Source of the DNA: Escherichia phage PNJ-9 | Sequence record: PQ100635.1 | Length of the DNA: 64,000 bases | Reading direction: 5' to 3' (one strand) | Shown: positions 1-64,000 of the stretch, piece by piece | Position numbering within the stretch: position 1 is the stretch's first letter | Layout of the letters: each line of letters begins with the position of its first letter | The notes under the pieces: generated by a model | What the model saw: the letters and a program-made list of their open reading frames with translations, nothing else | The model's database searches: none | What the model was told of the DNA's origin: nothing | Position numbers and translations under genes: made by a program

Positions 1-1
1 T

Positions 2-331
2 ATTGAAGACGTAGAAGACCCGTACACGTATGCATGGGACGTGTTAGCCCATCCCAAGTATTGTGGAATTCGTGTAGAAGTCAAGACACACCAGATAGAT
101 TCTAAATGGATTTCGGTTACCACAGGATACAGTGGTGATTATCCGGGTGGTAATGGAATCAATATAGGGCCCTTCTTGAATCATCGAGTCGCAGATTGCA
201 TTATTATATTAGATGTCAAAGAAACCTCACCTGACGTCTTCTCTTATTCTATAAAGTTTGCAGGAGACCATGAAGACCTAAAGAAAATCGTCCGCAAGAG
301 CAACTACAACGGGTGGTATCTTCATCTTTAA
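2..331 (+). CDS. hypothetical protein, C-terminal portion (ORF open to window start)
   Basis: Reading frame open from nt 2 to stop at 329-331; upstream of ndd in early-gene direction; no motif recognised. Confidence 0.45.
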   Translation: MEDVEDPYTYAWDVLAHPKYCGIRVEVKTHQIDSKWISVTTGYSGDYPGGNGINIGPFLNHRVADCIIILDVKETSPDVFSYSIKFAGDHEDLKKIVRKSNYNGWYLHL

Positions 332-343
332 TTTCATAAAAGT

Positions 344-380
344 GTTTACAACTAAGTAGGACTATGATATAGTAGTCCTA
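344..380 (+). promoter_or_regulatory. sigma70-type early promoter with flanking dyad (PeSL-like)
   Basis: GTTTACA at 344-350, 17-bp spacer, TATAGT 368-373; 8-bp inverted repeat taggacta/tagtccta (357-364 / 373-380). Confidence 0.6.
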
Positions 381-399
381 TCTAAAAGAGGATAACATC

Positions 400-663
400 A
401 TGAAATTTAAATTTTTCTACGCAAAACATAAAGTAACAGGCGAATTTGTTTCAATGTACAACACCGCAGATGACGAAGGGATGATTTATACCCATTTGGG
501 TCTATCTCATTGGGACTCAGACGTGCCTTATATGTCATCTGAAGCCGAAATAACTCGTCTGGTTAATGGACATATGAACGACCATTTTGGTGTTATTCTT
601 TCTAAAGACCTTAAAGAGGTTATCAACAAAGGATATATGGAACTCGCGGAAGTTGAGTTATGA
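400..663 (+). CDS. hypothetical protein (87 aa)
   Basis: ORF with GAGGA RBS upstream, preceded by own early promoter; no recognisable domain. Confidence 0.5.
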   Translation: MKFKFFYAKHKVTGEFVSMYNTADDEGMIYTHLGLSHWDSDVPYMSSEAEITRLVNGHMNDHFGVILSKDLKEVINKGYMELAEVEL

Positions 664-852
664 GCTCTAAAATGTGGATCGGAATATGGTTTCTTAGTAT
701 CCCTATGATTTGCATAATATTTTCAATTGCATTGAGGTACTTATGAAAAATGCACTTATTGTACTAAGAACAATTTGTGATACGGGTTTTTACATCGCAT
801 GTTCGTTCACTGGGACATGGTTGGCTTTAACATATTTTAATGTAATTTAATT

Positions 853-890
853 GTTTACATCAAGGTAGGATTATGGTATAGTAGTCCTAT
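853..890 (+). promoter_or_regulatory. sigma70-type early promoter with flanking dyad (PeSL-like)
   Basis: GTTTAC 853-858, TATAGT 877-882; imperfect dyad taggatta/tagtccta. Confidence 0.6.
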
Positions 891-910
891 CAAAACAAGA
901 GGAACACAAA

Positions 911-1111
911 ATGGCTAAGCTTTTTAAAGATGTTGAAATTGGTGAAAAATTTGTCCTGAATAATGGTCAGCAGCTTATTCGTGTAGCTTCTATAGCAGGT
1001 CAAACTCATAACTGCATCGCCCCGACGTGTTGGACTCGATTCTTTATTGAAGATGACACTGAATGTTTAACTGTTGAAGAGCTTTTTGAACGTTCTGATA
1101 TAGCCGAATAA
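911..1111 (+). CDS. hypothetical protein (66 aa)
   Basis: ORF after promoter; AAGAGGA RBS; no recognisable domain. Confidence 0.5.
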   Translation: MAKLFKDVEIGEKFVLNNGQQLIRVASIAGQTHNCIAPTCWTRFFIEDDTECLTVEELFERSDIAE

Positions 1112-1113
1112 AA

Positions 1114-1149
1114 TTGTACAAACTCTTGAGAGCAGAGTATAATGCTCTC
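1114..1149 (+). promoter_or_regulatory. sigma70-type early promoter with flanking dyad
   Basis: TTGTACA 1114-1120, 17-bp spacer, TATAAT 1138-1143; dyad gagagca/tgctctc (1128-1134 / 1143-1149). Confidence 0.6.
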
Positions 1150-1187
1150 ATGGATTACAAAAACATTAATCAATTGAGGAAATTAAC

Positions 1188-1634
1188 ATGTCCAAATATT
1201 TAACTCGTAAAGACCTTCTGGCAGTTGGCGGTGAAGTTGTTGCAGTAGTTCGTAATGGCGAATACGGTTCTGAAGTTTCTAAAGAGTTTCGTTCTCGTGA
1301 AGGTTTTTACTTCTTTGTTAAAGGTTCATCCGATTGGCGTCAAGTAGCAGCACGATTCTTTGTAGGACGTCAACGTTCTAAACAAGGGTTGGATGCAATT
1401 CTTTCTCACATTCGTCAAGGCCGTTCGCAATTAGCCCGTACTATGGGCACTAACAATATTGAATATGATGTAATCTTTGTTGCAGCTAAGAACATGAAAC
1501 CACTGACCACTGGTTATGGTAAAGGTCAATTGGCTCTGGCATTCACTCGCAACCATACATCAGAATATCAAACACTCACTGAAATGAACCGTCTTCTGGC
1601 TGATAATTTCAAATTCATTCTGCAGAGTTACTAA
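1188..1634 (+). CDS. ndd: nucleoid disruption protein Ndd
   Basis: 148 aa; strong similarity to T4 Ndd as recalled (SKQG..SHIRQ.RSQLAR, [22 protein letters not shown].SEYQTL.EMNR.LADNFKF). Confidence 0.85.
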
Positions 1635-1641
1635 TTTATAC

Positions 1642-1674
1642 GGGCCTATTAAGTTAGGCCTTTAATTTATTTTT
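1642..1674 (+). terminator. rho-independent terminator-like hairpin after ndd
   Basis: Stem ggccta/taggcc with 6-nt loop followed by T-rich tract tttaatttattttt. Confidence 0.5.
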
Positions 1675-1686
1675 GAGGTAATTAAA

Positions 1687-1833
1687 ATGGTAGCATGGAT
1701 TATTGCATTGCTGTGTTGGTCGTTTTTATTCGTTAACACTTTAGTTACAGGCGAAACATCAGTATTTCAACAGGCGGTGGCACAAGGTACCTTAGCGGTC
1801 TTAGCTCTTTTTAACGTATTAAAAGGCGAGTAA
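1687..1833 (+). CDS. small hydrophobic protein (48 aa)
   Basis: Short ORF with GAGG RBS; predicted single TM segment; position between ndd and gene 52 where T4 carries small membrane-protein genes (stp/ac/52.1), identity not established. Confidence 0.4.
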   Translation: MVAWIIALLCWSFLFVNTLVTGETSVFQQAVAQGTLAVLALFNVLKGE

Positions 1834-1973
1834 TGATTAAGAAAATCTTAGCAGGAGCCTTCGGGCTCTTGTTGTTGCTTACTGTTCTGTACTACGGTGT
1901 GATGTTTGGGCTAATCCAAGTAGTGCTTTTCATTTCAGATGTTATAATGGTTATTCGTTCATTAGTATGGTGA
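1833..1973 (+). CDS. small hydrophobic protein (46 aa)
   Basis: ATG overlaps preceding stop (TAATG); hydrophobic core LLLLTVLYYGVMFGLIQVVLF; ends 4 nt before gene 52 start. Confidence 0.4.
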   Translation: MIKKILAGAFGLLLLLTVLYYGVMFGLIQVVLFISDVIMVIRSLVW

Positions 1974-1977
1974 AAAT

Positions 1978-3303
1978 ATGCAATTGAATTCTCGTAATCT
2001 AAAAAGTATTATTGATAACGAAGCCTTAGCATATGCGATGTACACCGTTGAAAACCGTGCAATCCCAAACATGATTGATGGATTTAAGCCGGTTCAACGT
2101 TTTGTGGTTCATCGTGCGTTAGATTTGGCTCGTGGTAATAAAGAAAAATTTCATAAACTCGCGTCAATTGCAGGCGGTGTTGCAGATTTAGGTTATCACC
2201 ATGGCGAATCTTCTGCACAAGATGCAGGTGCATTGATGGCTAACACATGGAACAACAACTATCCACTGTTAGATGGCCAGGGCAACTTTGGTTCTCGAAC
2301 AGTTCAAAAAGCTGCAGCATCTCGTTATATTTTTGCTCGTGTAAGTAAAAATTTCTATAACGTATATAAAGATACTGAATATGCTCCAGCTCATGAAGAT
2401 AAAGAACACATTCCACCAAAATTCTATCTTCCTATTATTCCGACAGTTCTTTTGAATGGTGTCTCTGGTATTGCAACCGGTTACGCAACAAATATTCTGC
2501 CTCATAGTTTTAAATCAGTCAAAAAGGCTGTATTACAAGCTCTTCAAGGTAAAAATGTCACTAAGCCAAAAGTTGAATTCCCGGAATTCCGTGGTGAAGT
2601 ACATGAAGTTGATGGACGTTATGAGATTCACGGAACATATAAGTTCACATCTCGCACTCAAATGCAGATAACTGAAATCCCATATAAATTCGACCGTGAA
2701 ACGTATGTGAGTAAGGTTCTTGACCCGTTGGAAGACAAAGGTCTAATCTCATGGGAAGATGATTGCGGTGAACACGGCTTTGGGTTTAAGGTGAAGTTCC
2801 GTAAAGAGTACTCGCTTCCTGATGATGAAGAGCTACGTCATGAAAAAATCATGAAAGATTTTAGTCTCATCGAACGTCGTTCACAAAACATCACAGTGAT
2901 TAATGAAAAGGGTAAATTAGCGGTCTACGATAACGTAGTGGACTTAATCAAAGATTTTGTTGAAGTCCGTAAGACTTACGTTCAGAAACGTATTGACAAC
3001 AAAATCATTGAATCTGAAAAAGCATTTAAACTGGCTTTTGCTAAGGCACACTTCATCAAAAAAGTTATTACAGGTGAAATTGTGATTCAGGGCAAGACTC
3101 GTAAAGCTTTGACTGAAGAGCTAGCACAAATCGAAATGTATAAAGAACATGTCGATAAACTGGTAGGCCTTAACATCTTCCATATCACTTCTGACGAAGC
3201 ACGTAAACTAGCGGAAGAAGCTAAAGCTAAGAAAGAAGAAAATGAGTATTGGAAGTCTACTGATGTTGTGACAGAGTACACTAAAGACTTGGAGGCACTT
3301 TGA
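1978..3303 (+). CDS. 52: DNA topoisomerase II medium subunit (gp52, GyrA-like)
   Basis: 441 aa; GyrA-like N-terminus (KPVQRF, active-site region) and length match T4 gp52. Confidence 0.9.
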   Translation: MQLNSRNLKSIIDNEALAYAMYTVENRAIPNMIDGFKPVQRFVVHRALDLARGNKEKFHKLASIAGGVADLGYHHGESSAQDAGALMANTWNNNYPLLDGQGNFGSRTVQKAAASRYIFARVSKNFYNVYKDTEYAPAHEDKEHIPPKFYLPIIPTVLLNGVSGIATGYATNILPHSFKSVKKAVLQALQGKNVTKPKVEFPEFRGEVHEVDGRYEIHGTYKFTSRTQMQITEIPYKFDRETYVSKVLDPLEDKGLISWEDDCGEHGFGFKVKFRKEYSLPDDEELRHEKIMKDFSLIERRSQNITVINEKGKLAVYDNVVDLIKDFVEVRKTYVQKRIDNKIIESEKAFKLAFAKAHFIKKVITGEIVIQGKTRKALTEELAQIEMYKEHVDKLVGLNIFHITSDEARKLAEEAKAKKEENEYWKSTDVVTEYTKDLEAL

Positions 3304-3379
3304 GTGCCATAGCCTTAGGATTTCTCGGTGCAATAGCTGTACTAGTGATTTGGCTGTATTGGTTGGACAAACATGATTA

Positions 3380-3400
3380 GGGAGCTTCGGCTCCTTTTTG
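3380..3400 (+). terminator. rho-independent terminator-like hairpin
   Basis: ggagc-ttcg-gctcc hairpin followed by TTTTT. Confidence 0.55.
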
Positions 3401-3421
3401 TGCATTTTTTCTCACAAAATA

Positions 3422-3453
3422 GTTTACACGTGCTTCAAACATGATATTATAGA
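3422..3453 (+). promoter_or_regulatory. sigma70-type early promoter upstream of motA
   Basis: GTTTACA 3422-3428 and TATTATAGA -10 region; same architecture as other early promoters in window. Confidence 0.55.
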
Positions 3454-3489
3454 CCTATCAAAACAAAACAACCAAATTGGAGAAATAAA

Positions 3490-4122
3490 ATGTCTAAAGT
3501 TGCTTACATCATCAAAGCTTCCGAAAACGCTCTGAATGAAAAAACCGCTGCAATAATGGTTTATATCATTAAGAACAACTTCACCACTGCTGCCAATGTC
3601 CGTGAAGCTCTGGAAGCGGAATACAATGCATCGGTTGTTAACTCTAACATTGGTGTATTGATTAAGAAAGGTTTAGTCGAAAAATCTGGTGATGGACTTA
3701 TAGCAACAGGCGAAGCAATGGATATTATCCAAAAAGCTGCAGACCTCTTTGCCCAAGAAAATGCTCCAGAACTTCTTCAGAAACGTAACACTAGAAAAGC
3801 ACGTGGAGTTACTCCCGAAATGCATGAATTAGCAAACTTTGTTTTTGAAAATATTAAAGATAAAGTTGAAGTTAAAGAAATCGGTGAAAACCGTAGTAAC
3901 TTGGAAGTTCGATTTGCAAAACGAGTTCTAGGTATTCGTCAGATCGAAATTCGTCGAGATGGTTGTCTTAGAATATTTGCATACAACATGTCAGAAACTG
4001 AATCAAAGCTGTTTACTTCTCTTGAAAATGATGTTAAGATTAAGATCGGTGGTAAATATACTTACATTGACTTCCCTAATGTGTCCAAAGAAATCATTAC
4101 CCTTGTAACTAACGTACTGTGA
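3490..4122 (+). CDS. motA: middle transcription activator MotA
   Basis: 210 aa; N-terminal MSKV.YIIKAS and NSNIGVLIKKGLVEKSGDGLI match T4 MotA. Confidence 0.9.
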   Translation: MSKVAYIIKASENALNEKTAAIMVYIIKNNFTTAANVREALEAEYNASVVNSNIGVLIKKGLVEKSGDGLIATGEAMDIIQKAADLFAQENAPELLQKRNTRKARGVTPEMHELANFVFENIKDKVEVKEIGENRSNLEVRFAKRVLGIRQIEIRRDGCLRIFAYNMSETESKLFTSLENDVKIKIGGKYTYIDFPNVSKEIITLVTNVL

Positions 4123-4132
4123 GGAATACATA

Positions 4133-4477
4133 ATGAATAAGCTGAATATTATTAACGAACTTCGTAAATGTGCAGAACCTACTCAGGAAGGATGGGATAT
4201 TTGGTACCACGGGGCTTATTTAGGGACAATTGTAAAGATTAAAGCAGGCCAATATATGGTTATTCGCGAAAATTCTGAATTCCATAATGGAGTAGCTCCT
4301 GGCGGTATACGTAAAAACTTTATGGCAGCGATCAGTTCATTTGTTGATGCAGCTTACGAAATCTATAAAGAAGATTATAAAGAATATCAGCAGTCACAAC
4401 CGGTTATTCGTTCGATTGGTGTAAATAAACAAGCACAAAAATCTATTTGGCAACGTATTAAGGAATGGTTTAAATGA
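4133..4477 (+). CDS. hypothetical protein (114 aa)
   Basis: ORF in variable motA-asiA interval; RBS present; no motif recognised. Confidence 0.5.
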
Positions 4478-4935
4478 AATCATTTAAAGAACGTTTAGAG
4501 CTATTAGATTTGGCCTTGTCTCGTGAGACTCCTGAAAGTCTAGCAGAAAAATTCCAGTCCTACGGTTATAATTATTCTGCTGATGATATAATGAATGAAG
4601 TTCCTGAAATCTGTTGGCAAACGTGCTATTGGAATAATGACCAAAAAGTTCAACGTGTTATAGTATGTGCAGCTAATAGGTTTAAATTGAAGAGTGGTGG
4701 AACTCTGGTTATTCCTGGAGTTCGTCATTACTCTAAAGATATGGCTGAAGTACTTGATATAGTTGGTCCTCAATTAGTCTCGCATCAAGTTTGTGGTGAC
4801 GACCAAGGCTTTATCGACCAATACTCTAATTACTGGACTCGTGAAGAAGCAATGATTATTGCAACGTATGCCGGACAGGTACGTATTGAACGTGGCGGAA
4901 GTGAGAAAGAACTTTATTCAGAGGACCTTTATTAA
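4474..4935 (+). CDS. hypothetical protein (153 aa)
   Basis: ORF start overlaps previous stop (ATGA); no motif recognised. Confidence 0.5.
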
Positions 4936-5216
4936 TGAATATTAAACAACTCCAGAAAGATGCTATTGAATCACGTATACAAGATATCAAACGTCTTAAT
5001 CATATGATGGAAGAAAACTATGGTATGTATGCTAATCAGCCTGGCTGGGACGCTTTAGACCATCCTTATTTGGTTAATTTATGTAAAGGTGATACGTTAG
5101 CAATTATTCGTGATGGGTTAAAACCTTTCTTGCGTGACATGTATATTAAAATGAACGAAGAAATTATTAGCTCGTTGCAATATAAATTAAGGAAATTAGA
5201 CGATGAGAATAATTGA
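4935..5216 (+). CDS. hypothetical protein (93 aa)
   Basis: ORF start overlaps previous stop; no motif recognised. Confidence 0.45.
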   Translation: MNIKQLQKDAIESRIQDIKRLNHMMEENYGMYANQPGWDALDHPYLVNLCKGDTLAIIRDGLKPFLRDMYIKMNEEIISSLQYKLRKLDDENN

Positions 5217-5418
5217 TTCTAAAGCAGATTATTTTAATTCTGTTAATGATAAGAATAAAGCGTTAATTCGCCACTTTATTACTGAGATGGGGTATACCGA
5301 CTCTAAAGATTTGAAAGAGCACATTATCGAATGTTCTGTGGCTAAAAAGTTTTCTTTCACTAGTAAATGTTTAAACGAGGTTATAAAGCATTATGAACAA
5401 TCTTGTAGCAAAACATGA
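5203..5418 (+). CDS. hypothetical protein (71 aa)
   Basis: ORF overlapping previous gene end; no motif recognised. Confidence 0.4.
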   Translation: MRIIDSKADYFNSVNDKNKALIRHFITEMGYTDSKDLKEHIIECSVAKKFSFTSKCLNEVIKHYEQSCSKT

Positions 5419-5501
5419 TTTCAATAAGGCTTCTGTTCATAAGGACAAGAAGAAATCAGAACTTCAATCTAAACGTAAACAAAAACATAAGGGTAAAGAC
5501 T

Positions 5502-5801
5502 ATGCTTACTAAAATCAAAGAAAATCCTGCAACTGAACTTGTTATTCGATGCGAAGAACTTGCAGAGCTTTATCAGGTTAACCGAGAAGTATATCGTAGC
5601 GTTGTTGCAGATATGGCAGACGAAGTATGTTCTCGTATTCCTTTTAGTGTTGATTTCAATCACATGAAGCCTGGTGAAATCACTATCGTCTTTGGTTCTG
5701 ACTATACTGAAGAACGGGCTCTTAATGCCCTAGAATATGAAATGTCGTTCTTCGACATACAGGACTATATTGATAGTTATAAGGAACGATATGAGTCATA
5801 A
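5502..5801 (+). CDS. hypothetical acidic protein (99 aa)
   Basis: Start chosen at internal ATG 5502 with AAGGG RBS (track ORF 5415 begins with an unlikely leader); net acidic; sits where T4 carries arn but homology not verified. Confidence 0.4.
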   Translation: MLTKIKENPATELVIRCEELAELYQVNREVYRSVVADMADEVCSRIPFSVDFNHMKPGEITIVFGSDYTEERALNALEYEMSFFDIQDYIDSYKERYES

Positions 5802-5998
5802 TCTTCAGAACGTAGTAGAGGCCGAACGTGAGCGTGAGGCTTTAGTCTATAATGAACTATTAGTTCCGTTCTTGGCCTTACACTCGTACGAACAGGAAGA
5901 CTACACCAATTACGTTAAAAGCGTAGAAAAAGCCATTTACAATCAACACTGATAATGGTACTATATCCATATCAACTAAGTGGAATGAATAAAACGTT

Positions 5999-6271
5999 AT
6001 GAATAAAGACATTGAAATCGTACGTGAAATTATTACTATTGCTTCTATTTTGATTAAATTCTCTAGGGAAGATATTGTTGAAGACCGAGCAAGTTTCATC
6101 GGATTCTTGAATGAGATTGGAATTAAAAAAGATGGTCGGCAGCTAAATCAGAATTCGTTCAGAAAACTAATTACAAATTTAACTGCCGAAGAAAAGAAAA
6201 CACTGATTAGTGAATTCAATGAAGGTTTTGAAAATATTTATCGTCATTTAGCGATGTATTCTAACAACTAA
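5999..6271 (+). CDS. asiA: anti-sigma70 factor AsiA
   Basis: 90 aa; near-identical to T4 AsiA as recalled (VREIIT.ASILIKFSREDIVE.RA.F..FLNEIG). Confidence 0.9.
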   Translation: MNKDIEIVREIITIASILIKFSREDIVEDRASFIGFLNEIGIKKDGRQLNQNSFRKLITNLTAEEKKTLISEFNEGFENIYRHLAMYSNN

Positions 6272-6931
6272 TTATTTAGCCCTTCCTAGTATTCGGACCG
6301 CTTGGTTGCATATAGCCGCTAAGCGATCCTCCTCAAGTATATTATTCCCCTTATACCAATACATCGTCACAGTTCCAGCATAGATGTTATCCAAATTAAA
6401 GTATGGACAACTATACATATAAGAAAGTTCGGCAGTCTTAGATTTTGTAGGCAAAAATGCAAATTCTGATTTAGATGAGAAATGACGGCCACTTAAATGA
6501 ATTATATATTCATTGGCCGTTTTATCCACCGGGAATCCACCAAGGGACTTTTCAGAAATTGTGCTAGGTAGTTTGCCTTCATAAGCTATAAGGTCGACGA
6601 AATAATTTAAGTTTTTAGGTCTGAAAGAATACACAGCACTAAAATCTGCACCAGATGAGATATGAACTATTTGCAGTTGTTCTAGAGCCGCAGATTCAAA
6701 ACGTAAAGCTCGTTCTTTTTGGATTATTTCAGTATAAGTATCATATTTAGCTCTTACATAATAATCCAGCAAAATACTTCCTTTGTACCATATTAGTGCC
6801 ATTAGGAACAAAAGAATAATTACCGCTACTCGAGACATTAAAACCTTTCCAGTAGCGTTATCTTTGAAAATACGATCTAGCAACCCAAATAGAATATCAC
6901 TAAATGAAAATGATACTTTTGGTGTTGCCAT
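6272..6931 (-). CDS. t: holin T
   Basis: 219 aa; matches T4 holin T (N-terminal TM, FSAVYSFRPKNLNYFVD.IAYEGKLPSTISEKSLGG). Confidence 0.9.
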   Translation of the reverse strand: MATPKVSFSFSDILFGLLDRIFKDNATGKVLMSRVAVIILLFLMALIWYKGSILLDYYVRAKYDTYTEIIQKERALRFESAALEQLQIVHISSGADFSAVYSFRPKNLNYFVDLIAYEGKLPSTISEKSLGGFPVDKTANEYIIHLSGRHFSSKSEFAFLPTKSKTAELSYMYSCPYFNLDNIYAGTVTMYWYKGNNILEEDRLAAICNQAVRILGRAK

Positions 6932-6940
6932 AATACCTCC

Positions 6941-7492
6941 TTACTTAAAGATATTTATAATCGCTTTGAAAATAGATTTGTTTTCAAGGTCAGGGAATTT
7001 AGGGAATTCACCGCCAAGATGTTCATGCTTTTCTAAAAGGGCAAAGAATTTTTTGAGCTCTTTAAATTTTCGTTTTTCTTCTCTATTAGCAACCTCTGCG
7101 TCAATAAGAGAACTTAAAACACTGAATAATTTATAGAGTTCATGAATTTTCTTGTCACGTTGAACTACGCGTTTATATGCTTCATCTTCCTTCCACCCGT
7201 CGTCGGTCCAAATGTCAAATTCACCAGGTTCTTCTGTAGTAACATTTTGAAGAGCACCTGGGGTGTCAATAACAATTTTTTGCTTATCATAAGTCCATAC
7301 TGTTTTTCCACGATGGTCTTCAATATATACCCATTCTTGTTCGCGTTCATCAAATACAACAGCATAGCCTTCTTTAGGGTCTAAAGGTTTTTTTGGTGTC
7401 GAATGAGCCGGAAATCCTACGCCTTTTAATGGTTTATAATTTTCTTCTTTGTAAAATTCTTTAGTGTCAAAATAATAGTGATAGAGTTTCAT
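6941..7492 (-). CDS. 38: tail fibre assembly/receptor-recognition protein gp38 (T4-type)
   Basis: 183 aa; MK.YHYYFDTKEFYKEENYKP and C-terminal ALLEKHEHLGGEFP match T4 gp38. Confidence 0.85.
   Translation of the reverse strand: MKLYHYYFDTKEFYKEENYKPLKGVGFPAHSTPKKPLDPKEGYAVVFDEREQEWVYIEDHRGKTVWTYDKQKIVIDTPGALQNVTTEEPGEFDIWTDDGWKEDEAYKRVVQRDKKIHELYKLFSVLSSLIDAEVANREEKRKFKELKKFFALLEKHEHLGGEFPKFPDLENKSIFKAIINIFK
6952..6959 (-). promoter_or_regulatory. late promoter TATAAATA for t
   Basis: Exact TATAAATA on - strand 21 bp upstream of t start, inside 3' end of gene 38. Confidence 0.55.
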
Positions 7493-7525
7493 ATTATAAA
7501 AAGGGACAGAAGTCCCTTCTCCTTA
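7490..7525 (-). promoter_or_regulatory. hairpin-split ribosome binding site of gene 38
   Basis: On - strand: gene 37 stop, GGAGA, hairpin AGGGAC-UUCU-GUCCCU, UUUUUAUAAU, then ATG; hairpin would bring the distant SD close to the start codon. Confidence 0.5.
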
Positions 7526-10500
7526 TGCTAAACGAACGATATAGTTAAAAGCAACGTTTTTAACTGTGTTTTCTGTATTTCCTGTGGCATTTACAGTTAT
7601 TGTATGTCCATGGGAACCGATTGCAACAGTATGAGAATGAGCACCAATACCAACAGTATGGGAGTGGGCACCAATACCCACAGTATGTGCGTGAGCGCCT
7701 GCGCTTGCAGCAGTACCAGATATAGAGTGCGAATGTGCCCCAGAAGAAGAAGTTCCAAGCGTATTACCACCACCGGCGGATCCTCTTATAGAACCAGTAC
7801 CAGGAGCGTTGTTACTTCCCGCATAAAGAGCGCTTGTGTGGCTGTGCGCACCGGCGGTGTTTGTGGAACCGCTCAAACTATGCGTATGAGCACCAGTATT
7901 ATTACTGGTCTTAGTACCATAGTCGAAACTACTTGTCGTCTTAGTACCATAGTCAAAGCTTGATGTGGTCTTAGTACCCAAATCCGTGCTTGATGCACTT
8001 GCACTATGACTATGTGACTTAACACCGTCTGCTTCTGTACTTAATACAGCACGCCCAGATGGTTTACCCTTGATAGTTTGCCCGCGCATATCAGGCAGAG
8101 AGCCGGAAGGATACACCGCAGCTAACTTAGGATACAAGCCAACATCAAATGTTTGACCTTCCATTATGGCATAACCTTCAGGAGGTGTATCAGTAGGCCA
8201 AGGAATCGGAGCACCAATTGGATAACTTGAGACAATATCCGTCTTAAGGTTATTTATTGTGGTATTCAAGTTAGCAAAATTGCCAGAACCACCGGTGATA
8301 TTACCATCAGTACCAATACGAACATTACCAGCGCCTAATTTACCAGGAGAGTAAAAATCACCGTTTTTATTAAATTCCCAACCTAAATCCTTTATAATTG
8401 CGCCAGTAGAAACGCCATCGCCACCTTCGTGATAATGAACTCTAAAGTTACCACCATTAATTAAAGTACCAATAGAATAGCAACTATTATTTTGAACGTA
8501 TCTTTGTTTCACAATAGGAACATAAGTGCTTGTATCTGTTCTATCAATATTCATATAGAAAGGAGCACGAACGTTTTCATTATTCTGGGAAGCAAATGAA
8601 CCCGCTCCGGCTGGGCGAACAGCATCAGTACATTCTGCATCGATGTACGCCGACTGACCTATCTGCATTCTGAAATTAGGAGAAATGCGACTATTACTAG
8701 TAACAACAACAAGTTTGTTATCGTTGTCCACAGTAATCATATTACCACCAGCACCATCATCGCCTAACGTAACAGAATGACGCATTTGCACCATACCATT
8801 ATTAAGGCTAATACTAAGCGGGCGGAGATTACTTATTCCACCACTTTCACCTGCATCTTTAAGTGTAGGTATAATATGCAAAGACGCTTCAGAACGACGG
8901 AAAATAGCTCCATATTCAGCATTGTAAATACGGAAAGCATCTGCGGTATTACCGATTTTAACTTGACCGGTAATAGAACCACCACCGGATAAAACAAGCC
9001 CGTTATCCATAGTAACTTGTCCGGATAATGTACTTAATCCATTAACTCTAAGACTTCCATCGGTGATAATGCTCCCTCTTGCATTCAGTTGTCCATTAAT
9101 TTGTGTTACAACAGGTCCCACAGTTTCTGAACCGGTTGGAGCTACGCGCTGAGAATAAAAATAATATCCTTGTCCGTCAGCTACTTCAAAAACTGTTTCA
9201 CGATTACGATCGCCGGATACGTTAAATGAATTACCCCATGCTTTAACAGTTACATAACTCTTATTCTGACCTGCTCGAGTACCGCCTTCCCACATGATTT
9301 GCTTAGTGCCGTCAATACCTGAAGCTGCTTTAAAAACTAGAGAAGCATTAGTTCCATCACCATTAAAATATAATCCATTATTAAGCTTTAATGTTTGAAC
9401 AGAAGCGACGGTACCATCAGCACGCAAACTTAATGTATTTGAACCAGTGCTAATATCTAAAATTCCTGGTTCAACAAGGAGACCTTGGGACATACCAACA
9501 GCCATACGACCTGTACCACGGAAATAGTGATACATTTTAGAATTACTGTTATAACCGATATGAGTCTGACCGTCACCGTTATTATTACCATCAACATCGG
9601 TACGCGCAGTAAACATTGCTTGGTTGTTATTTGGGTAATCCCAAGTAGAACCAGAATCTCGACTATAACCAACCATCAATTTTTTAGTACTGTTAATACC
9701 ATTATTAAGAATAGTGCCGGCAGAAATACCATTCGCAACCAAATCAATAACACCGTCACGAACCCATTTAACACCAGTGTCATTATCACCAATTGCAATA
9801 CCTTTACCAAATGTGGCCAAAGGATAACGCCCTTGGGAGCCGACATCGGCAAGACCTACACCTATCGAATTAGCAACAGACATACGCCCGTCGGTGGTAT
9901 AAGACCATTGATAAACTTCAGCATTGCGCCCAGTCCAATATGAAATATTCTGTGGTTTACCTGAACGAGCATCAGCAATTTCATGGAAAATAGCAGAAGA
10001 AACATGTCCGCGGAATTTACGAAGGTAGTTTATACCATTAGTATCCAAATCTGTTTCGGTTGGAGTATATTGCCAAGTCGGTAATGAAACTAAATCATAT
10101 GCAGTATCAATATTAGTGTCCCAAGATTTAGTGCTCACATTGATATTTTTGGTAATAACTTTAGGACCAATTAAAGAACCAGCTTTAGTTTCAATATTAC
10201 TTTGAGTAACTAAATATCCATTAGATACTAATAAATTTCCGGAATCAACTTGAAAATTACCATTACGGTTAAAGGTCCAATATTTCGAAGTGCCTGTTTC
10301 ATCGATATAATGCATCTTCATTGAGCCTTCATTTACCAAGGTCCCTAATGAGAAAGTACCGTCTTTATAACGCTGCTTAAACAGCGGATGGTATTCAGAA
10401 GTAGCAGTAGTAGAACTTAAGTCGGTAAAAATAGGAGCTTTATTTAGGTGTTGATTTGCCCACGCACCATTACCGGCTGTTTTAGGTAAAAATTCAATAT

Positions 10501-10759
10501 ATTTTCCTGCATAAACAAACTGATTTCCATTAAGATTATATGTGCCGTTTTGTAAATAATCACCATTTTGGGTTACATTACCGTTAATATCCCCACCCTT
10601 AGCAAAGCCTAGGCTAATAATATTACCGAGGTCATCTTTAGTAAAAAGAGTTCGATCTTTTAAGTTTATCGCTAATTCGCCTTCGGCTAATTGTGCTGCA
10701 GTAGGATTAACTCCTGCCACTTTGCTTCTTTTAAATTGTATCTGTTTTAATGTAGCCAT
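7523..10759 (-). CDS. 37: long tail fibre distal subunit gp37 (receptor-binding tip with HxH repeats)
   Basis: 1078 aa; N-terminus [13 protein letters not shown] and C-terminal His-rich tip ([30 protein letters not shown]) match T4 gp37. Confidence 0.9.
7617..7697. repeat. 3 x 27-bp tandem coding repeat in gp37 tip (HxH units)
   Basis: Units 7617-7643, 7644-7670, 7671-7697 share ccaata...cagtatg...gtg.gc.; encode repeated VGIGAHSHT-type motifs. Confidence 0.7.
7908..7997. repeat. 3 x 30-bp tandem coding repeat in gp37 tip
   Basis: Units 7908-7937, 7938-7967, 7968-7997 each start gtcttagtacc; encode [10 protein letters not shown] repeated. Confidence 0.7.
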
Positions 10760-10767
10760 AAGTCCTC

Positions 10768-11430
10768 TTAATAATAGCCGAAATCTTGAACAGAATCTTT
10801 AATTACAATCTGGTCGAAACGAGGAACATGATTAGCCTCGGATGCCGGATTCTGTGAGAAAAAGTTTGGTGCTGTTAAAGTACCGGTCATGGTATCGCCA
10901 GAACGCAATACACGGGAATTTGCGTTATCCGTAACAATATTTATTCGTCCATCAACATAATCTTTTCTTGTGAGATCATTTGCTGCAACTGGAGCAACTG
11001 CATTAGTTCTTATTTGACCTACTGCTGTCACAACGCCTTTTGTACTAATATCACCATTACGTGCATTAATTACAACAGTTCGGTCGGCTGAACCTTGTGA
11101 TGACTTAAAACCAATACCATTCCACGAAACGATGTCAATATTTGCCATAGCAAAAGTAGCTGCATCACCGTTACCTGGATAAACACCACACTGTTGACTA
11201 CTACCTATAGTAGGAACATGTACGCCTCCGTTAAATCGAACAGTTGCGGCGTAAGTACCACCATTAGCTTTAGAAACGAAATCGTTATCAGCAGCTTGTG
11301 GTTTATTATATTCTGAATAGAGTTTAAACGTTTTATACAGGACGTCATCACCTGCTGGCATTAAAGGGAAATTACCTTGATGCCATATAACGGCACCACC
11401 AGTTGTACTACCAGCTTTTAAATCGGCCAT
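10768..11430 (-). CDS. 36: long tail fibre hinge protein gp36
   Basis: 220 aa; [21 protein letters not shown] and C-terminal [18 protein letters not shown] match T4 gp36. Confidence 0.85.
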
Positions 11431-11454
11431 AGTTGTCTCCTTATATGTATACCA

Positions 11455-11462
11455 TATTTATA
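11455..11462 (-). promoter_or_regulatory. late promoter TATAAATA for gene 36
   Basis: Exact TATAAATA on - strand ~25 bp upstream of gene 36 start. Confidence 0.6.
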
Positions 11463-11487
11463 CAAAAATGGGAGCCTTCGGGCTCCC
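11463..11487 (-). terminator. terminator-like hairpin after gene 35
   Basis: GGGAGCC-UUCG/CGAA-GGCUCCC hairpin followed by U-run on - strand. Confidence 0.55.
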
Positions 11488-11492
11488 TAAAT

Positions 11493-12620
11493 TTATTCTG
11501 ACGCTTCTTTAAATTCTTGTCCAAATACCTTACCAGTATCAGTTGAAGATTGAGTAGGTAATGTCATTATGTCTGGGGCACTTAAAGATTCTGAAACATA
11601 ATTTACACGAATACCGTTTATACCAAACTCGGCAGGTTTTGAAACGCTTCCATTACATGATACTTCAGTGAATATAACGTTTCTTAATCCACCTTGCCCG
11701 ACTGGAGCTGTACGATAACAATAAATCGTGAACCCGTCAGCACCAGCAGGAATTTCTACGTAGTCTTCATATATCTTCCATTCACCTGCGGCCCCATCAA
11801 AGTTTGTATCCTTAAATGAAATAGGTGAAGTAGAAGGAGATTTAAAGAAACGAATAGAAAGTCGTGTCGTCCCTTGTGCTAACAAATCAGCATCGGCCAT
11901 TAGTTGGAATTTCATATAAAGGAAATCTCCAGGCTTCAATTTATACCCAGCGAGAGGTGTAATAAGGGACGTTGTAGGCATCCTTTTAATTTCATTATTA
12001 GTACCTCCAACAGCGGATAAAAATGTGTCTGACGATTCGTACGTACGACTAGGGAAGCCGGTAGCACCAATATCATTAATCGTGTCGTACACAACATCAA
12101 GTGGTGTACTATAGTCGGTTGAAGTTTTCTTATTACTATACTTAATATGTTCTAGTGCTATAGCATTCTTACCAGAAATATAAAATGCCGAATAAGAAAT
12201 GTCCACTATATTTAAAACTTGTTGAGCTAATGGAATAACAGAACTTCCAGCTTTAGTAAACCATGCGAGAACTTCAGGAGGAAAGTTTGTTTTAGCGTTA
12301 GTAACAAGAGCAAATATAAAATTAGAAGCGTATGTGTCCATGTAAGTAACGAATGCGCTTGACGTGGCGTCGTTTTCAGTAGAGAAATTATATGACTTAG
12401 ATTCAACTACTGCACCTGTTGTAGGATTTATTACACGAACGTTTAATCCAACGGAAAAAACCTGGGACCCAAGTGGATTATCTTGGAACTTAATATAAGC
12501 AGGAGATGTTGATAGCGGGCAAGAGCCCGCTATGCTTAATTTAAATCGTACTGAATTGCTTTCCGATAAAAATGGCGTTTGGACGTATCCTTGTCCAAAC
12601 TTAGCCATAAATTTTTCCAT
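11493..12620 (-). CDS. 35: long tail fibre proximal connector gp35
   Basis: 375 aa; position and length as T4 gp35 between 34 and 36. Confidence 0.85.
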   Translation of the reverse strand: MEKFMAKFGQGYVQTPFLSESNSVRFKLSIAGSCPLSTSPAYIKFQDNPLGSQVFSVGLNVRVINPTTGAVVESKSYNFSTENDATSSAFVTYMDTYASNFIFALVTNAKTNFPPEVLAWFTKAGSSVIPLAQQVLNIVDISYSAFYISGKNAIALEHIKYSNKKTSTDYSTPLDVVYDTINDIGATGFPSRTYESSDTFLSAVGGTNNEIKRMPTTSLITPLAGYKLKPGDFLYMKFQLMADADLLAQGTTRLSIRFFKSPSTSPISFKDTNFDGAAGEWKIYEDYVEIPAGADGFTIYCYRTAPVGQGGLRNVIFTEVSCNGSVSKPAEFGINGIRVNYVSESLSAPDIMTLPTQSSTDTGKVFGQEFKEASE

Positions 12621-12628
12621 AATACCTC

Positions 12629-15600
12629 TTATTCAATCCACTCAAATTTAACAGATTTATTCACAGGGTCTGGAATAATGCGGACATTACCAATCCTTAA
12701 GAAATCCCTTATTGTCAAGTTTCCGATTGTTGCATTATCAGAAGGTAAAGCTCCAATATCAGAAGGTTGAGGAGGGTTTCCACCATCAAATACCTGAACA
12801 AAACTTGACCAAGAATTTTTAGTTTTCTGCCATGTACGTGTCCAACGGGTTGTACGTGCTTCTGGAGTTGTTGGATAAGTAATCCAATCTTGGTAAAGCG
12901 AATCAAGTGTGTTACCAAACTGAGTCAATGTACCAGGAGATTTAACTTCTTCACCACGTTCTAAGTATGGAAGTCCAGTCACTTCATTAGTTTTTTCAAC
13001 CATTTTAAAATAACCTGGGAACTGGTTATAAGTAGCTGAATCATTAATATCGATTGACCAGAATCCTACAGTATCAGATGTTGGCGCACGGGTATATAAG
13101 TCAGATGTTTTAGTGCCCTGAGAACGAATTCTAGAGTTAACAGTTAAACCACCTGAATTTATAGTAGCACCTTTAGCAATAATTAATCCTTCGGCAATAG
13201 ATACTAAACCGGAGGCATTATTTATCGCGATAGGACGTAATCCATTAAAACCACCTGTCTGTTCACCTGAATTAGTTAGCAGAAAATAGGTATTAGAACC
13301 ATCATTACGAATTAAGAATCCGTAATTACCACTAATAGCTCTAAATGCGTTTGCAGACTTGCTGATGAATTCACCATTAGCAGTAACTGAACGACCGAAT
13401 GTTGCAACGCCATTCACATTCATCAAACCGGAAGCATTAATGTTTATTGGCATTACAGTACCATTAATGCTAAACGCTATATTCCCATCTTTATTACGTT
13501 GAGAATAAAAATGATTAGACGTTTCATCACCAACTTCAAATACAGTAGAACGTGTTGTATCTGATCCGCCACCAAACTGATTTCCCCAAACTCTGATAGA
13601 CATCGTCTGTGCTGGGTTGGTTCCAGTTTGAGGTCCTTTCTCAAAAATAAGTCGAGTTGCCGTTCCAGTATTAGAAATAGTTAATGTACTATTTGCCGAA
13701 ACTGAACCACCAAACGTAGCCGTACTAGATGATACAAGAGGGGCACTCAGATTCGTTTGTTGGGTTAAGGTTAGTGAACCATTAACCGTCTGTGCAATGT
13801 CCCTACGAATGAACTGAGATGAATCTAGGCCATCTAATAAATTTGCGTCAGCAGCTTTTGCTTTTAATGGCAAGTAATTTGCCAATACACGGTTTAATTC
13901 ATACGGTGATACTGCATAGCTATTTTTCTCGTATAGCTCTAAGTTTTGTGTAGAACCGACTGTATCATTACCAACGAATGTAATAGAACCGGATGAAGTT
14001 TTAACGAATCCGCGAATTGCTGTAGTAGCAGCCCATGTTGGTTCGTTCTGGACAATCCATTTTAAATTCTTAGGAGATACAGCAGTGTTCGCTGACGTTC
14101 CTGTTACAGTTTCAGCCTGAGTAGCAACCTTAATTACGCCTTCAGACGTTTCAGTGGACTTAGTCCCTAAAAGCTTTTTAGGAGTAATAAGAACATCATC
14201 TAAAGTTCCTGCATTAGATTCTGCCTGGGTCGCTACGCGAAGTGTACCACGTTGTGTTTCATTTGCTTTAGAAATATCAAGAGTATAATGGTTCCACAAG
14301 GTTCCTTCTTCAATAAGTCCGGAATCAGAATTAACACTGGTACGGTCAGAAGAATCAAAATGAGTTTTAATTTTCAGTGGAGTCGAGATACGAGTATCAT
14401 CAGTTCCAGTATCAAATTCAACTTGCGTAGCAATTTCGGCTATGCCGGATAATCCTTCCGTAGCTTTCCTATCATTTAACGTCTTAGGCGTTACTGCACG
14501 TGTATAATCAGTCCCAGCATTAGTTTCTGCTTGCGTAGCAATTTCAATTAAACCAATACGTCCATCAGTAGAAGTTTTCTTATGTAGTGTTTCAGGAGTT
14601 ACTACAGCGTGAGAGTATCCAGACTGAGATTGACCAGCAATTACTTCACTATCAACAGCTAAAATTACTGCACCTTGTTGAGCATAAGTTGCTTTATATT
14701 GGTCAAGGGCTTTAGGAGAAATAGTTAAATTATTTACGGTTTTATTATAAACGTTAGTGCCTGCAGCCCCACGAGTTTCAGCAGGAGTAGCAGAAGTAGT
14801 TGATACATATTTAACTATACCCGATAGTGTTTCGGAACCCTGACGTGCCTGTAATTTCTTAGGCGTAATAATCGTTGTGTCATCAAGACCAGCATCGGTT
14901 TCAGCCTGAGTAGCAATTTCAGCAAGACCGCGACGAGTTTCAGTTGCTGTACGCTCATTTAGTTTTTTAGGCGTAACAATAGTATCGTCCACAAATGACG
15001 CTGTGGAATTCTGGTTAACTTGTGCTGTTGTAGCAATTTTAGCGATACCACGTCGAGCTTCAGTTGCTGTACGATTTGCCAACGTTTCAGGAGTAATAGC
15101 AACTTCTTTAGCTGGAGTATTCTCTAAATCAGCATTTGCTTGCGCTTGAGTAGCAAGAGCAATAACACCTAAACGAGCTCGTGTAGCATCAGTTCCAGCA
15201 TCAACACGTTCTATCGTAGGGACATTCTGTTGCACAACCCAATAACGTGTACCAGCAACGGTGTCTTCGATATACGATAATTCTAATACAGGAACATATG
15301 AAGTAGTGCCATTGAATTCTAGTTCAGTAACAGAGACCCATTGAGCATCAGGTGGATATTCAGAACGTTTAGGGAACTGAAGCAACGCAACAGAAGAAGC
15401 AATTGTATCACCTTCGGCAGCTTTAATTTTTACTGTTTGGCCTTTACGCATGTAGTTCATTGAAATTTTAACAGTGTCACCACTCAAAATTCCGGTAGGC
15501 AGCGTAAGATTAATAGTTCCGGTTGCAGCGTTATTTGTGCCAAAAATAAGAACTTCTTCATTTGGACGAATATTTGAATCCGCACGGATAATACGAAGAC

Positions 15601-16504
15601 GCGATTTCTGGTCGCCTTCCCATATACGCCATAAACTATTCGCAGCATCAAAAACAAAAAACGCGTCAGAGTCATTTCTGCCTTCGGCAATATGAGTCCC
15701 GACTTCACCAATAGACGTTGTATCATCAAATGTTTTAACAATTGTATGATACAGCGGGTTTAATTTATCTAAATCGACTAGGCTGATTATATCACCATTG
15801 TTAGCATTACGTGGAAGTGTAATGTTGATTGGTGCTGCACTAGTAAAACGACGAACGATAAAATCATTTGCTTGTGCTTGATATGGTGCCGCAGGTGTAA
15901 CAGTGATTGATTCTTTACCGTAATCAATGATATACATCTGCCACAAACGATTACTAAACACAAACACTAGTTGTGAACGTGGTCGCGTCATTAAAACTGA
16001 ACGAACTTGTTCACCTCTAAAGTTTAAAATACTCTGCACAGACGCGTTAATCTGTACTTTAACTGTCCCGGTTCTTCCACCAATATCAGCCAAAACAACA
16101 GTATCACCATCAACCGGCGCATTTGGCAACGTGAAAACCATATCATTGCCGGCGCCAGTGTTAACCGAAATCGATTCGCCTGAAGAAAGTTGATAAGTCC
16201 CAGAAGAGACAGTTATCCATTGTGCATCGGTACGAACTGCACGCCATTGTAAAAGGTTAAATGCCCCGGAAGGAGACACGATATCGTTTATTGCTTGATA
16301 TAAACGGTTGTCATAAAGAACAACAAATCCTTTGTTATATCCACGCGTAGAATCATATACTTGAACGGTGTTTTCTTGTACCAGGAAGTCAACGTTTACG
16401 CCATCAGTACCTACTGTACGGTCGGCTAATGCTACGTTAACAATCTTGTCGCCACCGGCGTCCAGACCGTCTTCGGCTCTGAACTTACGTTTGATGTCGG
16501 CCAT
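12629..16504 (-). CDS. 34: long tail fibre proximal subunit gp34
   Basis: 1291 aa; N-terminus MA.IKR.FRAEDGLDAGGDKI.NVALADRTVGTDGVNVD matches T4 gp34. Confidence 0.9.
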   Translation of the reverse strand: MADIKRKFRAEDGLDAGGDKIVNVALADRTVGTDGVNVDFLVQENTVQVYDSTRGYNKGFVVLYDNRLYQAINDIVSPSGAFNLLQWRAVRTDAQWITVSSGTYQLSSGESISVNTGAGNDMVFTLPNAPVDGDTVVLADIGGRTGTVKVQINASVQSILNFRGEQVRSVLMTRPRSQLVFVFSNRLWQMYIIDYGKESITVTPAAPYQAQANDFIVRRFTSAAPINITLPRNANNGDIISLVDLDKLNPLYHTIVKTFDDTTSIGEVGTHIAEGRNDSDAFFVFDAANSLWRIWEGDQKSRLRIIRADSNIRPNEEVLIFGTNNAATGTINLTLPTGILSGDTVKISMNYMRKGQTVKIKAAEGDTIASSVALLQFPKRSEYPPDAQWVSVTELEFNGTTSYVPVLELSYIEDTVAGTRYWVVQQNVPTIERVDAGTDATRARLGVIALATQAQANADLENTPAKEVAITPETLANRTATEARRGIAKIATTAQVNQNSTASFVDDTIVTPKKLNERTATETRRGLAEIATQAETDAGLDDTTIITPKKLQARQGSETLSGIVKYVSTTSATPAETRGAAGTNVYNKTVNNLTISPKALDQYKATYAQQGAVILAVDSEVIAGQSQSGYSHAVVTPETLHKKTSTDGRIGLIEIATQAETNAGTDYTRAVTPKTLNDRKATEGLSGIAEIATQVEFDTGTDDTRISTPLKIKTHFDSSDRTSVNSDSGLIEEGTLWNHYTLDISKANETQRGTLRVATQAESNAGTLDDVLITPKKLLGTKSTETSEGVIKVATQAETVTGTSANTAVSPKNLKWIVQNEPTWAATTAIRGFVKTSSGSITFVGNDTVGSTQNLELYEKNSYAVSPYELNRVLANYLPLKAKAADANLLDGLDSSQFIRRDIAQTVNGSLTLTQQTNLSAPLVSSSTATFGGSVSANSTLTISNTGTATRLIFEKGPQTGTNPAQTMSIRVWGNQFGGGSDTTRSTVFEVGDETSNHFYSQRNKDGNIAFSINGTVMPININASGLMNVNGVATFGRSVTANGEFISKSANAFRAISGNYGFLIRNDGSNTYFLLTNSGEQTGGFNGLRPIAINNASGLVSIAEGLIIAKGATINSGGLTVNSRIRSQGTKTSDLYTRAPTSDTVGFWSIDINDSATYNQFPGYFKMVEKTNEVTGLPYLERGEEVKSPGTLTQFGNTLDSLYQDWITYPTTPEARTTRWTRTWQKTKNSWSSFVQVFDGGNPPQPSDIGALPSDNATIGNLTIRDFLRIGNVRIIPDPVNKSVKFEWIE

Positions 16505-16534
16505 TCGTTTTTCCTTTATTGTTTCAATAATACT

Positions 16535-16542
16535 TATTTATA
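16535..16542 (-). promoter_or_regulatory. late promoter TATAAATA for gene 34
   Basis: Exact TATAAATA on - strand ~30 bp upstream of gene 34 start; divergent from rnh promoter. Confidence 0.6.
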
Positions 16543-16545
16543 CCA

Positions 16546-16580
16546 GTTTACGCTTTCAAATGAGTATGTTACTATAGACA
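16546..16580 (+). promoter_or_regulatory. early/middle promoter upstream of rnh
   Basis: GTTTAC 16546-16551 (overlapping MotA-box-like GCTTTCA) and TACTATAGA -10 region. Confidence 0.5.
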
Positions 16581-16607
16581 AGTTGACTAACTGAACAAGA
16601 GGTTCAT

Positions 16608-17525
16608 ATGGATTTAGAAATGATGTTGGATGAAGATTACAAAGAAGGTATTGCACTTGCCGACTTTAGTAACATTGCATTGGCCGCCGCATTAAACAAC
16701 TTTGAAGACGGCGATAAAATTACTGTTCCGATGGTTCGCCATGTAATCTTGAATTCAATTCGTAAAAACGTAGTGATGTTCCGTAAGCAAGGCTATACAA
16801 AATTTGTATTGTGTATGGATAATGCTACTTCAGGTTATTGGCGTCGTGATTTTGCTTACTACTACAAGAAAAATCGTAAAACCGATCGTGAAGCTTCAAA
16901 GTGGGATTGGGAAGGATATTTTACTGCACTCCATCAAGTTGTTGATGAGATTAAGAAATACATGCCATACGTTGTAATGGATATTGACAAGTATGAAGCA
17001 GATGACCATATCGGTGTATTAACTAAATATTTGTCATTAGCTGGACATAAGGTGTGTATTGTTGCATCAGATGGTGACTTTACACAATTACACAAATATC
17101 CTAACGTTAAACAGTGGTCACCACCACAGAAAAAATGGGTTAAAATTAAGAACGGTTCTGCTGAAATTGATTGCATGACTAAAATTCTTAAAGGTGACCG
17201 TAAAGACGGCGTTGCATCTGTTCGAGTTCGTGGCGACTTCTGGTTTACCAGAGTTGATGGTGAACGAACTCCGAGCATGAAAACAACGATTATTGAAGCA
17301 ATTGCCAATGACCGTTCTCAAGCTGAAGTATTATTAAGTGCAGAAGAATATAAACGGTATCAAGAAAATTTGGTTCTCATTGATTTTGATTATATCCCTG
17401 ATAATATTGCTTCAACCATTATAGAGTATTATAACTCATATAAACCACAACCTAAAGGCAAGATTTATTCATACTTTGTAAAATCTGGTCTTTCTAAATT
17501 AACAAGTGTAATTAATGAATTCTGA
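16608..17525 (+). CDS. rnh: RNase H (5'-3' exonuclease, FEN-1 family)
   Basis: 305 aa; matches T4 RNase H length and position. Confidence 0.9.
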   Translation: MDLEMMLDEDYKEGIALADFSNIALAAALNNFEDGDKITVPMVRHVILNSIRKNVVMFRKQGYTKFVLCMDNATSGYWRRDFAYYYKKNRKTDREASKWDWEGYFTALHQVVDEIKKYMPYVVMDIDKYEADDHIGVLTKYLSLAGHKVCIVASDGDFTQLHKYPNVKQWSPPQKKWVKIKNGSAEIDCMTKILKGDRKDGVASVRVRGDFWFTRVDGERTPSMKTTIIEAIANDRSQAEVLLSAEEYKRYQENLVLIDFDYIPDNIASTIIEYYNSYKPQPKGKIYSYFVKSGLSKLTSVINEF

Positions 17526-17532
17526 GGTAAAC

Positions 17533-17802
17533 ATGGCTAAGAAAGAAGCAGTTGAATTTAATCAAGATGTGCATGGTGAAGAACTGGCTAAACTAGTCAA
17601 GGAAGCTTCCGATAACAAACTTAAAATTTCTGGTTATAATGAACTGATTAAAGACATTCGTACTCGTGCTAAAGAAGAGCTTGGCGTCGATGGAAAAATG
17701 TTTAATCGTTTGTTAGCTCTTTATCATAAAGACGCTCGTGATCAATTTGAAGCTGAAAACGAAGAGGTAGTCGAGCTTTATGACACAGTTTTCACTAAGT
17801 GA
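17533..17802 (+). CDS. dsbA: dsDNA-binding protein DsbA
   Basis: 89 aa from ATG 17533 (GAGG RBS); MAKKE.VEF....HGE.LAK.IKEASD.KLKISGYNELIKDIR matches T4 DsbA. Confidence 0.85.
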   Translation: MAKKEAVEFNQDVHGEELAKLVKEASDNKLKISGYNELIKDIRTRAKEELGVDGKMFNRLLALYHKDARDQFEAENEEVVELYDTVFTK

Positions 17803-18118
17803 TATTAAACCGGTTGATGAGGCCGGTTTATCTGAACAAGAATTAGCAGTAAAACACGATAAAGATGATATCGCTAAATTGCTTGACCGACAAGAAAACG
17901 GATTCATTATCGAATCCATGGTTGAACAATTTGGTATGTCTTATTTAGAAGCAACAACTGCTTTCTTGGAAGAAAATTCTATTCCAGAAACACAATTTGC
18001 TAAATTTATTCCTACAGGAATTGTTGAAAAAATTACAAGCGAAGCAATTGACGAAAACATGCTTCGCCCATCAGTTGCTCGTGGCGAAAAAACTAATACG
18101 TTAGATTTCTTATTATGA
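17780..18118 (+). CDS. 33: late transcription co-activator gp33
   Basis: 112 aa; MTQFSL.DI.PVDE.GLSE and C-terminal EKTNTLDFLL match T4 gp33. Confidence 0.85.
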   Translation: MTQFSLSDIKPVDEAGLSEQELAVKHDKDDIAKLLDRQENGFIIESMVEQFGMSYLEATTAFLEENSIPETQFAKFIPTGIVEKITSEAIDENMLRPSVARGEKTNTLDFLL

Positions 18119-18768
18119 TTAAAATACGCATGCCTCCTGATGGAGAACGTTATATTAATGGAAAATCGGTATATAAACTATACTTGATGTGCAAAAACCA
18201 TTTTGGTGGTCGGTATGACGTAATCAAATATAACTGGTGCATGCGTGTTTCTGATAATGCGTATCAAAAACGCCGAGATAAATATTTCTTTGAAAAACTA
18301 TCAGAGAAATATAAATTGAAGGAACTCGCCTTGATATTCATAAGCAACTTAGTTGCTAACCAAGACGCATGGATTGGTGAGATATCAGACGCTGATGCAT
18401 TAGTTTTCTATAGGGAATATATTGGACGTCTCAAACAAGCTAAAGAGACGTTTGCTGAAGATGTACGTAACATCTACTATTTCGGTAAGAAAGTTGAAGT
18501 TAGCGCGCTTCAAGAGATATTTGATTATAATAATAAAGTTCAGTCGAGCTACATATTTAAATTGCTACAAAGCAATATAATTTCATTTGAAACCTTCTTG
18601 TTGTTAGATTCATTTTTGAATATTATAGATAAGCACGACGAACTCACCGATAACTTAGTCTGGCAAAATTATTCTACCAAATTAAAGGCATATCGAAAAA
18701 TACTTCAAATCGATGGAAATGCTGCTAAGAAATTGTTCATAGAAACAATCAAATCATGTAAGTATTAA
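18115..18768 (+). CDS. 59: helicase loader gp59
   Basis: 217 aa; MIK.RMP..GERYI.GKSVYKLYLM...YNWCMRVSD.AYQKRRDKYFF matches T4 gp59. Confidence 0.9.
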   Translation: MIKIRMPPDGERYINGKSVYKLYLMCKNHFGGRYDVIKYNWCMRVSDNAYQKRRDKYFFEKLSEKYKLKELALIFISNLVANQDAWIGEISDADALVFYREYIGRLKQAKETFAEDVRNIYYFGKKVEVSALQEIFDYNNKVQSSYIFKLLQSNIISFETFLLLDSFLNIIDKHDELTDNLVWQNYSTKLKAYRKILQIDGNAAKKLFIETIKSCKY

Positions 18769-18797
18769 GCTTTATTTCTTGTGTGTTAAAATTACTT

Positions 18798-18805
18798 TAT
18801 AAATA
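18798..18805 (+). promoter_or_regulatory. late promoter TATAAATA upstream of gene 32
   Basis: Exact TATAAATA ~85 bp upstream of gene 32 start. Confidence 0.5.
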
Positions 18806-18890
18806 AATCATACCAGCTACGAGGTATAAGTGTCGTAGCAACCAACTGTAAGTAAATAAATTAAATAATCTAAATAAAAGGTAATAATCC
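18806..18890 (+). promoter_or_regulatory. gene 32 5' leader / putative autoregulatory translational operator
   Basis: Dyad gctacga...tcgtagc followed by long A/U-rich unstructured tract before the RBS, resembling the T4 gene 32 operator organisation. Confidence 0.45.
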
Positions 18891-19793
18891 ATGTTTAAAC
18901 GTAAATCTACTGCTGACCTCGCTGCTCAAATGGCTAAACTGAATGGTAACAAAGGTTTCTCTTCAGAAGATAAAGGCGAATGGAAGCTGAAGCTAGATGC
19001 ATCCGGTAATGGTCAAGCGGTAATTCGTTTCTTGCCAGCAAAAACTGATGATGCACTACCATTTGCAATTCTTGTTAACCACGGTTTCAAGAAAAATGGT
19101 AAATGGTATATTGAAAATTGCTCTTCTACACATGGTGATTACGACTCTTGTCCTGTATGTCAGTACATTAGTAAAAATGACCTGTACAATACCAACAAAG
19201 CTGAATATTCTCAACTGAAACGTAAAACTTCTTATTGGGCTAATATTCTGGTTGTTAAAGACCCTCAAGCTCCAGATAACGAAGGTAAAGTATTTAAATA
19301 TCGTTTCGGTAAAAAGATTTGGGACAAAATCAATGCAATGATTGCAGTTGATACCGAAATGGGTGAAACTCCAGTTGATGTTACTTGTCCGTTTGAAGGT
19401 GCTAACTTCGTTCTGAAAGCTAAGCAGGTTTCTGGTTTTAGCAACTATGACGAATCTAAATTCTTGGGTCAATCTGAAATTCCTCGTATTAATGATGAAG
19501 CATTCCAGAAAGAACTATATGACCAGATGGTAGACCTTACCACTTTGACGGCTAAAGACCAGTTCAAATCCTTTGAAAAATTAAATGAATCTTTCGCTAA
19601 GGTTCTTGGTACTGCCGCTCTTGGTGGTGCAGCAGCCGCAGCAGCTTCTGTTGCAGATAAAGTTGCTTCTGACCTTGACGATTTTGATAAAGACATGGAA
19701 GCCTTTAGTTCTGCAAAAACTGAAGATGACTTCATGAGCTCTACCTCATCCTCTGATGATGGTGACCTCGATGACCTGTTAGCCGGTCTATAA
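18891..19793 (+). CDS. 32: single-stranded DNA-binding protein gp32
   Basis: 300 aa; [47 protein letters not shown] and acidic C-terminus match T4 gp32. Confidence 0.92.
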
Positions 19794-19799
19794 TAAATC

Positions 19800-19821
19800 G
19801 GGAGACTTCGGTCTCCCTTTT
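19800..19821 (+). terminator. rho-independent terminator (UUCG tetraloop hairpin)
   Basis: GGGAGAC-UUCG-GUCUCCC followed by UUUU immediately after gene 32. Confidence 0.75.
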
Positions 19822-19849
19822 GAGTATCTGTAAATTGCCAAAAAAAGAT

Positions 19850-19882
19850 GTTTACTTCTTCCCTAGATGTGATATTATAGTT
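19850..19882 (+). promoter_or_regulatory. sigma70-type early promoter
   Basis: GTTTAC 19850-19855, -10 region GATATTATAG. Confidence 0.55.
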
Positions 19883-19907
19883 CTATCAACAACATGAGGA
19901 AATCAAA

Positions 19908-20312
19908 ATGGAAATCGGAAAATCTTATATCATTAACCCTTTGTTTAAAGACGACTTTGTTCAAGAAGCACCACACAATAACGCTAAGATGTTAAAATTG
20001 ATTGAACTCCACGGGCCTAGTTTTGTTGTAAACGGAATGGAACCTGATTATGATGGCGATACGCCAAACGTAGTAAGTGTAACTATGGAAGATGGTACTG
20101 TATGTTCTGCCGGTGGTGAAATTGAAACTTATTTTGAGATTTATCCTGACGAGTTCAAATACTTTATTGAGTACTTTACTGAGGTAACTTTAGAAAAGCC
20201 TCAACCTACTAACGAAGGTATAACTTTAGGTGTAACAAAAATCCATTGTATCGTAGATGAAACCAACGTCGACGAAATCATCAAACTTTTGCAAAAAACT
20301 TTTAAAAAGTAG
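19908..20312 (+). CDS. hypothetical protein (134 aa)
   Basis: ORF with GAGGA RBS; no motif recognised. Confidence 0.5.
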   Translation: MEIGKSYIINPLFKDDFVQEAPHNNAKMLKLIELHGPSFVVNGMEPDYDGDTPNVVSVTMEDGTVCSAGGEIETYFEIYPDEFKYFIEYFTEVTLEKPQPTNEGITLGVTKIHCIVDETNVDEIIKLLQKTFKK

Positions 20313-20350
20313 TGTACAATCAGATAGGGTTATGTTATAGTAGCCCTATC
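20312..20350 (+). promoter_or_regulatory. sigma70-type early promoter with flanking dyad (PeSL-like)
   Basis: GTGTACA -35-like, TATAGT -10; dyad gataggg/ccctatc (20323-20329 / 20344-20350). Confidence 0.55.
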
Positions 20351-20376
20351 AAATCAAAAGTGAAGCGGAGAATAAA

Positions 20377-20625
20377 ATGAGATTGCAACGCCAGAGCATC
20401 AAAGATTCGGAAGTTAGAGGTAAATGGTACTTCAACATCGTCGGTAAAGACGCTGAACTCCTTGAACAAGCTGAAGAAGCTTTACGAGAAATGGGTTGGA
20501 ACGAAGAATGTGATGGATGTCCACTCTACGAAGATGGTGAAAGTGCAGGATTCTGGATTTATCATTCTGACGTCGATCAGTTTAAAGCTGATTGGAAAGT
20601 TGTTAAGAAAAATCTGAGGAAATAA
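20377..20625 (+). CDS. hypothetical protein (82 aa)
   Basis: ORF with GGAGA RBS; no motif recognised. Confidence 0.5.
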   Translation: MRLQRQSIKDSEVRGKWYFNIVGKDAELLEQAEEALREMGWNEECDGCPLYEDGESAGFWIYHSDVDQFKADWKVVKKNLRK

Positions 20626-20627
20626 TT

Positions 20628-20876
20628 ATGAATGTTGTTGTTGAATACTCTCAAGGCGCTGATGTCGGATATGAAGTTTATACTTCAGTTAATTTAGACC
20701 ATCCGGATTTGGCCGAATTCATTGGCGACGCATTTGATTTGTCTGGGCGATACACAACAAAACCTCGCGTTTGTGTTATAACATTTGACCCGACCGACGG
20801 CTGTCAAATCCAGACTGATTTGGTTTCTTCTAAATCACAAATCCAAAAAGTTATTAAAGGACTTAAAAATGCTTAA
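20628..20876 (+). CDS. hypothetical protein (82 aa)
   Basis: ORF with AGGA RBS; overlaps frd start by 8 nt. Confidence 0.5.
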   Translation: MNVVVEYSQGADVGYEVYTSVNLDHPDLAEFIGDAFDLSGRYTTKPRVCVITFDPTDGCQIQTDLVSSKSQIQKVIKGLKNA

Positions 20877-21456
20877 ATTAGTATTCGCATGTGCTCCGAC
20901 TAAAACAGTTGATGATAAGCTGGAATATGCTTTTGGATTAGGTGATGGACTTCCATGGAAGCATATCAAACAAGATATGAGTAACTTTGTTGCTCGCACT
21001 AAAAACACTGTAATGGTTATGGGTGCTAAGACTTTTGCATCATTACCTCGTCTACTCCAAGACCGTACTCATGTGGTTGTCACTGATATGGCCAGAAAAC
21101 TGCCTAGGACTAAAACTGATGAACTTGCACGGTTCTATATCACCCAATCTGAATTTATTACCTTGGTAACAGGTGGTGAAATTAACCTGTTTAGCCCTGC
21201 AACTGATGTACCGTTTAAACTTTCTACTGAACATGTTGATGTATCTGTTATTGGCGGTCCTGCATTATTAAAACAAGCACTGCCTTATGCCGATGAAATC
21301 GTGATGACTAAAATCATTAAGAAATGTCGTGTTAATTCCGATGTTCAACTTGATAAAGATTTCGTCCAAGATATTATGCTTCAACGTTCTATGGTAGAAT
21401 CTCATTACTACAGAATCGATGAACTCACCGAAATTACTGAGAGCGTTTATAAATGA
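20869..21456 (+). CDS. frd: dihydrofolate reductase
   Basis: 195 aa from ATG 20869 (track ORF 20785 is an upstream extension); M.KLVF...PTKTVD...AFGLGDGLPW, MGAKTF.SLP, VIGGPALL match T4 Frd. Confidence 0.85.
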   Translation: MLKLVFACAPTKTVDDKLEYAFGLGDGLPWKHIKQDMSNFVARTKNTVMVMGAKTFASLPRLLQDRTHVVVTDMARKLPRTKTDELARFYITQSEFITLVTGGEINLFSPATDVPFKLSTEHVDVSVIGGPALLKQALPYADEIVMTKIIKKCRVNSDVQLDKDFVQDIMLQRSMVESHYYRIDELTEITESVYK

Positions 21457-22313
21457 AACAATACCAATACCTGATTAAAGATATCTTAGAAAATGGCTAC
21501 GAAACAGACGACCGTACAGGTACCGGCACTATTGCCCTGTTCGGAACTAAATTGCGATGGGACCTTACTAAAGGATTTCCTGCAGTAACAACCAAGAAGC
21601 TTGCATGGAAAGCTTGTATTGCCGAGCTATTATGGTTCATGTCTGGTTCTACCAATGTTAATGATTTGCGTATTCGTACTCATGGTAGTCTTATTCAAGG
21701 TAAAACTATTTGGGACGACAACTATGAAAATCAGGCAAAAGACCTTGGGTATCATAGCGGCGAACTTGGTCCTATTTATGGTAAGCAATGGCGTGATTTT
21801 GGTGGTGTAGACCAATTAGTTGAAACAATCGACCGTATTAAAAAATTACCAACTGATCGTCGTCAAATTGTTTCTGCCTGGAATCCAGCTGAAATAAATC
21901 AAATGGCTCTTCCTCCTTGCCATATGTTCTATCAGTTCAATGTGCGTAATGGACATCTTGATTTACAATGGTATCAACGCAGTGTAGATGTTTTCTTAGG
22001 CCTGCCATTCAACATTGCCTCGTACGCTGCCTTGACACATATTGTAGCGAAGATGTGTAACCTTATCCCAGGTGATTTAGTGTTCTCAGGCGGCAACACG
22101 CATATCTACAGCAATCATGTAGAACAATGCAAAGAAGTTCTTCGTCGTGAACCTAAAGAGTTGTGTTCTCTTGAAATTAATTGGCCTAGTAATTTTGAGA
22201 ATTGGCCTACAAAAATCCAAATGGACTGGGTTACTGGAACGATGACACATTCTGATTTCGTTCTTAAAAATTACGAATCACATCCAGCTATCAAAGCTAA
22301 AATGGCGGTATAA
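21453..22313 (+). CDS. td: thymidylate synthase (uninterrupted, no intron)
   Basis: 286 aa contiguous ORF; matches T4 Td (MKQYQ.LIKDI.ENGYETDDRTGTGT, PPCHMFYQF, C-terminal KMAV). Confidence 0.92.
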   Translation: MKQYQYLIKDILENGYETDDRTGTGTIALFGTKLRWDLTKGFPAVTTKKLAWKACIAELLWFMSGSTNVNDLRIRTHGSLIQGKTIWDDNYENQAKDLGYHSGELGPIYGKQWRDFGGVDQLVETIDRIKKLPTDRRQIVSAWNPAEINQMALPPCHMFYQFNVRNGHLDLQWYQRSVDVFLGLPFNIASYAALTHIVAKMCNLIPGDLVFSGGNTHIYSNHVEQCKEVLRREPKELCSLEINWPSNFENWPTKIQMDWVTGTMTHSDFVLKNYESHPAIKAKMAV

Positions 22314-22314
22314 A

Positions 22315-22569
22315 ATGATTTTACGTTTTATTAATTCATATGGCACCACAATTTTTGAAATGAAAAATCCTACCGAACTGGATATCCCTTCACCGAATAG
22401 TGAAATCACAGTTAAAGGTGAACGATTCATTTGCTATTCACACGAACGAATTTATGAATATCGTGAATTTTGTGGTGGTTACGGTATAGAAAAAGAACCG
22501 GTGGTTTATTTCGATATCACAGTCTTGACACCTAAAGAATACGAAGAAATTATTGCTGAGGATAATTAA
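22315..22569 (+). CDS. hypothetical protein (84 aa)
   Basis: ORF immediately after td; no motif recognised. Confidence 0.5.
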   Translation: MILRFINSYGTTIFEMKNPTELDIPSPNSEITVKGERFICYSHERIYEYREFCGGYGIEKEPVVYFDITVLTPKEYEEIIAEDN

Positions 22570-22593
22570 CGCTTCAGTTTAAAAGTGTATAAT
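22569..22593 (+). promoter_or_regulatory. putative MotA-dependent middle promoter upstream of nrdA
   Basis: MotA-box-like aacGCTTCA (22569-22576), 11-bp spacer, TATAAT 22588-22593. Confidence 0.45.
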
Positions 22594-22656
22594 AAATTAA
22601 CGGGATAAATACTATCCCGTTTGGAGTAATGTCTATCAACCTATACTGAGGACTAT

Positions 22657-24912
22657 ATGCAAGTAACTAAGAGCAGTGGTGTATCCCAAAATTTTGATGC
22701 ACAGAAAATTATTCAAGTCTTAACTTGGCAATGTGAAGGAACACAAATTGACCCATATGAATTGTACGAAGAAATTAAGACCCATCTTGTTGACGGGATG
22801 AGCACCAAAGATATCCAGAAGATTTGTATTAAAGTTGCAGCTAACTCGATTTCTGTCGAAGAACCTGATTATCAGTATGTCGCCGCCAAAGGGCTAATGT
22901 TTGCACTCCGTAAAGATGTATACGGACAGTTTGAACCGCCTGCTTTTATCGACCATATTTCTTATTGTGTTAATGAAGGCAAATACGACCCTGAGTTGTT
23001 GTCTAGATATTCTGCAGAAGAAATCATTTATCTTGATTCTCAGATTAAACATGAGCGAGATTTTGACCTGACTTATGCTGGTGCTATGCAGCTTAAAGAA
23101 AAATATCTAGTTAAAGATAAAACAACTGGGAAGATTTATGAAACTCCCCAGTTTGCTATCATGGCTATTGGCATGGCCTTACATCAAGACGAAACTCATG
23201 ACCGTTTGAAACATATTATTCGTTTTTATGATGCCGTTTCTACTCATCAAGTTTCATTGCCTACCCCAATTATGGCAGGTGCTCGTACTCCGACTCGCCA
23301 GTTCTCTAGTTGTGTAGTTATTGAAGCAGGTGATTCGTTAAAATCTATTAACAAAACTTCAGCATCAATTATTGAATATATTTCTAAACGAGCTGGTATC
23401 GGTATCAACGTTGGTATGCTTCGTGCAGAAGGTTCTAAGATCGGTATGGGTGAAGTTCGACATACAGGTGTTATTCCATTCTGGAAACATTTCCAAACTG
23501 CAGTAAAATCTTGTTCTCAAGGTGGTATTCGTGGTGGTGCTGCTACAGCGTATTATCCGATGTGGCACTTAGAAGTAGAGAACCTATTAGTTCTGAAAAA
23601 TAACAAAGGCGTGGATGAAAACCGTATTCGACATATGGACTACGGAATTCAGATTAATGACCTTATGATGGAACGCCTTGGTAAAAATGATTATATTACT
23701 TTATTTAGCCCTCACGAAATGTCAGGCGAACTATACTACTCGTTCTTTGAAGATCAAGATAAATTCCGTGAGCTTTATGAGAAAGCTGAAAAAGACCCGA
23801 CAATCAGAAAGAAAAGAATCAAAGCACTAGAACTCTTTGAATTGTTCATGACTGAACGTTCTGGCACTGCTCGAATTTATCCACAATTCGTTGATAACAC
23901 GAATAACTACACTCCGTTTATTCGCGAAAAAGCTCCAATTCGTCAGAGTAACTTATGTTGTGAAATCGCTATTCCAACTAATGATGTGAATGGTCCTGAT
24001 GCTGAAATTGGTTTATGCACATTATCTGCTTTTGTATTAGATAAATTTGATTGGCAAGACCAAGATAAAATTAATGAACTTGCTGAAGTACAAGTACGTG
24101 CACTTGATAACCTGTTAGACTATCAAGATTATCCGGTTCCAGAAGCTTTAAAAGCTAAAAAGCGTCGTAATCTCGGTGTTGGTGTTACGAACTATGCCGC
24201 ATGGTTAGCTTCTAACTTTGCTTCATACGAAGACGCTAACGATTTGACTCATGAATTGTTTGAGAGATTGCAATATGGTCTTATCAAAGCTTCAATCAAG
24301 CTCGCCAAAGAAAAAGGATGTTGTGAGTATTATTCAGACACTAAATGGTCTAGAGGCGAATTACCTATCGACTGGTACAATAAAAAGATTGACCAAATCG
24401 CGGCCCCGAACTACGTCTGTGACTGGGAAGAACTTCGAGCTGAACTCAAAGAACACGGAATTCGTAACTCAACGTTGTCTGCACTCATGCCTTGTGAGTC
24501 AAGCAGTCAAGTATCAAACTCTACAAACGGGATTGAGCCCCCACGCGGTCCAGTAAGTATTAAAGAATCTAAAGAAGGCAACTTCCGTCAGGTTGTTCCT
24601 AATATCGAACATAACATGAGTCTTTACGACTATGCGTGGAAACTTGCTAAGAAAGGTAATAAACCTTATTTGACACAAGTTGCTATCATGTTGAAATGGG
24701 TGTGCCAATCTGCTTCTGCTAATACTTACTATGACCCTGCAGTATTTGAGAAAGGTAAAGTACCAATGTCAGTAATGCTTGACGATCTACTTTACTTCTG
24801 GTACTTTGGCGGAAAAAACCTCTACTATCATAACACTCGTGATGGGTCGGGTACAGATGACTACGAATTAGAAACACCTAAAGCTGAAGATTGTTCTGCT
24901 TGTAAGCTTTAA
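22657..24912 (+). CDS. nrdA: aerobic ribonucleotide reductase large subunit
   Basis: 751 aa; ATP-cone N-terminus, class Ia RNR motifs and C-terminal tail as in T4 NrdA. Confidence 0.92.
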   Translation: MQVTKSSGVSQNFDAQKIIQVLTWQCEGTQIDPYELYEEIKTHLVDGMSTKDIQKICIKVAANSISVEEPDYQYVAAKGLMFALRKDVYGQFEPPAFIDHISYCVNEGKYDPELLSRYSAEEIIYLDSQIKHERDFDLTYAGAMQLKEKYLVKDKTTGKIYETPQFAIMAIGMALHQDETHDRLKHIIRFYDAVSTHQVSLPTPIMAGARTPTRQFSSCVVIEAGDSLKSINKTSASIIEYISKRAGIGINVGMLRAEGSKIGMGEVRHTGVIPFWKHFQTAVKSCSQGGIRGGAATAYYPMWHLEVENLLVLKNNKGVDENRIRHMDYGIQINDLMMERLGKNDYITLFSPHEMSGELYYSFFEDQDKFRELYEKAEKDPTIRKKRIKALELFELFMTERSGTARIYPQFVDNTNNYTPFIREKAPIRQSNLCCEIAIPTNDVNGPDAEIGLCTLSAFVLDKFDWQDQDKINELAEVQVRALDNLLDYQDYPVPEALKAKKRRNLGVGVTNYAAWLASNFASYEDANDLTHELFERLQYGLIKASIKLAKEKGCCEYYSDTKWSRGELPIDWYNKKIDQIAAPNYVCDWEELRAELKEHGIRNSTLSALMPCESSSQVSNSTNGIEPPRGPVSIKESKEGNFRQVVPNIEHNMSLYDYAWKLAKKGNKPYLTQVAIMLKWVCQSASANTYYDPAVFEKGKVPMSVMLDDLLYFWYFGGKNLYYHNTRDGSGTDDYELETPKAEDCSACKL

Positions 24913-24964
24913 GACTTTTGATTATAATTTACTCATGGATGAGTTAAACTAAGTGAGAAATATA

Positions 24965-26140
24965 ATGAGTACAGTTTTTAACACACAACAAGTCGATGTT
25001 TTGAATGAACCGATGTTCTTTGGTTCTGGTCTTGGTATTGCGCGTTATGATATTCAACGCCATAAAGTTTTTGAAGATTTGACAGAAAAGCAATTATCGT
25101 TTTTTTGGCGCCCAGAAGAGGTAAACTTGATGTTGGACTCTGCGCAGTTCAATAAGCTTCCTCAGTTCCAACAGGACATCTTTACAAACAATCTTAAGTA
25201 TCAATCATTATTAGATTCTATCCAAGGCAGGGCCCCATCTGCGGTACTTATGGCACTGATTTCCGACCCTTCACTAGATACGTGGGTTGCAACATGGACA
25301 TTCAGTGAAACTATTCACTCTCGTTCGTATACTCATATTATGCGAAATCTTTATACGGATCCATCTAAGGTATTTGATGAAATTGTATTAGACGAAGCAA
25401 TCATGAAACGAGCTGAATCAATAGGTAAATATTACGATGATGTTCTGGTTAAAACTCGTTATTGGGAAAATGCTAAGGAAGATTATGAGCGTTCAATAGG
25501 CTCATGCCAGCAGAATGATATTGAGATGTATGAAGAAATAATGTTTAACGCTAAGCGTGAGCTAATGAAATCTCTTTATCTTTGCCTTCATGTAATTAAC
25601 GCCTTGGAAGCTATTCGTTTTTACGTATCATTTGCATGTACTTTCAACTTCCATAAAAATATGGAAATCATGGAAGGTAATGCAAAGATTATGAAGTTCA
25701 TTGCTCGTGACGAACAACTCCACCTCAAGGGTACTCAGTACATTATCCGTCAACTTCAATCTGGTACTGATGGTGATGAGTGGGTTCAAATTGCTAAAGA
25801 ATGTGAACAAGAAGCAGTTGACATTTTTATGGAAGTAAATAGACAAGAGAAGGAATGGGCTGCACACCTCTTTAAAGATGGTACATGTCCAGGTATCAAT
25901 ACGCAGAGTATGTGTGCTTTTGTTGATTACTTGACTGTGTCTCGTATGAAACAGTGCGGTTTGCCATGCCCAATCACTGATGCTCCGACCAAGCATCCGT
26001 ATCCTTGGATTCGTGAATATCTGAACTCTGATTTAGTTCAAGCAGCTCCTCAAGAAGTTGAAATCAGTTCTTATCTTGTCGCACAAATTGATAATGATGT
26101 AGACCAAAATGTAATCAATTCATACAAAAAATATTTCTAA
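24965..26140 (+). CDS. nrdB: aerobic ribonucleotide reductase small subunit (uninterrupted, no intron)
   Basis: 391 aa from ATG 24965 (track start 24953 is GTG); MSTVFNT..VDVLNEPMFFGSGLG.ARYDIQRH matches T4 NrdB; contiguous ORF. Confidence 0.9.
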   Translation: MSTVFNTQQVDVLNEPMFFGSGLGIARYDIQRHKVFEDLTEKQLSFFWRPEEVNLMLDSAQFNKLPQFQQDIFTNNLKYQSLLDSIQGRAPSAVLMALISDPSLDTWVATWTFSETIHSRSYTHIMRNLYTDPSKVFDEIVLDEAIMKRAESIGKYYDDVLVKTRYWENAKEDYERSIGSCQQNDIEMYEEIMFNAKRELMKSLYLCLHVINALEAIRFYVSFACTFNFHKNMEIMEGNAKIMKFIARDEQLHLKGTQYIIRQLQSGTDGDEWVQIAKECEQEAVDIFMEVNRQEKEWAAHLFKDGTCPGINTQSMCAFVDYLTVSRMKQCGLPCPITDAPTKHPYPWIREYLNSDLVQAAPQEVEISSYLVAQIDNDVDQNVINSYKKYF

Positions 26141-26144
26141 GGAC

Positions 26145-26166
26145 GGGACTTCGGTCCCACTTTATT
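26145..26166 (+). terminator. terminator-like hairpin after nrdB
   Basis: GGGAC-UUCG-GUCCC followed by weak U-rich tract. Confidence 0.4.
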
Positions 26167-26577
26167 ATGAAAGATATTGCCGCCGAATATTCCTTTATTA
26201 AATATACAGAATTGGAGCTATTAGAAGATGCAACAATTAAAACAGTTGATGTCCCTAATAAGAAAAATGTCATATACGCTATTGCTATAGATGACGAACT
26301 TGTGTATATTGGTAAAACCAAGAATTTAAAGAAACGCATTAACTATTATCGAACAGCCATAAATCGAAAAGACCAGACTTCAGATTCAAGAAAATCACTT
26401 ATGATTTTGGATGCCTTAATGCAAGGCAAAAAGGTTGAATTCTGGGCCCGCCAATGTTTTGACCTTTCAGTCACCAACGAACTTGGTTCAATGACCATCG
26501 CAACAATGGACCTTGAAGAACCGCTTTTTATCAAAAAGTTCAACCCGCCTTGGAATATCCAACATAAGAAAAAGTAG
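26167..26577 (+). CDS. denA: endonuclease II (GIY-YIG family)
   Basis: 136 aa; near-identical to T4 DenA as recalled (EYSFIKYTELEL, VIYAIAI.DELVYIGKTKNL.KRINYYRTAINRKD, FNPPWNIQHKKK). Confidence 0.9.
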   Translation: MKDIAAEYSFIKYTELELLEDATIKTVDVPNKKNVIYAIAIDDELVYIGKTKNLKKRINYYRTAINRKDQTSDSRKSLMILDALMQGKKVEFWARQCFDLSVTNELGSMTIATMDLEEPLFIKKFNPPWNIQHKKK

Positions 26578-26606
26578 TTTACATGCCACAAGGATTGTGG
26601 TACAAT
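26577..26606 (+). promoter_or_regulatory. sigma70-type early promoter upstream of rnlA
   Basis: GTTTACA 26577-26583, 17-bp spacer, TACAAT 26601-26606. Confidence 0.55.
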
Positions 26607-26623
26607 TTAAAAAAACTAACTGA

Positions 26624-27757
<1,134 letters not shown>

Positions 27758-27819
27758 TGGTTTACAAACACCAAGGAAGGTGTTACTATGGTTTTTATCA
27801 ACAACACGAGGAGAAAATT

Positions 27820-28320
27820 ATGAATATGCAATTGATTACTAACGATATGGTTGTGGCAGCATTTGGTGATTCTACAGATGGAATCCGAGTCTTTAAGAAA
27901 GGACGTCCAGTTGGTTATCTTACTGACCTACGTGTTACTCTAGCGAAAAATGCTAAAAAGAAGTTAAAGCAAAAGGAATATTCAACACGTTACACCGAAG
28001 AGAAACGTGAAGCGATGCCGGAAGCAGTTAATGCCATGGTAGAATTTCTTCAAAACAATTTGACTAAATATGACGCTAATGTGTTCATTAATATTAGTCA
28101 ACCAAACGTACATATCTCAGGTATAAAATTCTACATTATTTGCGACCCTCTTACCGACAAATTCAACCGTCTCGGAATCTCAAGTCCATATCATACAGCA
28201 GAAGAGTTGTGTGTATTGTTTGAATCGTACAAAATCCAGTGTGATGGTTTGAAAACCGTTCTTATTAATGGTTTATCCCGAGATGAAATCATTGAGATTA
28301 TTAAAACATGCTTAAAGTAA
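27820..28320 (+). CDS. alc: Alc (host transcription unfolding/termination on dC-DNA)
   Basis: 166 aa from ATG 27820 (AGGAG RBS 8 nt upstream); similarity to T4 Alc (GYLTD.R..LAKN, STRYT, GLS.DEIIEII); position after rnlA. Confidence 0.75.
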   Translation: MNMQLITNDMVVAAFGDSTDGIRVFKKGRPVGYLTDLRVTLAKNAKKKLKQKEYSTRYTEEKREAMPEAVNAMVEFLQNNLTKYDANVFINISQPNVHISGIKFYIICDPLTDKFNRLGISSPYHTAEELCVLFESYKIQCDGLKTVLINGLSRDEIIEIIKTCLK

Positions 28321-28664
28321 ATCCGATTTATGCTATAGTAGCAGCTTTTGCTCTAGTTTCTACGATAACAATAGTGGTCTTAAACAACAAAGTTGATTCG
28401 TTGAATACTGAATTAGCTTCTGTCAAAGAGACCGCTAAAAACAATGCTAAAGTATTAGACGACTTCAAGGTTCAATATCAGTCAATCGAAGAAATGACTT
28501 ATAAGAACCGTGTTTTAGTTGACCAACTTAAGGCCGAAAATGAAAAGCTCCGTAAGGATTCGAAGAAGAAGAACGTGGTGGCAAGTAAACCAGGATTGGT
28601 CGAAAAACAAATCAACAGGTCCTTCGATTCCTTTGCAGAAGACCTCAGGAAGCTCTCAGAATGA
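28308..28664 (+). CDS. i-spanin (inner membrane spanin subunit, PseT.3-like)
   Basis: 118 aa; N-terminal TM helix then coiled-coil-like charged region; directly precedes lipoprotein gene. Confidence 0.6.
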   Translation: MLKVNPIYAIVAAFALVSTITIVVLNNKVDSLNTELASVKETAKNNAKVLDDFKVQYQSIEEMTYKNRVLVDQLKAENEKLRKDSKKKNVVASKPGLVEKQINRSFDSFAEDLRKLSE

Positions 28665-28951
28665 TTAAATTAACCGCAGTTGTATTATCTATTGGCATTT
28701 TGGCCGGATGTGCCCAGGATGTGCCCTTAAGCCCTAAAGAAACTTTACATCCACCATGGCCTGAATCTATTGTTGAATATAACCAGAAATGGCAAGTAAA
28801 GGTTATTGATGGTAATCCGTGGGTTGGAATGCCATTTGAAGACTCTCAAGAATTTCGTATCTGGTTAAACGACGTAAAAAGATATGTACACGACCAGAAG
28901 ACTATGATATGTTATTATCGTAGTGGTTTAAAAGAGGAAAAATGCCAATGA
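28661..28951 (+). CDS. o-spanin (outer membrane lipoprotein, PseT.2-like)
   Basis: 96 aa; lipoprotein signal peptide with lipobox LAGC (Cys17); overlaps i-spanin stop. Confidence 0.65.
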   Translation: MIKLTAVVLSIGILAGCAQDVPLSPKETLHPPWPESIVEYNQKWQVKVIDGNPWVGMPFEDSQEFRIWLNDVKRYVHDQKTMICYYRSGLKEEKCQ

Positions 28952-29166
28952 CTAAAGAACAACATGAATACATTAAAGGGCTTATCTATGAATCTGAAAT
29001 GGCGGCTATGATTTATGGGCGCCAGATTCAACGATTAGAATCTTTGCCTCCGACTAATGACCGCTTGTTAGTTCAGTCTCGTGCTAATCTGAAAAACGAA
29101 TATCAGAATAAGTGGGCAGTAGCGACTAAAGCTCTTCATGAGTATATTGAATCTTTAGTAAAATAG
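28942..29166 (+). CDS. hypothetical protein (74 aa)
   Basis: ORF overlapping o-spanin end; no motif recognised. Confidence 0.45.
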   Translation: MPMTKEQHEYIKGLIYESEMAAMIYGRQIQRLESLPPTNDRLLVQSRANLKNEYQNKWAVATKALHEYIESLVK

Positions 29167-29200
29167 TTTACAAACTCTCGGGAGCAGAGTATAATGCTCC
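29166..29200 (+). promoter_or_regulatory. sigma70-type early promoter with flanking dyad
   Basis: GTTTACA 29166-29172, TATAAT 29190-29195; dyad ggagca/tgctcc; near-identical to promoter at 1114-1149. Confidence 0.6.
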
Positions 29201-29223
29201 TATGGATAATTGAGGAAATCTAA

Positions 29224-29522
29224 ATGAAAACATTACTAGAGAATTACATCAAACGGTCTGATGAGTATATTGATATCTGTCGTGGAATGTCACTCGGCAA
29301 TTATGACAAAGATGCAGCAAAGGCACTAGATGAAGCAGGTAAAGCTCTTCGTAAAGCTGCTAAAGAAAAAGGGTTGGATTTGCAACAACTCAAAAGTCAT
29401 ATGATTAAATTTATTTCTTCAAACGTTAGAAGTACGTCAATTAATAAAAACGTTGCTGAAATTAATAAAGACCGGCGCGAGCATAACATTCGTATTCTTG
29501 AAATTTTCTTAGGAATAAAATA

Positions 29523-29523
<1 letters not shown>
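29224..29523 (+). CDS. hypothetical protein (99 aa)
   Basis: ORF with GAGGA RBS after promoter; no motif recognised. Confidence 0.45.
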
Positions 29524-30610
<1,087 letters not shown>

Positions 30611-30631
30611 TTAGAAATCTCCATAGTTAAG

Positions 30632-30639
30632 TATAAATA
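30632..30639 (+). promoter_or_regulatory. late promoter TATAAATA upstream of homing endonuclease gene
   Basis: Exact TATAAATA 19 bp upstream of ATG 30658. Confidence 0.5.
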
Positions 30640-30657
30640 TCTATAGAGGTGATTCTA

Positions 30658-31380
30658 ATGGAAAAATACACTGTGTATAAAACCACGTGTTTGGTTAACA
30701 ACAAAATTTATATAGGGGTTCATAAGACCTTAAAAGAAAATGATTCTTATTTAGGTTCCGGTACAGCTTTTAAAAATGCCGAATCAAAATATGGTAAAGA
30801 TTCTTTTAATAAAGAAATCATAAAAATATTTGAAACTAAACAAGAAGCATATGATTTAGAAGCTGAATTAGTAACTAAAGAATTTATAAAATTGGATACT
30901 AATTATAATTTGAAACCCGGCGGAGAAGGAGGCTGGGATTATATCAATGAAAACCGTATTAATGTTAATTCCAGTCCTGAAACTTCATTAAAAATTTCAG
31001 AAACACAAAAACAGAGATATAAAAACGGTGCCGTGCCATGGATTAAAGGCAAGAAATTACCAGGGCATGGGATTAAATCTAAAGAAAGTCGTCTTAAAAA
31101 TGGTAATTCATTTGAAGGCGAAAATAATCCTATGTACGGTAAAAATGTAAAAGATTTTATGAGCGAAGAAGCTATTATAGAATGGGGTAATAAAATATCC
31201 AAAGCGAATAAAGGTAAGATTCGTTCAGATGAGGCAAAAGAAAACTATTCTAAAGCAGCTAAATCCAGAAAATGGCTTATCCATATTTCAGGTAAGAAAT
31301 CTTCTACAACAGATGAAAACGACCCTAGATTGAGCCATCCTGATTGGCAATTAGGCCGCAAATGGAAAACTAATGAATAA
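30658..31380 (+). CDS. GIY-YIG homing endonuclease (Seg-like, freestanding)
   Basis: 240 aa from ATG 30658 (GGTGA RBS); N-terminal GIY-YIG module (YTVYKTT..NNKIYIGVHKT....DSYLGSG) and basic C-terminal DNA-binding region. Confidence 0.75.
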   Translation: MEKYTVYKTTCLVNNKIYIGVHKTLKENDSYLGSGTAFKNAESKYGKDSFNKEIIKIFETKQEAYDLEAELVTKEFIKLDTNYNLKPGGEGGWDYINENRINVNSSPETSLKISETQKQRYKNGAVPWIKGKKLPGHGIKSKESRLKNGNSFEGENNPMYGKNVKDFMSEEAIIEWGNKISKANKGKIRSDEAKENYSKAAKSRKWLIHISGKKSSTTDENDPRLSHPDWQLGRKWKTNE

Positions 31381-31573
31381 TATCGAAAAGATTTTTCGTA
31401 CAATCGAAGAAATTGAAAAACGTAAATGCTTTTTCTTCGGCGTATGGCCTTTAGTAAATGGACGGTTCGATATTGATGTGCTGGACTATGAACATGAAGA
31501 ATGGTTGGACGGCGGTATATTTGATAACGTCGACCAGGCAATTGAATGGTTAAATGAAAACTATGTACGATAA
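31373..31573 (+). CDS. hypothetical protein (66 aa)
   Basis: ORF overlapping HEG stop; no motif recognised. Confidence 0.4.
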   Translation: MNNIEKIFRTIEEIEKRKCFFFGVWPLVNGRFDIDVLDYEHEEWLDGGIFDNVDQAIEWLNENYVR

Positions 31574-31778
31574 ACATCATGAAATCGAAGATGAAGCATA
31601 CAAAATGCTTCGTAAACTAGTGGGACTTAATATGAGTCCTACATTAATCAACAAACTCGCAGGAATTCGTAATGATCTGAATACTCGTTACAAAGGTGAA
31701 TATCATGTAGAGTTTGTTCCTGTAGGTGAACCGACCGAGCGATTTGTTGTTCGAGTTAAAGTAAATACTGTACACTGA
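31554..31778 (+). CDS. hypothetical protein (74 aa)
   Basis: ORF; no motif recognised. Confidence 0.4.
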   Translation: MKTMYDKHHEIEDEAYKMLRKLVGLNMSPTLINKLAGIRNDLNTRYKGEYHVEFVPVGEPTERFVVRVKVNTVH

Positions 31779-31785
31779 GGTAATT

Positions 31786-32061
31786 ATGTTCCCAACTTAT
31801 TCTGAAATTGTAAAGGTAGTCTTCAGTCAGATTATTGCTAATAATATGTTTGAAGTGCTTGATAATGCAGCCGAACTCAGAGTTCATGCTCAACTAACTC
31901 ATGTACTCAATGCTTTGCTCCCAGACCAAGTAGATTCTATTGTTATTACTCTTCTCCCTGGGTCTGCACACGTCATAGTGGTATTTGATCTTGACGGCGA
32001 TTTAGTTATCCAATGTGATATCAATTTCGGTACACAAAAAATTGAATGCAAAGCAATTTAA
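31786..32061 (+). CDS. hypothetical protein (91 aa)
   Basis: ORF with GAGG RBS; no motif recognised. Confidence 0.4.
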   Translation: MFPTYSEIVKVVFSQIIANNMFEVLDNAAELRVHAQLTHVLNALLPDQVDSIVITLLPGSAHVIVVFDLDGDLVIQCDINFGTQKIECKAI

Positions 32062-32063
32062 TG

Positions 32064-32102
32064 GTTTACAACATGGTGGAGTTGTGATACTATAACTCTA
32101 CC
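32064..32102 (+). promoter_or_regulatory. sigma70-type early promoter with flanking dyad (PeSL-like)
   Basis: GTTTACA 32064-32070, TACTAT -10; dyad ggtggagtt/aactctacc (8 of 9 complementary). Confidence 0.55.
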
Positions 32103-32121
32103 AACAAATGAGGAAATAGAA

Positions 32122-32358
32122 ATGCTAAGTGAAAACCCAATTACAGTACACGAATTTCAGATTAAAGTAAAAGAATTTGCTCAAGCACTCATCAATAAAG
32201 TGTCTGAACGTTTCAAAGATGCAACATTACGAGTTATTCAAGAATCTCCACGTTCTTTTCTCATAATCGTTAATCCTAAAGATGGTGACCAAATTACTAA
32301 TCTTAAATTAGGCAGTGATGGTCTTGTTGAAGCAACTCGAGTATATGGAACACTATAA
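32122..32358 (+). CDS. hypothetical protein (78 aa)
   Basis: ORF with GAGGA RBS after promoter. Confidence 0.45.
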   Translation: MLSENPITVHEFQIKVKEFAQALINKVSERFKDATLRVIQESPRSFLIIVNPKDGDQITNLKLGSDGLVEATRVYGTL

Positions 32359-32478
32359 TGAGAGCTATCTCATTACTATCGTGAATGGTCATAAATCTGA
32401 GCACTACCAACTTAGCCTGTCTAATCCGGTTAAAGGTATTGTTGAATCAGAATCTGTTTATATCTCCTAAGGATTGTT

Positions 32479-33471
32479 ATGTTACCTGTCGTCAGAAAAC
32501 TTATTTCTCCAAAAGAACTGGCTGAGATTATTCCTTTGTCGGAAGCTTACGCATCACAAGTGGCTTCTCATCGCGAACAAGTTAATTCGATTATGAACGG
32601 TGAAGACCCACGCAAACTTATTGTTGTAGGTCCTTGTTCAATTCATGACCCTATTGCTGCTGTTGAATACGGCAAACGTCTGGCTGAACTTCAAACTCGT
32701 CTTCCTAATGTTCTGTTAGTGATGCGCGTTTATTTTGAAAAGCCTCGAACTACCGTAGGTTGGAAAGGTCTTGTAAATGATCCATATCTTGACGGAAGTT
32801 TTGATATGAACCACGGTCTTATAGTTGCACGAACATTGTGTCGTAAACTTCTACGTATGGGACTTCCATTAGCAACTGAAGTATTAGACCCATTCACGAT
32901 TAAGTATCTTTCTGGTATTTTCTCATGGGTTGCTATTGGCGCCCGTACGACTGAAAGTCAGACACATCGTGAAATTGCTTCAGGTCTACCGATGTGCGTA
33001 GGCTTCAAGAACGCAACCAATGGTTCTATTAAAGTAGCTACAGACGCGATGTATAGTGCCGCCTGGCCTCATCGGTATATGGGTATGGACGTCGATGGTA
33101 CTGTAGGCATTGTTGAAGCTGAAGGTAATCAGAATACGCATATCGTATTGCGTGGCGGGACTAACGGCCCGAACTATCATTCTTCTGATATTCAAGAAGC
33201 TTCTAACAAAGCAAGTGCATTAGGTCTGAATCATTATGTAATGGTTGACTGTAGCCATGCAAACGCTGATGGGTATTATAGCAATCAAATTGGTATTGGT
33301 AAAAATTTAGCAGCTAATGATTTGGTCAAAGGAATTATGATAGAATCATTCCTACATGAAGGAAATCAAAAAATTTCTGATAATATGTCCTATGGCGTTT
33401 CCGTTACCGATGCGTGCATCGGTTGGGAACAAACTAAAGAGCTGTTAACTTATATTAATAAGGTTCAATAA
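32479..33471 (+). CDS. 3-deoxy-D-arabino-heptulosonate 7-phosphate (DAHP) synthase, AroG/F/H class I-alpha type
   Basis: 330 aa; motifs recalled from E. coli AroG: GPCSIHD, RVYFEKPRTTVGWKGL.NDP, WVAIGARTTESQ.HRE.ASGL, RGG..PNY, D.SHAN, ESFLHEGNQ, TDACIGW. Confidence 0.85.
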   Translation: MLPVVRKLISPKELAEIIPLSEAYASQVASHREQVNSIMNGEDPRKLIVVGPCSIHDPIAAVEYGKRLAELQTRLPNVLLVMRVYFEKPRTTVGWKGLVNDPYLDGSFDMNHGLIVARTLCRKLLRMGLPLATEVLDPFTIKYLSGIFSWVAIGARTTESQTHREIASGLPMCVGFKNATNGSIKVATDAMYSAAWPHRYMGMDVDGTVGIVEAEGNQNTHIVLRGGTNGPNYHSSDIQEASNKASALGLNHYVMVDCSHANADGYYSNQIGIGKNLAANDLVKGIMIESFLHEGNQKISDNMSYGVSVTDACIGWEQTKELLTYINKVQ

Positions 33472-34052
33472 TGAAAGCTAGCACATACCTTCAGATTGCA
33501 TATCTGATTTCTCAAGAATCAAAATGTTGTTCATGGAAAGTTGGCGCAGTCATTGAAAAAGATGGACGCATTATCTCTACTGGATATAATGGCTCACCAG
33601 CAGGTGGCGTTAACTGTTGTGAACATGCATCCGAAAACGGTTGGTTGAAGAATAAACCAAGCCCGGTCATCGTTGCTGGACATAAAGAAGGCACTACAGC
33701 ATTTGGACGGGTGGATAATTTTGTTTTGGCTAAAGAACATCGGGCCGCTCATAGTGCATGGTCTGCTAATAACGAAATCCATGCTGAATTGAATGCCATT
33801 TTGTTTGCAGCTCGTAAAGGTAATTCTATTGAAGGTGCTACGTTGTATACGACACTTTCTCCATGTCCTGATTGCACTAAAGCTATTACGCAGTCAGGTA
33901 TTAAAAAGGTTGTATACGCAGAATTATATGACAGATCTCCTGAAAATTGGGCAGACATTCTAAAACAAGCCGGTATTGAAGTAATTCAGTACTCTCGTAA
34001 TAATCTTCGTTCTCTGAATTGGGAACAAATCCGAAACTTTTGTGGTGAATAA
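33471..34052 (+). CDS. cd: dCMP deaminase
   Basis: 193 aa; zinc-binding HAE...PCPDC cytidine/dCMP deaminase motifs; length equals T4 Cd. Confidence 0.9.
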   Translation: MKASTYLQIAYLISQESKCCSWKVGAVIEKDGRIISTGYNGSPAGGVNCCEHASENGWLKNKPSPVIVAGHKEGTTAFGRVDNFVLAKEHRAAHSAWSANNEIHAELNAILFAARKGNSIEGATLYTTLSPCPDCTKAITQSGIKKVVYAELYDRSPENWADILKQAGIEVIQYSRNNLRSLNWEQIRNFCGE

Positions 34053-34054
34053 TT

Positions 34055-34351
34055 ATGATTTTAACTGAACAAGAAACTATGGTTCTTCGTGAACGTATTA
34101 AAACTATTCTGTCTGTAGGCGTTCATTGTGTTGTATTTGAAAAGGCTAACGGCGAGGTACGCACTATGTTTGCTTCGCGCGATGAACTTGAAGTAAAATA
34201 CGAAAATAACAATCCAGCAACAGAAGTTCGTTATGAACCTCGTGAATCAGTTCGAGCATTCGACACCAAGTTAGGTCAGTGGCGTTCTTTCCGCCTTGAT
34301 AAAGTAATTTCAGTTGATGGTACTCCTGTAGAACGTTTGCTTCTTATGTAA
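34055..34351 (+). CDS. hypothetical protein (98 aa)
   Basis: ORF immediately after cd; no motif recognised. Confidence 0.5.
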   Translation: MILTEQETMVLRERIKTILSVGVHCVVFEKANGEVRTMFASRDELEVKYENNNPATEVRYEPRESVRAFDTKLGQWRSFRLDKVISVDGTPVERLLLM

Positions 34352-34378
34352 TATGCTTTACGAATAGTATGGTATTAT
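34352..34378 (+). promoter_or_regulatory. putative MotA-dependent middle promoter upstream of gene 31
   Basis: MotA box aTGCTTTA (34353-34360), 12-bp spacer, TATTAT 34373-34378. Confidence 0.5.
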
Positions 34379-34408
34379 TAATCTATCGTCAAACAACAAG
34401 GAAATAAG

Positions 34409-34741
34409 ATGTCTGAAGTACAACTCCCAATTCGTGCTGTTGGTGAATATGTCATTCTGGTTTCTGAACCCGCTCAAGCAGGTGATGAAGAAGTTACAGA
34501 ATCAGGACTTGTGATTGGTAAACGTGTTCAAGGTGAAGTTCCTGAACTATGTGTAGTTCATTCTGTAGGTCCTGATGTTCCTGAAGGTTTTGTTGAAGTC
34601 GGTGATTTGACTCCACTACCAGTTGGACAAATTCGAAATGTTCCACATCCATTTGTGGCTTTGGGACTTAAACAACCTAAAGAAATTAAACAGAAATTCG
34701 TAACATGCCACTATAAAGCTATTCCGTGTCTTTATAAGTGA
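34409..34741 (+). CDS. 31: co-chaperonin gp31 (GroES analogue)
   Basis: 110 aa; near-identical to T4 gp31 as recalled ([55 protein letters not shown]). Confidence 0.9.
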
Positions 34742-34749
34742 TATAAATA
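34742..34749 (+). promoter_or_regulatory. late promoter TATAAATA upstream of rIII
   Basis: Exact TATAAATA immediately after gene 31 stop. Confidence 0.45.
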
Positions 34750-34865
34750 ACTATATGAAGAGAACACTCTTCTAAGCGGTAGCCTACAACTGAGAGACCT
34801 GTCGAAAGAAGGTGAAATTCAGACGAACGTGGCTACTAAATATTATCTCGAATTGAGAATTTAAA

Positions 34866-35114
34866 ATGATTAAACAATTACAACACGCTCTTGAACTGCA
34901 ACGCCATGCATGGAATAATGGCCACGAAAATTACGGTGCATCTATTGATGTCGAAGCCGAAGCCCTCGAAATCTTACAGTATTTCAAACATCTGAATCCG
35001 GCACAAGCCGATCTTCGCGATATCCTGGTCCAGAAAGATGAATTGAAATATGCTAAGCCTCTGGCTTCTGCCGCACGTAAAGCAGTACGTCATTTTATTA
35101 TTACCCTGAAGTAA
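34866..35114 (+). CDS. rIII: lysis inhibition accessory protein RIII
   Basis: 82 aa; length and sequence consistent with T4 RIII. Confidence 0.8.
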   Translation: MIKQLQHALELQRHAWNNGHENYGASIDVEAEALEILQYFKHLNPAQADLRDILVQKDELKYAKPLASAARKAVRHFIITLK

Positions 35115-35382
35115 GCTAAATCGAGGAGCCGTCGAATTGTCTGATTATCGATTTGCGAATCGGTATGTTTTAGAAGTACCGCCCCGACAATTTTACGGTG
35201 TACCTCTTGAATGTATTTTGTACTATCACGCGTCAGAAAAGGGTTATCTGTTTAAGTCGTGGTTGGTATGATGACGGGTTTATGGTTATCCTGTCGTTAA
35301 ATATCCAAAACCTATGTTCCCCTTGAGGGCTTGCGCAGGCAATGTCAATAAGTCCTGCATTTTCATTTAAAGAGAATTTATA

Positions 35383-35562
35383 ATGGCAAAACAAGCTAAA
35401 GCAAAGAAAGCAGTTGAAAAGAAAGTTGATGGTACCTCTAAACGCGCTGGATACAAGCGTGGGTCGAACTCTCGTATTAATCAAACAGTTGAGAAGATCA
35501 TGCGCAGAGCACGTGCAGTTCTTCGAGATGATGCTTCTCGTTTTGGAAAGGTTGTTGCATAA
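35383..35562 (+). CDS. small basic protein (59 aa), below the ORF-track length cutoff
   Basis: ATG 35383 to TAA 35560-35562; Lys/Arg-rich (MAKQAKAKKAVEKKVDG..KRAGYKRG); followed directly by a strong UUCG hairpin terminator. Confidence 0.5.
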   Translation: MAKQAKAKKAVEKKVDGTSKRAGYKRGSNSRINQTVEKIMRRARAVLRDDASRFGKVVA

Positions 35563-35567
35563 ATTTA

Positions 35568-35589
35568 GGGAGACTTCGGTCTCCCTTTT
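35568..35589 (+). terminator. rho-independent terminator (UUCG tetraloop hairpin)
   Basis: GGGAGAC-UUCG-GUCUCCC + UUUU; identical hairpin to the gene 32 terminator. Confidence 0.75.
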
Positions 35590-35622
35590 GTGCGTTTAGG
35601 GCAGAAAAAGTTTAAAAAAGAT

Positions 35623-35654
35623 GTTTACTCTCCTGTAGGATGTGTTACTATAGA
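35623..35654 (+). promoter_or_regulatory. sigma70-type early promoter
   Basis: GTTTAC 35623-35628, TACTATAG -10 region. Confidence 0.55.
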
Positions 35655-35693
35655 CTTGTACCACCTAATCAATAAAACAAACCGGAGAACAAA

Positions 35694-36062
35694 ATGAAAA
35701 TCAATCTGAACTCATACATCAAATGTAAAGACCACGACGGTTATAAAGCTATCGAAATTAAAGAATTCCAATGGATGTTATACAAAGAGCAATTTGAGTT
35801 CGTAGGTTGTATGACCCCTGAAGGTCCTTCTGATGATTTCTCTTGGAAAATTGTGTTAGCAAACTTTTTCACGGGTGACACATACGAATTAAAAACTATT
35901 ATTACTGGTAAAATTCGCTCAGAAACATATGTTGACGAAGAAACTGGTTACTCTGAAGATGTCACATGGTATCAAAATGGACGCATTACAGCAGATAACC
36001 TGATCGAAAAAATGAAAGCCAAAGGTGTTTTAAATTTAGACAATTGGATTAAAGTTGCATAA
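35694..36062 (+). CDS. hypothetical protein (122 aa)
   Basis: ORF with GGAGA RBS after promoter; no motif recognised. Confidence 0.5.
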   Translation: MKINLNSYIKCKDHDGYKAIEIKEFQWMLYKEQFEFVGCMTPEGPSDDFSWKIVLANFFTGDTYELKTIITGKIRSETYVDEETGYSEDVTWYQNGRITADNLIEKMKAKGVLNLDNWIKVA

Positions 36063-36066
36063 AACA

Positions 36067-36106
36067 GTTTACTTTGGTACAGGTTATGTTATTATAGACC
36101 TGTACC
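36067..36106 (+). promoter_or_regulatory. sigma70-type early promoter with flanking dyad (PeSL-like)
   Basis: GTTTAC 36067-36072, TATTATAGA -10; perfect 8-bp dyad ggtacagg/cctgtacc (36076-36083 / 36099-36106). Confidence 0.6.
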
Positions 36107-36136
36107 AACAAACAACTTAAACATCTGGAGAATAAA

Positions 36137-36502
36137 ATGAACTACACCAACTTCGAACGCAAATATGTTTCTAACGGTATCGCTGGTTCTATCGATATGG
36201 TTTGTTTGTGGAAGCATAAAAATGGTTCAGTATGCGAAATTGAGCAGTATATGACTCCTAATTACGTTTATATGCGATTTGAAAATGGCATCACGGTTTC
36301 AATCACGATGGAAGGTTCCAACTTCAAAATTGCATTAGATGACGATTTCCGTCAACGTGATTTAGGTACTCATCCTTGCTGGAACGGTGTTAATCGTAAA
36401 CTTCTGGTTAAAACTTGGATTCGTCATATCCTGAGTAACCGAGCTAAACCTGAACATCTCGAAGCAATCTTTGATGTAATTCTTAACGAATTTGATATCT
36501 AA
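36137..36502 (+). CDS. hypothetical protein (121 aa)
   Basis: ORF with GGAGA RBS; no motif recognised. Confidence 0.5.
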   Translation: MNYTNFERKYVSNGIAGSIDMVCLWKHKNGSVCEIEQYMTPNYVYMRFENGITVSITMEGSNFKIALDDDFRQRDLGTHPCWNGVNRKLLVKTWIRHILSNRAKPEHLEAIFDVILNEFDI

Positions 36503-36537
36503 TTTAACTGGGAGCCGAAGCTCCCATTGAGGAAATT

Positions 36538-37152
36538 ATGTTTAAAGTTAATACTTTTTATAAAATGAATTTTAAAAATGGGGATATTACTCCACGCCTT
36601 AAAAACATGTTCTCATATGACCTTATCGAGCCTTTTGAAGTTTTAGAAGTTACTGATGCCGGCTCGGTTTGTGAAATTAGAACTTCTGAAGGTAAAATTT
36701 ATCAGGCAGGTGTTGGTAAATTCAGTAATTGTTTTACTTTAATATTCTCGACTGATTTAGATGAGCATTTTATTGAATGTCATAACCATAAGGTCCATGA
36801 AGTTCCACAACAAGAAACTAAGAAAAATGGTCCGCACGAATATACCAAGGTTGAAACTCCTCACGGTGTGATGTGGCGTCATAACTCTCCTTTTGGAAGT
36901 AAAGGAACATTTGCTCAACTGCCTAAACCGTATGACGATGAAAAATACATCGTCGCCTTTTTATCTGAACAGGGTACTCAAGACCGTGGATGCCAAAGAA
37001 GTGGTTTACTAAGTGAACTTGAAGCTCATAACCAAGCACGTGAATTCGTTGAGAAAAATCCTGGTTCTGAAGCTCTAGTCATGAAAGCAATTACTCAATA
37101 TATCACTGCTCAACCTGTTGTTCATCCGGTAGAAATTAATTTCATTAAGTAG
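36538..37152 (+). CDS. hypothetical protein (204 aa)
   Basis: ORF with GAGGA RBS; no motif recognised. Confidence 0.5.
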   Translation: MFKVNTFYKMNFKNGDITPRLKNMFSYDLIEPFEVLEVTDAGSVCEIRTSEGKIYQAGVGKFSNCFTLIFSTDLDEHFIECHNHKVHEVPQQETKKNGPHEYTKVETPHGVMWRHNSPFGSKGTFAQLPKPYDDEKYIVAFLSEQGTQDRGCQRSGLLSELEAHNQAREFVEKNPGSEALVMKAITQYITAQPVVHPVEINFIK

Positions 37153-37182
37153 TTTACATCCAAGGACGGATTAGAGTATAAT
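37152..37182 (+). promoter_or_regulatory. sigma70-type early promoter
   Basis: GTTTACA 37152-37158, TATAAT 37177-37182. Confidence 0.55.
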
Positions 37183-37206
37183 GATTTCTTTAGTAAGTGG
37201 AAAAAT

Positions 37207-37404
37207 ATGAAATTTTTAATAGCACAAACAGTCCAATTAAAAGGTGTTGGAATTCCTGGGGTGATTTTTAAAGTTCTCCCTGAATTTAAAACCGCCGCTG
37301 GAATTATCAATGAAGCGTATGCTGTTCAATGGGTTGATTGGACTTCTGACATACGTATGGGTAAAGAGTTATCTCCTATTAAAGGGTTGAAACATGTTGA
37401 ATAA
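37207..37404 (+). CDS. hypothetical protein (65 aa)
   Basis: First ORF of a translationally coupled series ending in DNA ligase. Confidence 0.45.
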   Translation: MKFLIAQTVQLKGVGIPGVIFKVLPEFKTAAGIINEAYAVQWVDWTSDIRMGKELSPIKGLKHVE

Positions 37405-37612
37405 ATTAATCCAGAAATTGTTTGGTACGGAAATGATCGAAGTTACTTATCGTGTAACAGACGTTTTTCCATATTATGCAGAAAACCGTTTAGAACCATA
37501 TGTTACGTCAATTAAAATTCCTAAAAATGACGGAAATTTATCTATCGAAGACCGTATACCTGGATATGGCCATTGGGCCGATGTTGAAATTATAAGTGTT
37601 AAAGATGTCTGA
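37394..37612 (+). CDS. hypothetical protein (72 aa)
   Basis: ORF overlapping neighbours at both ends. Confidence 0.45.
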   Translation: MLNKLIQKLFGTEMIEVTYRVTDVFPYYAENRLEPYVTSIKIPKNDGNLSIEDRIPGYGHWADVEIISVKDV

Positions 37613-38063
37613 ATTAGAAATAAGAAGCAATTTCAAATGGCCGTCATGCGCATTAAGTAACTTTGCTCAATGGCCTTTTGTTATGGATGGTATTCAATTC
37701 GGAGGACTTGAAGGATTTCTCCAAGGATGTAAGGTGAAAAATGTTGAACAGCAAAGACGCATATTTGGGATGTCTGGATTGGCTGCACAGCAAGCTGGAA
37801 GGTCTTATGCAAGAGCTCAGGACCGTGGGACTCTCTTCTGGTTAGGAGTTCCATTTTCAAGATACTCCGAAGCGTGGAAAGAATTATACACAAATGCATA
37901 TTTTGAAGCCGCGATCCAAAATAAGGGGTTTCGTGATGCCTTACAAGCCTCTAAAGGAAAAATTTTGAAGCACAGCATGGCTAGCGGTCTAACAAAAGAT
38001 GATACAATACTAACCGAAGCTGAATTTGTTGATGTGTTAAACCTATTAAGAGACTCTTTATGA
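37605..38063 (+). CDS. NADAR-domain protein (YbiA-like; putative ADP-ribose/N-glycosidic hydrolase)
   Basis: 152 aa from ATG 37605; SNFAQWPFVMDGIQFGGLEGFLQGCK resembles the YbiA/NADAR signature SNFaaWPi.vDG..wpt.EhyfQA.K as recalled. Confidence 0.55.
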   Translation: MSELEIRSNFKWPSCALSNFAQWPFVMDGIQFGGLEGFLQGCKVKNVEQQRRIFGMSGLAAQQAGRSYARAQDRGTLFWLGVPFSRYSEAWKELYTNAYFEAAIQNKGFRDALQASKGKILKHSMASGLTKDDTILTEAEFVDVLNLLRDSL

Positions 38064-38875
38064 AGCCTACTATTTTGACTGATATTGATGGTGTATGTTT
38101 AAGCTGGCAATCTGGACTTCCTTATTTTGCCCAAAAATATAATCTTCCATTAGAACATATTTTAAAAATGATTCAGGACGAAAAATTTATTTCTCCTGGT
38201 AAACTGTTCAATACCGACGATAACCTTGGTAAACAATTAATAGAAAAATATAATAGCTCTGATTTTATTCGTTACTTAGCGCCTTATTCGGATGCTCTTC
38301 GAGTTATCAATAAACTAAAAGAAGACTATAATTTTGTAGCCGTGACGGCGCTAGGTGATTCAATTGATGCTCGATTGAATAGACAATTTAATTTGAATGC
38401 TTTGTTCCCAGGCGCTTTCTCTGAAGTAATGATGTGTGGTCATGATTCGTCAAAGGAACAATTATTTGAACTAGCTAAAACAAAATATAACGTGATTTGT
38501 TACGTTGACGATTTAGCTCATCACTGTGACCATGCGGCAGAAATTCTTAATGTACCGATTTATTGGTTGGCTCGTGGTGAACGTGATGCCATTCCTCGTA
38601 CTGCACAACGTGTACACACGTGGGATGATATTGAATCTCGTTTGGTTCCACCTGAGCATAAGTCAGATTCAGATCGTGAAGACCTTTTAAAACGATTGGC
38701 GGATTTGCTTAAAGAATCTGGTACAACAAGTCCAGGTGCATGGCCTAATCAAATTGGCACTCCGTCGAATCCGTATACCTGGCGCACCCCAGGACCAACC
38801 AATATGCAGCCATGGTGGACGATTCAAAACTTTCCTTTAGATTCGTCTAAATGGACTTGGTCTATAAATTGTTAA
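38060..38875 (+). CDS. HAD-superfamily hydrolase-like protein with Trp/Pro-rich C-terminal tail
   Basis: 271 aa; N-terminal HAD motif I (ILTDIDGV), candidate motif IV (YVDDLAHH); start overlaps NADAR stop (ATGA). Confidence 0.5.
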   Translation: MKPTILTDIDGVCLSWQSGLPYFAQKYNLPLEHILKMIQDEKFISPGKLFNTDDNLGKQLIEKYNSSDFIRYLAPYSDALRVINKLKEDYNFVAVTALGDSIDARLNRQFNLNALFPGAFSEVMMCGHDSSKEQLFELAKTKYNVICYVDDLAHHCDHAAEILNVPIYWLARGERDAIPRTAQRVHTWDDIESRLVPPEHKSDSDREDLLKRLADLLKESGTTSPGAWPNQIGTPSNPYTWRTPGPTNMQPWWTIQNFPLDSSKWTWSINC

Positions 38876-38884
38876 GGGTTAATT

Positions 38885-39154
38885 ATGTTTGTAGTTCATG
38901 ATATTACAGATGGTAAAAACACAACGCGTGACTACGGTCACGTTAACATGTTCTTTCGAGACTGGCCATTGTTTCGTTCAGTAAAAGACGCAGAAATATT
39001 TAAAGAGTGTGTTGAACAAGGGTTCATCTACATTTCAGAATATTATGTTGAAGGTCTTGGTAAATGGATTACCACTTATCAGAAAACGTTGAAATCGCTT
39101 CTAGATGAAGTGGCTTATAATAGAACCGTAACCAAAATCGAGGACATTAAATGA
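38885..39154 (+). CDS. hypothetical protein (89 aa)
   Basis: ORF overlapping ligase start; no motif recognised. Confidence 0.5.
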   Translation: MFVVHDITDGKNTTRDYGHVNMFFRDWPLFRSVKDAEIFKECVEQGFIYISEYYVEGLGKWITTYQKTLKSLLDEVAYNRTVTKIEDIK

Positions 39155-40644
39155 TTTTAGATATTTTAAACCAAATAGCTGCGATCGGTTCTACTAAAAC
39201 AAAACAGGAAATCCTTAAGAAAAATAAGGACAACAAATTACTTGAACGTGTGTATCGTTTAACATATGCACGTGGTATCCAGTATTATATTAAGAAATGG
39301 CCAGGACCAGGTGAAAGGTCTCAAGCGTATGGTCTTCTTGAATTAGATGACATGTTGGATTTTATTGAGTTCACACTAGCCACTCGTAAACTCACTGGTA
39401 ATGCTGCAATTAAAGAGCTCATGGGTTATATCGCTGACGGTAAACCTGATGATGTAGAAGTCCTTCGTCGTGTAATGATGCGCGACCTTGAAGTAGGTGC
39501 TTCAGTGTCTATCGCGAATAAGGTGTGGCCTGGACTTATTCAATTGCAACCACAGATGTTAGCATCTGCATATGATGAGAAATTGATTACTAAAAATATT
39601 AAATGGCCTGCATTTGCCCAATTAAAAGCAGATGGTGCTCGTTGTTTCGCTGAAGTTCGCGATGATGGTGTTCAATTCTTTTCTCGTGCCGGTAACGAAT
39701 ATCACGGTCTTACTCTATTAGCTGATGAACTAATGGAAATGACTAAAGAAGCTCGTGAAAGACACCCTAATGGGGTTTTAATCGACGGTGAATTAGTTTA
39801 TCATTCATTTGATATTAAAAAGGCTGTGAGCTCAGGAAATGACCTGTCATTCTTATTTGGTGATAATGAAGAATCTGAAGAAGTACAAGTTGCGGACCGT
39901 AGCACTTCAAACGGTTTAGCAAATAAATCTCTTCAAGGGACTATTTCTCCTAAAGAAGCGGAAGGTATGGTTCTTCAAGCCTGGGACTATGTTCCTTTAG
40001 ATGAAGTCTATTCTGACGGCAAAATTAAAGGTCAGAAATACGATGTTCGTTTTGCTGCTCTTGAAAATATGGCTGAAGGCTTTAAACGAATTGAACCTAT
40101 CGAAAACCAGTTAGTTCGTAATCTTGATGAAGCTAAAGTGGTTTATAAAAAATATGTTGACCAAGGTCTTGAAGGTATTATCCTTAAAAACCGTGATTCA
40201 TATTGGGAAAACAAACGCTCTAAGAACCTAATTAAATTTAAAGAAGTTATTGATATCGCTTTAGAAGTTGTAGGATACTATGAACACTCTAAAGACCCTA
40301 ACAAATTAGGTGGTGTCGAACTCGTATCACGTTGTCGTCGTATTACAACCGATTGTGGTTCAGGGTTTAAAGATACAACTCATAAAACAGTTGACGGTGT
40401 AAAGGTTCTTATTCCTTTAGACGAGCGTCATGATTTAGACCGTGAACGATTAATGACCGAAGCTCGTGAAGGTAAATTAATCGGACGTATCGCTGATTGT
40501 GAATGTAATGGTTGGGTTCATTCTAAAGGCCGTGAAGGCACTGTAGGTATTTTCCTTCCAATTATTAAAGGGTTCCGTTTTGATAAAACAGAAGCGGATT
40601 CGTTTGAAGACGTATTTGGACCGTGGTCCCAGACAGGTTTATAA
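39151..40644 (+). CDS. 30: ATP-dependent DNA ligase gp30
   Basis: 497 aa; near-identical N-terminus to T4 ligase, adenylation motif KADGAR, C-terminal CECNGW. Confidence 0.92.
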   Translation: MILDILNQIAAIGSTKTKQEILKKNKDNKLLERVYRLTYARGIQYYIKKWPGPGERSQAYGLLELDDMLDFIEFTLATRKLTGNAAIKELMGYIADGKPDDVEVLRRVMMRDLEVGASVSIANKVWPGLIQLQPQMLASAYDEKLITKNIKWPAFAQLKADGARCFAEVRDDGVQFFSRAGNEYHGLTLLADELMEMTKEARERHPNGVLIDGELVYHSFDIKKAVSSGNDLSFLFGDNEESEEVQVADRSTSNGLANKSLQGTISPKEAEGMVLQAWDYVPLDEVYSDGKIKGQKYDVRFAALENMAEGFKRIEPIENQLVRNLDEAKVVYKKYVDQGLEGIILKNRDSYWENKRSKNLIKFKEVIDIALEVVGYYEHSKDPNKLGGVELVSRCRRITTDCGSGFKDTTHKTVDGVKVLIPLDERHDLDRERLMTEAREGKLIGRIADCECNGWVHSKGREGTVGIFLPIIKGFRFDKTEADSFEDVFGPWSQTGL

Positions 40645-40832
40645 TGAAAGCTTATTTAGAAACAGTTATTGTAGCTAAGAAGGATGGTGGAGATGTTTCC
40701 ACCTCTTGCTCTCAGATTATATTAGATTTTCCTAATAACGATTCCTATAATATTTTTATGGACAATTTTGATAAGTACGAAAAAGGCCCTAATTTTGAAG
40801 TTTATCGTACTTTGCTCCCGATTGTGGATTAA
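40644..40832 (+). CDS. hypothetical protein (62 aa)
   Basis: ATG overlaps ligase stop (TAATG); track ORF 40623 is an upstream extension. Confidence 0.4.
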   Translation: MKAYLETVIVAKKDGGDVSTSCSQIILDFPNNDSYNIFMDNFDKYEKGPNFEVYRTLLPIVD

Positions 40833-40852
40833 GAGCCTTCGGGCTCTTTTTG
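40831..40852 (+). terminator. rho-independent terminator
   Basis: AAGAGCC-UUC-GGGCUCUU hairpin followed by UUUUU. Confidence 0.65.
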
Positions 40853-40887
40853 GCATAAATATAAATTATTACTAAAAGGAAAACACT

Positions 40888-42975
40888 ATGTCTGAACAAT
40901 TAAATGAAGTGTTTGAATCTGAAGGCAGTCTTCCTGTCGTCAATTTGAACCCTAAAGCTAAAGTTCCACAAGTCTGGAAAATTGGTGATATCGATACAAA
41001 CATCGTAGTTCGCTTATTCTCTTACCTTTCCGAAGGTGATGCTGTAAAACAAGTTAAACTTGGCGACAAATACGCTCATGTTGTTATTATGAGTCTATCT
41101 GAAAAGGGCAATCTCGCTGAATTGAAAAATGGCCTTGGTCCTGCTCCTATTGATGCAATCAACACCATTTTCAATACAGTATATGAACAGGTTAAAGCTC
41201 TTCGTATGGATGCAGTTCTGTTCCGATTCCCTACCAAGAAATTGAAAGGACGCGGACAACAACTTCAAACTCTTCTTGCTCGTTTAGTTTCTACTAAAAC
41301 CGGTGGTCGTTTTAAAGTATTGTCGGCAATGTATCAATTCACAGGTAAACACACCTATGTGATGATGGTTCGTAAAAATGCCAACATTGAAGATATTAAA
41401 GGCATCCCTAACATTAACACAGAGTTGTACACGAAAGTAGATTCTGATGTTGGCGAAGTTTATGTGAGTAAAAAGACCGGTGAAAAGGTCACCAAAGAAA
41501 CGGCTATCGCTGGTTCTATTGCTGCTGTAGAAGAAAAACGTAAAGATAAGCCTGTTATTGCTCGTACTAAAATTTCTCGTCGTGCTATTGCAGCAAGTCA
41601 ATCTTTAGAAGCTGACCGACAAGAAGGTGAGTTATTCCAGAAATACGAAAATTCTGCTAAAGAAGTTAGTGGCCCAGCTACAGCCGAATTACTTCCTGAA
41701 GCATATGAAATTGTACTAGCCCAAGCATCGTCCACAGCAAAAGGCACTTTAGTTGCTGATATCGAAAATAAGATTTATAATCGTATTGATGAATCCTTTA
41801 AATTTGCTGATGAAGTTTCTTATGGTAGTGTTATTAAGCCGACTTTAGAAAAGTTTGCTAAGAAAATTAAAACTGAAAAAACAACATCTGTTAAAGCATT
41901 AGCCGCTTTTGTTGAAGCTGCAAACGAAATTGCAGACTCTATTAGAGACGAATGGTTTGAAGATTTTAGACGTGATAATTTCCAACTGCCTGACGATGTT
42001 TTAGCTGAAGTATCTGAAAGAACTTGGAAACAACGTAAATCAGCGTTCTTGTCTAATGTGATGTATACTTATGCACGAGAATCGGCTAGAGGCACCTTTA
42101 ATATAACAATGAATCGGGACCCTAAACAATACTCTGTTGCTGAAAAACGAGCTATTCGTGAATATGCCTCTTCTGCGTATATCGATATCAATAATATGTT
42201 GTTAGGTCGTTATAAACCAGATTTTTACGATGTTGCAGATGAAGATGAAGTTAAACGCGCTATTGATGGTCTTGATTCGGCGTTTTTAAATGGAGACCGT
42301 TTACCTGAAGGACTAACGTTATATAGAGCTCAGTCTATCAGAATGCCTATTTACGAAGCAATGGTTAAAAATAAGGTATTCTACTTCAGAAACTATGTTT
42401 CCACTTCACTAGCTCCTATTATTTTCGGTGGGTTTAAAGAGAACGTTGCCCTTGGACTTGCTCCTGAAGAAGTTCGCAAAGAGCTTAACATTGACAATAA
42501 TGACGAAGGTGTTACTATTTCTCCTAGTCAAGTAAGAACAGCTATGCATGCACCAGAACAAATCCGTGTTAACGTTGGATGGGCTATTGATGGCGCCCAT
42601 AAAGTTAACGTGATTTATCCAGGACAGTTGAGTAATCACCCTAATGAGCAAGAAATTATTTTGCCTAGAGGCATTCTCTTGCAGATAAATAAAATTACAG
42701 ATGCGTCATCTGACACTGGTGCAGGTTTAGAATCCAACCTTAAATTTATTCAAGCTGAAGTCATGTCCTCGGACCAGTTGGACGAAGCTGTCATTTACGA
42801 TGGTGATGTTCTCATGGAAACAGGCGAGGTAGTTGCTATGACGGGTGAAATCGAATCAGATGAGCCGGTATCTTTTTCCTCATTTGTAGAAAAAACTAGT
42901 GCACCTAAAGGTTTGAAATTGTTAGCATCTTTAATGGATTTAGAATCAGTTCCGTTTAAATTTATCCAAGGATAG
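40888..42975 (+). CDS. alt: ADP-ribosyltransferase Alt (virion-packaged, modifies host RNA polymerase)
   Basis: 695 aa; position between gene 30 and gene 54 and partial sequence similarity to T4 Alt as recalled (ISRRAIA.SQSLE, GLTLYR). Confidence 0.75.
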   Translation: MSEQLNEVFESEGSLPVVNLNPKAKVPQVWKIGDIDTNIVVRLFSYLSEGDAVKQVKLGDKYAHVVIMSLSEKGNLAELKNGLGPAPIDAINTIFNTVYEQVKALRMDAVLFRFPTKKLKGRGQQLQTLLARLVSTKTGGRFKVLSAMYQFTGKHTYVMMVRKNANIEDIKGIPNINTELYTKVDSDVGEVYVSKKTGEKVTKETAIAGSIAAVEEKRKDKPVIARTKISRRAIAASQSLEADRQEGELFQKYENSAKEVSGPATAELLPEAYEIVLAQASSTAKGTLVADIENKIYNRIDESFKFADEVSYGSVIKPTLEKFAKKIKTEKTTSVKALAAFVEAANEIADSIRDEWFEDFRRDNFQLPDDVLAEVSERTWKQRKSAFLSNVMYTYARESARGTFNITMNRDPKQYSVAEKRAIREYASSAYIDINNMLLGRYKPDFYDVADEDEVKRAIDGLDSAFLNGDRLPEGLTLYRAQSIRMPIYEAMVKNKVFYFRNYVSTSLAPIIFGGFKENVALGLAPEEVRKELNIDNNDEGVTISPSQVRTAMHAPEQIRVNVGWAIDGAHKVNVIYPGQLSNHPNEQEIILPRGILLQINKITDASSDTGAGLESNLKFIQAEVMSSDQLDEAVIYDGDVLMETGEVVAMTGEIESDEPVSFSSFVEKTSAPKGLKLLASLMDLESVPFKFIQG

Positions 42976-43004
42976 TTTACAAACACATGGATGTGTGATA
43001 CTAT
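42975..43004 (+). promoter_or_regulatory. sigma70-type early promoter
   Basis: GTTTACA 42975-42981, 17-bp spacer, TACTAT 42999-43004; imperfect dyad atggatg/catcccat. Confidence 0.5.
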
Positions 43005-43033
43005 CATCCCATCAACAACATGAGGAAAACGTT

Positions 43034-43327
43034 ATGAAATCTATGCTTCGCTTTAATGGTCAAGAACTAGTAGTTGAAGATGCTATCCCAGCGGATGATG
43101 TTTTTAACGAAGCTGTAATTGATGAATTGAATCGAGTATTCCCAGGTGCATTCCATATTGCTATGGAACCTCTTAAAAACTTTCGTGACCCTGAGCACAC
43201 TGATCAAATTTTTGTCGGTGTAGTGACAGGTCATTTAGAAACAGAGGTACCAATGGTCGTATTAGTTAAATACTCTAAAGATGATACTCCATTCAGAGCA
43301 CCAGCATTCCTTTCATTCCGTAAATAA
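43034..43327 (+). CDS. hypothetical protein (97 aa)
   Basis: Start at ATG 43034 with GAGGA RBS (track ORF 42995 is an upstream extension). Confidence 0.5.
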   Translation: MKSMLRFNGQELVVEDAIPADDVFNEAVIDELNRVFPGAFHIAMEPLKNFRDPEHTDQIFVGVVTGHLETEVPMVVLVKYSKDDTPFRAPAFLSFRK

Positions 43328-43336
43328 ACCCCTAAA

Positions 43337-43358
43337 GGGAGACGTTGTCTCCCTTTTT
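43337..43358. terminator. terminator hairpin between convergent genes
   Basis: GGGAGAC-GUUG-UCUCCC followed by UUUUU on + strand; lies between + ORF end (43327) and gene 54 end (43360). Confidence 0.6.
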
Positions 43359-43359
43359 C

Positions 43360-44322
43360 TTATAGTCCTAAAACTCTTGACGCAGAATTCACCACACCTG
43401 TCAATGTGTTTATATTAGACACACCTCCAGCAGTCCCACCTAATCTAGAAAGTCTTGATACTGCACTTCCTAGTCCAGAATCATTCTGATTATTTCCAAA
43501 CATTCCTGAAACACTACTAATAAGTCCTGATTCCAGCCATTCTAAAGCAGCCTGTCTATTTACAGCACCTGATTGCATAACGCGATAAGCAAATGTTACG
43601 TCAAAAACTGTTATCTGATTATCACCATCATACGTTAACTCAGGAGAAGAGACACTAACAGGAATACATCCAGTGAACATGACAGCGGTATGTGGTAAAC
43701 CATTTCGTGCATGTAAATTAACCTGAATATCTGCTTCGACGTCTTGTGGTAAAGCACGAAGACCTGTTACAGGGTCTTGGACTGAGTTTACCCAGTCTTG
43801 CATTGCTCTAAAGTTAGATGCTTCAGAATCCATTCTAAAGCTTATTACTAACGGGTCCATTTCACGGCCGGTAATTCGGATGTTCGGGGAGTTATAGTTG
43901 AAATCCGTTTCATAAGATAATCGGTTCTCAGGCATTTTTACAGAATAAATCATTAAACCTGTATTATTATATGCCATATTGAAGAAGTCTATCAGATAAG
44001 CTCCTACTGTGAACTCGCCTAACAAGCTTTGTACCGTACGTTGACTCATTGCTCCAATCAGATATTTACTTATACCTGATTTTCGAATTAATTTCTGTGT
44101 TCCTGCTGTAATCAGGGTTGTTACGCCCTGATTGATATCACCTTGAGTTAATCCTAACCAATCAGAATCCAACCCTAAGTTATTATAAGCAAAACTACCA
44201 ATTGACGAAATTAGTGAAGATGATTTAGTCGATGGTGTAGTAGCAAATACACAACTAAACATATTGTTTCGTTGGAAATCTGCATTTATAGCTTGGTTAT
44301 TAAATTCTTCTAAAGAGTACAT
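43360..44322 (-). CDS. 54: baseplate tail-tube initiator gp54
   Basis: 320 aa, same length as T4 gp54; position after gene 48. Confidence 0.85.
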   Translation of the reverse strand: MYSLEEFNNQAINADFQRNNMFSCVFATTPSTKSSSLISSIGSFAYNNLGLDSDWLGLTQGDINQGVTTLITAGTQKLIRKSGISKYLIGAMSQRTVQSLLGEFTVGAYLIDFFNMAYNNTGLMIYSVKMPENRLSYETDFNYNSPNIRITGREMDPLVISFRMDSEASNFRAMQDWVNSVQDPVTGLRALPQDVEADIQVNLHARNGLPHTAVMFTGCIPVSVSSPELTYDGDNQITVFDVTFAYRVMQSGAVNRQAALEWLESGLISSVSGMFGNNQNDSGLGSAVSRLSRLGGTAGGVSNINTLTGVVNSASRVLGL

Positions 44323-45431
44323 TAGAAAGTCCCCGCATAAAGTGAAGAACGGTTTAATGTAATAATTTCTCGCATTGTTATCTCTAACGTAAATGTTGAC
44401 GGTAAGTTAGGAGCAACAGCGAGACCATTAAATTGTCCATTTGGAGTTTTATCAAAACGTACGCTTTGAATTTGGCATGGGCCAAATACGTCAGTTAATC
44501 CATCAAATTTAGACGTATAACCAAAGTTTTTAACCATCCAAATTGTAGGGTTGCTTACAACTAATACGTTTGTTAATGACGCAGTAATCTTTTCAAACAA
44601 TGTCTTATTTTTTACTGCATCATCCGGAGTCATAGGCTCAATAAACGTTGAACGGTACCATTCGTCTAAATAACTTTTAATCTCTTGGGCGTATTGTGAT
44701 TTACCGGTCTCACCATATGAGAAATAGTTAAAATACTGGTAAATGTTTATAATAGCCATAAGGTCTTCAGTTGAACGTGGAGTTAAATCCCATGTAAAGA
44801 CTTTAGTACGGTTCTCAGCACCGCCATACATACTACGAGAAGTCGTATAAATCTGTTCGTTATTATCGGCCATAAGCCCTTGAGTAATAGAGTCTAATGC
44901 ACCAAAAACTGCAGTAGAAGCAATGTTACTTAAAACACCCGTAGCAGTACCTCCACCTTTAGTAATAAGGCTATCACCAATATCATTAAAACGGTGTGAA
45001 GTTGTATCAACGTCAGATTTGGAACGTGGCAAAAGTATATTAGCAACAGGAGTTTTATTTATAGTAGGTTTATTAGCTCCGGCAGGAAGCAACCCATTAG
45101 AGAATTTAGTCACTGCATCTTTCACATTATCAGTTAAATCTGATATGATACCGTTAGATGAAGTGCCGGCGTATGCCGGACGTAAATTCCTGAGGGATCC
45201 TGAATCGCGTGCAGACATATTGTACGCGGTAAATAATAATCCATTCTTATAAAGATCTGTTACCTGGAAGTCTCCTGTGGAGTCATTTCCGGCTGCTCTT
45301 CCTGTAGGAAATTGAGCAACATAAGTTTTAGTAGTTGTTTCGGTTTTAGTGCTTTGCCCAGCACTTTCTGAGACTGGGATTGCTTTATTTAAATCCTTTG
45401 CATCTACTACTATTTCTTTTACACTAATCAT
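44322..45431 (-). CDS. 48: baseplate tail-tube junction protein gp48
   Basis: 369 aa; position between 29 and 54 as in T4. Confidence 0.85.
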   Translation of the reverse strand: MISVKEIVVDAKDLNKAIPVSESAGQSTKTETTTKTYVAQFPTGRAAGNDSTGDFQVTDLYKNGLLFTAYNMSARDSGSLRNLRPAYAGTSSNGIISDLTDNVKDAVTKFSNGLLPAGANKPTINKTPVANILLPRSKSDVDTTSHRFNDIGDSLITKGGGTATGVLSNIASTAVFGALDSITQGLMADNNEQIYTTSRSMYGGAENRTKVFTWDLTPRSTEDLMAIINIYQYFNYFSYGETGKSQYAQEIKSYLDEWYRSTFIEPMTPDDAVKNKTLFEKITASLTNVLVVSNPTIWMVKNFGYTSKFDGLTDVFGPCQIQSVRFDKTPNGQFNGLAVAPNLPSTFTLEITMREIITLNRSSLYAGTF

Positions 45432-45439
45432 AATAATCC

Positions 45440-47212
45440 TTAATTAACACCGGTGGCATGGAAAATTCCAGGAGCCGTTGTACTTGTTACAGGGGTCATA
45501 TTCTGGACTACGGTATTCTTTTTGACGACATTATTTGTGTTACTAATCGCCGCTACCGGTTGCTGTTGTTTAGATTCAGAAGCACGTCCTTTCTCTATTG
45601 ACTGAACTTGTTTTGCTTCAGGAGATTTAGTCGAAGATTCAGGCTTAACTGTTGTCTGAGCCTTTTTGGCTTCAGCCATTTTATTATTTAGCTTTTCAAA
45701 TCTAGCATCTAATTCCTTTTTAACAACAGGAGTTTTATTAAGTTCAGGGTCTTTAATAAGTTTACTTAAATCAGCATAAGACTTCTCGACGTTTTTAGCA
45801 TTTTCTGGATTAGTCATATCGATTTTATCGATATAATCCTCAAATCTAACTAGTGCCGCACGAGTTTCATTAGCTTTTATATACGCCTCTTTACGCTCCT
45901 CTTCAGGTAACTCTTTTAATTTTGCTGATTCCGCAGCACGCTCATCGCTTGTACTAAACTCTTCTTTATTGTCATTACCACGAACCCAGTTAGTAACGAA
46001 TGTTTTGCCGCGTTGTAACATATCAAGACCTTTAGAAACGGTTCCTAATTCCCCATCGTCACGCTTCATTTGATATTTAGCGACTTTCTCTTGGTCTTCT
46101 TTCTTTAATGTGTTCCCAGTAGTTTCTTGGAATCCTTCCAAAGCACGTCCTTCTATTTCGTCCGCGGTATCACCAAAACCTATAGCACGCAATATAGACG
46201 CAGAGAGTTTAGCCATTCCTAATTGAATTAGTTCACCTAAGTTCATTAATGCTGTTCCTACACCTTTGACGATAGCAACGGTTAAACCACCCCAGTCTCC
46301 AGCTTCCCACAATTGTTTTATCGAGTCAATAGAAGTGAAAATATCACTTAAGAATTTGCCCCACTCTTTAGCTTCATTGGAGAATTTAGTAAAGTTTTCA
46401 TCAAATAAATCCCAGGCAGAAGTGAACTTGTCTGTCCAATATTTGAAATGGACTATCAATAAATCAATACCGATAACAATACCAAGAATAAGTGCGGCCA
46501 TTTTTGCTGCTTCAATAGCAGCCGTTATAGTGTATTTGAAAAGCATTCCAGCAATTCTGTCTGAAATTGATATTGATTTATTAAACCCAGCTTGAACTGT
46601 TTTGGTGAGCATTGCAATTTTATCGCTCAATTTAAAGCTAATTCCACCTTTAGAATCGGAAGTAGAATTAGCACTTTCTTGAACTGGGGCCGGGAAGAAA
46701 TCTTCGTCTGGCTTATTATCAATCTTTTCAGGTGTAGGTAATGCTTTAAACAACTCATCAGAAGTTTCATTCTCAACCACTTTAACAGGTATTGCGTTCT
46801 CAATTACTTCAAGAGAGGTGCCTCCTGTATTTTGAATAGCGGTAGATGTTTGTAATTTTTGCTCTAATAATGTAGCTAATCGGTCTAACTTAGAGCTTAT
46901 TGCACTAGAAACTTCGTTTATACTTTTAGTGACTTCAGTTTGTTTTTCAATAACTTCTGCGATAAGCTCTGTGCCTTCAGCAGTATTATCTGTCGAATTC
47001 TTTAAGTCTCCAATTGATTCAATAATTCCGTTGCCTTTATCTTCTACACTTTGTGATGTGAGTTCAGACGCGGCTTGGACATCGTCTAGTTTTGATGAAA
47101 TGTCATTCAATGCTTCTAATGAATCGGTAGCTGCTGTTGCAGCTACTTTTTGTGGTTTATTATCGGCAATGACCTTATTTCTACGCATGGATTTCATTTC
47201 TTCAGGTTTCAT
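45440..47212 (-). CDS. 29: tail tape-measure / baseplate hub protein gp29
   Basis: 590 aa, same length as T4 gp29; extended helical/low-complexity character. Confidence 0.85.
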   Translation of the reverse strand: MKPEEMKSMRRNKVIADNKPQKVAATAATDSLEALNDISSKLDDVQAASELTSQSVEDKGNGIIESIGDLKNSTDNTAEGTELIAEVIEKQTEVTKSINEVSSAISSKLDRLATLLEQKLQTSTAIQNTGGTSLEVIENAIPVKVVENETSDELFKALPTPEKIDNKPDEDFFPAPVQESANSTSDSKGGISFKLSDKIAMLTKTVQAGFNKSISISDRIAGMLFKYTITAAIEAAKMAALILGIVIGIDLLIVHFKYWTDKFTSAWDLFDENFTKFSNEAKEWGKFLSDIFTSIDSIKQLWEAGDWGGLTVAIVKGVGTALMNLGELIQLGMAKLSASILRAIGFGDTADEIEGRALEGFQETTGNTLKKEDQEKVAKYQMKRDDGELGTVSKGLDMLQRGKTFVTNWVRGNDNKEEFSTSDERAAESAKLKELPEEERKEAYIKANETRAALVRFEDYIDKIDMTNPENAKNVEKSYADLSKLIKDPELNKTPVVKKELDARFEKLNNKMAEAKKAQTTVKPESSTKSPEAKQVQSIEKGRASESKQQQPVAAISNTNNVVKKNTVVQNMTPVTSTTAPGIFHATGVN

Positions 47213-47742
47213 TCAAGCAATCCAATAATTTCTGCTATACCCTTAATAGGGCCATTAGGGCCTGGAATAGCAATAGTTGTCGAAAGGTCTTCTGCCCATT
47301 TGATTACAAAAGCAGGCATCTCAAGGAAAGAAATTTCTTTCTCTTCGTCATTAACTTTTATTAAGCAATTTGATAGCATTTCACTGATTGTAGCGAATTG
47401 TTCAAATTTGCCTGGGGGTCTAAAATAAAAAGTATTACCTTGAAATTGGAATTCTGTTCGTTGACATACATAGACGTCATCTAGTTTATAAGTGAATCCA
47501 TCTTTTTCAACTTCAGACTTAAGTTTGTTATTAAATTCCAATATGTGTAGACATGCAAAATCAAAATCTGCGGGACTCATATTTTTACAAATAGAATCAG
47601 CTAAGATTTTCATGTTTTCGTCAGGACCTTTAACGTCCTTTAAAAGATTATAATGTTTGAGCCCTAATTTAGGAATCATTACCTTTTTATTAGACTGTGG
47701 TAGAATTATTTTCTTTAGAGGTAGAATCAGATTTAAGTTCAT
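47209..47742 (-). CDS. 28: baseplate hub distal subunit gp28
   Basis: 177 aa, same length as T4 gp28; overlaps gene 27 3' end. Confidence 0.8.
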
Positions 47743-48862
47743 TTTTAACCTTAACTGGGTTAACAGGTTCTAACACCATTGAGTTGGTAAACATGTACAG
47801 ATGAGTTTGTGAGTTGTTATTTGATAACTCATGAATAACTTCATCCACGTAAAATTCGGATTTGAATTGGTTCTTTTGGTCAACAAATATAATTTTAGTA
47901 GCAGGCGTTATGTTAAAATTACCTGTAGTAGTGCATTTAGCATATCCGTCATATTGAGCCATTGTCTGAAGACGACTTGCTTCTTCAAATCCATTACGAT
48001 AGGTCATTTCGGAATATCCGCCAGATCTTGACACAAGAATAGCATTATCACCATCACCTGTAACAATAACTGGAATAGATGTATCTAAAAATGAATGGGC
48101 GAATATCGTGGCGTTTTTAATAGGGTCTCTTGTAAATTGGTTGGCTTTAGTCATCCAGGTAAAATCCCATACTAATGGATACTCAAGCTCTTGAATATAC
48201 TGACCTACAGTATTTGGCTCACCTACAATCATCTTAATGCCTTCCTGACCAATAAGAGTATCGTAGTCAATCATGTTTACGCCTAAAATATCTTGCCATA
48301 CGAATACGAACTTATCACTCGCTGTAGCAAGTCCTAATTCTCTGACATATGCCAAATAATCATCAAATGTGCTTGTCCAAGGAATATCAGGAACATAAGC
48401 ATTAATAGTGTTTATTGGCGGAGTAATTAACGTACGGTCTTTATATATAACACCTAACATTTCACGTATAGATTCGCCTGCGTCCGAGAAGAATGGACGC
48501 CCAAATTTAAGGTTCTCTATAGAATGTATTGTTCCAAGCTCAATTGCAATAATATTGTCACCTTTTGAGTCTACAGACACAGAATAATGTCTACATCCAT
48601 AAATTCGAGTTCTAACTTGGAGAGGTGTGTTTGAATTTGAAACAGAGATTTGAACTATTTGTCTACCGTCCATTTTAGTGTGGATGTTTTTAGTGTCATA
48701 AAATTGAAGAATCCCTTCATTTCTTCCATATAGCGAATCTCGCATAGTTAAAGTTGTTATTGTTGCTGCGAGTTCAACATATCTATTTTCTTGCCAAGCC
48801 GAATAATCTTGATATAATTTAACGCTTAAGTTAGGATATCCTGGACGTTGGAATACTGTCAT
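47690..48862 (-). CDS. 27: baseplate hub subunit gp27
   Basis: 390 aa; position and length as T4 gp27. Confidence 0.85.
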
Positions 48863-49611
48863 TTTTTATGGTCCTTTTCTACTAATGTTAAAGCAATACC
48901 ACGTTCAACAGGAATCATTTGCATAATAGAATCCAATGTGTATTGACTCTTTACTAGTGAATGGTTTATCTGATAGAATGTAAAAATCTCATCAGGGTTA
49001 ACTAACAATTTAAAAACCTCTAAGATATCAGTATATGTTTTAACATGTCGTTCACAACAACCTAATCTAAGGGTCAAATTAATAGGATTCATAGAAGCAA
49101 TAACCTTCTCAAGAGAGTCAATATCTATTGCTTCTATTACTTGGATTTGGTTCTCTTCAGTCAAATCATTCCATGGGTACCATTCATCGTTATAATATAT
49201 TTCTTTTATGTTTTCACTTATCATTAATGCTTTATTGTCATAAAACTTTTCAGGGAAAGAAAAACGTATTTTTATACCAGCAACATCAAGTTCAGGTTCG
49301 ACTAGTTCTTTTTGATATATCTCGAATGGTGCAGTTTTTTCTTTAGAGCATTTAGGGCAAGTGAAAATAACGGGAACTTTTGTTTTGCCTATAGAGCCTG
49401 CAAAAACTTGCAGGAATATAAATGGTTGCCATGTTTTAGGGTACTCGCCAAAATAATCATCAATCAGATCGGCAATTATTTCTTTTTGTTCTTGCGGCGA
49501 ACGATGTTCGATATCATTTCTAACTAGTAAAAAGTCTCTATAATCCGCCACAGTGAACGGCTTAAAACGATGAACACCATCCGGTAATTTACAACGAATT
49601 ATATTAGCCAT
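48859..49611 (-). CDS. 51: baseplate hub assembly catalyst gp51
   Basis: 250 aa; position and length as T4 gp51. Confidence 0.85.
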
Positions 49612-49628
49612 AATTACTCCTTTTCTAT

Positions 49629-49636
49629 TATTTATA
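49629..49636 (-). promoter_or_regulatory. late promoter TATAAATA for gene 51
   Basis: Exact TATAAATA on - strand 18 bp upstream of gene 51 start; overlaps divergent + strand late promoter. Confidence 0.6.
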
Positions 49637-49640
49637 AATA
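49633..49640 (+). promoter_or_regulatory. late promoter TATAAATA for gene 26
   Basis: Exact TATAAATA 19 bp upstream of gene 26 start; part of palindromic TATTTATAAATA. Confidence 0.6.
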
Positions 49641-49658
49641 CACAATAAAGGAGTTAAC

Positions 49659-50285
49659 ATGTACAAATATACGTTTACCGTACGTTTAGGCGATAAAGAA
49701 GTGAATTGTAGAGCCTTTACTTTAAAAGAATATTTAGGACTCATAGGTGCACGGGCTACCGGTACTATTGAATCAGCAGTGAACAATATTATCACTAATT
49801 GCTCTAATGCTAAAAACTTGACTAAACAAGAAGCCGAGCTATTGTTGGTAAATCTTTGGGCACATTCATTAGGTGAAGTGAATCAAGAACACACCTGGAA
49901 TTGTTCCTGTGGGCATTCATTTCAAGTCTATATGAATTTATTGCACACTCAATTAGATGAACAGGCCGATCCCTGGTATTCGTTCAGCGGTATTAAAATT
50001 AAGTTCCGTCAACCTAAATTATTTGATGATAAAAATATAGCATTAATGATTGCTTCGTGTATTGAGGCCGTTTTTGTCAATGGAGAGTCTATCCCTGTTG
50101 AAGATTTAACTGAAGCAGAAATAAACGACCTTTACGGTCTTATAACAGAAGATGACATGATCAATATTAAAAATCTTTTGGTATCGCCATCAATTTATCT
50201 GGCAACCCCTATTAAATGTCCCAAATGTGGGGCGTCACACGTTCACACAATACGAGGCCTCAAAGAATTCTTTGAGTTACTATAA
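49659..50285 (+). CDS. 26: baseplate hub subunit gp26
   Basis: 208 aa, same length as T4 gp26; divergent from gene 51. Confidence 0.85.
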   Translation: MYKYTFTVRLGDKEVNCRAFTLKEYLGLIGARATGTIESAVNNIITNCSNAKNLTKQEAELLLVNLWAHSLGEVNQEHTWNCSCGHSFQVYMNLLHTQLDEQADPWYSFSGIKIKFRQPKLFDDKNIALMIASCIEAVFVNGESIPVEDLTEAEINDLYGLITEDDMINIKNLLVSPSIYLATPIKCPKCGASHVHTIRGLKEFFELL

Positions 50286-50683
50286 TGTCTAATATCAATA
50301 AACTTTATTCAGATATCGACCCAGAAATGCGTATGGATTGGAACAAGGACGTTGCTCGTTCTGTAGGACTTCGTTCTATTAAAAATAGTCTTCTTGGCAT
50401 AGTGACAACTAGAAAAGGCTCACGCCCCTTCGACCCTGAATTTGGATGCGATTTGGTCGACGAACTTTTCGAGAACATGACACCACTTACAGCCGATACG
50501 ATTGAGCGTAATATCCAGGCAGCTGTTCGTAACTATGAACCACGCATCGACAAACTTTCTGTAAGCGTAACGCCAGTATATGATGACTATACGGTTATAG
50601 TAGAGATTAGATTTTCGGTCGTAGACAACCCTGACGATATTGAACAAATTAAACTTCAGTTAGCGTCAAGCAATAGAGTGTAA
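50285..50683 (+). CDS. 25: baseplate wedge subunit gp25
   Basis: 132 aa, same length as T4 gp25. Confidence 0.85.
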   Translation: MSNINKLYSDIDPEMRMDWNKDVARSVGLRSIKNSLLGIVTTRKGSRPFDPEFGCDLVDELFENMTPLTADTIERNIQAAVRNYEPRIDKLSVSVTPVYDDYTVIVEIRFSVVDNPDDIEQIKLQLASSNRV

Positions 50684-50708
50684 TGCTTCAAGGCAACCTA
50701 TGTATAAT
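50682..50708 (+). promoter_or_regulatory. MotA-dependent middle promoter of uvsY
   Basis: MotA box aaTGCTTCA (50682-50690), 12-bp spacer, TATAAT 50703-50708, at the gene 25/uvsY junction as in T4. Confidence 0.65.
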
Positions 50709-50763
50709 GGTTTTAGGTCCTTCCGATACAGCCGGGAGATTATTAGTTAAAAGAGAGAACATT

Positions 50764-51177
50764 ATGAAGCTGGAAGATTTACAGGAAGAGTTAGACGCAG
50801 ACTTAGCTATTGATATGACAAAGTTGCAATATGAGACGGCGAATAATGTTAAGTTATACAGCAAATGGCTACGTAAGCACTCATTTATTCGTAAAGAAAT
50901 GTTGCGTATAGAGACTCAGAAGAAAACTGCTCTAAAAGCAAGATTAGACTACTACTCGGGACGAGGTGACGGTGATGAATTCAGTATGGACCGATACGAG
51001 AAATCTGAAATGAAAACTGTCCTGGCTGCAGATAAAGATGTGCTTAAAATAGAGACTACTTTACAATACTGGGGAATTTTACTTGAGTTCTGTAGTGGTG
51101 CACTTGACGCAGTTAAGTCTCGTAGTTTTGCACTTAAACATATCCAAGATATGCGAGAATTTGAAGCGGGGCAATAA
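50764..51177 (+). CDS. uvsY: recombination mediator UvsY
   Basis: 137 aa from ATG 50764 (track ORF 50683 is a spurious upstream extension); M.LEDLQEEL...D.TKLQYE.ANNV.LYSKWL.KHS matches T4 UvsY. Confidence 0.9.
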   Translation: MKLEDLQEELDADLAIDMTKLQYETANNVKLYSKWLRKHSFIRKEMLRIETQKKTALKARLDYYSGRGDGDEFSMDRYEKSEMKTVLAADKDVLKIETTLQYWGILLEFCSGALDAVKSRSFALKHIQDMREFEAGQ

Positions 51178-51401
51178 TGCGTTATTCGATTGAAGATGCC
51201 TTTAATAATGATGAAGAATTTGAAACTGAAATTAAATTCTTAATGGAAAAGTATCGTCTACGTCGCCAGGATATTCGTATTCTGGCAGACCACCCTTGTG
51301 GCGAAGACGTCCTTTATATTAAAGGGAAGTTTGCCGGGTACATCGACGAGTATTTTTATACAAAAGATATGGGTATCGATATGTGCATGCGAGTAGTATA
51401 A
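51177..51401 (+). CDS. hypothetical protein (74 aa)
   Basis: ORF overlapping uvsY stop (ATGA). Confidence 0.5.
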   Translation: MRYSIEDAFNNDEEFETEIKFLMEKYRLRRQDIRILADHPCGEDVLYIKGKFAGYIDEYFYTKDMGIDMCMRVV

Positions 51402-51404
51402 ATA
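51397..51404 (+). promoter_or_regulatory. late promoter TATAAATA
   Basis: Exact TATAAATA 30 bp upstream of small ORF at 51434. Confidence 0.45.
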
Positions 51405-51433
51405 GATATGTAATTTCAACTTAGGAGGCAATC

Positions 51434-51601
51434 ATGTCAGATAAGATTTGTGTTGTCTGTAAAACTCCAATCGATTCTACATTGGTTGTTGAAACAGACA
51501 AAGGACCAGCACATCCTGGGCCTTGTTATAATTATGTCCAACAAATGCCGGTTTCAGAAAGTTCAGAAGAGCAATTGAACGAAACCCAACTTTTACTATA
51601 G
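51434..51601 (+). CDS. small Cys-containing protein (55 aa), below the ORF-track length cutoff
   Basis: Strong AGGAGG RBS 6 nt upstream of ATG 51434; CVVC...PGPC could form a zinc ribbon; stop TAG 51599-51601. Confidence 0.45.
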   Translation: MSDKICVVCKTPIDSTLVVETDKGPAHPGPCYNYVQQMPVSESSEEQLNETQLLL

Positions 51602-51626
51602 TGTTACCTTTTTTGCCTATGGTTTT

Positions 51627-51656
51627 GGCCCTTCCAAAAAGGTCGGGCCTTTTTTT
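51627..51656 (+). terminator. terminator-like hairpin with U-run
   Basis: GGCCC...GGGCC stem (13-nt loop) followed by UUUUUUU. Confidence 0.4.
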
Positions 51657-51658
51657 AA

Positions 51659-51892
51659 TTAGAAGTCTTCTTCCTCATCCTCATCATCGTCGCCTTCAAG
51701 TTCGGCACGCTTACCTGCTAAGGCATCCCTGACAGAAATATCATCTGTATCTTTTAATTCCGTTTCTTTTATACGTTTCTTATAATAAGCTTCCAATTCT
51801 TCAAGCCCTTCTAAGGTATGACAACTAGCAATTTTACCCATGAATTCGTCAATAGATGCTTCGTATAAAAATTGTTTAAATTCAAGTACCAT
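51659..51892 (-). CDS. uvsW.1: UvsW.1 (small acidic protein downstream of uvsW)
   Basis: 77 aa; MVLEFKQFLYEASIDEFMGKIASC.TLEGLEELEAYYKKR.KETELKDTDDISVRDALAGKRAELE and acidic tail match T4 UvsW.1. Confidence 0.75.
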   Translation of the reverse strand: MVLEFKQFLYEASIDEFMGKIASCHTLEGLEELEAYYKKRIKETELKDTDDISVRDALAGKRAELEGDDDEDEEEDF

Positions 51893-51917
51893 TTTTATCT
51901 CCTAAGGGCCGAAGCCC

Positions 51918-53432
51918 TTATAAATTAATTGTTTTCATTACATAGTTAAATTTCTCATCAGCGTAACGTTGGATACGATCAATACCGTGTTTTAACAAGT
52001 AATTAAGATGAGTATACTTCTTTTTAGTATTTAATGATTTAGGTTTTACACCTGCGTCATCGATGAGATCCCAAACTGTAGCAACAGCTTTAGAACCATG
52101 CTTACGAAGCACGCGACCTACGGTTTGAAGTACGATAATTTTTGATTTAACACCATGGGCGAAAATAACATGATGAAGATTCTTGACTGAAATACCAGTA
52201 GAGAATACTCCATATGATGCGACAATAATAATGCCTTTACCATTTTCTGCCATGACTTTAAGCGCGTTACGTGTTTCAGTATCAACTTCACCTGATACGT
52301 AATAAACTTTTTCGTATCCAAGCTCTTTAATAGCTTCAAATATTTCTTTACCGTGTGTAACGTGTTTAAACATTACAAAGGCGTTCTCGTCTTTCTTAGC
52401 CAATTTGACTGAAAGTTGAGCAATCCACTTTGTACGTCGTTTTAGTCCAGTAATAATTTTAACTTCTTCTTGGTATGTTTTACCTTTTAATTTAACGGCG
52501 AATTCGTCCGGATAACGAAGGAAAATACTATTAATCTTAAGCTCAGTTACCTGTCCGTCTTCCATTAATTTAGACGTGCTAACAGGACGGAAGATTTCGC
52601 CGAACATACCTACGTACTGCATTACATTAGCTTTTCCGTCTCTTAATGAGCCAGATAAACCGAATTTAAACATGCAATTATTTAATCCTGAGATGATTGA
52701 AGAAATACTTTTGCCTGTGGCTAAGTGGCATTCATCGTTCATCATCATACCGAACTGAGAGAACCATTCTTTAGGCTGCTTAACTACTGTTTGCCATGTA
52801 CCAACAATAATTGGAGCGTCGTTTTTAGATTTGTCTGCTTTATCAGCACCACCGCCAATTTTCTTAATCATCGAATGACTAAACAAGCGATAATCAACAA
52901 AATCATTAGCCATTTGGGTTGTCAATGCTGTTGTAGGGACGATAATGAGAATTTTACCTTCATAGTTCTCTAGATAATATCGAGCTAAAAGTGCTTGGAT
53001 TAGTGATTTACCTGCTGATGTCGGAAGGTTTAAAATTCGACGACGGTTAACTAGTCCTTCATATACTGCATCTTTTTGATACCAATGTGGTTCGATTTTG
53101 GCGTTGCCTGAATAAATTTCTTGTTTAGAAAGCCATGCGTCAAAATCTTCCCTGGTAAGGTCTTCTGTCTCAAAGATTTTAGGGTCAATCCATACAGAAT
53201 AACTCATATTGTTACAGAACTTTTTTATTTGTCCTACAAGTCCATATGGTAACAAACGGTTATAATCTAAAAGTCGAATTCTACCATCCCATTGCCCATA
53301 GCGATATTTTGGGTTAAATTTATACCCGTCAGCTTCAAAACTAAAAAAGTCACGAAGTTCGTAAAACGTACTTTCGTCGCATTCAATGCGCACGTGACTA
53401 AAATCATAAAAATGTACTTTAATGTCAGTCAT
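51918..53432 (-). CDS. uvsW: DNA/RNA helicase UvsW (SF2)
   Basis: 504 aa; Walker A (PTSAGKS), DECH box (NDECH), SF2 helicase motifs; length as T4 UvsW. Confidence 0.9.
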   Translation of the reverse strand: MTDIKVHFYDFSHVRIECDESTFYELRDFFSFEADGYKFNPKYRYGQWDGRIRLLDYNRLLPYGLVGQIKKFCNNMSYSVWIDPKIFETEDLTREDFDAWLSKQEIYSGNAKIEPHWYQKDAVYEGLVNRRRILNLPTSAGKSLIQALLARYYLENYEGKILIIVPTTALTTQMANDFVDYRLFSHSMIKKIGGGADKADKSKNDAPIIVGTWQTVVKQPKEWFSQFGMMMNDECHLATGKSISSIISGLNNCMFKFGLSGSLRDGKANVMQYVGMFGEIFRPVSTSKLMEDGQVTELKINSIFLRYPDEFAVKLKGKTYQEEVKIITGLKRRTKWIAQLSVKLAKKDENAFVMFKHVTHGKEIFEAIKELGYEKVYYVSGEVDTETRNALKVMAENGKGIIIVASYGVFSTGISVKNLHHVIFAHGVKSKIIVLQTVGRVLRKHGSKAVATVWDLIDDAGVKPKSLNTKKKYTHLNYLLKHGIDRIQRYADEKFNYVMKTINL

Positions 53433-53461
53433 GTCAAATTACCATGTAATAAATATAGTTA

Positions 53462-53469
53462 TATTTATA
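53462..53469 (-). promoter_or_regulatory. late promoter TATAAATA for uvsW
   Basis: Exact TATAAATA on - strand 30 bp upstream of uvsW start. Confidence 0.55.
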
Positions 53470-53482
53470 ATGAGGAAATACC

Positions 53483-54151
53483 ATGATCGATAAAGACTAT
53501 ATTGAAGAGTTACGTGCTCTTTCTGATAAAAAGGAAGCCAAAGCTAAACTGTTTGAATATGCGGAACAATTTGGCATTAGTGTTAAGAAAACAAAATCAT
53601 TCGACAATATTGTTATTGATATCGAAGAAGCTCTTAACGCACTGGCTGATGAACCATTACCTGAAACTGATGGATTATCTATCACCGATTTAATTACTGC
53701 CGCAGATGATGTGGACGGTGTTAATTTCACCAACGAAGAAGTTAAAGAAGAAGCTATTCTGTTGTTTGATTCTCCAACAGAACAAGTTGAAGTATTAGAA
53801 GTTGTCGAACAAGAAAAAGAATTCGACCATGATAAATTCGAAGAAGCAATTACTCAGGTTGTTGAATCTGAAAAAGAGCCTGAGGCAGAGGTAAATAAAG
53901 AAGTAAAATTTGTTCTGCCTGAAAATTTTAGTCCTACACTCATTAAATTAGGCAAAAGCCCAGGATATGTTACTGTTCCTTGGTGGATTTATCAATGGAT
54001 AGCCGAAACCCCAGATTGGAAATCTCGCCCAACTAGTTTTGTGCATGCTTCTGCTCACCAAACATTATTTAGCTTAATTTATTATATTAATCGCGATGGA
54101 TCAGTTCTAATTCGTGAATCTCGTAATTCTTCTTTCGTAACATTAAAATAA
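53483..54151 (+). CDS. Inh-like protein (putative prohead protease inhibitor), assignment by position
   Basis: 222 aa acidic protein in the T4 inh position next to hoc; GAGGA RBS; sequence homology not verified. Confidence 0.45.
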   Translation: MIDKDYIEELRALSDKKEAKAKLFEYAEQFGISVKKTKSFDNIVIDIEEALNALADEPLPETDGLSITDLITAADDVDGVNFTNEEVKEEAILLFDSPTEQVEVLEVVEQEKEFDHDKFEEAITQVVESEKEPEAEVNKEVKFVLPENFSPTLIKLGKSPGYVTVPWWIYQWIAETPDWKSRPTSFVHASAHQTLFSLIYYINRDGSVLIRESRNSSFVTLK

Positions 54152-54160
54152 GGATAACTT

Positions 54161-55012
54161 ATGGCTTTTACAGTTGATATAACTCCTAAAACCCCTACTG
54201 GAGTTATAGATGAGACTAAGCAGTTTACTGCTACTCCCAGTGGTGAAACTGGAGGTGGAACTATTACCTATGCATGGAGTGTAGACGGTGCTCCTCAAGT
54301 AGGATCGGCAGAAACTTTTGATTATGTGTTAAAAGGACCTGCTGGAACAAAAACAATTAAAGTTGTTGCAACAAATACTATTCCTGATACTGACGCTGAA
54401 ACAGCAGAAATTACTACGACTATCACGGTTAAAAATAAAACTCAGTCAACTACGTTGGCAGTAACTCCTAATAGTCCTGCTGCTGGAGTGATTGGAACTC
54501 CTGTTGAATTTACTGCTGCTTTAGCTTCTCAACCATCAGGCGCATCTGCTACGTATCAGTGGCATGTAGATGATTCTCCTGTTAGTGAAGCAACTTCTGC
54601 TACATTTAATTACACTCCTTCCACAAGCGGAGTTAAAACAATTAAGTGTGTAGCTCAAGTAACCGCGACAGATTATGATGCAAAGGAAGTTACTTCGAAT
54701 GAAGTATCACTGACTGTGAATGATAAAGTTGCTCAAGAACCAGAAGGTGAATTACCTTATGTTCATCCTCTTCCACATCGTACTTCAGCTTACATCTGGT
54801 GCGGTTGGTGGGTTATGGATGAAATCCAAAAAATGACCGAAGAAGGTAAAGATTGGAAAACTGAAGATCCAGATAGTAAATACTACCTGCATCGTTACAC
54901 TCTTCAGAAGATGTTGCAAGATTATCCAGAAGTTGATGTTCAAGAATCACGTAATGGATACATCATTCATAAAACTGCTTTAGAATCTGGTATCATCTAT
55001 ACCTATCAATAA
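54161..55012 (+). CDS. hoc: outer capsid decoration protein Hoc, short form (two Ig-like domains plus capsid-binding domain)
   Basis: 283 aa; first ~180 aa and last ~95 aa near-identical to T4 Hoc (376 aa) as recalled, with one internal Ig-like domain absent. Confidence 0.85.
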   Translation: MAFTVDITPKTPTGVIDETKQFTATPSGETGGGTITYAWSVDGAPQVGSAETFDYVLKGPAGTKTIKVVATNTIPDTDAETAEITTTITVKNKTQSTTLAVTPNSPAAGVIGTPVEFTAALASQPSGASATYQWHVDDSPVSEATSATFNYTPSTSGVKTIKCVAQVTATDYDAKEVTSNEVSLTVNDKVAQEPEGELPYVHPLPHRTSAYIWCGWWVMDEIQKMTEEGKDWKTEDPDSKYYLHRYTLQKMLQDYPEVDVQESRNGYIIHKTALESGIIYTYQ

Positions 55013-55014
55013 TC

Positions 55015-55042
55015 GTAAGGGGCTTCGGCCCCTTTCTTCGTT
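55015..55042 (+). terminator. rho-independent terminator after hoc
   Basis: AGGGGC-UUCG-GCCCCU hairpin followed by U-rich tract. Confidence 0.65.
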
Positions 55043-55113
55043 TTTAAAGCATACAAAACACATCTTGAGATTGATGTGTATAATGGCACAAACCAAATAA
55101 TACGGGATTGATT

Positions 55114-55308
55114 ATGAGAGCTGAAGTTGAAGTTTATACATTACATGAGGCGGGATTTTCATTCGTAGAAATTGCTCAAAAAATCGGTTTACAACCTAAA
55201 GAAGTTGGATTACTATGGACTAAAGCCGAGACAGCTCGGTCAAAGTTTAAAGCAAAAGAAAAAGTTGTATACCGTAAACGTTTGATTAACAAAAAGGTGA
55301 AGAAATGA
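55114..55308 (+). CDS. hypothetical protein (64 aa)
   Basis: Start at ATG 55114 (track start 55108 is TTG); candidate extended -10 TGTATAAT at 55074-55081 upstream. Confidence 0.4.
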   Translation: MRAEVEVYTLHEAGFSFVEIAQKIGLQPKEVGLLWTKAETARSKFKAKEKVVYRKRLINKKVKK

Positions 55309-55556
55309 GTTTTGCACAGGAATTAAGAGAAAGGGCCCTGGCCACTAAAGCCAATTTGTTGAAAGATTTTATTGCTAACTTCTCTGTGATGGCAGAGAAA
55401 GCCGCTGACAAAGGCCAGACACAATTTACATACTATCCGTCAAAGAATGATTTAACTATCACCGAGCAAATCGGGGAGTGGTTCCGTGATAACGGCTTTC
55501 AGTACAAAATTAATCACGACCAGCGTGATGGGCACTGGATAGAAATCAAGTTCTAG
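55305..55556 (+). CDS. hypothetical protein (83 aa)
   Basis: ORF overlapping previous stop (ATGA). Confidence 0.5.
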   Translation: MSFAQELRERALATKANLLKDFIANFSVMAEKAADKGQTQFTYYPSKNDLTITEQIGEWFRDNGFQYKINHDQRDGHWIEIKF

Positions 55557-55557
55557 T

Positions 55558-55584
55558 ATGCTTTACATTTTTTGATGGTATAAT
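55558..55584 (+). promoter_or_regulatory. putative MotA-dependent middle promoter upstream of rnlB
   Basis: MotA box aTGCTTTA (55558-55565), 13-bp spacer, TATAAT 55579-55584. Confidence 0.5.
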
Positions 55585-55675
55585 GAATCTAGGTTCTATC
55601 CATTCAAATTAAACATTGGGTCAGAGATAGAGTCTCTGCTAATTATTTTGATATTATTATTTATAATGGTGATTT

Positions 55676-56683
55676 ATGTTTAAGAAATACAGCAGTCTTG
55701 AAAACCACTACAACTCTAAGTTTATTGAAAAACTCTACACTAATGGTTTGACTACTGGTGTTTGGGTAGCACGTGAGAAAATCCATGGGACCAACTTCTC
55801 GTTAATAATTGAACGTGACAACGTCACATGCGCCAAGCGCACAGGCCCTATTCTTCCAGCAGAAGATTTTTACGGCTATGAAATCGTACTCAAGAAGTAT
55901 GATAAAGCTATTAAAGGTGTTCAAGAAGTCATGGAAAGTATTTCAACTTCAGTGCCGGTGTCATATCAAGTCTTTGGTGAATTCGCCGGTGGTGGAATCC
56001 AGAAAGGTGTTGACTACGGTGAAAAAGATTTTTATGTGTTCGATATCATCATAAACACGGAAAGTGATGATACTTATTATATGAGTGATTACGAAATGCA
56101 AGATTTCTGTAATACGTTTGGTTTTAAAATGGCACCAATGCTTGGTCGTGGAACATTTGATTCTCTTATCATGATTCCAAATGACCTTGATTCAGTCTTA
56201 GCCGCTTATAATGCTACTGCGTCAGAAGACCTTGTCGAAGCAAATAATTGTGTATTTGATGCTAATGTTATTGGCGATAATACAGCAGAAGGTTATGTTC
56301 TGAAGCCTTGTTTCCCTAAATGGCTGCCAAACGGTACTCGTGTAGCTATTAAGTGCAAGAACTCTAAATTCAGTGAAAAGAAAAAGTCTGATAAGCCTAT
56401 TAAAACTCAGGTTCCATTAACCGAAATTGACAAAAACTTGCTTAATGTTCTAGCTTGTTATGTTACATTAAATCGTGTTAATAATGTGATTTCTAAGATT
56501 GGGACTGTAACGCCAAAAGATTTTGGCAAAGTGATGGGATTGACTGTTCAAGATATTCTGGAAGAAACTTCTCGTGAAGGTATTGTATTAACATCATCTG
56601 ATAATCCGAATCTTGTTAAGAAAGAATTGGTCCGAATGGTGCAAGATGTTCTGCGTCCTGCATGGATTGAATTAGTATCATAA
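55676..56683 (+). CDS. rnlB: RNA ligase 2
   Basis: 335 aa; [21 protein letters not shown]...[26 protein letters not shown] (ligase motif I KxHGxN) near-identical to T4 Rnl2. Confidence 0.9.
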
Positions 56684-56717
56684 TAAAAAAAGGGACCTTA
56701 CGGTCCCTTTTTTTTTT
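56684..56717. terminator. bidirectional terminator between rnlB and gene 24
   Basis: A7-AGGGACC-UUAC-GGUCCCU-U10: hairpin flanked by A-run and U-run between convergent genes. Confidence 0.75.
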
Positions 56718-57999
56718 ATTCATCAATGATAATTTTTGGTAGTTTAACACCGAGTAAAACAGACAAGTCTGAACGTCCTGCCATTTTATCCATGTCCCCG
56801 CCATCAATTATTCTCGCTTCTTTTTCATCTTTTGCTACTGTGTAAGGATTTGCTGATAAAGCATATCTAACCAATAATCCGATAGACGGTTGCAAGCTTT
56901 CCGGATCAACTACAACTTTAAATGCACCAACATGTTCTGGGTCATCTAAATCTACTCCTTCAGTGTATGGAGCATAAAAGATGGACCCTACAATTTCTTT
57001 TTCGCCGAGATTTTCTACAACACCCACAATAACATAATCTAATGGGCTGTTGGTATCGCAGTAAAGAGGTAATCCATTTGCCAAGAATCCATAAGCATTT
57101 TGTGAAAGATACTTGTCATCTTCTGGCTTATGTTTTAACCAACCAGAAGCAGCAAGAATAGCAGCTGCACGAGCTGAGGCTACACAAAACGTTGCAGTAT
57201 AAGTTGTCTCTTTTTGAATGTGTGATACCATTTCACACACCATTCGATATAATGAACGACCTGCTTCTGGAGCGGATGCATAGCTCAAGTCAATAAATCC
57301 GGTGTCAGTAATTCCAGTAACTTTATAGCGTTTAGATACAGTAATTAAAGACTGAAGAATATCTTTATTAATTTCATCAGCCATTTCAGTAGCAAGCAAA
57401 TCTTCTAAGAAGTTAGGGGCATCAAATCCATTCGCTTCCAAATCTTGCGCTAATTCAACCGTGAGGCCAGTTTTAAGTTTACGAGATTTGACTGAAGTTT
57501 GCCATTTATTAATCTGGAATCTTGCATCAGAAATTTCGCTACCCGAGCTTTCAAATTTGCTTGTTACCGCTGCATCTGAAAATAACCGTACCTTTAAATG
57601 AACGATTGCAATCTGAAGAGCTAATTCTAGATCACTTTCTTGAATATCTGCAAACGGTGTATCTTCTAACACTTTATAGACGATATTATTATATTTGAAA
57701 AAATCGCCTTTATTTAGTGTGACTTTTGATTCTTCTGTGAGCTCAGTAATTTTTTCTCGGTCTACATATCCAACTTCGCCTGCATAAGTAGCGCCAGTTT
57801 TAAATGTGAATTCGTTATCTGGGTTAAGATATTTGATACCATAAAAAGCAGCAACAGGTTGATTAGTTCTTTGTGTTGCTACAATGTCAGAATATATTAA
57901 TTTAGTCGTAGCGCGAGTCAAAGCAACGAGATTTGGGCGACCAATTGAGTTGCTAGTAGACGTTGTAGATTCACGCAATAATTTTTGGATTTTACTCAT
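56716..57999 (-). CDS. 24: head vertex protein gp24
   Basis: 427 aa, same length as T4 gp24; gp23-like fold family; position between 23 and rnlB. Confidence 0.9.
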   Translation of the reverse strand: MSKIQKLLRESTTSTSNSIGRPNLVALTRATTKLIYSDIVATQRTNQPVAAFYGIKYLNPDNEFTFKTGATYAGEVGYVDREKITELTEESKVTLNKGDFFKYNNIVYKVLEDTPFADIQESDLELALQIAIVHLKVRLFSDAAVTSKFESSGSEISDARFQINKWQTSVKSRKLKTGLTVELAQDLEANGFDAPNFLEDLLATEMADEINKDILQSLITVSKRYKVTGITDTGFIDLSYASAPEAGRSLYRMVCEMVSHIQKETTYTATFCVASARAAAILAASGWLKHKPEDDKYLSQNAYGFLANGLPLYCDTNSPLDYVIVGVVENLGEKEIVGSIFYAPYTEGVDLDDPEHVGAFKVVVDPESLQPSIGLLVRYALSANPYTVAKDEKEARIIDGGDMDKMAGRSDLSVLLGVKLPKIIIDE

Positions 58000-58029
58000 T
58001 GCATTTTTTCCTTATTGAGAATATAATTT

Positions 58030-58037
58030 TATTTATA
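58030..58037 (-). promoter_or_regulatory. late promoter TATAAATA for gene 24
   Basis: Exact TATAAATA on - strand 31 bp upstream of gene 24 start. Confidence 0.55.
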
Positions 58038-58043
58038 AAAGTG

Positions 58044-58076
58044 GTTTACACACAAAAAGCGTTGTGTTACTATAGA
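58044..58076 (+). promoter_or_regulatory. sigma70-type early promoter
   Basis: GTTTACA 58044-58050, TACTATAGA -10 region. Confidence 0.55.
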
Positions 58077-58087
58077 CCTATCAAAAC

Positions 58088-58369
58088 ATGAGGAGATTAA
58101 AAATGAACAAATTAAACTTTATCCGTACCACACTTTCTAACCTTGACAAAGACATCAAAGCTCTGGTAGAAAAATTTGGTACCAATCCTAATGGTAATGC
58201 AGTTAATGCATTGGTTAAGAAATACGAAGCCCTGGCTTATGAAACTGACTTCTGGTGGAACGGTGAATATTCTACCCATACCAAAGACAAATCTGGTAAC
58301 TGGCTGAAAATCCAAGAAAATCGTATTGACTTCCGTGATATCATCAACCGTCGTGTCAAAGCAGCGTAA
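58088..58369 (+). CDS. hypothetical protein (93 aa; may start at ATG 58103)
   Basis: ORF with GAGGAGA RBS after promoter; directly precedes homing endonuclease gene. Confidence 0.45.
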   Translation: MRRLKMNKLNFIRTTLSNLDKDIKALVEKFGTNPNGNAVNALVKKYEALAYETDFWWNGEYSTHTKDKSGNWLKIQENRIDFRDIINRRVKAA

Positions 58370-58372
58370 ATT

Positions 58373-59032
58373 ATGAATTATTTAATTTACAAAATAACCA
58401 ATCTCATTAATAACAAGATTTATATTGGAGCCCATGCCACTACAGATGTTAACGATTCTTATATGGGTTCCGGGGTTAACATAGTAAAATCCATAAAGAA
58501 ATACGGCTTAGAGAATTTTAAAAAGGAAATCCTTTTCAATTTCGAAACATCTGAAGAGATGTATGCTAAGGAAGCCGAACTAGTTGACGAGGCTTTTGTC
58601 ATGAGAACAGATACTTATAATGCCGCCTTAGGCGGCAAGGGTAATCCTGTTATAGTAGCTTTACAGGAACCTGGGTATCGTGAGATGTTATCCGAAAAGA
58701 CAAAAGCTGGTATGACTGAAGAAGTTCGGGCCAAAATATCTAAAAAGAAATTAGGTTCTAAAGAATCTAAAGAACATCGAGAAAACAAATCTATATCAAA
58801 TAAAAAGTTTTATAAAAATAGAGATTCTCATCTTAAAGGTAGAAAACTATCAGAAGAGCATAAAGCAAAAATTAGAAAGAATTCTAATAAAGGTAAGAAA
58901 TTTGTATTTGTGGATATTTCTATTAAAGGTCATGAATTTAACCACTACGATTACGCTGCCGAATTCTTTAACGTATCCGCAAAAACTATAAGAAATTGGA
59001 TTAATGAACGCGATGATTGTTTTAAGCTATAG
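58373..59032 (+). CDS. GIY-YIG homing endonuclease (SegD-like, freestanding between genes 24 and 23)
   Basis: 219 aa; N-terminal GIY-YIG module (YLIYKITN.INNKIYIGAHAT....DSYMGSG) and Lys-rich C-terminal DNA-binding region. Confidence 0.75.
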   Translation: MNYLIYKITNLINNKIYIGAHATTDVNDSYMGSGVNIVKSIKKYGLENFKKEILFNFETSEEMYAKEAELVDEAFVMRTDTYNAALGGKGNPVIVALQEPGYREMLSEKTKAGMTEEVRAKISKKKLGSKESKEHRENKSISNKKFYKNRDSHLKGRKLSEEHKAKIRKNSNKGKKFVFVDISIKGHEFNHYDYAAEFFNVSAKTIRNWINERDDCFKL

Positions 59033-59042
59033 AAACAAGAAT

Positions 59043-59060
59043 GGGAGACCGAAGTCTCCC
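59043..59060 (-). terminator. UUCG-tetraloop hairpin after gene 23 (also 3' of the + strand HEG)
   Basis: On - strand reads GGGAGAC-UUCG-GUCUCCC, identical to hairpins at 19800 and 35568; downstream U-run is weak. Confidence 0.5.
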
Positions 59061-59089
59061 ATAAGGTTATGTATTTTAACGTTAAAGCA

Positions 59090-60658
59090 TTAAATTCCTT
59101 TAACGTAGACGCGTCTAAAGTAAGCGTTCTTACCAAGGCTGTTCAGGATAGACGGCATACCGGACTGGATGCGAGCACCTGGAGCCTGCAGGGAACTTTC
59201 AGCAAACGGGTTGACACCGATACCGTAACGAGTTTTAAAGCCCATTACCGGCTGGAAGTTCTTAGGATCGGAACCACGCAGTGGGGTAAGTGCAACGTAA
59301 GGAGCATAGTAAATACCTGCATCCATTTCGTTAGCGCCTTTGTAACCAACGGTGAAGTAATCCTGTTTAGCATACTGGTCGATATATACGCGGTATTTAC
59401 CACCAAGTACACCGGCAAATACAGATTTAGTAGTGTCGGTATTAAAACCAGAAGCCAGACCCTGTGCAGCATAAGAAATACCAGTATCAACTGAAGCCAG
59501 TACGTTAACTACGTTACGGGAAGCGATAATGAAGTTACCTTCACCACGACCGGTTTGACGAGCAATTTCAACTGCTTCTTTATCAATCTGGAACAACAGA
59601 GATTTAAAGCTTTCACCGGCCCAACGAGCACCACGGATATCAATCGGGTCCTGGAAGTCAAATACGCCAGCTTTAGAACCCGGAGTCAGGGTCATACCAG
59701 ATTTACCAACCTGAGCGGAGTAGTTAATCCAGTCAACAACTTCACGGTTGATTTCCAGCATAATTTCAGTAGCAAGAATACCGCTCAGTTCAGCATCAGC
59801 ATCCATACCGTGTACTGCACGGAGGTCTTGTGCCAATTCGATGGAGTAAGCTGCTTTCAGCTGACGAGATTTAGCTTCAATAACTTGTTTGTCGATACGG
59901 AAGCCCATTTCGTTCCACGGGTTGTCGGTAGAACCATTGAAGCCTTCCTGAAGTTCAGCGATAGAAGTGGCCATACCTTCAGCGATTTCTACCAGTGCAC
60001 CAGCTTCCATTTGTTTCTTAATTTCAGCATCTAATTTAGTTGCATCGGTAGCACCAGCATCAATTGTTACTACAGCGGAAGCTTGTAGATACACAGTACC
60101 AGTGTCCTGGAAGAAGTGAGTATAGATATCACCTACAACGGTTTGTGTGCTAGCAGCCAGAGCTGGGAATTTCTTAGCAGCACCCTGACCAGAGAACATC
60201 GCGTCTGGAGCATACATCGGATGGAAAGCTTCTTTAGCGTCAGCAGCGATAGGGTCTTTACCATATACTGCACGGAGAGCAAATACCTGACCGGTAGGGC
60301 TGTTCATAGGCTGAACACCACAAATATCAAAAGCGATCAGATTAGGAATAGCACGACGAACCATACCCATAACTGCCGGCCCAATTTGGGTTACTGCACC
60401 AGAGGTTTGACCTGCTGCGATGTTCTGAGCATTATAACCATGGTCCCCACCAATTTCAGCTTCGGTCAAGAAAGAACCAAATGCCTGAGCGATTTTCTCG
60501 TCTTTATATTCAGGGGATACTTCGAAATCTTTTTCCTGGTTTTCGAAGATTTTAGCGATAATAGCCTGCTTGCTATTAGCGATTTCCGGCAGGCCTTCAC
60601 CTTCCAGCAGTTCTTTCCATTTGTCTACGAGCTGAGCTTTAGTTTTGATAGTAGTCAT
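59090..60658 (-). CDS. 23: major capsid protein gp23
   Basis: 522 aa; near-identical to T4 gp23 as recalled, including N-terminal propeptide region cleaved by gp21. Confidence 0.95.
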   Translation of the reverse strand: MTTIKTKAQLVDKWKELLEGEGLPEIANSKQAIIAKIFENQEKDFEVSPEYKDEKIAQAFGSFLTEAEIGGDHGYNAQNIAAGQTSGAVTQIGPAVMGMVRRAIPNLIAFDICGVQPMNSPTGQVFALRAVYGKDPIAADAKEAFHPMYAPDAMFSGQGAAKKFPALAASTQTVVGDIYTHFFQDTGTVYLQASAVVTIDAGATDATKLDAEIKKQMEAGALVEIAEGMATSIAELQEGFNGSTDNPWNEMGFRIDKQVIEAKSRQLKAAYSIELAQDLRAVHGMDADAELSGILATEIMLEINREVVDWINYSAQVGKSGMTLTPGSKAGVFDFQDPIDIRGARWAGESFKSLLFQIDKEAVEIARQTGRGEGNFIIASRNVVNVLASVDTGISYAAQGLASGFNTDTTKSVFAGVLGGKYRVYIDQYAKQDYFTVGYKGANEMDAGIYYAPYVALTPLRGSDPKNFQPVMGFKTRYGIGVNPFAESSLQAPGARIQSGMPSILNSLGKNAYFRRVYVKGI

Positions 60659-60675
60659 TTGTGTTAACCTTTAAA

Positions 60676-61488
60676 TTAGAAACGAGATGCGACTTTCGCA
60701 TATAAACTTACATTAGAATTCTGTTCTACCTGAGTTGTGGTAGTGTCAACTGCTTCGGCAACAAAATTAAGACCGGCAGCGTCATTGTCAACTGTATTTA
60801 TACTTTCGGTAATAGCGGCTTCTTCTTTAGTAGAACCTTTAACCATTTCTACAATAGCAGTTAACTTAGTACCAAATGCGTCAGAATAATCCATACCTTC
60901 AACCAGGCCAATAACTTTTTCTTTCTGAGATTCAGTCAGGTCTTTTACGCTTTCATTAATAGCGGTTTCACGCTGAACGTAATTGATATATGCATCACGT
61001 TTGGTAACTTCTTCGAACAAACGAGCGGTTTCTTCTTTATGTTCGGCCAGCTCTTCTTCCATTTCTGCTACAACATCTACAGATTCTTCTGGAACAACAA
61101 CGTTATGTTCAACAAACAGTTCTTTCAGACCACCAAGCATGGATTCGAACAAATCAGCTTTAATGCCTTTATCAACTGCGATTTGGTTTTCTGCGAGCCA
61201 TTCTTTTGCAAGATGGTCTAGGAATTTAGAAGCTTGTTCAGCCAATTTTTTATCAGCTTTCTCTTCAGCATCTTCTTTAGCCTTTTCAACTTCTTCTTCG
61301 GCCTTTTCGGCGATGGCTTTGATATGAGATTCAGCCAGTTTGACTGCTTCCTGCTTAACGGTGGCTTCGAATACAGTGCTGAAATTAGCTTTAACGTCCG
61401 GAGACAGTTCTACTGATTCGAAAACACTATTAAGAGCAACTGAAGTCTCGATGTTTTGAGCTTCTTTCAAAAGTTGTTCTTTGATCAT
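60676..61488 (-). CDS. 22: prohead core scaffold protein gp22
   Basis: 270 aa; Glu/Lys-rich helical scaffold, C-terminal YAKVASRF matches T4 gp22. Confidence 0.85.
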   Translation of the reverse strand: MIKEQLLKEAQNIETSVALNSVFESVELSPDVKANFSTVFEATVKQEAVKLAESHIKAIAEKAEEEVEKAKEDAEEKADKKLAEQASKFLDHLAKEWLAENQIAVDKGIKADLFESMLGGLKELFVEHNVVVPEESVDVVAEMEEELAEHKEETARLFEEVTKRDAYINYVQRETAINESVKDLTESQKEKVIGLVEGMDYSDAFGTKLTAIVEMVKGSTKEEAAITESINTVDNDAAGLNFVAEAVDTTTTQVEQNSNVSLYAKVASRF

Positions 61489-61518
61489 TTTAGTGTCCTG
61501 TGGTTTAGATTACATTAT

Positions 61519-61526
61519 TATTTATA
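61519..61526 (-). promoter_or_regulatory. late promoter TATAAATA for gene 22
   Basis: Exact TATAAATA on - strand 31 bp upstream of gene 22 start, overlapping gene 21 stop. Confidence 0.55.
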
Positions 61527-62163
61527 ATGCTTTTAAACTCTCTGCGAGAGCTTTAAATGCTTCATCAGCACTGTTTTTGGTGGTTTCCACCGAATTTTCT
61601 GATTCTGATATTTGTTTAGGAGTAACCCAAGCATCTGGAGCAGAAGGTCCCCATACGGCATCTACGCCGACGGTTAATTTAAATCCTTCGTTCACGATAC
61701 GGTACCCTTTATTGGTGTCGGTTAAAGAACCAAGACCACGAGAGGAAACACCTGGAATCCAACCAGCTCGTATATTAGCAGCTAATTTATCGCCGGGACC
61801 ATGGTCGCCTTCAATAATTCTAGCACGTCCATATACATCGTTTCCTTTCCACCACATATCTTCAATAATGATAGCGGCTTGCATAGGGTCAACATTTGCA
61901 CGAGGTGGATGGTTTAATTCTCCAAGGGCTTGTTTGGTTGCGACTTGTTCTTTAATATAGTCACTTACTGCTTTTTCCAAAACGCGTTTAGGATATAAAC
62001 GTTTATTTCGGTTAACAACCTCTGCCTGAAGAAAAATACCTTCTATATAAAGCCCTGGTTTTAAGCCAGAATCTTTTCCATCATGAGATTCCAACATTGG
62101 AACGCCATCAATAATCTCACCGGGTTGACCCCAAGTTTCAATAAGTAACTCGGGTTTATTCAT
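61522..62163 (-). CDS. 21: prohead core protease gp21
   Basis: 213 aa; near-identical to T4 gp21 as recalled (LNHPPRANVDPMQAAIIIEDMWWKGNDVYGRAR.IEGDHGPGDKLAANIRAGWIPGVSSRGLGS). Confidence 0.9.
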   Translation of the reverse strand: MNKPELLIETWGQPGEIIDGVPMLESHDGKDSGLKPGLYIEGIFLQAEVVNRNKRLYPKRVLEKAVSDYIKEQVATKQALGELNHPPRANVDPMQAAIIIEDMWWKGNDVYGRARIIEGDHGPGDKLAANIRAGWIPGVSSRGLGSLTDTNKGYRIVNEGFKLTVGVDAVWGPSAPDAWVTPKQISESENSVETTKNSADEAFKALAESLKAL

Positions 62164-62588
62164 TAGCTTAATCCTAATGCTTTACGACGTTTAAGAGCCT
62201 TTTTACGCTTACGCAAGCCTTTAACTTGGCCTGAAGGGTTAGCTTTTTTAGCTTTAACGACCTTACGAGCGATTTGTCTACGTTTTGCTTTAGAAAGACC
62301 AGTTGTTTGGAACGCGTTACGTTCACGAGTTTTACGGTCTTTAGTGCGGGTGACTTCACCACGAGAAGAAACATGTTTAACGATAAACTCATTTAACTGT
62401 TCTTCATTAATAATGGAAGCCATTGCAACAGCTAAATCTGTTTCAGTTTCAAGCATGTTCTCGATAATAGTATTTATATCGTCAATATCGAGAGCAGAAG
62501 ACAATGCATCGATTCGGCCCTGTGCTTCAGGAATAAGTGCTTCGACATTTTCGAGTACCAATTCATAAGATTCAGGGATAAGATACAT
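62163..62588 (-). CDS. 68: prohead core protein gp68
   Basis: 141 aa, same length as T4 gp68; basic C-terminus; overlaps gene 21 start. Confidence 0.75.
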
Positions 62589-62817
62589 TATTCATCGTCC
62601 TCATCATCTTCGTCTTCGTCGTCATCGCCTTCATCAGCGTCGTCTTCCGAAGCTTTCTTTTCTTCTTCAGGTTCTTCGCCTTCAATCAAAAATTGAGAAG
62701 CGATTTCTGCTTTGCGTGCTTCAATCAAACGAACCGTTTTTTCTGCCATTGCACTTTCAAAAAACTTTCGAGTAGCAACGAGGTCGTTTGATTTAATAGC
62801 TTGAATTAAATCGTCCA

Positions 62818-62818
<1 letters not shown>
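62588..62818 (-). CDS. 67: prohead core protein gp67 (acidic C-terminal tail)
   Basis: 76 aa; poly-acidic C-terminus ([18 protein letters not shown]); position between 20 and 68. Confidence 0.7.

Positions 62819-64000
<1,182 letters not shown>

Follow-up and report, generated by a model that had tools for sequence, protein, structure and literature searches.

A conserved tenpI-like pseudoknot in the gene-free gap between rIII and 30.9 of phage PNJ-9 and its relatives: a candidate antitoxin decoy

Introduction

TenpIN systems are type III toxin-antitoxin (abortive-infection) systems that are carried on plasmids of the hosts of Escherichia phage PNJ-9, the subject of this study. To our knowledge, the only established phage RNA mimic of a type III antitoxin is the pseudo-ToxI of Pectobacterium phage PhiTE. 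This phage-encoded mimic of the ToxI antitoxin has 1.5 repeats, and expansion of the repeats was needed before the phage escaped from ToxIN (PMC3475682). The tenpI antitoxin has been described as an RNA with two stems and non-identical repeats, in which an A-stretch is positioned to make A-minor contacts with stem 1 (PMC12283969). T4-like phages also encode a protein inhibitor of ToxN, TifA (T4 gene 61.4), which did not neutralise the E. coli TenpN in a published screen (PMC10853763). In the literature we found nothing on gp30.9, on an RNA in the gap between rIII and 30.9, or on tenpI-like RNAs in T4-like phages, and the pseudoknot described here could be present, unnamed, among 10,006 anonymous viral RNA candidates that have been catalogued (PMC10690425). 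Below, the window is the 64,000-nt stretch of PNJ-9 (PQ100635.1) that was analysed; all coordinates refer to it.

Results

PNJ-9 is a Mosigvirus (RB69-like) in which gene rIII (34866-35114) forms the upstream edge of a 268-nt gap (35115-35382) that ends at gene 30.9, and the placement of 30.9 between rIII and 30.8 is syntenic across relatives. No annotated gene occupies the rIII-30.9 gap in PNJ-6, HX01, moha, T4, RB14, PST, VR5, JS10 or LF82-7, and the gap is without an ORF in every genus examined. A preliminary description of this DNA had reported no + strand ORF longer than about 18 codons, in agreement with a longest ATG-started ORF of 18 codons (35314-35370), but its impression of a GC-richer gap was not borne out, with a GC content of 0.385-0.445 in the gap versus 0.33-0.445 in the flanking genes. 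Over its final 115 nt, the gap shares 96.6% identity with T4, compared with 82.7% for rIII, 89.0% for gp31, 90.6% for 30.9 and 59-71% for other spacers. In alignment A1 the conserved gap core contains 1-nt indels, which rule out a coding function, and the blocks that make up the gap behave as modules that can be gained or lost. The single-sequence folding energy of the gap region is unremarkable (z about -0.1); our claim of structure rests on comparative evidence. Rfam searches on both strands at permissive thresholds, covering 34000-36500 and 35255-35385, returned only tRNAs and chance matches, as did searches of five relatives, seven non-T4 loci and locus L018.

The most conserved stretch of the neighbourhood is a + strand region at 35268-35316 that folds, as covariation supports, into an H-type pseudoknot. 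Stem 1 pairs GACGGG (35273-78) with CCUGUC (35290-95) and stem 2 pairs GGUU (35284-87) with AACC (35309-12), with an A-rich linker, GUUAAAUAUCCAA, at 35296-35308; the loop of stem 1 is 11 nt long and 2 nt are left unpaired between stem 2 and stem 1. Among 36 distinct sequences, 88.7% of the cells of stem 1 were paired, four of its six pairs had changes on both sides, and two pairs were kept in 36/36 sequences with three pair types each. Stem 2 was 71% paired, although its register is shifted by 1 nt in some of the rows, and it contains covarying pairs, with one pair kept in 35/36 sequences as GC, AU or GU. The covariation score was 0.351, compared with at most 0.168 when the partners were slid, and was reached by none of 500 shuffles. 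The G.U pairs of the core are compatible with the + strand only, and these together with the compensatory changes indicate an RNA-level element of the + strand rather than a DNA-level element. Covariation analysis of an alignment, the kind of check that the preliminary description had proposed, strongly backs a conserved + strand structured RNA, G.U pairs included.

The pseudoknot is common to Mosigvirus, Tequatrovirus (T4 itself) and Dhakavirus and is also present in T4-like genera of Klebsiella, Enterobacter, Yersinia, Serratia and Pectobacterium. R1, a covariance model of the phage copies, gave a single match in the window, at 35268-35322 (71.5 bits), and exactly one copy was found 5' of 30.9 in 53 of 54 related T4-like loci. 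The distance from the pseudoknot to the 30.9 start codon varies from ~70 to ~300 nt with other modules inserted between the two, among them a 135-nt module, and the order of modules is permuted among genera. One locus, L061, keeps the pseudoknot though its 30.9 is truncated and fused. Other copies adjoin tRNA genes and share their orientation in contigs of unrelated phages, whose available sequence shows no close 30.9 homologue, and three non-T4 viral contigs with the pseudoknot (L055, L073 and L099) were absent from the matches of the 30.9 search. A strict pattern search of 185,579 bacterial species genomes yielded no real copy, only two chance matches without stem 1. Pattern matches that had no model support were rejected, which removed 38 of 59 from metagenomes and 35 of 36 extra viral ones.

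The pseudoknot resembles tenpI. In five of six enterobacterial plasmid loci, the best + strand match of R1 fell within ~150 nt upstream of tenpN, and R1 also found a second tenpI repeat there; the scores on tenpI were modest (15-20 bits), and we estimate the chance of each such placement at ~4%. In the reverse direction, the top match of a model built from tenpI repeats only (R2) among the window's 128,000 positions was 35269-35318, at a weak 14.9 bits (rough E ~0.1), and R2 matched the pseudoknot coordinates in 14 of 22 phage loci, with 23.1 bits (E = 3e-4) in locus L023. Since these cross-family scores are modest, the link to tenpI rests on the placement and reciprocity of the matches and not on a single E-value. 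Locus L150, the only tandem found, has a canonical tenpI-like unit (R2, 39 bits, E = 5e-9) that is immediately followed on its 3' side by a unit of the phage type.

The likeness extends to particular features. Stem 1 is 6 bp long in the phage core as in the tenpI repeats, where it reads GUGG(C)GG/CCCCAC, with a mid-stem bulge at the same place in both. The GGAA of the tenpI loop pairs with UUCC, and this second stem is compensated between copies (GGAA/UUCC, GGAUG/CAUCC and GAACA/UGUUC), as it is in the phage core. The linkers, GUUAAAAACCCAAA in tenpI and GUUAAAUAUCCAAA in the phage core, are 13-14 nt long, A-rich and of nearly the same sequence, and the PNJ-9 linker is identical to that of the pKP1433 tenpI at 11 of 14 positions. 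The features published for tenpI (PMC12283969) agree with the phage core. The loop, however, is 9-10 nt in tenpI and 11 nt in the phage core, where, unlike in tenpI, the 2 unpaired nucleotides precede the 3' strand of stem 1. The combination of an H-type pseudoknot and an A-rich third loop is seen again and again among unrelated RNAs such as the pistol ribozyme and the preQ1-I riboswitch, and for that reason the likeness of tenpI and the phage RNA could be convergence. The window has no cognate toxin gene detectable with tblastn of TenpN_Ec (UniProt A0A4T8VJ30) and ToxN_Ec (no match below E = 0.9). TenpN homologues occur on 128 plasmid records, including those of E. coli, Klebsiella and Salmonella; pVPS18EC0466-2 and pTX313-2 are examples of tenpIN plasmids, and over 700 tenpN loci have been reported. 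With blastn, the gap had no match in plasmids or in 5,426 E. coli genomes, so the pseudoknot is not a recent capture.

Relatives carry a second antitoxin-like element in the same gap. The first bases of the PNJ-9 gap, GCTAAAT (35115-35121, + strand), are all that is left, at the 3' end, of a ToxI-like unit that otherwise was taken out by a 32-nt deletion in PNJ-9 (A1). The unit is intact in Dhakavirus, in Klebsiella-type and, in a diverged form, in T4 relatives. Up to 32 of 36 bases of the relatives' units are identical to the toxI repeat of an E. coli toxIN plasmid. The 36-nt toxI unit AGGTGATTTGCTACCTTTAAGTGCAGCTAGAAATTC scored 16 in the window, a chance-level value against a shuffled-null 99th percentile of 25, and 45-54 in the relatives.

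Several further structures are predicted 5' of the pseudoknot on the + strand. Hairpin A (35146-35173; fold -7.5 kcal/mol) has an 8-bp stem (35146-53/35158-65) with a UGCG (UNCG-type) loop and is followed by the U-tract UGUUUUAG. It has compensatory changes relative to T4 (UAAUGAUU/AAUCAUUA versus UAUCGAUU/AAUCGGUA), including a G.U pair (A1), and looks like a weak intrinsic terminator after rIII. TTTTAC (35191-96) and TACTAT (35221-26) form a remnant (35191-35226) that resembles an early promoter, with a spacer of 24 nt in PNJ-9 and 18 nt in HX01/PST, and it is probably non-functional in PNJ-9. A scan for sigma-70 promoters and terminators reported neither this element nor any other match in the gap, and the same scan missed the obvious terminator at 35568. 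The hairpin of module B (35221-35267; fold -11.9 kcal/mol, z = -2.1) has an inner stem CAGA (35233-36)/TCTG (35247-50), which is CAGC/GCTG in LF82-7 and L040, and carries the motif UAAGUC at 35253-58; in other genera module B is placed elsewhere within the gap.

The + strand segment 3' of the pseudoknot is also structured. Hairpin P3 (CCCC-UUGA-GGG) and a conserved CUUGCG span 35319-35335; its stem appears elsewhere as CCUC/GAGG, GCC/GGC or GCU/AGC, and in some genera the P3 unit lies 5' of the pseudoknot and not 3'. Within it, GCUUG (35329-33) is complementary to CAAGC (35392-96) in codons 4-5 of 30.9, a pairing that is present in the minimum-energy folds of L036, L023 and the window and is not conserved in Dhakavirus. 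Hairpin P4 (GCAGG/CCUGC with a 14-nt loop, then a U-rich run) spans 35335-35359. This is the stem-loop that the preliminary description had placed at 35327-35350; the stem is correct and its strands lie at 35335-35339 and 35354-35358. The P4 site keeps a stem in other genera as GGGAGC/GCUCCC, GGGAAC/GUUCCC, GAACUGG/CCAGUUC or GGCGA/UCGCC. The last hairpin of the gap (35360-35376) is predicted to occlude the Shine-Dalgarno sequence of 30.9 by pairing UUUUC (35360-64) with GAGAA (35372-76), and equivalents in other genera are UCUCC/GGAAGA, CCUC/GAGG and AUCCU/AGAGAU. Such a stem would probably damp or time the translation of 30.9. Support for P3, P4 and the Shine-Dalgarno hairpin comes from per-sequence folds and not from aligned columns, the variable inserts being unalignable by MAFFT. 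Another module, X, is a pseudoknotted 135-nt unit in 403 phage records, and blastn of module X against plasmids gave no match. ARAGORN detected no tRNA in the 150-nt insertion of U115, VR5 and JS10.

The gap is followed by a + strand gene (35383-35562) for a Lys/Arg-rich 59-aa protein. The preliminary description had identified this ORF correctly and had taken it to be unannotated, whereas it is the orthologue of T4 30.9 (phrog_1427, E = 2.4e-31), which is annotated in most relatives. Its product has 65 homologous clusters, mostly >80% identical across genera, and shows no similarity to TifA. An AlphaFold2 model consists of two helices with a mean pLDDT of 66, which makes it too uninformative for a fold search. 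A predicted intrinsic terminator, GGGAGAC-UUCG-GUCUCCC-UUUU (35568-35589, + strand; -14.1 kcal/mol, z = -4.3), begins 6 nt past the 30.9 stop codon and would close the rIII-30.9 unit. As had been pointed out, the same terminator follows gene 32, with an exact copy of the stem-loop at 19800-19817 directly 3' of the 300-aa gp32; a further exact copy lies at 59043-59060 on the minus strand.

Discussion

We suggest, with a probability of roughly 0.55, that the gap is transcribed into an RNA whose core (35268-35316) is an orphan, single-copy version of tenpI that serves as a decoy for TenpN, the rest of the RNA being accessory. When the phage shuts off host transcription, labile host tenpI would decay and the TenpN endoribonuclease would be released. 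The rIII-30.9 transcript would at this point supply the phage's own tenpI-like pseudoknot, which would bind TenpN and keep it inactive as PhiTE pseudo-ToxI does with ToxN. The weak terminator-like hairpin after rIII, module B, P3 and P4 would then be accessory RNA. The single copy counts against a decoy, because antitoxins come as at least two repeats and PhiTE needed expansion. A role in cis would likewise agree with the constant placement of the pseudoknot just 5' of 30.9 throughout the T4-like phages.

A wider proposal, which we put forward only tentatively, is that the entire stretch between rIII and 30.9 in T4-like phages, including T4 itself, forms a modular island of RNA decoys directed at abortive-infection systems that depend on RNA antitoxins. 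Its parts would be the TenpI-like unit (universal), the ToxI-like unit (many genera), module B, the P3/P4 unit and module X, and gp30.9 would be a co-expressed RNA-binding partner. The copies in tRNA arrays would, on this proposal, reflect a general phage strategy of making orphan antitoxin RNAs from stable-RNA operons.

Alternatively, the gap could be a cis-acting 5' leader or translational operator of 30.9, similar to the operators of T4 genes 32, regA and 43, where the pseudoknot and hairpins bind a protein, perhaps gp30.9, and together with the Shine-Dalgarno stem set the translation or stability of the 30.9 mRNA. This role could coexist with a decoy, and on its own we consider it unlikely. 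The presence of the pseudoknot 5' of 30.9 in 53/54 T4-like loci would be expected of a leader, but the distance to the AUG is highly variable (~70-300 nt), a 135-nt module can intervene and module order is permuted. Likewise, Shine-Dalgarno-occluding hairpins recur with different sequences, GCUUG can pair with codons 4-5, and gp30.9 is small, basic and unusually conserved, but the copies between tRNA genes have no ORF to regulate, L061 keeps the RNA with a truncated and fused 30.9, and L055, L073 and L099 are not among the 30.9 search matches. The preliminary description had offered a small RNA or a structured 5' leader of 30.9. A structured RNA and a Shine-Dalgarno hairpin were indeed found, but regulation of 30.9 is at most secondary, since variable distance, L061, the tRNA-gene copies and the match to tenpI indicate that the core is not specific to 30.9.

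We regard as less probable still a stable, processed small RNA with some other function in trans that is unrelated to TenpN, for example in tRNA processing or as a decoy for another nuclease. The adjoining tRNA genes in the same orientation would allow tRNA processing to release the RNA, and its combined helix of ~12 bp resembles, by our reading, a tRNA acceptor/T minihelix; however, no test suggested a specific partner, and the likeness to tenpI is specific in stem bulge, linker sequence and length.

There is very little to favor a ligand-sensing riboswitch with a small pseudoknot, like preQ1-I, that controls 30.9. Such a riboswitch has the topology of the phage core, in which stem 1, a short first loop, an A-rich third loop and stem 2 are combined, and a Shine-Dalgarno hairpin lies downstream, but variable modules separate the would-be aptamer from the Shine-Dalgarno sequence, the copies beside tRNA genes have nothing to regulate, and an Rfam search at E<=10 on 131 nt around the pseudoknot matched no family, preQ1-I (RF00522) included.

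Equally improbable is a decayed protein gene, a small ORF or a DNA-level element such as a promoter or recombination site. When TTG and GTG starts are allowed, the + strand of the gap has ORFs of 44 aa (35137-35271) and 42 aa (35198-35326) and the - strand one of 83 aa, and a GAGGAG motif lies 8 nt 5' of the TTG of the 44-aa ORF. None of the three is conserved, every frame is broken by 1-nt and larger indels, and that TTG is CTG in most relatives (A1). The frame-disrupted gene that the preliminary description had raised as a refuting scenario is excluded, as no relative has a gene at the gap. Modular gain and loss of blocks and the promoter-like TTTTAC...TACTAT would suit a DNA element, but compensatory changes and G.U pairs are properties of + strand RNA, and the promoter spacer in PNJ-9 is 24 nt.

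In the env25 pistol ribozyme, the AAA of the 9-mer CGUUAAAUA makes A-minor triples on stem 1 (PMC6101554). A pistol-type self-cleaving ribozyme (RF02679) shares with the core this 9-mer and a stem 1 hairpin that has a pseudoknot-forming loop and precedes UUAAAUA, the AAA of which docks into the minor groove of stem 1, but is largely refuted: the phage core lacks the P2 helix or its partner and the fixed 2-nt G-U junction after P3, the positions of catalytic G40, purine 32 and G42 are not conserved in the phage copies, which have 5 nt where pistol has 10 and no conserved sequence after stem 2, and the Rfam Pistol model gave no match.

Three other identities were rejected. The T4 stable RNAs rnaC and rnaD have no resemblance and no model match. 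In a hammerhead reading (UGAUGA...GAAAC), GAAA does not follow a helix, the window has an A in place of a G, and the 5' flank is not shared by all copies. A MotA box/middle promoter at GGGCTTGCG lacks a correctly spaced TAnnnT, and its motif is altered in other genera.

The tenpI-like pseudoknot has so far gone unannotated in hundreds of genomes. If it is a decoy for TenpN, a long-standing gene-free gap in T4 would be explained, and it would become possible to predict which phages resist TenpIN. A decoy would also provide a 50-nt RNA tool to inhibit TenpN and would suggest an anti-defence role for RNAs from further conserved non-coding blocks of phage genomes and tRNA arrays.

Compared with known systems, the arrangement at this locus differs from that of plasmid tenpI, which has two or more repeats followed by a terminator and the toxin gene, whereas the phage core is a single copy in the window and per T4-like locus, with hairpins and then gene 30.9 on its 3' side. 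Like TifA, gp30.9 may be a small, basic protein that binds RNA; TifA, unlike the gap RNA, is a protein and is encoded elsewhere in the genome. A precedent is the pseudo-ToxI of PhiTE, also a phage-borne, orphan, non-coding type III antitoxin pseudoknot with a proposed role in neutralising a toxin. The PNJ-9 core belongs to a different antitoxin family from pseudo-ToxI, and where PhiTE had 1.5 repeats that had to be expanded for escape, the PNJ-9-type unit is present in one copy, fixed and conserved across a phage subfamily and found also in the tRNA arrays of other phages.

A conserved, non-coding gap between rIII and 30.9

The region 34700-35800, matched by 764 phage records, shows 100% identity to Escherichia phage PNJ-6, which is an RB69-like phage (Mosigvirus). 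Its genes belong to a + strand series that runs cd (33471-34052), a 31.1-like gene, gp31 (34409-34741), rIII (34866-35114), a 268-nt gap (35115-35382), a 59-aa ORF (35383-35562), 30.8 and then 30.7. The 59-aa ORF encodes the T4 gp30.9 orthologue, which matches phrog_1427, a family of unassigned function; the preliminary description had called this gene unannotated, which is incorrect for most relatives. Using blastn, the gap interval was found in 773 phage records. Among 40 further loci retrieved via gp30.9, every one that has rIII keeps the order rIII, an ORF-free gap of 120-416 nt, and 30.9. The possibility that the gap is a frame-disrupted gene does not apply, because none of the relatives examined carries a gene there. 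The claim that the gap lacks an ORF longer than 18 codons holds for ATG starts and fails when TTG and GTG starts are allowed, which yield 44-aa and 42-aa ORFs that are not conserved. Its GC content, described as richer, is not above that of its neighbours.

An alignment of 12 phages from Mosigvirus, Tequatrovirus and Dhakavirus showed that the last ~115 nt of the gap are near-invariant yet tolerate 1-nt indels, and that the 5′ part undergoes block-wise gain and loss. Identity to T4 across 35268-35382 is 96.6%, compared with 82.7% for rIII, 89.0% for gp31, 90.6% for 30.9, 57.5% for 30.8 and 59-71% for other spacers. The 5′ part holds two features: a hairpin with an 8-bp stem, a UGCG loop and a U-tract (35146-73), in which compensatory changes are seen against T4, and a promoter-like TTTTAC/TACTAT pair with a 24-nt spacer in the window.

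Several annotations at this locus are misleading. In some records 30.9 carries extra, spurious N-terminal residues, as in T4, whose 72-aa version begins 39 nt 5′ of the conserved AUG, and in several others (H2, H21, H57, H90, H91) gp30.9 is labelled "1,4-alpha-glucan (glycogen) branching enzyme, GH-13-type" and the 31.1-like gene "tail fibers protein". In Klebsiella/Enterobacter-type leaders (L018-L020, L023, L037, L044) a short reading frame just 5′ of 30.9, MYFS(K/E)MED, overlaps the Shine-Dalgarno hairpin. Some phages have it in frame with 30.9, in others it terminates at or over the AUG, and annotators often take it as the 30.9 start (68-aa versions). On a T4-like contig (L061, ~11700-11990, - strand), 30.9 is cut to its first ~14 codons and fused in frame with another ORF, and all of the RNA modules upstream of it are retained.

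The gene ends at the terminator GGGAGAC-UUCG-GUCUCCC-UUUU (35568-35589, +; fold -14.1 kcal/mol, z = -4.3). As the preliminary description had stated, its 18-nt stem-loop, GGGAGACTTCGGTCTCCC, has an exact copy after gene 32 (19800-19817, +). Another lies at 59043-59060 on the - strand, 3′ of a 405-aa ORF that we take to encode the major capsid protein, and a compensated variant with two mismatches, GGGAGCCTTCGGGCTCCC, occupies 11470-11487. Directly after the 30.9 terminator are two T4-early-type promoter-like sites, at 35623-35651 (before 30.8) and ~36065-36095 (before 30.7), with GTTTAC followed by TACTAT or TATTAT and a TG upstream.

The near-invariant segment contains a pseudoknot

The core RNA was dissected using complete gaps and, for 49 distinct loci, the 150 nt that precede the 30.9 start. 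Stem 1 pairs GACGGG (35273-78) with CCUGUC (35290-95), and stem 2 pairs GGUU (35284-87), within the 11-nt loop, with AACC (35309-12); the linker between stem 1 and the 3′ strand of stem 2, GUUAAAUAUCCAA, is conserved. Downstream are hairpin P3 (35319-29), followed by CUUGCG, hairpin P4, and a stem in which UUUUC (35360-64) occludes the Shine-Dalgarno sequence GAGAA (35372-76), 6 nt before the AUG. P4 is the GCAGG/CCTGC stem noted earlier, which is present at 35335-39/35354-58 and had been misplaced.

Pair counting over 36 distinct sequences found stem 1 paired in 88.7% of cases, with two pairs intact in 36/36, one seen as UA, AU or GC and the other as CG, GC or UA. Stem 2 was paired in 71%, a figure that includes out-of-register rows with one extra linker base, and one of its pairs is held in 35 of the 36 as GC, AU or GU. 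The covariation score was 0.351, a value matched by 0 of 500 shuffles, and sliding the partners gave no more than 0.168; counts on the first alignment agree. A conserved structured RNA, one of the options raised in the preliminary description, is strongly supported by the covariation. We assign the RNA to the + strand because its G.U pairs would become A.C on the other. Whole-region minimum-energy z-scores were near zero, as expected for a pseudoknot with short hairpins. In single-sequence folds of 14 divergent leaders, a comparison made outside alignment columns, P3, P4 and the Shine-Dalgarno hairpin recur with differing stem sequences.

A longer-range pairing was also seen. GCUUG (35329-35333), after P3, is complementary to CAAGC (35392-35396) in codons 4-5 of 30.9, and this pairing is used in the minimum-energy folds of two relatives (L036, L023); the window's own minimum-energy fold has the neighbouring UUGC-GCAA pairing. 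With either pairing, P4, the Shine-Dalgarno hairpin and the AUG would lie inside the closed region; Dhakavirus does not conserve GCUUG/CAAGC.

Autonomy of the pseudoknot module

A covariance model built from phage copies of the pseudoknot (R1) gave a single match in the window, at 35268-35322 with 71.5 bits (next best 13.9 bits), and exactly one match in 53 of 54 loci. Its position in the gap varies, from adjoining the Shine-Dalgarno region to a site over 250 nt upstream of it, separated by a 135-nt block, module X, and the P3-CUUG unit lies 5′ or 3′ of it depending on the relative. Extra copies were sought by pattern scans followed by model scoring. On non-T4-like contigs, all copies are oriented as the neighbouring tRNA genes: between tRNA-Asp and tRNA-Pro in a 12-tRNA array (L055, 56.7 bits), abutting tRNA-Met (L073/L128), 220 nt after tRNA-Ile (L099), between tRNA-Lys and another tRNA (L129), and just before tRNA-Met (L157/L173). 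The same pattern found only two structure-less chance matches in bacterial and archaeal genomes (one per species, 185,579 species), and Rfam held no family for the gap or any pseudoknot locus scanned. Two of these contigs have other features: L055 carries a 473-aa ORF (8936-10357, - strand), presumably encoding a vWA/TROVE-like (DUF2828-type) protein, and L129 has a sub-threshold Y-RNA-like (YrlA) match at 739-861.

Module X, absent from the window, is found in relatives (L006 ~1265-1400, L009, L010, L018 and others) and is a single-copy element in the genomes of 403 phage records from many genera, with at least 90% identity in 384 of them. It has several helices, apparent pseudoknots and a GAAA-capped hairpin; its helices covary (CCCGA/UCGGG versus CUCUA/UAGAG; CGAUGG/CCAUCG versus UGAUGG/CCAUCA), and it had no match in Rfam or among plasmids.

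Resemblance to type III antitoxins

In relatives the gap opens with a hairpin-like block resembling ToxI, the RNA antitoxin of ToxIN. Tandem repeats on 66 small enterobacterial plasmids match the Klebsiella-type block; pNMEC-O75B, for example, has 5.6 copies of AGGTGATTTGCTACCTTTAAGTGCAGCTAGAAATTC. When this toxI consensus from an E. coli plasmid was aligned to all gaps, with score 25 as the 99th percentile for shuffled sequence, there were 32/36 identities in Dhakavirus and 30/33 in Klebsiella-type phages; the T4 copy is diverged and still recognisable. This single unit, unannotated everywhere, lies directly after rIII (L009 672-706; L018 ~1219-1249; T4, L004, 1358-1387). The window has lost it through a 32-nt deletion that left only GCTAAAT (35115-21). 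A ToxI-like block in these gaps raised the possibility that other gap modules are likewise antitoxin mimics.

In PMC12283969, tenpI antitoxins are described as two-stem H-type pseudoknots, often present as a pair of non-identical repeats, whose A-stretch is positioned to make A-minor contacts with stem 1. Using TenpN_Ec (Table S2, PMC10853763) as a tblastn query, we found homologues on 128 plasmid records and scored six enterobacterial tenpN loci with R1, filters off. In five of the six, the best match was on the + strand, within the ~150 nt directly 5′ of tenpN (20.2, 18.1, 17.3, 15.5 and 15.1 bits), and R1 matched the adjacent second repeat too; we estimate the chance of such placement at ~4% per locus. 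The plasmid layout is two repeats, a terminator, then tenpN (e.g. UGUUGUGGCGGUAGGAACAUCCCCACGUUAAAAACCCAAAUUCCUUGUA). Stem 1 of tenpI, GUGG(C)GG/CCCCAC, has its bulge where the phage RNA does; stem 2 pairs a loop GGAA with UUCC (GGAUG/CAUCC or GAACA/UGUUC on other plasmids); and the linker GUUAAAAACCCAAA equals the window's GUUAAAUAUCCAAA in length and is identical at 11/14 positions.

In the reciprocal direction, a model built from 11 tenpI repeats and nothing else (R2, alignment A7) had its top match in the whole window, both strands, at 35269-35318, a weak hit of 14.9 bits with a rough E of ~0.1 (next 10.9 bits). In 14 of 22 phage loci, among them L023 (23.1 bits, E = 3e-4) and T4 (15.1 bits), R2 matched at the position of the pseudoknot. 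On one metagenomic contig (L150; 100-147 and 40-96, - strand) a phage-type unit is immediately preceded on its 5′ side by a canonical tenpI-like unit (39 bits, E = 5e-9), indicating that the two types occur in tandem; only 40 nt of contig follow the pair. Neither TenpN nor ToxN is encoded in the window, and gp30.9 has no similarity to TifA, the ToxN-inhibiting protein of T4-like phages.

Discussion

The sequence comparisons best support reading 35268-35316 as an orphan TenpI-like antitoxin RNA. Behind this reading stand the observed constraint, fold and autonomy of the module, its specific resemblance to tenpI, its orphan status and the ToxI-like neighbour in relatives. The cross-family scores are modest, and the phage RNA differs from tenpI in its loop geometry and in being a single copy. 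The RNA may also have a role in cis at 30.9, which its fixed position upstream of that gene and the Shine-Dalgarno-occluding hairpin would fit and which could coexist with a decoy role. Convergence onto a common pseudoknot design is a possible explanation of the resemblance. A preQ1-I-like riboswitch is disfavoured, since there was no model match and copies lying between tRNA genes have nothing to control. With the env25 pistol ribozyme the phage RNA shares a hairpin for stem 1, a loop that pairs with downstream sequence to form a pseudoknot, and the 9-mer CGUUAAAUA, whose AAA in the ribozyme forms A-minor triples on stem 1 (PMC6101554), but we rejected this identity because the P2, fixed G-U junction and catalytic nucleotides of pistol (consensus in PMC4604425) are absent and no Rfam Pistol score was obtained.

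As a TenpI-like antitoxin, the gap RNA would be transcribed by read-through from rIII or from an unmapped promoter, and by analogy it may bind and neutralise TenpN. Type III systems become active when host transcription shutoff leads to antitoxin decay and toxin release, a sequence set out for ToxIN in PMC10853763. Together with the precedent of the pseudo-ToxI of PhiTE (PMC3475682), this logic suggests that the phage RNA keeps TenpN inhibited during infection. TifA did not neutralise E. coli TenpN in the study of PMC10853763, which leaves room for a separate counter-measure. The literature covered, with subscription journals largely outside its scope (including a 2003 rIII/30.9 expression study cited in PMC9409239), did not mention an RNA element in the rIII-30.9 gap, assign gp30.9 a function or describe RNAs resembling tenpI or toxI in T4-like phages; the region might be among the anonymous candidates of a bulk viral RNA catalogue. 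Phage-encoded mimicry of an antitoxin RNA is already known, and what the present candidate would add is a different antitoxin family, fixation across a phage subfamily and reuse in tRNA arrays.

Follow-up and report, generated by a model that had tools for sequence, protein, structure and literature searches.

Our results showed that the ORF at positions 37605-38063 of the window (the whole 64,000-nucleotide stretch of Escherichia phage PNJ-9 DNA, PQ100635.1) is an intact orthologue of T4 gene 30.3, whose product was named AdfN, for anti-DarT factor NADAR, in 2025. It is highly probable that this ORF is adfN, encoding an anti-DarTG1 enzyme, and that the neighboring gp30.2 is a separate HAD phosphatase outside that counter-defence. 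An earlier inspection of the letters, made without database searches (the sequence-only reading), had proposed a NADAR protein with a role against DarT1 at this locus. This main guess was right and was already known: the anti-DarTG1 role was published in 2025, and transposon screening of the whole genome reconfirmed it. The present analysis established the orthology, the fold, the conserved residues, the gene layout, and the adjacency statistics; activity and phenotypes come from the T4 papers.

The region of interest was 100% identical to the corresponding region of Mosigvirus phage PNJ-6, and the window belongs to an RB69-like T-even phage. Its genes follow the order of the T4 block 30.5-30.4-30.3-30.2-30.1-30(ligase)-alt.1-alt (Table 1). 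T4 has orthologues of all of them in unchanged order, which answers the question, left open by the sequence-only reading, of whether T4 carries one of adfN here; RB69 is likewise syntenic. The ORF coordinates given in that reading were correct, with every ORF on the + strand, and the strings quoted in it were found in the translations: SNFAQWPFVMDGIQFGGLEGFLQGCK corresponds to aa 18-43 of the 152-aa protein, and DIDGV and YVDDL to aa 8-12 and 148-152 of gp30.2. The ORF caller extends adfN to a GTG at 37596; the protein that starts at the ATG at 37605 has 152 aa, as does T4 gp30.3. Read from the sequence, the junctions are an 11-nt overlap (30.5/30.4), an 8-nt overlap, ATGTCTGA (30.4/30.3), a 4-nt overlap, ATGA (both 30.3/30.2 and 30.1/ligase), and a 9-nt gap without overlap (30.2/30.1). 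The internal ORF annotated in T4 as 30.3' is shortened to 34 aa in the window and is thus not conserved.

Two promoter-like sites accompany these genes. A strong sigma-70-type site lies directly upstream of 37207, and the homologous site carries a promoter annotation in the related phage SA79RD; this putative promoter is the likely start of a transcription unit running from 30.5 to the ligase gene. The second site, likewise annotated in SA79RD, may act as a middle promoter. A search for its pattern, GCTT-N15-TATAAT, gave eight occurrences in the window (+ strand only), against 1.7 expected.

Table 1. Genes and promoter-like sites at the adfN locus (positions in the window)
Feature	Position	Strand	Basis
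Promoter-like site, sigma-70/T4-early type, TTTACA-18 nt-TATAAT	37153..37182	+	11/12 matches, top of scan
gp30.5 homologue (65 aa)	37207..37404	+	phrog_1690, E=2e-28; position as T4 30.5
gp30.4 homologue (72 aa)	37394..37612	+	phrog_2042, E=2e-34; stop overlaps adfN start by 8 nt
adfN (T4 gene 30.3), NADAR superfamily, full-length allele	37605..38063	+	PF08010; orthology to T4
gp30.2, C1-capped HAD-superfamily phosphatase-like protein	38060..38875	+	HAD motifs, fold
gp30.1 (DUF3045, 89 aa)	38885..39154	+	PF11243, E=1.4e-26
Promoter-like motif, T4 middle (MotA-box) type, GCTT-N15-TATAAT	39097..39121	+	Inside 30.1, upstream of ligase gene
Gene 30, ATP-dependent DNA ligase	39151..40644	+	PF01068, E=1.9e-26; ligase annotation in T4, RB69, PNJ-6
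alt.1 homologue, small ORF	40644..40832	+	CDS annotated at equivalent position in PNJ-6, RB69
alt, packaged RNA-polymerase ADP-ribosyltransferase	40888..42975	+	PF03496, E=1.7e-27; annotations in T4, RB69, PNJ-6

The window protein is 96% identical to T4 gp30.3 across all 152 aa, and the six differences (window to T4) are K11R, M56L, E89P, I120V, M125I, and V142I. It matched PF08010 (Phage_30_3) with 230.7 bits against a gathering cut-off of 36, covering model positions 1-138 of 138. E36, K43, H123, and the C-terminal helix are shared by the two proteins, as are the neighboring genes: 30.4 upstream, 30.2 downstream, and then the ligase gene and alt. The window phage differs from T4 in being a Mosigvirus (RB69 group) and in the six substitutions. 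The contrast with RB69, the type member, concerns the allele itself. A one-base insertion, an extra T, truncates RB69 adfN, whose weakened product lacks the C-terminal helix; the window allele is without this base and intact, and its helix was modelled at residues 138-151. The frameshifted allele was confined to the RB69 records (2 of 608), a search of IMG/VR for it gave no matches, and it looks like a peculiarity of that single isolate.

The assignment of this protein to the NADAR superfamily, also already published, was borne out by the orthology to AdfN, the fold, and the residues. E36, K43, and H123 are present in the window protein and invariant across a family alignment of 57 sequences, so that the loss of catalytic residues that was to count against the assignment did not occur; their roles derive from the E36A and K43A mutants together with what PMC11125620 describes for the subfamily. 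The AlphaFold model (pLDDT 92.7, pTM 0.88) resembled only YbiA and NADAR structures, in line with the structural check that the sequence-only reading had proposed. The top three Foldseek matches in the PDB were NADARs, namely YbiA (2b3w; E=4e-5, TM 0.67), Phytophthora PnNADAR (8bau), and the Geobacter lovleyi protein (8bat), and all non-NADAR matches had a probability of 0.1 or lower. A profile of the AdfN family matched YbiA at E=0.004; a single-sequence search of solved structures with AdfN gave no match. Scans of the window AdfN against Pfam and NCBIfam returned PF08010 as the sole match, with no PF08719 (NADAR) at E<=0.1, although PF08719 was matched by 18 of the 57 AdfN relatives (best E=1.5e-7). 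PF08010 is a separate Pfam family that represents a divergent NADAR branch. The sequence-only reading had held that the lack of a Pfam NADAR match would refute its proposal. That lack was found for PF08719; we do not count it against the assignment because the family profile, the fold, and published experiments agree, and a literal "Pfam NADAR" criterion would wrongly discard a true NADAR.

AdfN shares with the NADAR antitoxins of the DarG1 type (Geobacter lovleyi, 8bat) the fold, the guanine-ADP-ribose glycohydrolase chemistry, and the absence of toxin binding. It differs from them in that its gene is an orphan without a linked DarT, its catalytic residue on the last strand is His instead of Asp (PMC11125620), and T4 AdfN does not substitute for DarG1 in uninfected cells. 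With Escherichia coli YbiA (2b3w), an N-glycosidase of the NADAR/YbiA subfamily, AdfN has in common the N-terminal SNF...E..Q..K motif. The identity between them is 19%, YbiA has a Glu rather than a His on the last strand and another physiological role, and it gives no in vivo protection from DarT1 (PMC11125620).

The function of AdfN has been established in T4, and the anti-DarT1 role proposed from the sequence is supported by these experiments through orthology. Published work covers the phenotypes of deletion mutants, mutants of the catalytic site, and the removal of ADP-ribose from DNA in vitro (PMC11825919; PMC11125620; bioRxiv 10.1101/2025.11.20.689424). T4 and T2 deleted for adfN form no plaques on DarTG1 hosts, the rescue is weaker with E36A or K43A, purified AdfN alone suffices in vitro to strip ADP-ribose from DarT1-modified DNA, and AdfN has no effect on DarTG2 (PMC11825919). 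Hydrolysis of guanosine-ADPr in vitro was also reported (PMC11125620). In the published transposon sequencing table of T4, stored with a single sample for each condition (R1 files only), insertions in 30.3 had a log2FC of -7.25 (padj 0) on DarTG1 hosts. The same gene was non-essential on the defence-free host, where 27 of 28 sites carried insertions. A comparative-genomics survey (PMC9503650) proposed for phage NADARs generally that their main targets are soluble ADP-ribose derivatives or riboflavin-pathway intermediates and not ADP-ribosylated DNA, the enzymes being YbiA-like N-glycosidases or degraders of immune signals; YbiA is indeed the best structural match of AdfN. As an account of AdfN this is very improbable: the removal of ADP-ribose from DNA is direct in vitro, the deletion mutants lose plaquing specifically on DarTG1 hosts, and 30.3 is not needed where the defence system is absent. 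Activity on soluble ADP-ribose or riboflavin substrates is possible as a second activity of AdfN. Since the experiments were done with T4, the same activity and phenotypes are expected in the window phage from the 96% identity of the proteins.

AdfN of T4 did not neutralise DarT1 in uninfected cells, and its rescue of T5 and Bas25 was slight (PMC11825919); this suggests a need for some factor or context specific to T-even phages. Apart from adfN, only 30.4 had a significant effect when the T4 transposon library was grown on DarTG1 hosts (log2FC -1.79, padj 0.014). It could be argued that gp30.4, and not gp30.2, is the missing T-even helper, which would account for AdfN-T4 being active during infection by RB69 and not in uninfected cells or infection by T5 or Bas25: RB69 encodes gp30.4 and is rescued by AdfN-T4, and in all three sequences (window, T4, and RB69) the end of 30.4 shares 8 nt with the start of adfN. 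We regard this as improbable, given that the effect of 30.4 is about 40-fold weaker than that of adfN, as expected from polarity or lost translational coupling, and that 30.5, farther upstream, shows a nonsignificant decrease as well (-3.0). Moreover, a single-sequence search did not find gp30.4 beside NADAR in distant phages. The simplest reading of the 30.4 effect is polarity, or translational coupling, acting on adfN, a gene with no good Shine-Dalgarno of its own.

The gene downstream of adfN codes for a HAD protein, as the sequence-only reading, which also noted the Trp/Pro-rich tail, had recognised with motifs I and IV. In gp30.2, aa 1-~222 form a core that has a Rossmannoid HAD fold and a C1 cap made of helices; the Trp/Pro-rich tail (aa ~223-271) is disordered. 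All four HAD motifs (I, DxD; II, Ser/Thr; III, Lys; IV, DD) are present; across 57 relatives, D8, D10, and K132 do not vary, and T96, D150, and D151 are each kept in 90% or more. The search against curated HAD-family HMMs, suggested in the same reading, gave matches below threshold only: HAD_2 at 16 bits against 23.8 and, in NCBIfam, only TIGR01428 at 12.8 against 125.4. A single-sequence search of solved structures returned only a deoxyribonucleotidase at E=0.11. The HAD subfamily IA phosphatases, including the 5'(3')-deoxyribonucleotidases (NT5C, PF06941; 2jao, 3bwv), share core, cap, and motifs with gp30.2. Deoxyribonucleotidase-like structures are among its closest and have the highest identity among the top matches (17-20%), with scores similar to those of other HAD IA enzymes. 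Literature searches on gp30.2 returned nothing relevant. These features point to a catalytically competent capped HAD phosphatase that would act on a small-molecule substrate. We also observed that, even in very divergent T4-like phages, its gene keeps its place directly before that of DNA ligase, and that the tail is fast-evolving besides being disordered and Trp/Pro-rich.

The sequence-only reading had joined the NADAR and HAD genes in one functionally coupled module. In such a module, NADAR would free the DNA of ADP-ribose and the HAD enzyme would either act on what is released (ADP-ribose or a phosphate product) or finish the repair before ligation. The two genes do overlap by 4 nt in an operon shared with the ligase gene, they are adjacent in 13 of the 13 close T-even relatives whose sequences extend far enough and at some Acinetobacter- and Aeromonas-type loci, and AdfN-T4 apparently needs another T-even factor. 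Nevertheless, this proposal is extremely unlikely, and the T4 transposon data go most of the way to refuting it: insertions at 71 sites of 30.2 were neutral on DarTG1 hosts (log2FC -0.12, p=0.61), against -7.25 for 30.3. Insertions in alt were also neutral (log2FC -0.01), and 30.1 was dispensable in the same table. Purified AdfN, besides, de-ADP-ribosylates DNA by itself. The adjacency is restricted to some lineages; in counts of loci that are not phylogenetically independent, 8 of the 66 distant NADAR loci have the HAD gene no more than 6 kb away and 1 has it directly adjacent, and outside the T-even group the ligase gene is kept at 58 of 62 HAD loci, with NADAR nearby at 23 of 62. In nine contigs of genome size both genes are present at least 54 kb apart. 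Across T4-like phages, the ligase gene is found just downstream of the HAD gene at 72 of 77 loci, and the conserved genomic partner of the gp30.2 gene is the DNA ligase gene, not NADAR. In DarTG1 resistance, 30.2 may have a redundant or conditional role.

We propose that adfN would be expressed, probably early in infection, from the sigma-70-type promoter at ~37153-37182, translationally coupled to 30.4. Upon infection of a DarTG1 host, the DarT1 toxin would ADP-ribosylate guanines of the phage DNA and block its replication. AdfN, a stand-alone NADAR-fold enzyme, would then hydrolyse the N-glycosidic bond of guanine-ADP-ribose by means of E36, K43, and H123, so that ADP-ribose would be released and the DNA would be replicable again. 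It would neither bind the toxin nor act on the thymidine adducts of DarT2, and gp30.2, as a separate capped HAD phosphatase, would be unneeded for this counter-defence.

The HAD gene is thus detached from the counter-defence story, and the residual interest lies in the conserved HAD-ligase pair and in 30.4. There is a small chance that gp30.2 is a ligase-associated or nucleotide-pool enzyme with an undescribed role in host conflict, or that gp30.4 is the T-even factor of AdfN; either, if true, would assign a new function to a conserved T4 gene. With regard to the phage itself, it carries a full-length adfN where RB69 has a frameshifted one, and on this basis the RB69-like phage of the window is predicted to resist DarTG1, in contrast to RB69.

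Escherichia phage PNJ-6 was 100% identical to the window across the 3.4-kb region, and the other listed records shared 97-98.6% identity with it; several of these are likewise classified as Mosigvirus, the T-even phages grouped with RB69. The region matched the T4 block 30.5-30.4-30.3-30.2-30.1-30-alt.1-alt gene by gene (minus strand of the T4 map). A T4 orthologue at the NADAR position, which a sequence-only reading had left undecided, is thus present, as it is for every gene of the block, and the ORFs, peptide strings and start/stop overlaps quoted in that reading were all found in the sequence.

Features of the adfN-ligase region and its surroundings in the window
Position	Strand	Feature	Match or description
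36538-37152		204-aa ORF	phrog_17531, function unknown; no Pfam match
37153-37182		Early-type promoter-like site, strong	TTTACA-18-TATAAT; just 5' of the first ORF of the chain
37207-37404	+	30.5	
37394-37612	+	30.4	
37605-38063	+	adfN (30.3)	Phage_30_3, PF08010, 230.7 bits (Pfam)
37741-37845		Broken 30.3'	34 aa only
38060-38875	+	gp30.2	HAD_2 below threshold, sole Pfam result
38726-38875		Trp/Pro-rich tail of gp30.2	aa ~223-271
38885-39154	+	30.1	DUF3045 (Pfam)
39097-39121		MotA-box-like motif	GCTT-N15-TATAAT; within 30.1, ahead of the ligase gene
39151-40644	+	ATP-dependent ligase	Pfam
40888-42975	+	ADP-ribosyltransferase	Pfam

The 204-aa ORF directly upstream of the early-type site fills the place held in T4 and RB69 by an unrelated gp30.6 of ~95 aa, which appears to be a variable slot for accessory genes. 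The internal out-of-frame ORF annotated in T4 as 30.3' (75 aa) is broken in the window and is probably not a real gene.

The ORF at the NADAR position is adfN; the central claim of the sequence-only reading, a NADAR protein acting against DarT1, is correct, yet already known. It is borne out by the PF08010 match, orthology to AdfN-T4 and published experiments in T4 and T2. Gene 30.3 was identified as the locus of T2 and T4 resistance to DarTG1 and renamed adfN; its deletion abolished plaquing on DarTG1 hosts, ectopic expression rescued RB69, the E36A and K43A variants rescued more weakly, and purified AdfN removed ADP-ribose from DarT1-modified DNA (Johannesman et al., Nat Commun 2025, PMC11825919). 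The authors showed that AdfN does not bind DarT1 or counteract the thymidine-specific DarTG2, and that AdfN-T4 has its full effect only in T-even infections (PMC11825919). Independently, T4 gp30.3 was shown to hydrolyse guanosine-ADP-ribose in vitro and was placed in the branch of NADARs with a last-strand His (PMC11125620). In a genome-wide T4 transposon screen, 30.3 insertions were lost on DarTG1 hosts (bioRxiv 10.1101/2025.11.20.689424), with a log2FC of -7.25 and an adjusted p of 0 in its supplementary table.

The search against Pfam NADAR (PF08719) proposed in the sequence-only reading gave no match to the window protein at E<=0.1. As a refutation this is a false negative, because 18 of 57 AdfN relatives do match PF08719 and the AdfN family profile finds YbiA (E=0.004). 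E36, K43 and H123 were invariant in the 57 relatives, down to ~35% identity. The AlphaFold model built from their alignment was confident (pLDDT 92.7), and its sole meaningful PDB matches were YbiA, a Phytophthora NADAR and the DarG1-type NADAR of Geobacter lovleyi, the same three structures reported for AdfN-T4. Window AdfN aligned only to positions 126-272 of the phrog_652 profile (296 positions), and therefore some members of this family have ~125 aa more at the N-terminus, as an extension or an additional domain.

The functional coupling of the NADAR and HAD proteins, also proposed in that reading, was not supported. In the T4 transposon table (DarTG1 versus empty vector), 30.2 was neutral over 71 sites (log2FC -0.12, p=0.61), as were 30.1 (-0.01), alt (-0.01) and 61.2/adfA (-0.34, not significant). 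Of 66 distant NADAR genes (37-47% identity), only eight had a HAD gene of the gp30.2 type within 6 kb and one abutted such a gene, and on nine genome-size contigs with both genes the two were at least 54 kb apart. Among 77 gp30.2-type loci, which are non-independent samples like the other gene-order loci, the HAD gene was immediately upstream of the ligase gene in 72, at times with 30.1 between, and NADAR was in the vicinity in 37; for loci beyond the close T-even phages, these counts were 58/62 and 23/62. The counts clearly point one way: it is the ligase gene, and not NADAR, that the HAD gene accompanies. Because of the transposon table and the comparative gene order, we consider the HAD protein functionally uncoupled from NADAR. 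HAD and ligase form a conserved gene pair: they stay adjacent even in highly divergent T4-like phages, where other small neighbours come and go.

The HAD assignment itself stood, and gp30.2 is a genuine member of the superfamily: D8/D10 (motif I), T96 (II), K132 (III) and D150/D151 (IV) showed little or no variation among 57 relatives. DxD/DD motifs are typical of Mg-dependent phosphatases, not dehalogenases, and their presence here argues for the former as the probable activity. Deoxyribonucleotidase-like structures were among the best matches and had the highest identity, yet were not set apart from the rest; weak NT5C Pfam matches occurred in 10 of the 57 relatives. The Trp/Pro-rich tail is predicted to be disordered, is hypervariable between genera (T4 and the window differ) and is missing from many homologues of 200-220 aa. 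A TWRTPG motif is common to the tails of the window phage, RB69 and T4; a C-terminal motif resembling GIEYL-x2-QPT, common to many other tails (homologues P0001-P0099; GGIEYLYNRPT in T4), is absent from those of the window phage and RB69. In P0016, a 302-aa homologue on a 1.4-kb metagenome contig, the HAD core is apparently fused to a DUF3045 (gp30.1) domain, which hints at a possible joint role of the two genes, or else reflects a frameshift or assembly artefact.

The unit would be transcribed from ~37153, early in infection. Both promoter-like sites have annotated counterparts at the equivalent positions of SA79RD, a close relative. Matches to the T4 middle-promoter (MotA box) pattern GCTT-N11-15-TATAAT number eight across the window, every one of them on the + strand, where 1.7 would be expected by chance. 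adfN has no good ribosome-binding site and overlaps 30.4 by 8 nt; its translation would be coupled to that of 30.4. Besides adfN, only 30.4 was a significant hit on DarTG1 hosts in the transposon table, more weakly (log2FC -1.79, padj 0.014), and 30.5 showed a non-significant downward trend (-3.0). These two signals probably reflect polarity on adfN. A minority possibility is that gp30.4 is a T-even helper of AdfN, as the restriction of full AdfN-T4 activity to T-even infections might suggest, but the weak depletion of 30.4 and the trend in 30.5 fit polarity. Once made, AdfN would strip ADP-ribose from DarT1-modified guanines in phage DNA, allowing replication to proceed.

Window AdfN (152 aa) was 96% identical to AdfN-T4. 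In RB69, the type Mosigvirus, an extra T leaves AdfN ending with T137 and lacking the C-terminal helix, and this truncation accounts for its sensitivity to DarTG1 (PMC11825919). The extra T is absent from the window (38000-38030; counterpart at 9231-9311 of the RB69 locus, L003). Because the frameshift occurred only in the two RB69 records among 608 phage records with the segment, and the insertion in none of the IMG/VR contigs, the DarTG1 sensitivity of RB69 looks like an oddity of one isolate, not a Mosigvirus trait.

Follow-up and report, generated by a model that had tools for sequence, protein, structure and literature searches.

The short hoc allele of Escherichia phage PNJ-9 encodes a Hoc protein without Ig-like domain 3

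The hoc locus and its product

The stretch of phage DNA analysed here (64,000 nucleotides, hereafter the window) carries on the + strand, at 54161..55012, a hoc coding sequence of 283 codons and a stop codon, which corresponds to a short allele devoid of domain 3. According to the ORF list, the frame of this interval is intact, with one stop only, at its end. The surrounding genes follow the order uvsW (- strand), inh (+ strand), hoc, two small ORFs, an Rnl2-type RNA ligase gene and the capsid vertex gene (- strand), that is, the arrangement uvsW/inh/hoc/24.3/24.2/rnlB/gene 24 annotated in T4, AV112, AV117 and PNJ-6. Synteny is fixed by the upstream neighbour, a homologue of inh, the inhibitor of prohead protease (53483..54151, + strand; ORF list and annotations of the same four phages).

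Immediately before hoc, a Shine-Dalgarno-like AAGGA read from the sequence (54150..54154, + strand) is located 6 nt 5′ of the ATG and overlaps the inh stop codon; it would be the ribosome-binding site of hoc. On the other side, a terminator scan detected an intrinsic-terminator-like hairpin, AAGGGGCTTCGGCCCCTT, followed by a T-run (55017..55044, + strand), 5 nt past the hoc stop. This hairpin is GC-rich and the annotation of phage WFL6982 has a terminator at the same place. A search of the + strand for the T4 late promoter TATAAATA gave no copy ahead of inh or hoc; the only one nearby is on the - strand (53462-53469), upstream of uvsW and within the 50-nt uvsW-inh spacer (53433-53482). Over the whole window this late-promoter core occurs 16 times where about 7 copies are expected, a number reached by 0 of 100 shuffles. 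We also observed that the spacer at 53433-53482 carries no homing-endonuclease gene; in the T4 record, that position is occupied by a GIY-YIG nuclease gene (144-761 of the T4 locus, L001).

The reference for comparison was T4 Hoc, 376 aa long, as available in PDB 5vf3_Z and four more entries and in the T4 record OL964735.1 (CDS 1501-2631 of L001). The ORF list, PDB and this record agree with the lengths given in a preliminary description of the locus, 283 aa here and 376 aa in T4. A phmmer search against 5vf3_Z (E = 7.5e-164) placed residues 1-191 of the window protein on T4 1-191 and its C-terminal part on T4 residues up to 375. The limits were refined by multiple alignment and codon view: the window Hoc is made of T4 residues 1-187 and 281-376, while nothing in it corresponds to T4 residues 188-280 (93 aa, 279 nt) and the reading frame is preserved, which accounts for the length observed (376 - 93 = 283). 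The break lies between N187 and D188, the latter aligning to T4 A281, and the junction maps at 54721..54722 (+ strand), where full-length alleles carry the 279 nt of domain 3; in pairwise alignments to PNJ-6 and AV117, all 279 reference-only columns fall after window position 54720. The clean, in-frame absence of the third Ig-like domain proposed beforehand is thus borne out by phmmer, multiple alignment and codon view. Its placement, however, has to be corrected. The deletion had been put after DKVA, whereas the true junction reads ...SLTVN|DKVAQEPEGE, DKVA belonging to the C-terminal side, where it matches DKVAPEPEGE of full-length Mosigvirus alleles. Two objections raised at the same time, that T4 Hoc might be equally long or that the deletion might be a frameshift yielding a pseudogene, were checked by alignment and neither holds.

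In T4, the capsid-binding domain has been defined as residues 281-376 and its structure solved (Fokine et al. 2023, PMC10385173). The window Hoc therefore comprises T4 domains 1 and 2 and the capsid-binding domain, the whole Ig domain 3 being gone. As judged from sequence comparison, the absent unit is exactly Ig-like domain 3 with its linker, and the capsid-binding domain is intact. Thus, whereas T4 Hoc has four domains (PDB 5vf3, 8t1x and others), the window Hoc has three, in the same family and at the same gene position.

Ig-like domain 1 (aa 1-91; 54161..54433, + strand) shares 74 of 91 residues (81%) with T4 domain 1 and is modelled by AlphaFold as a beta-sandwich (pLDDT ~90). Ig-like domain 2 (aa 92-187; 54434..54721, + strand), which ends with S183-L184-T185-V-N187, is identical to T4 domain 2 at 80 of 96 positions (83%). 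That this second unit is indeed domain 2 was established by scoring each T4 domain separately: it has 80 identical residues against T4 domain 2 and 36 against domain 3. The capsid-binding domain at the C terminus (aa 188-283, numbered domain 4 in T4; 54722..55009, + strand) is the most conserved part, with 88 of 96 residues (92%) identical to T4 281-376, compared with 154 of 187 (82%) for domains 1 and 2 together. Homology to T4 Hoc, as first claimed, is therefore confirmed, but these values fall short of the near-identity then assumed. The nearest full-length allele is that of Mosigvirus AV117, with 177/187 identical residues in domains 1-2 and 92/96 in the C-terminal domain.

Two properties of the protein, along with the conserved gene position, place it among Hoc: the C-terminal domain homologous to the capsid-binding domain of T4 and the N-terminal string of Ig-like beta-sandwiches, here two instead of three. 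The AlphaFold model, built on a shallow alignment of 20 homologues, shows two all-beta domains over residues 1-187 (pLDDT ~90), and its C-terminal domain is poorly modelled (pLDDT < 50); the 92% identity to the solved T4 domain suggests that the latter adopts the same fold. Foldseek against PDB retrieved tandem-Ig proteins as well as the crystal structure of RB49 Hoc (3shs, E = 2.5e-6). Pfam PKD and Ig-like families did not reach their gathering thresholds, with scores of 22.0 bits for PKD (cut-off 23.5) and 22.2 for PKD_4 (cut-off 27), for domain 2 only; the sub-threshold PKD match covers aa 99-161 (E = 1.6e-4). Domain prediction, suggested as a check, consequently gave support for the Ig-like units through the model and Foldseek but not through Pfam, and we assigned the domains from homology to T4 Hoc and from the AlphaFold model.

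One Hoc monomer occupies the centre of each gp23* hexamer in T4, and the T4 Hoc fibre measures 180 Å for four domains (PMC10385173). By analogy, the C-terminal alpha/beta domain (aa 188-283) would fix a single Hoc monomer in the middle of every major-capsid-protein hexamer, and the two remaining Ig-like domains would stick outward as a fibre. Scaled from the T4 value, the three-domain fibre should be about one domain shorter than that of T4, roughly 135 Å.

A mosaic tract around hoc

The overall sequence is that of a Mosigvirus with a PNJ-6-like backbone, rather than of T4. The PNJ-9 genome has been reported to be 99.75% identical to PNJ-6 (PMC11853027), and our pairwise alignment gives 99.45% identity of the window to PNJ-6 along the 21.3 kb lying upstream of the junction. 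This identity is unevenly distributed. The two phages display 0-1 mismatches per 500 nt over 44000-52000 and 60500-61092 (the end of the PNJ-6 match), whereas over approximately 52000-60500 mismatches rise to as many as 34 per 500 nt. The genes touched by the divergent tract are uvsW (3′ part), inh, hoc, 24.3/24.2, rnlB, gene 24 and gene 23 (its start).

Within hoc itself two types of sequence are joined. Domain 1 is closest to AV117 and PNJ-6 and differs from AV112 at 36 of 273 nt. From about 54550, the window becomes nearly identical to AV112, from the last part of domain 2 across the junction and the C-terminal domain (2 mismatches in the 288 nt of D4) to about 400 nt past hoc. Alignments to AV112, AV117 and PNJ-6 locate the crossover inside domain 2, at 54450-54600: upstream, there are 1-4 mismatches per 100 nt to AV117/PNJ-6 versus 11-15 to AV112; downstream, 0-1 to AV112 versus 11-12 to AV117/PNJ-6 (at 54500-54700). 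Since hoc is nearly AV112-identical from about 54550 and is surrounded by a PNJ-6-like backbone, the short allele was imported ready-made: it entered this backbone by recombination, within a mosaic tract some 8.5 kb long, and does not represent a fresh deletion.

The opposite possibility, a deletion arising de novo in the lineage of this phage, say while a PNJ-6-like phage was being isolated or passaged, could find an argument in the close PNJ-6 backbone reaching up to the junction and in the fact that Hoc is dispensable in the laboratory (PMC10385173). Yet the junction region is precisely not PNJ-6-like (per 500 nt, 27-34 mismatches to PNJ-6 at 54000-55000 and none at 44000-52000), and the end of D2, the junction and D4 nearly equal those of AV112, which already has the N187|D188 junction. 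We thus regard a de novo event as highly improbable.

As for the original event, domains 2 and 3 agree at no more than about 57% of nucleotides and 33-38% of residues, and a search for breakpoint homology that could explain the deletion revealed no shared word longer than 5 nt at the two breakpoint neighbourhoods. Homologous unequal crossing-over between D2 and D3 was considered for the N187|D188 junction and is not supported, the longest word shared by the breakpoints being 5 nt. The deletion was probably illegitimate and in register, and would have survived as exactly one folding unit was removed.

The same tract contains an insertion (58096-59028) that separates the capsid vertex gene from the major capsid gene and that PNJ-6 and AV112 do not have. 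Two ORFs are found there on the + strand, one of 93 aa without family match (58088..58369) and one of 219 aa (58373..59032) encoding a SegD-like GIY-YIG homing endonuclease (Pfam SegE_GIY-YIG, E = 9e-5, just below cut-off). Phage F2 has a ‘SegD’ region with which the insertion shares 99.8% of its nucleotides, and a 1.1-kb query spanning the insertion is covered to at least 80% by 37 phage records. AV112 was considered as the donor of both the short hoc and the SegD-like gene and was rejected, as it does not carry that gene; the mosaic tract therefore has more than one donor. It is tempting to imagine that hoc is a recurrent hot spot of whole-domain copy-number change, that the 52000-60500 stretch is a gene-conversion tract which brought in the short allele, and that endonuclease-driven co-conversion moves hoc length variants between phages. 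This proposal, which we consider rather unlikely, would tie together three separate observations: the mosaic tract, the inserted endonuclease gene and hoc length variants that arose independently at least five times.

Carriers of the allele and other Hoc length variants

Other carriers were searched for by tblastn of the window Hoc against 50,697 phage records, keeping full-length, single-piece, high-identity matches. These were EP01 (92.2% identity to the window Hoc, Tequatrovirus), AV112 and AV113 (91.9%, Mosigvirus, the genus being taken from the AV112 record), RPN187 (91.5%, Mosigvirus), KIT06 (90.4%, Tequatrovirus), BYEP01 (87.2%, Tequatrovirus) and AV111 (84.4%, Mosigvirus), the last with a different breakpoint. 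The first six display the same architecture and the same junction codons as the window, with 87-92% protein identity, so that the comparison with hoc alleles of other T-even phages advocated in the preliminary description extends the deletion junction to at least six deposited genomes of two genera. These six carriers come from Denmark, Thailand, China and Viet Nam, and the only labels given to their Hoc proteins are ‘capsid and scaffold protein’, ‘PKD domain protein’ or ‘hypothetical protein’. A junction-specific DNA pattern was not found in IMG/VR nor in JGI metagenome contigs.

The 283-aa alleles differ from each other by up to 12% in nucleotides, without indels, and their pairwise dN/dS values range from 0.11 to 0.33; the allele is therefore old and under purifying selection. 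The shared junction suggests a single origin. The allele would have arisen once, when the 93-codon domain-3 unit was deleted in register from a three-Ig ancestor, and would then have spread among Tequatrovirus and Mosigvirus phages by recombination.

At least four other Hoc domain-number variants were encountered (164, 280-282 and 472 aa). They differ in their breakpoints or in the unit lost or gained and are therefore independent events. Hoc of F2 and JQD51 (280 aa) has the organization D1-D3-D4, that of EH2 (281 aa) consists of a D1/D2 chimera followed by D3, and AV111 (282 aa) carries a D2/D3 chimera. In the JQD51 record (PV204681.1, L015), labels appear shifted, the inh homologue being called ‘putative helicase’, hoc ‘hypothetical protein’, and ‘Hoc-like head decoration protein’ being attached to the small ORF downstream of hoc. 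The shortest form, of 164 aa, is found in WFL6982 and WFK: domain 1 is cut at about residue 75, without its last strand, and joined to PEGELPYV... of the capsid-binding domain, so its lone Ig unit (L009 601-1095) is probably unable to fold. Conversely, many Hoc protein clusters (within P0001-P0031) have 472 aa and a tandem duplicate of domain 2 (D1-D2-D2′-D3-D4), and the P0029 protein (378 aa) combines the domain 2 duplication with an AV111-type D2′/D3 chimeric crossover. Beyond these two genera, Dhakavirus MX01 (282 aa, L013) and Klebsiella phage Wolf_ER13 (280 aa, L014) encode two-Ig proteins whose second Ig unit is closer to T4 domain 3 than to T4 domain 2. They are D1-D3-D4 and thus keep domain 3 without domain 2, the opposite of the D1-D2-D4 found here. 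Variable domain number in Hoc is already in the literature (Fokine et al. 2023, PMC10385173; Wu et al.): 650 Hoc homologues with 1 to 10 Ig units have been described (Fokine et al. 2023, PMC10385173). Across Tevenvirinae the conserved C-terminal domain is common to all variants while the string of Ig units varies, phage Muldoon having 10 Ig domains.

Given that two-Ig Hoc is normal in genera such as those of MX01 and Wolf_ER13, one could ask whether this form is ancestral and domain 3 a later gain of T4-type phages. The two proteins concerned, however, miss domain 2 and not domain 3, and most of the Tequatrovirus and Mosigvirus records and protein clusters listed have a Hoc of 376 aa. Moreover, D1-D2 of the window are closer to full-length AV117 (177/187) than to the other 283-aa alleles (91.9% over the whole protein for short AV112), so that the short alleles nest inside three-Ig diversity, and the other junctions of the short alleles of AV111, F2, EH2 and WFL6982 show that deletions recur. 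An ancestral two-Ig form is accordingly very unlikely. Finally, a missing domain due to an assembly or sequencing artefact or to a frameshifted pseudogene can practically be dismissed: assemblers can collapse tandem repeats such as the Ig domains, each of about 93 codons, but the low nucleotide similarity of domains 2 and 3 and breakpoint words of at most 5 nt make read-level collapse implausible, the gene has an unbroken frame ending in its only stop, the junction is common to six independently sequenced genomes, dN/dS indicates selection, and the PNJ-9 gene has been cloned and expressed and Hoc detected on the phage by antibody (PMC11853027).

Mucus binding by the three-domain Hoc

The short Hoc of the window is correctly described but is not new, since it has already been reported and tested for gut-mucus binding (PMC11853027). 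Over 54194-55009 the window does not differ by a single nucleotide from the published Hoc domain constructs of Escherichia phage PNJ-9 (Table S1, PMC11853027), D1 matching exactly at 54194-54487, D2 at 54434-54721 and D4 at 54722-55009, and residues 12-283 of its Hoc are the same as those of the published protein (P12-Q283). PNJ-9 Hoc was described as lacking Domain 3, with D2 defined as N92-N187 and D4 as D188-Q283 (Fu et al., J Virol 2024/2025, PMC11853027), limits that fit the window Hoc residue for residue. Both are 283-aa D1-D2-D4 proteins in which N187 is fused directly to D188. Length (Q283), junction and PNJ-6-like backbone are those of PNJ-9 (GenBank PQ100635), and no difference was detected over aa 12-283. 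By hoc and backbone, the window would thus derive from PNJ-9 or from another phage with this hoc allele. An exact look-up of the window Hoc in a collection of 15 billion proteins did not find this sequence.

What is known of the protein on virions and of its binding to MUC2 and fucose comes from the literature. Antibodies against recombinant PNJ-9 Hoc recognise phage particles, and Western blot shows Hoc on virions (PMC11853027). Blocking with anti-Hoc abolishes gut adhesion of PNJ-9, and removal of mucus lowers its adherence (PMC11853027). In co-immunoprecipitation, MUC2 is bound by domain 2 only, not by domain 1 or domain 4, and M13 phage displaying domain 2 adheres to colon (PMC11853027). 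In PNJ-9 Hoc, S183/L184/T185 of domain 2 are reported to mediate binding to the fucose of MUC2: single mutants at any of these positions lose binding, and fucosidase-treated MUC2 is no longer bound (PMC11853027). The codon view confirms S183, L184 and T185 at positions 183-185 of the window Hoc, for which MUC2 binding is that published for the identical protein. These experiments also bear on the earlier proposal that a shorter fibre could alter adherence to mucus, which had thus already been put to the test on this very sequence (Fu et al., PMC11853027). Taken together, they indicate that this three-domain Hoc (D1-D2-D4) still mediates adherence to intestinal mucus via MUC2 fucose.

In the sister phage PNJ-6, whose Hoc has four domains, the binding determinant was mapped to E29 and G33 (PMC11150434), so that PNJ-6 Hoc binds via domain 1 and PNJ-9 Hoc via domain 2. 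The adaptive D246N change of T4 Hoc sits in domain 3, in contrast with the published PNJ-9 determinant in domain 2 (PMC11853027). We noticed that S183, L184 and T185 hardly vary among the 376-aa and 472-aa Hoc alleles either and that, in the AlphaFold model, they lie within the last beta-strand of domain 2 (residues 182-187), just before the junction. The published substitutions are S183P, L184Q and T185A (Table S1, PMC11853027). Because the three residues are nearly invariant and belong to a beta-strand, and because one substitution introduces a proline, these mutants could lose binding through destabilisation of the domain and not through removal of contact residues.

We conclude with high confidence that the gene is the PNJ-9 hoc allele, which encodes a natural and functional three-domain Hoc (D1-D2-D4), probably arose by a single in-register deletion and has spread by recombination. 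This conclusion is built on the observed identity of the gene, the exact deletion, the intact frame, the identity with PNJ-9, the other carriers and the mosaic origin.

T4 phage display and vaccine work rely mainly on Hoc as their scaffold, and Hoc also acts as the effector in the ‘bacteriophage adherence to mucus’ model. A natural Hoc with three domains therefore matters for the length of the fibre, the spacing of antigens and the binding of mucus, questions already raised and partly tested for this exact sequence by Fu et al. (PMC11853027). To these, the present analysis adds that the allele is present in at least six other phages of two genera and is under purifying selection, that recombination brought the short hoc into this genome, and that hoc has undergone several independent whole-domain losses and one domain duplication. 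The thread that may be called new, in a loose sense only, is the recurrent change of domain copy number in hoc, with the short allele in a mosaic tract and a SegD-like gene in the same tract.
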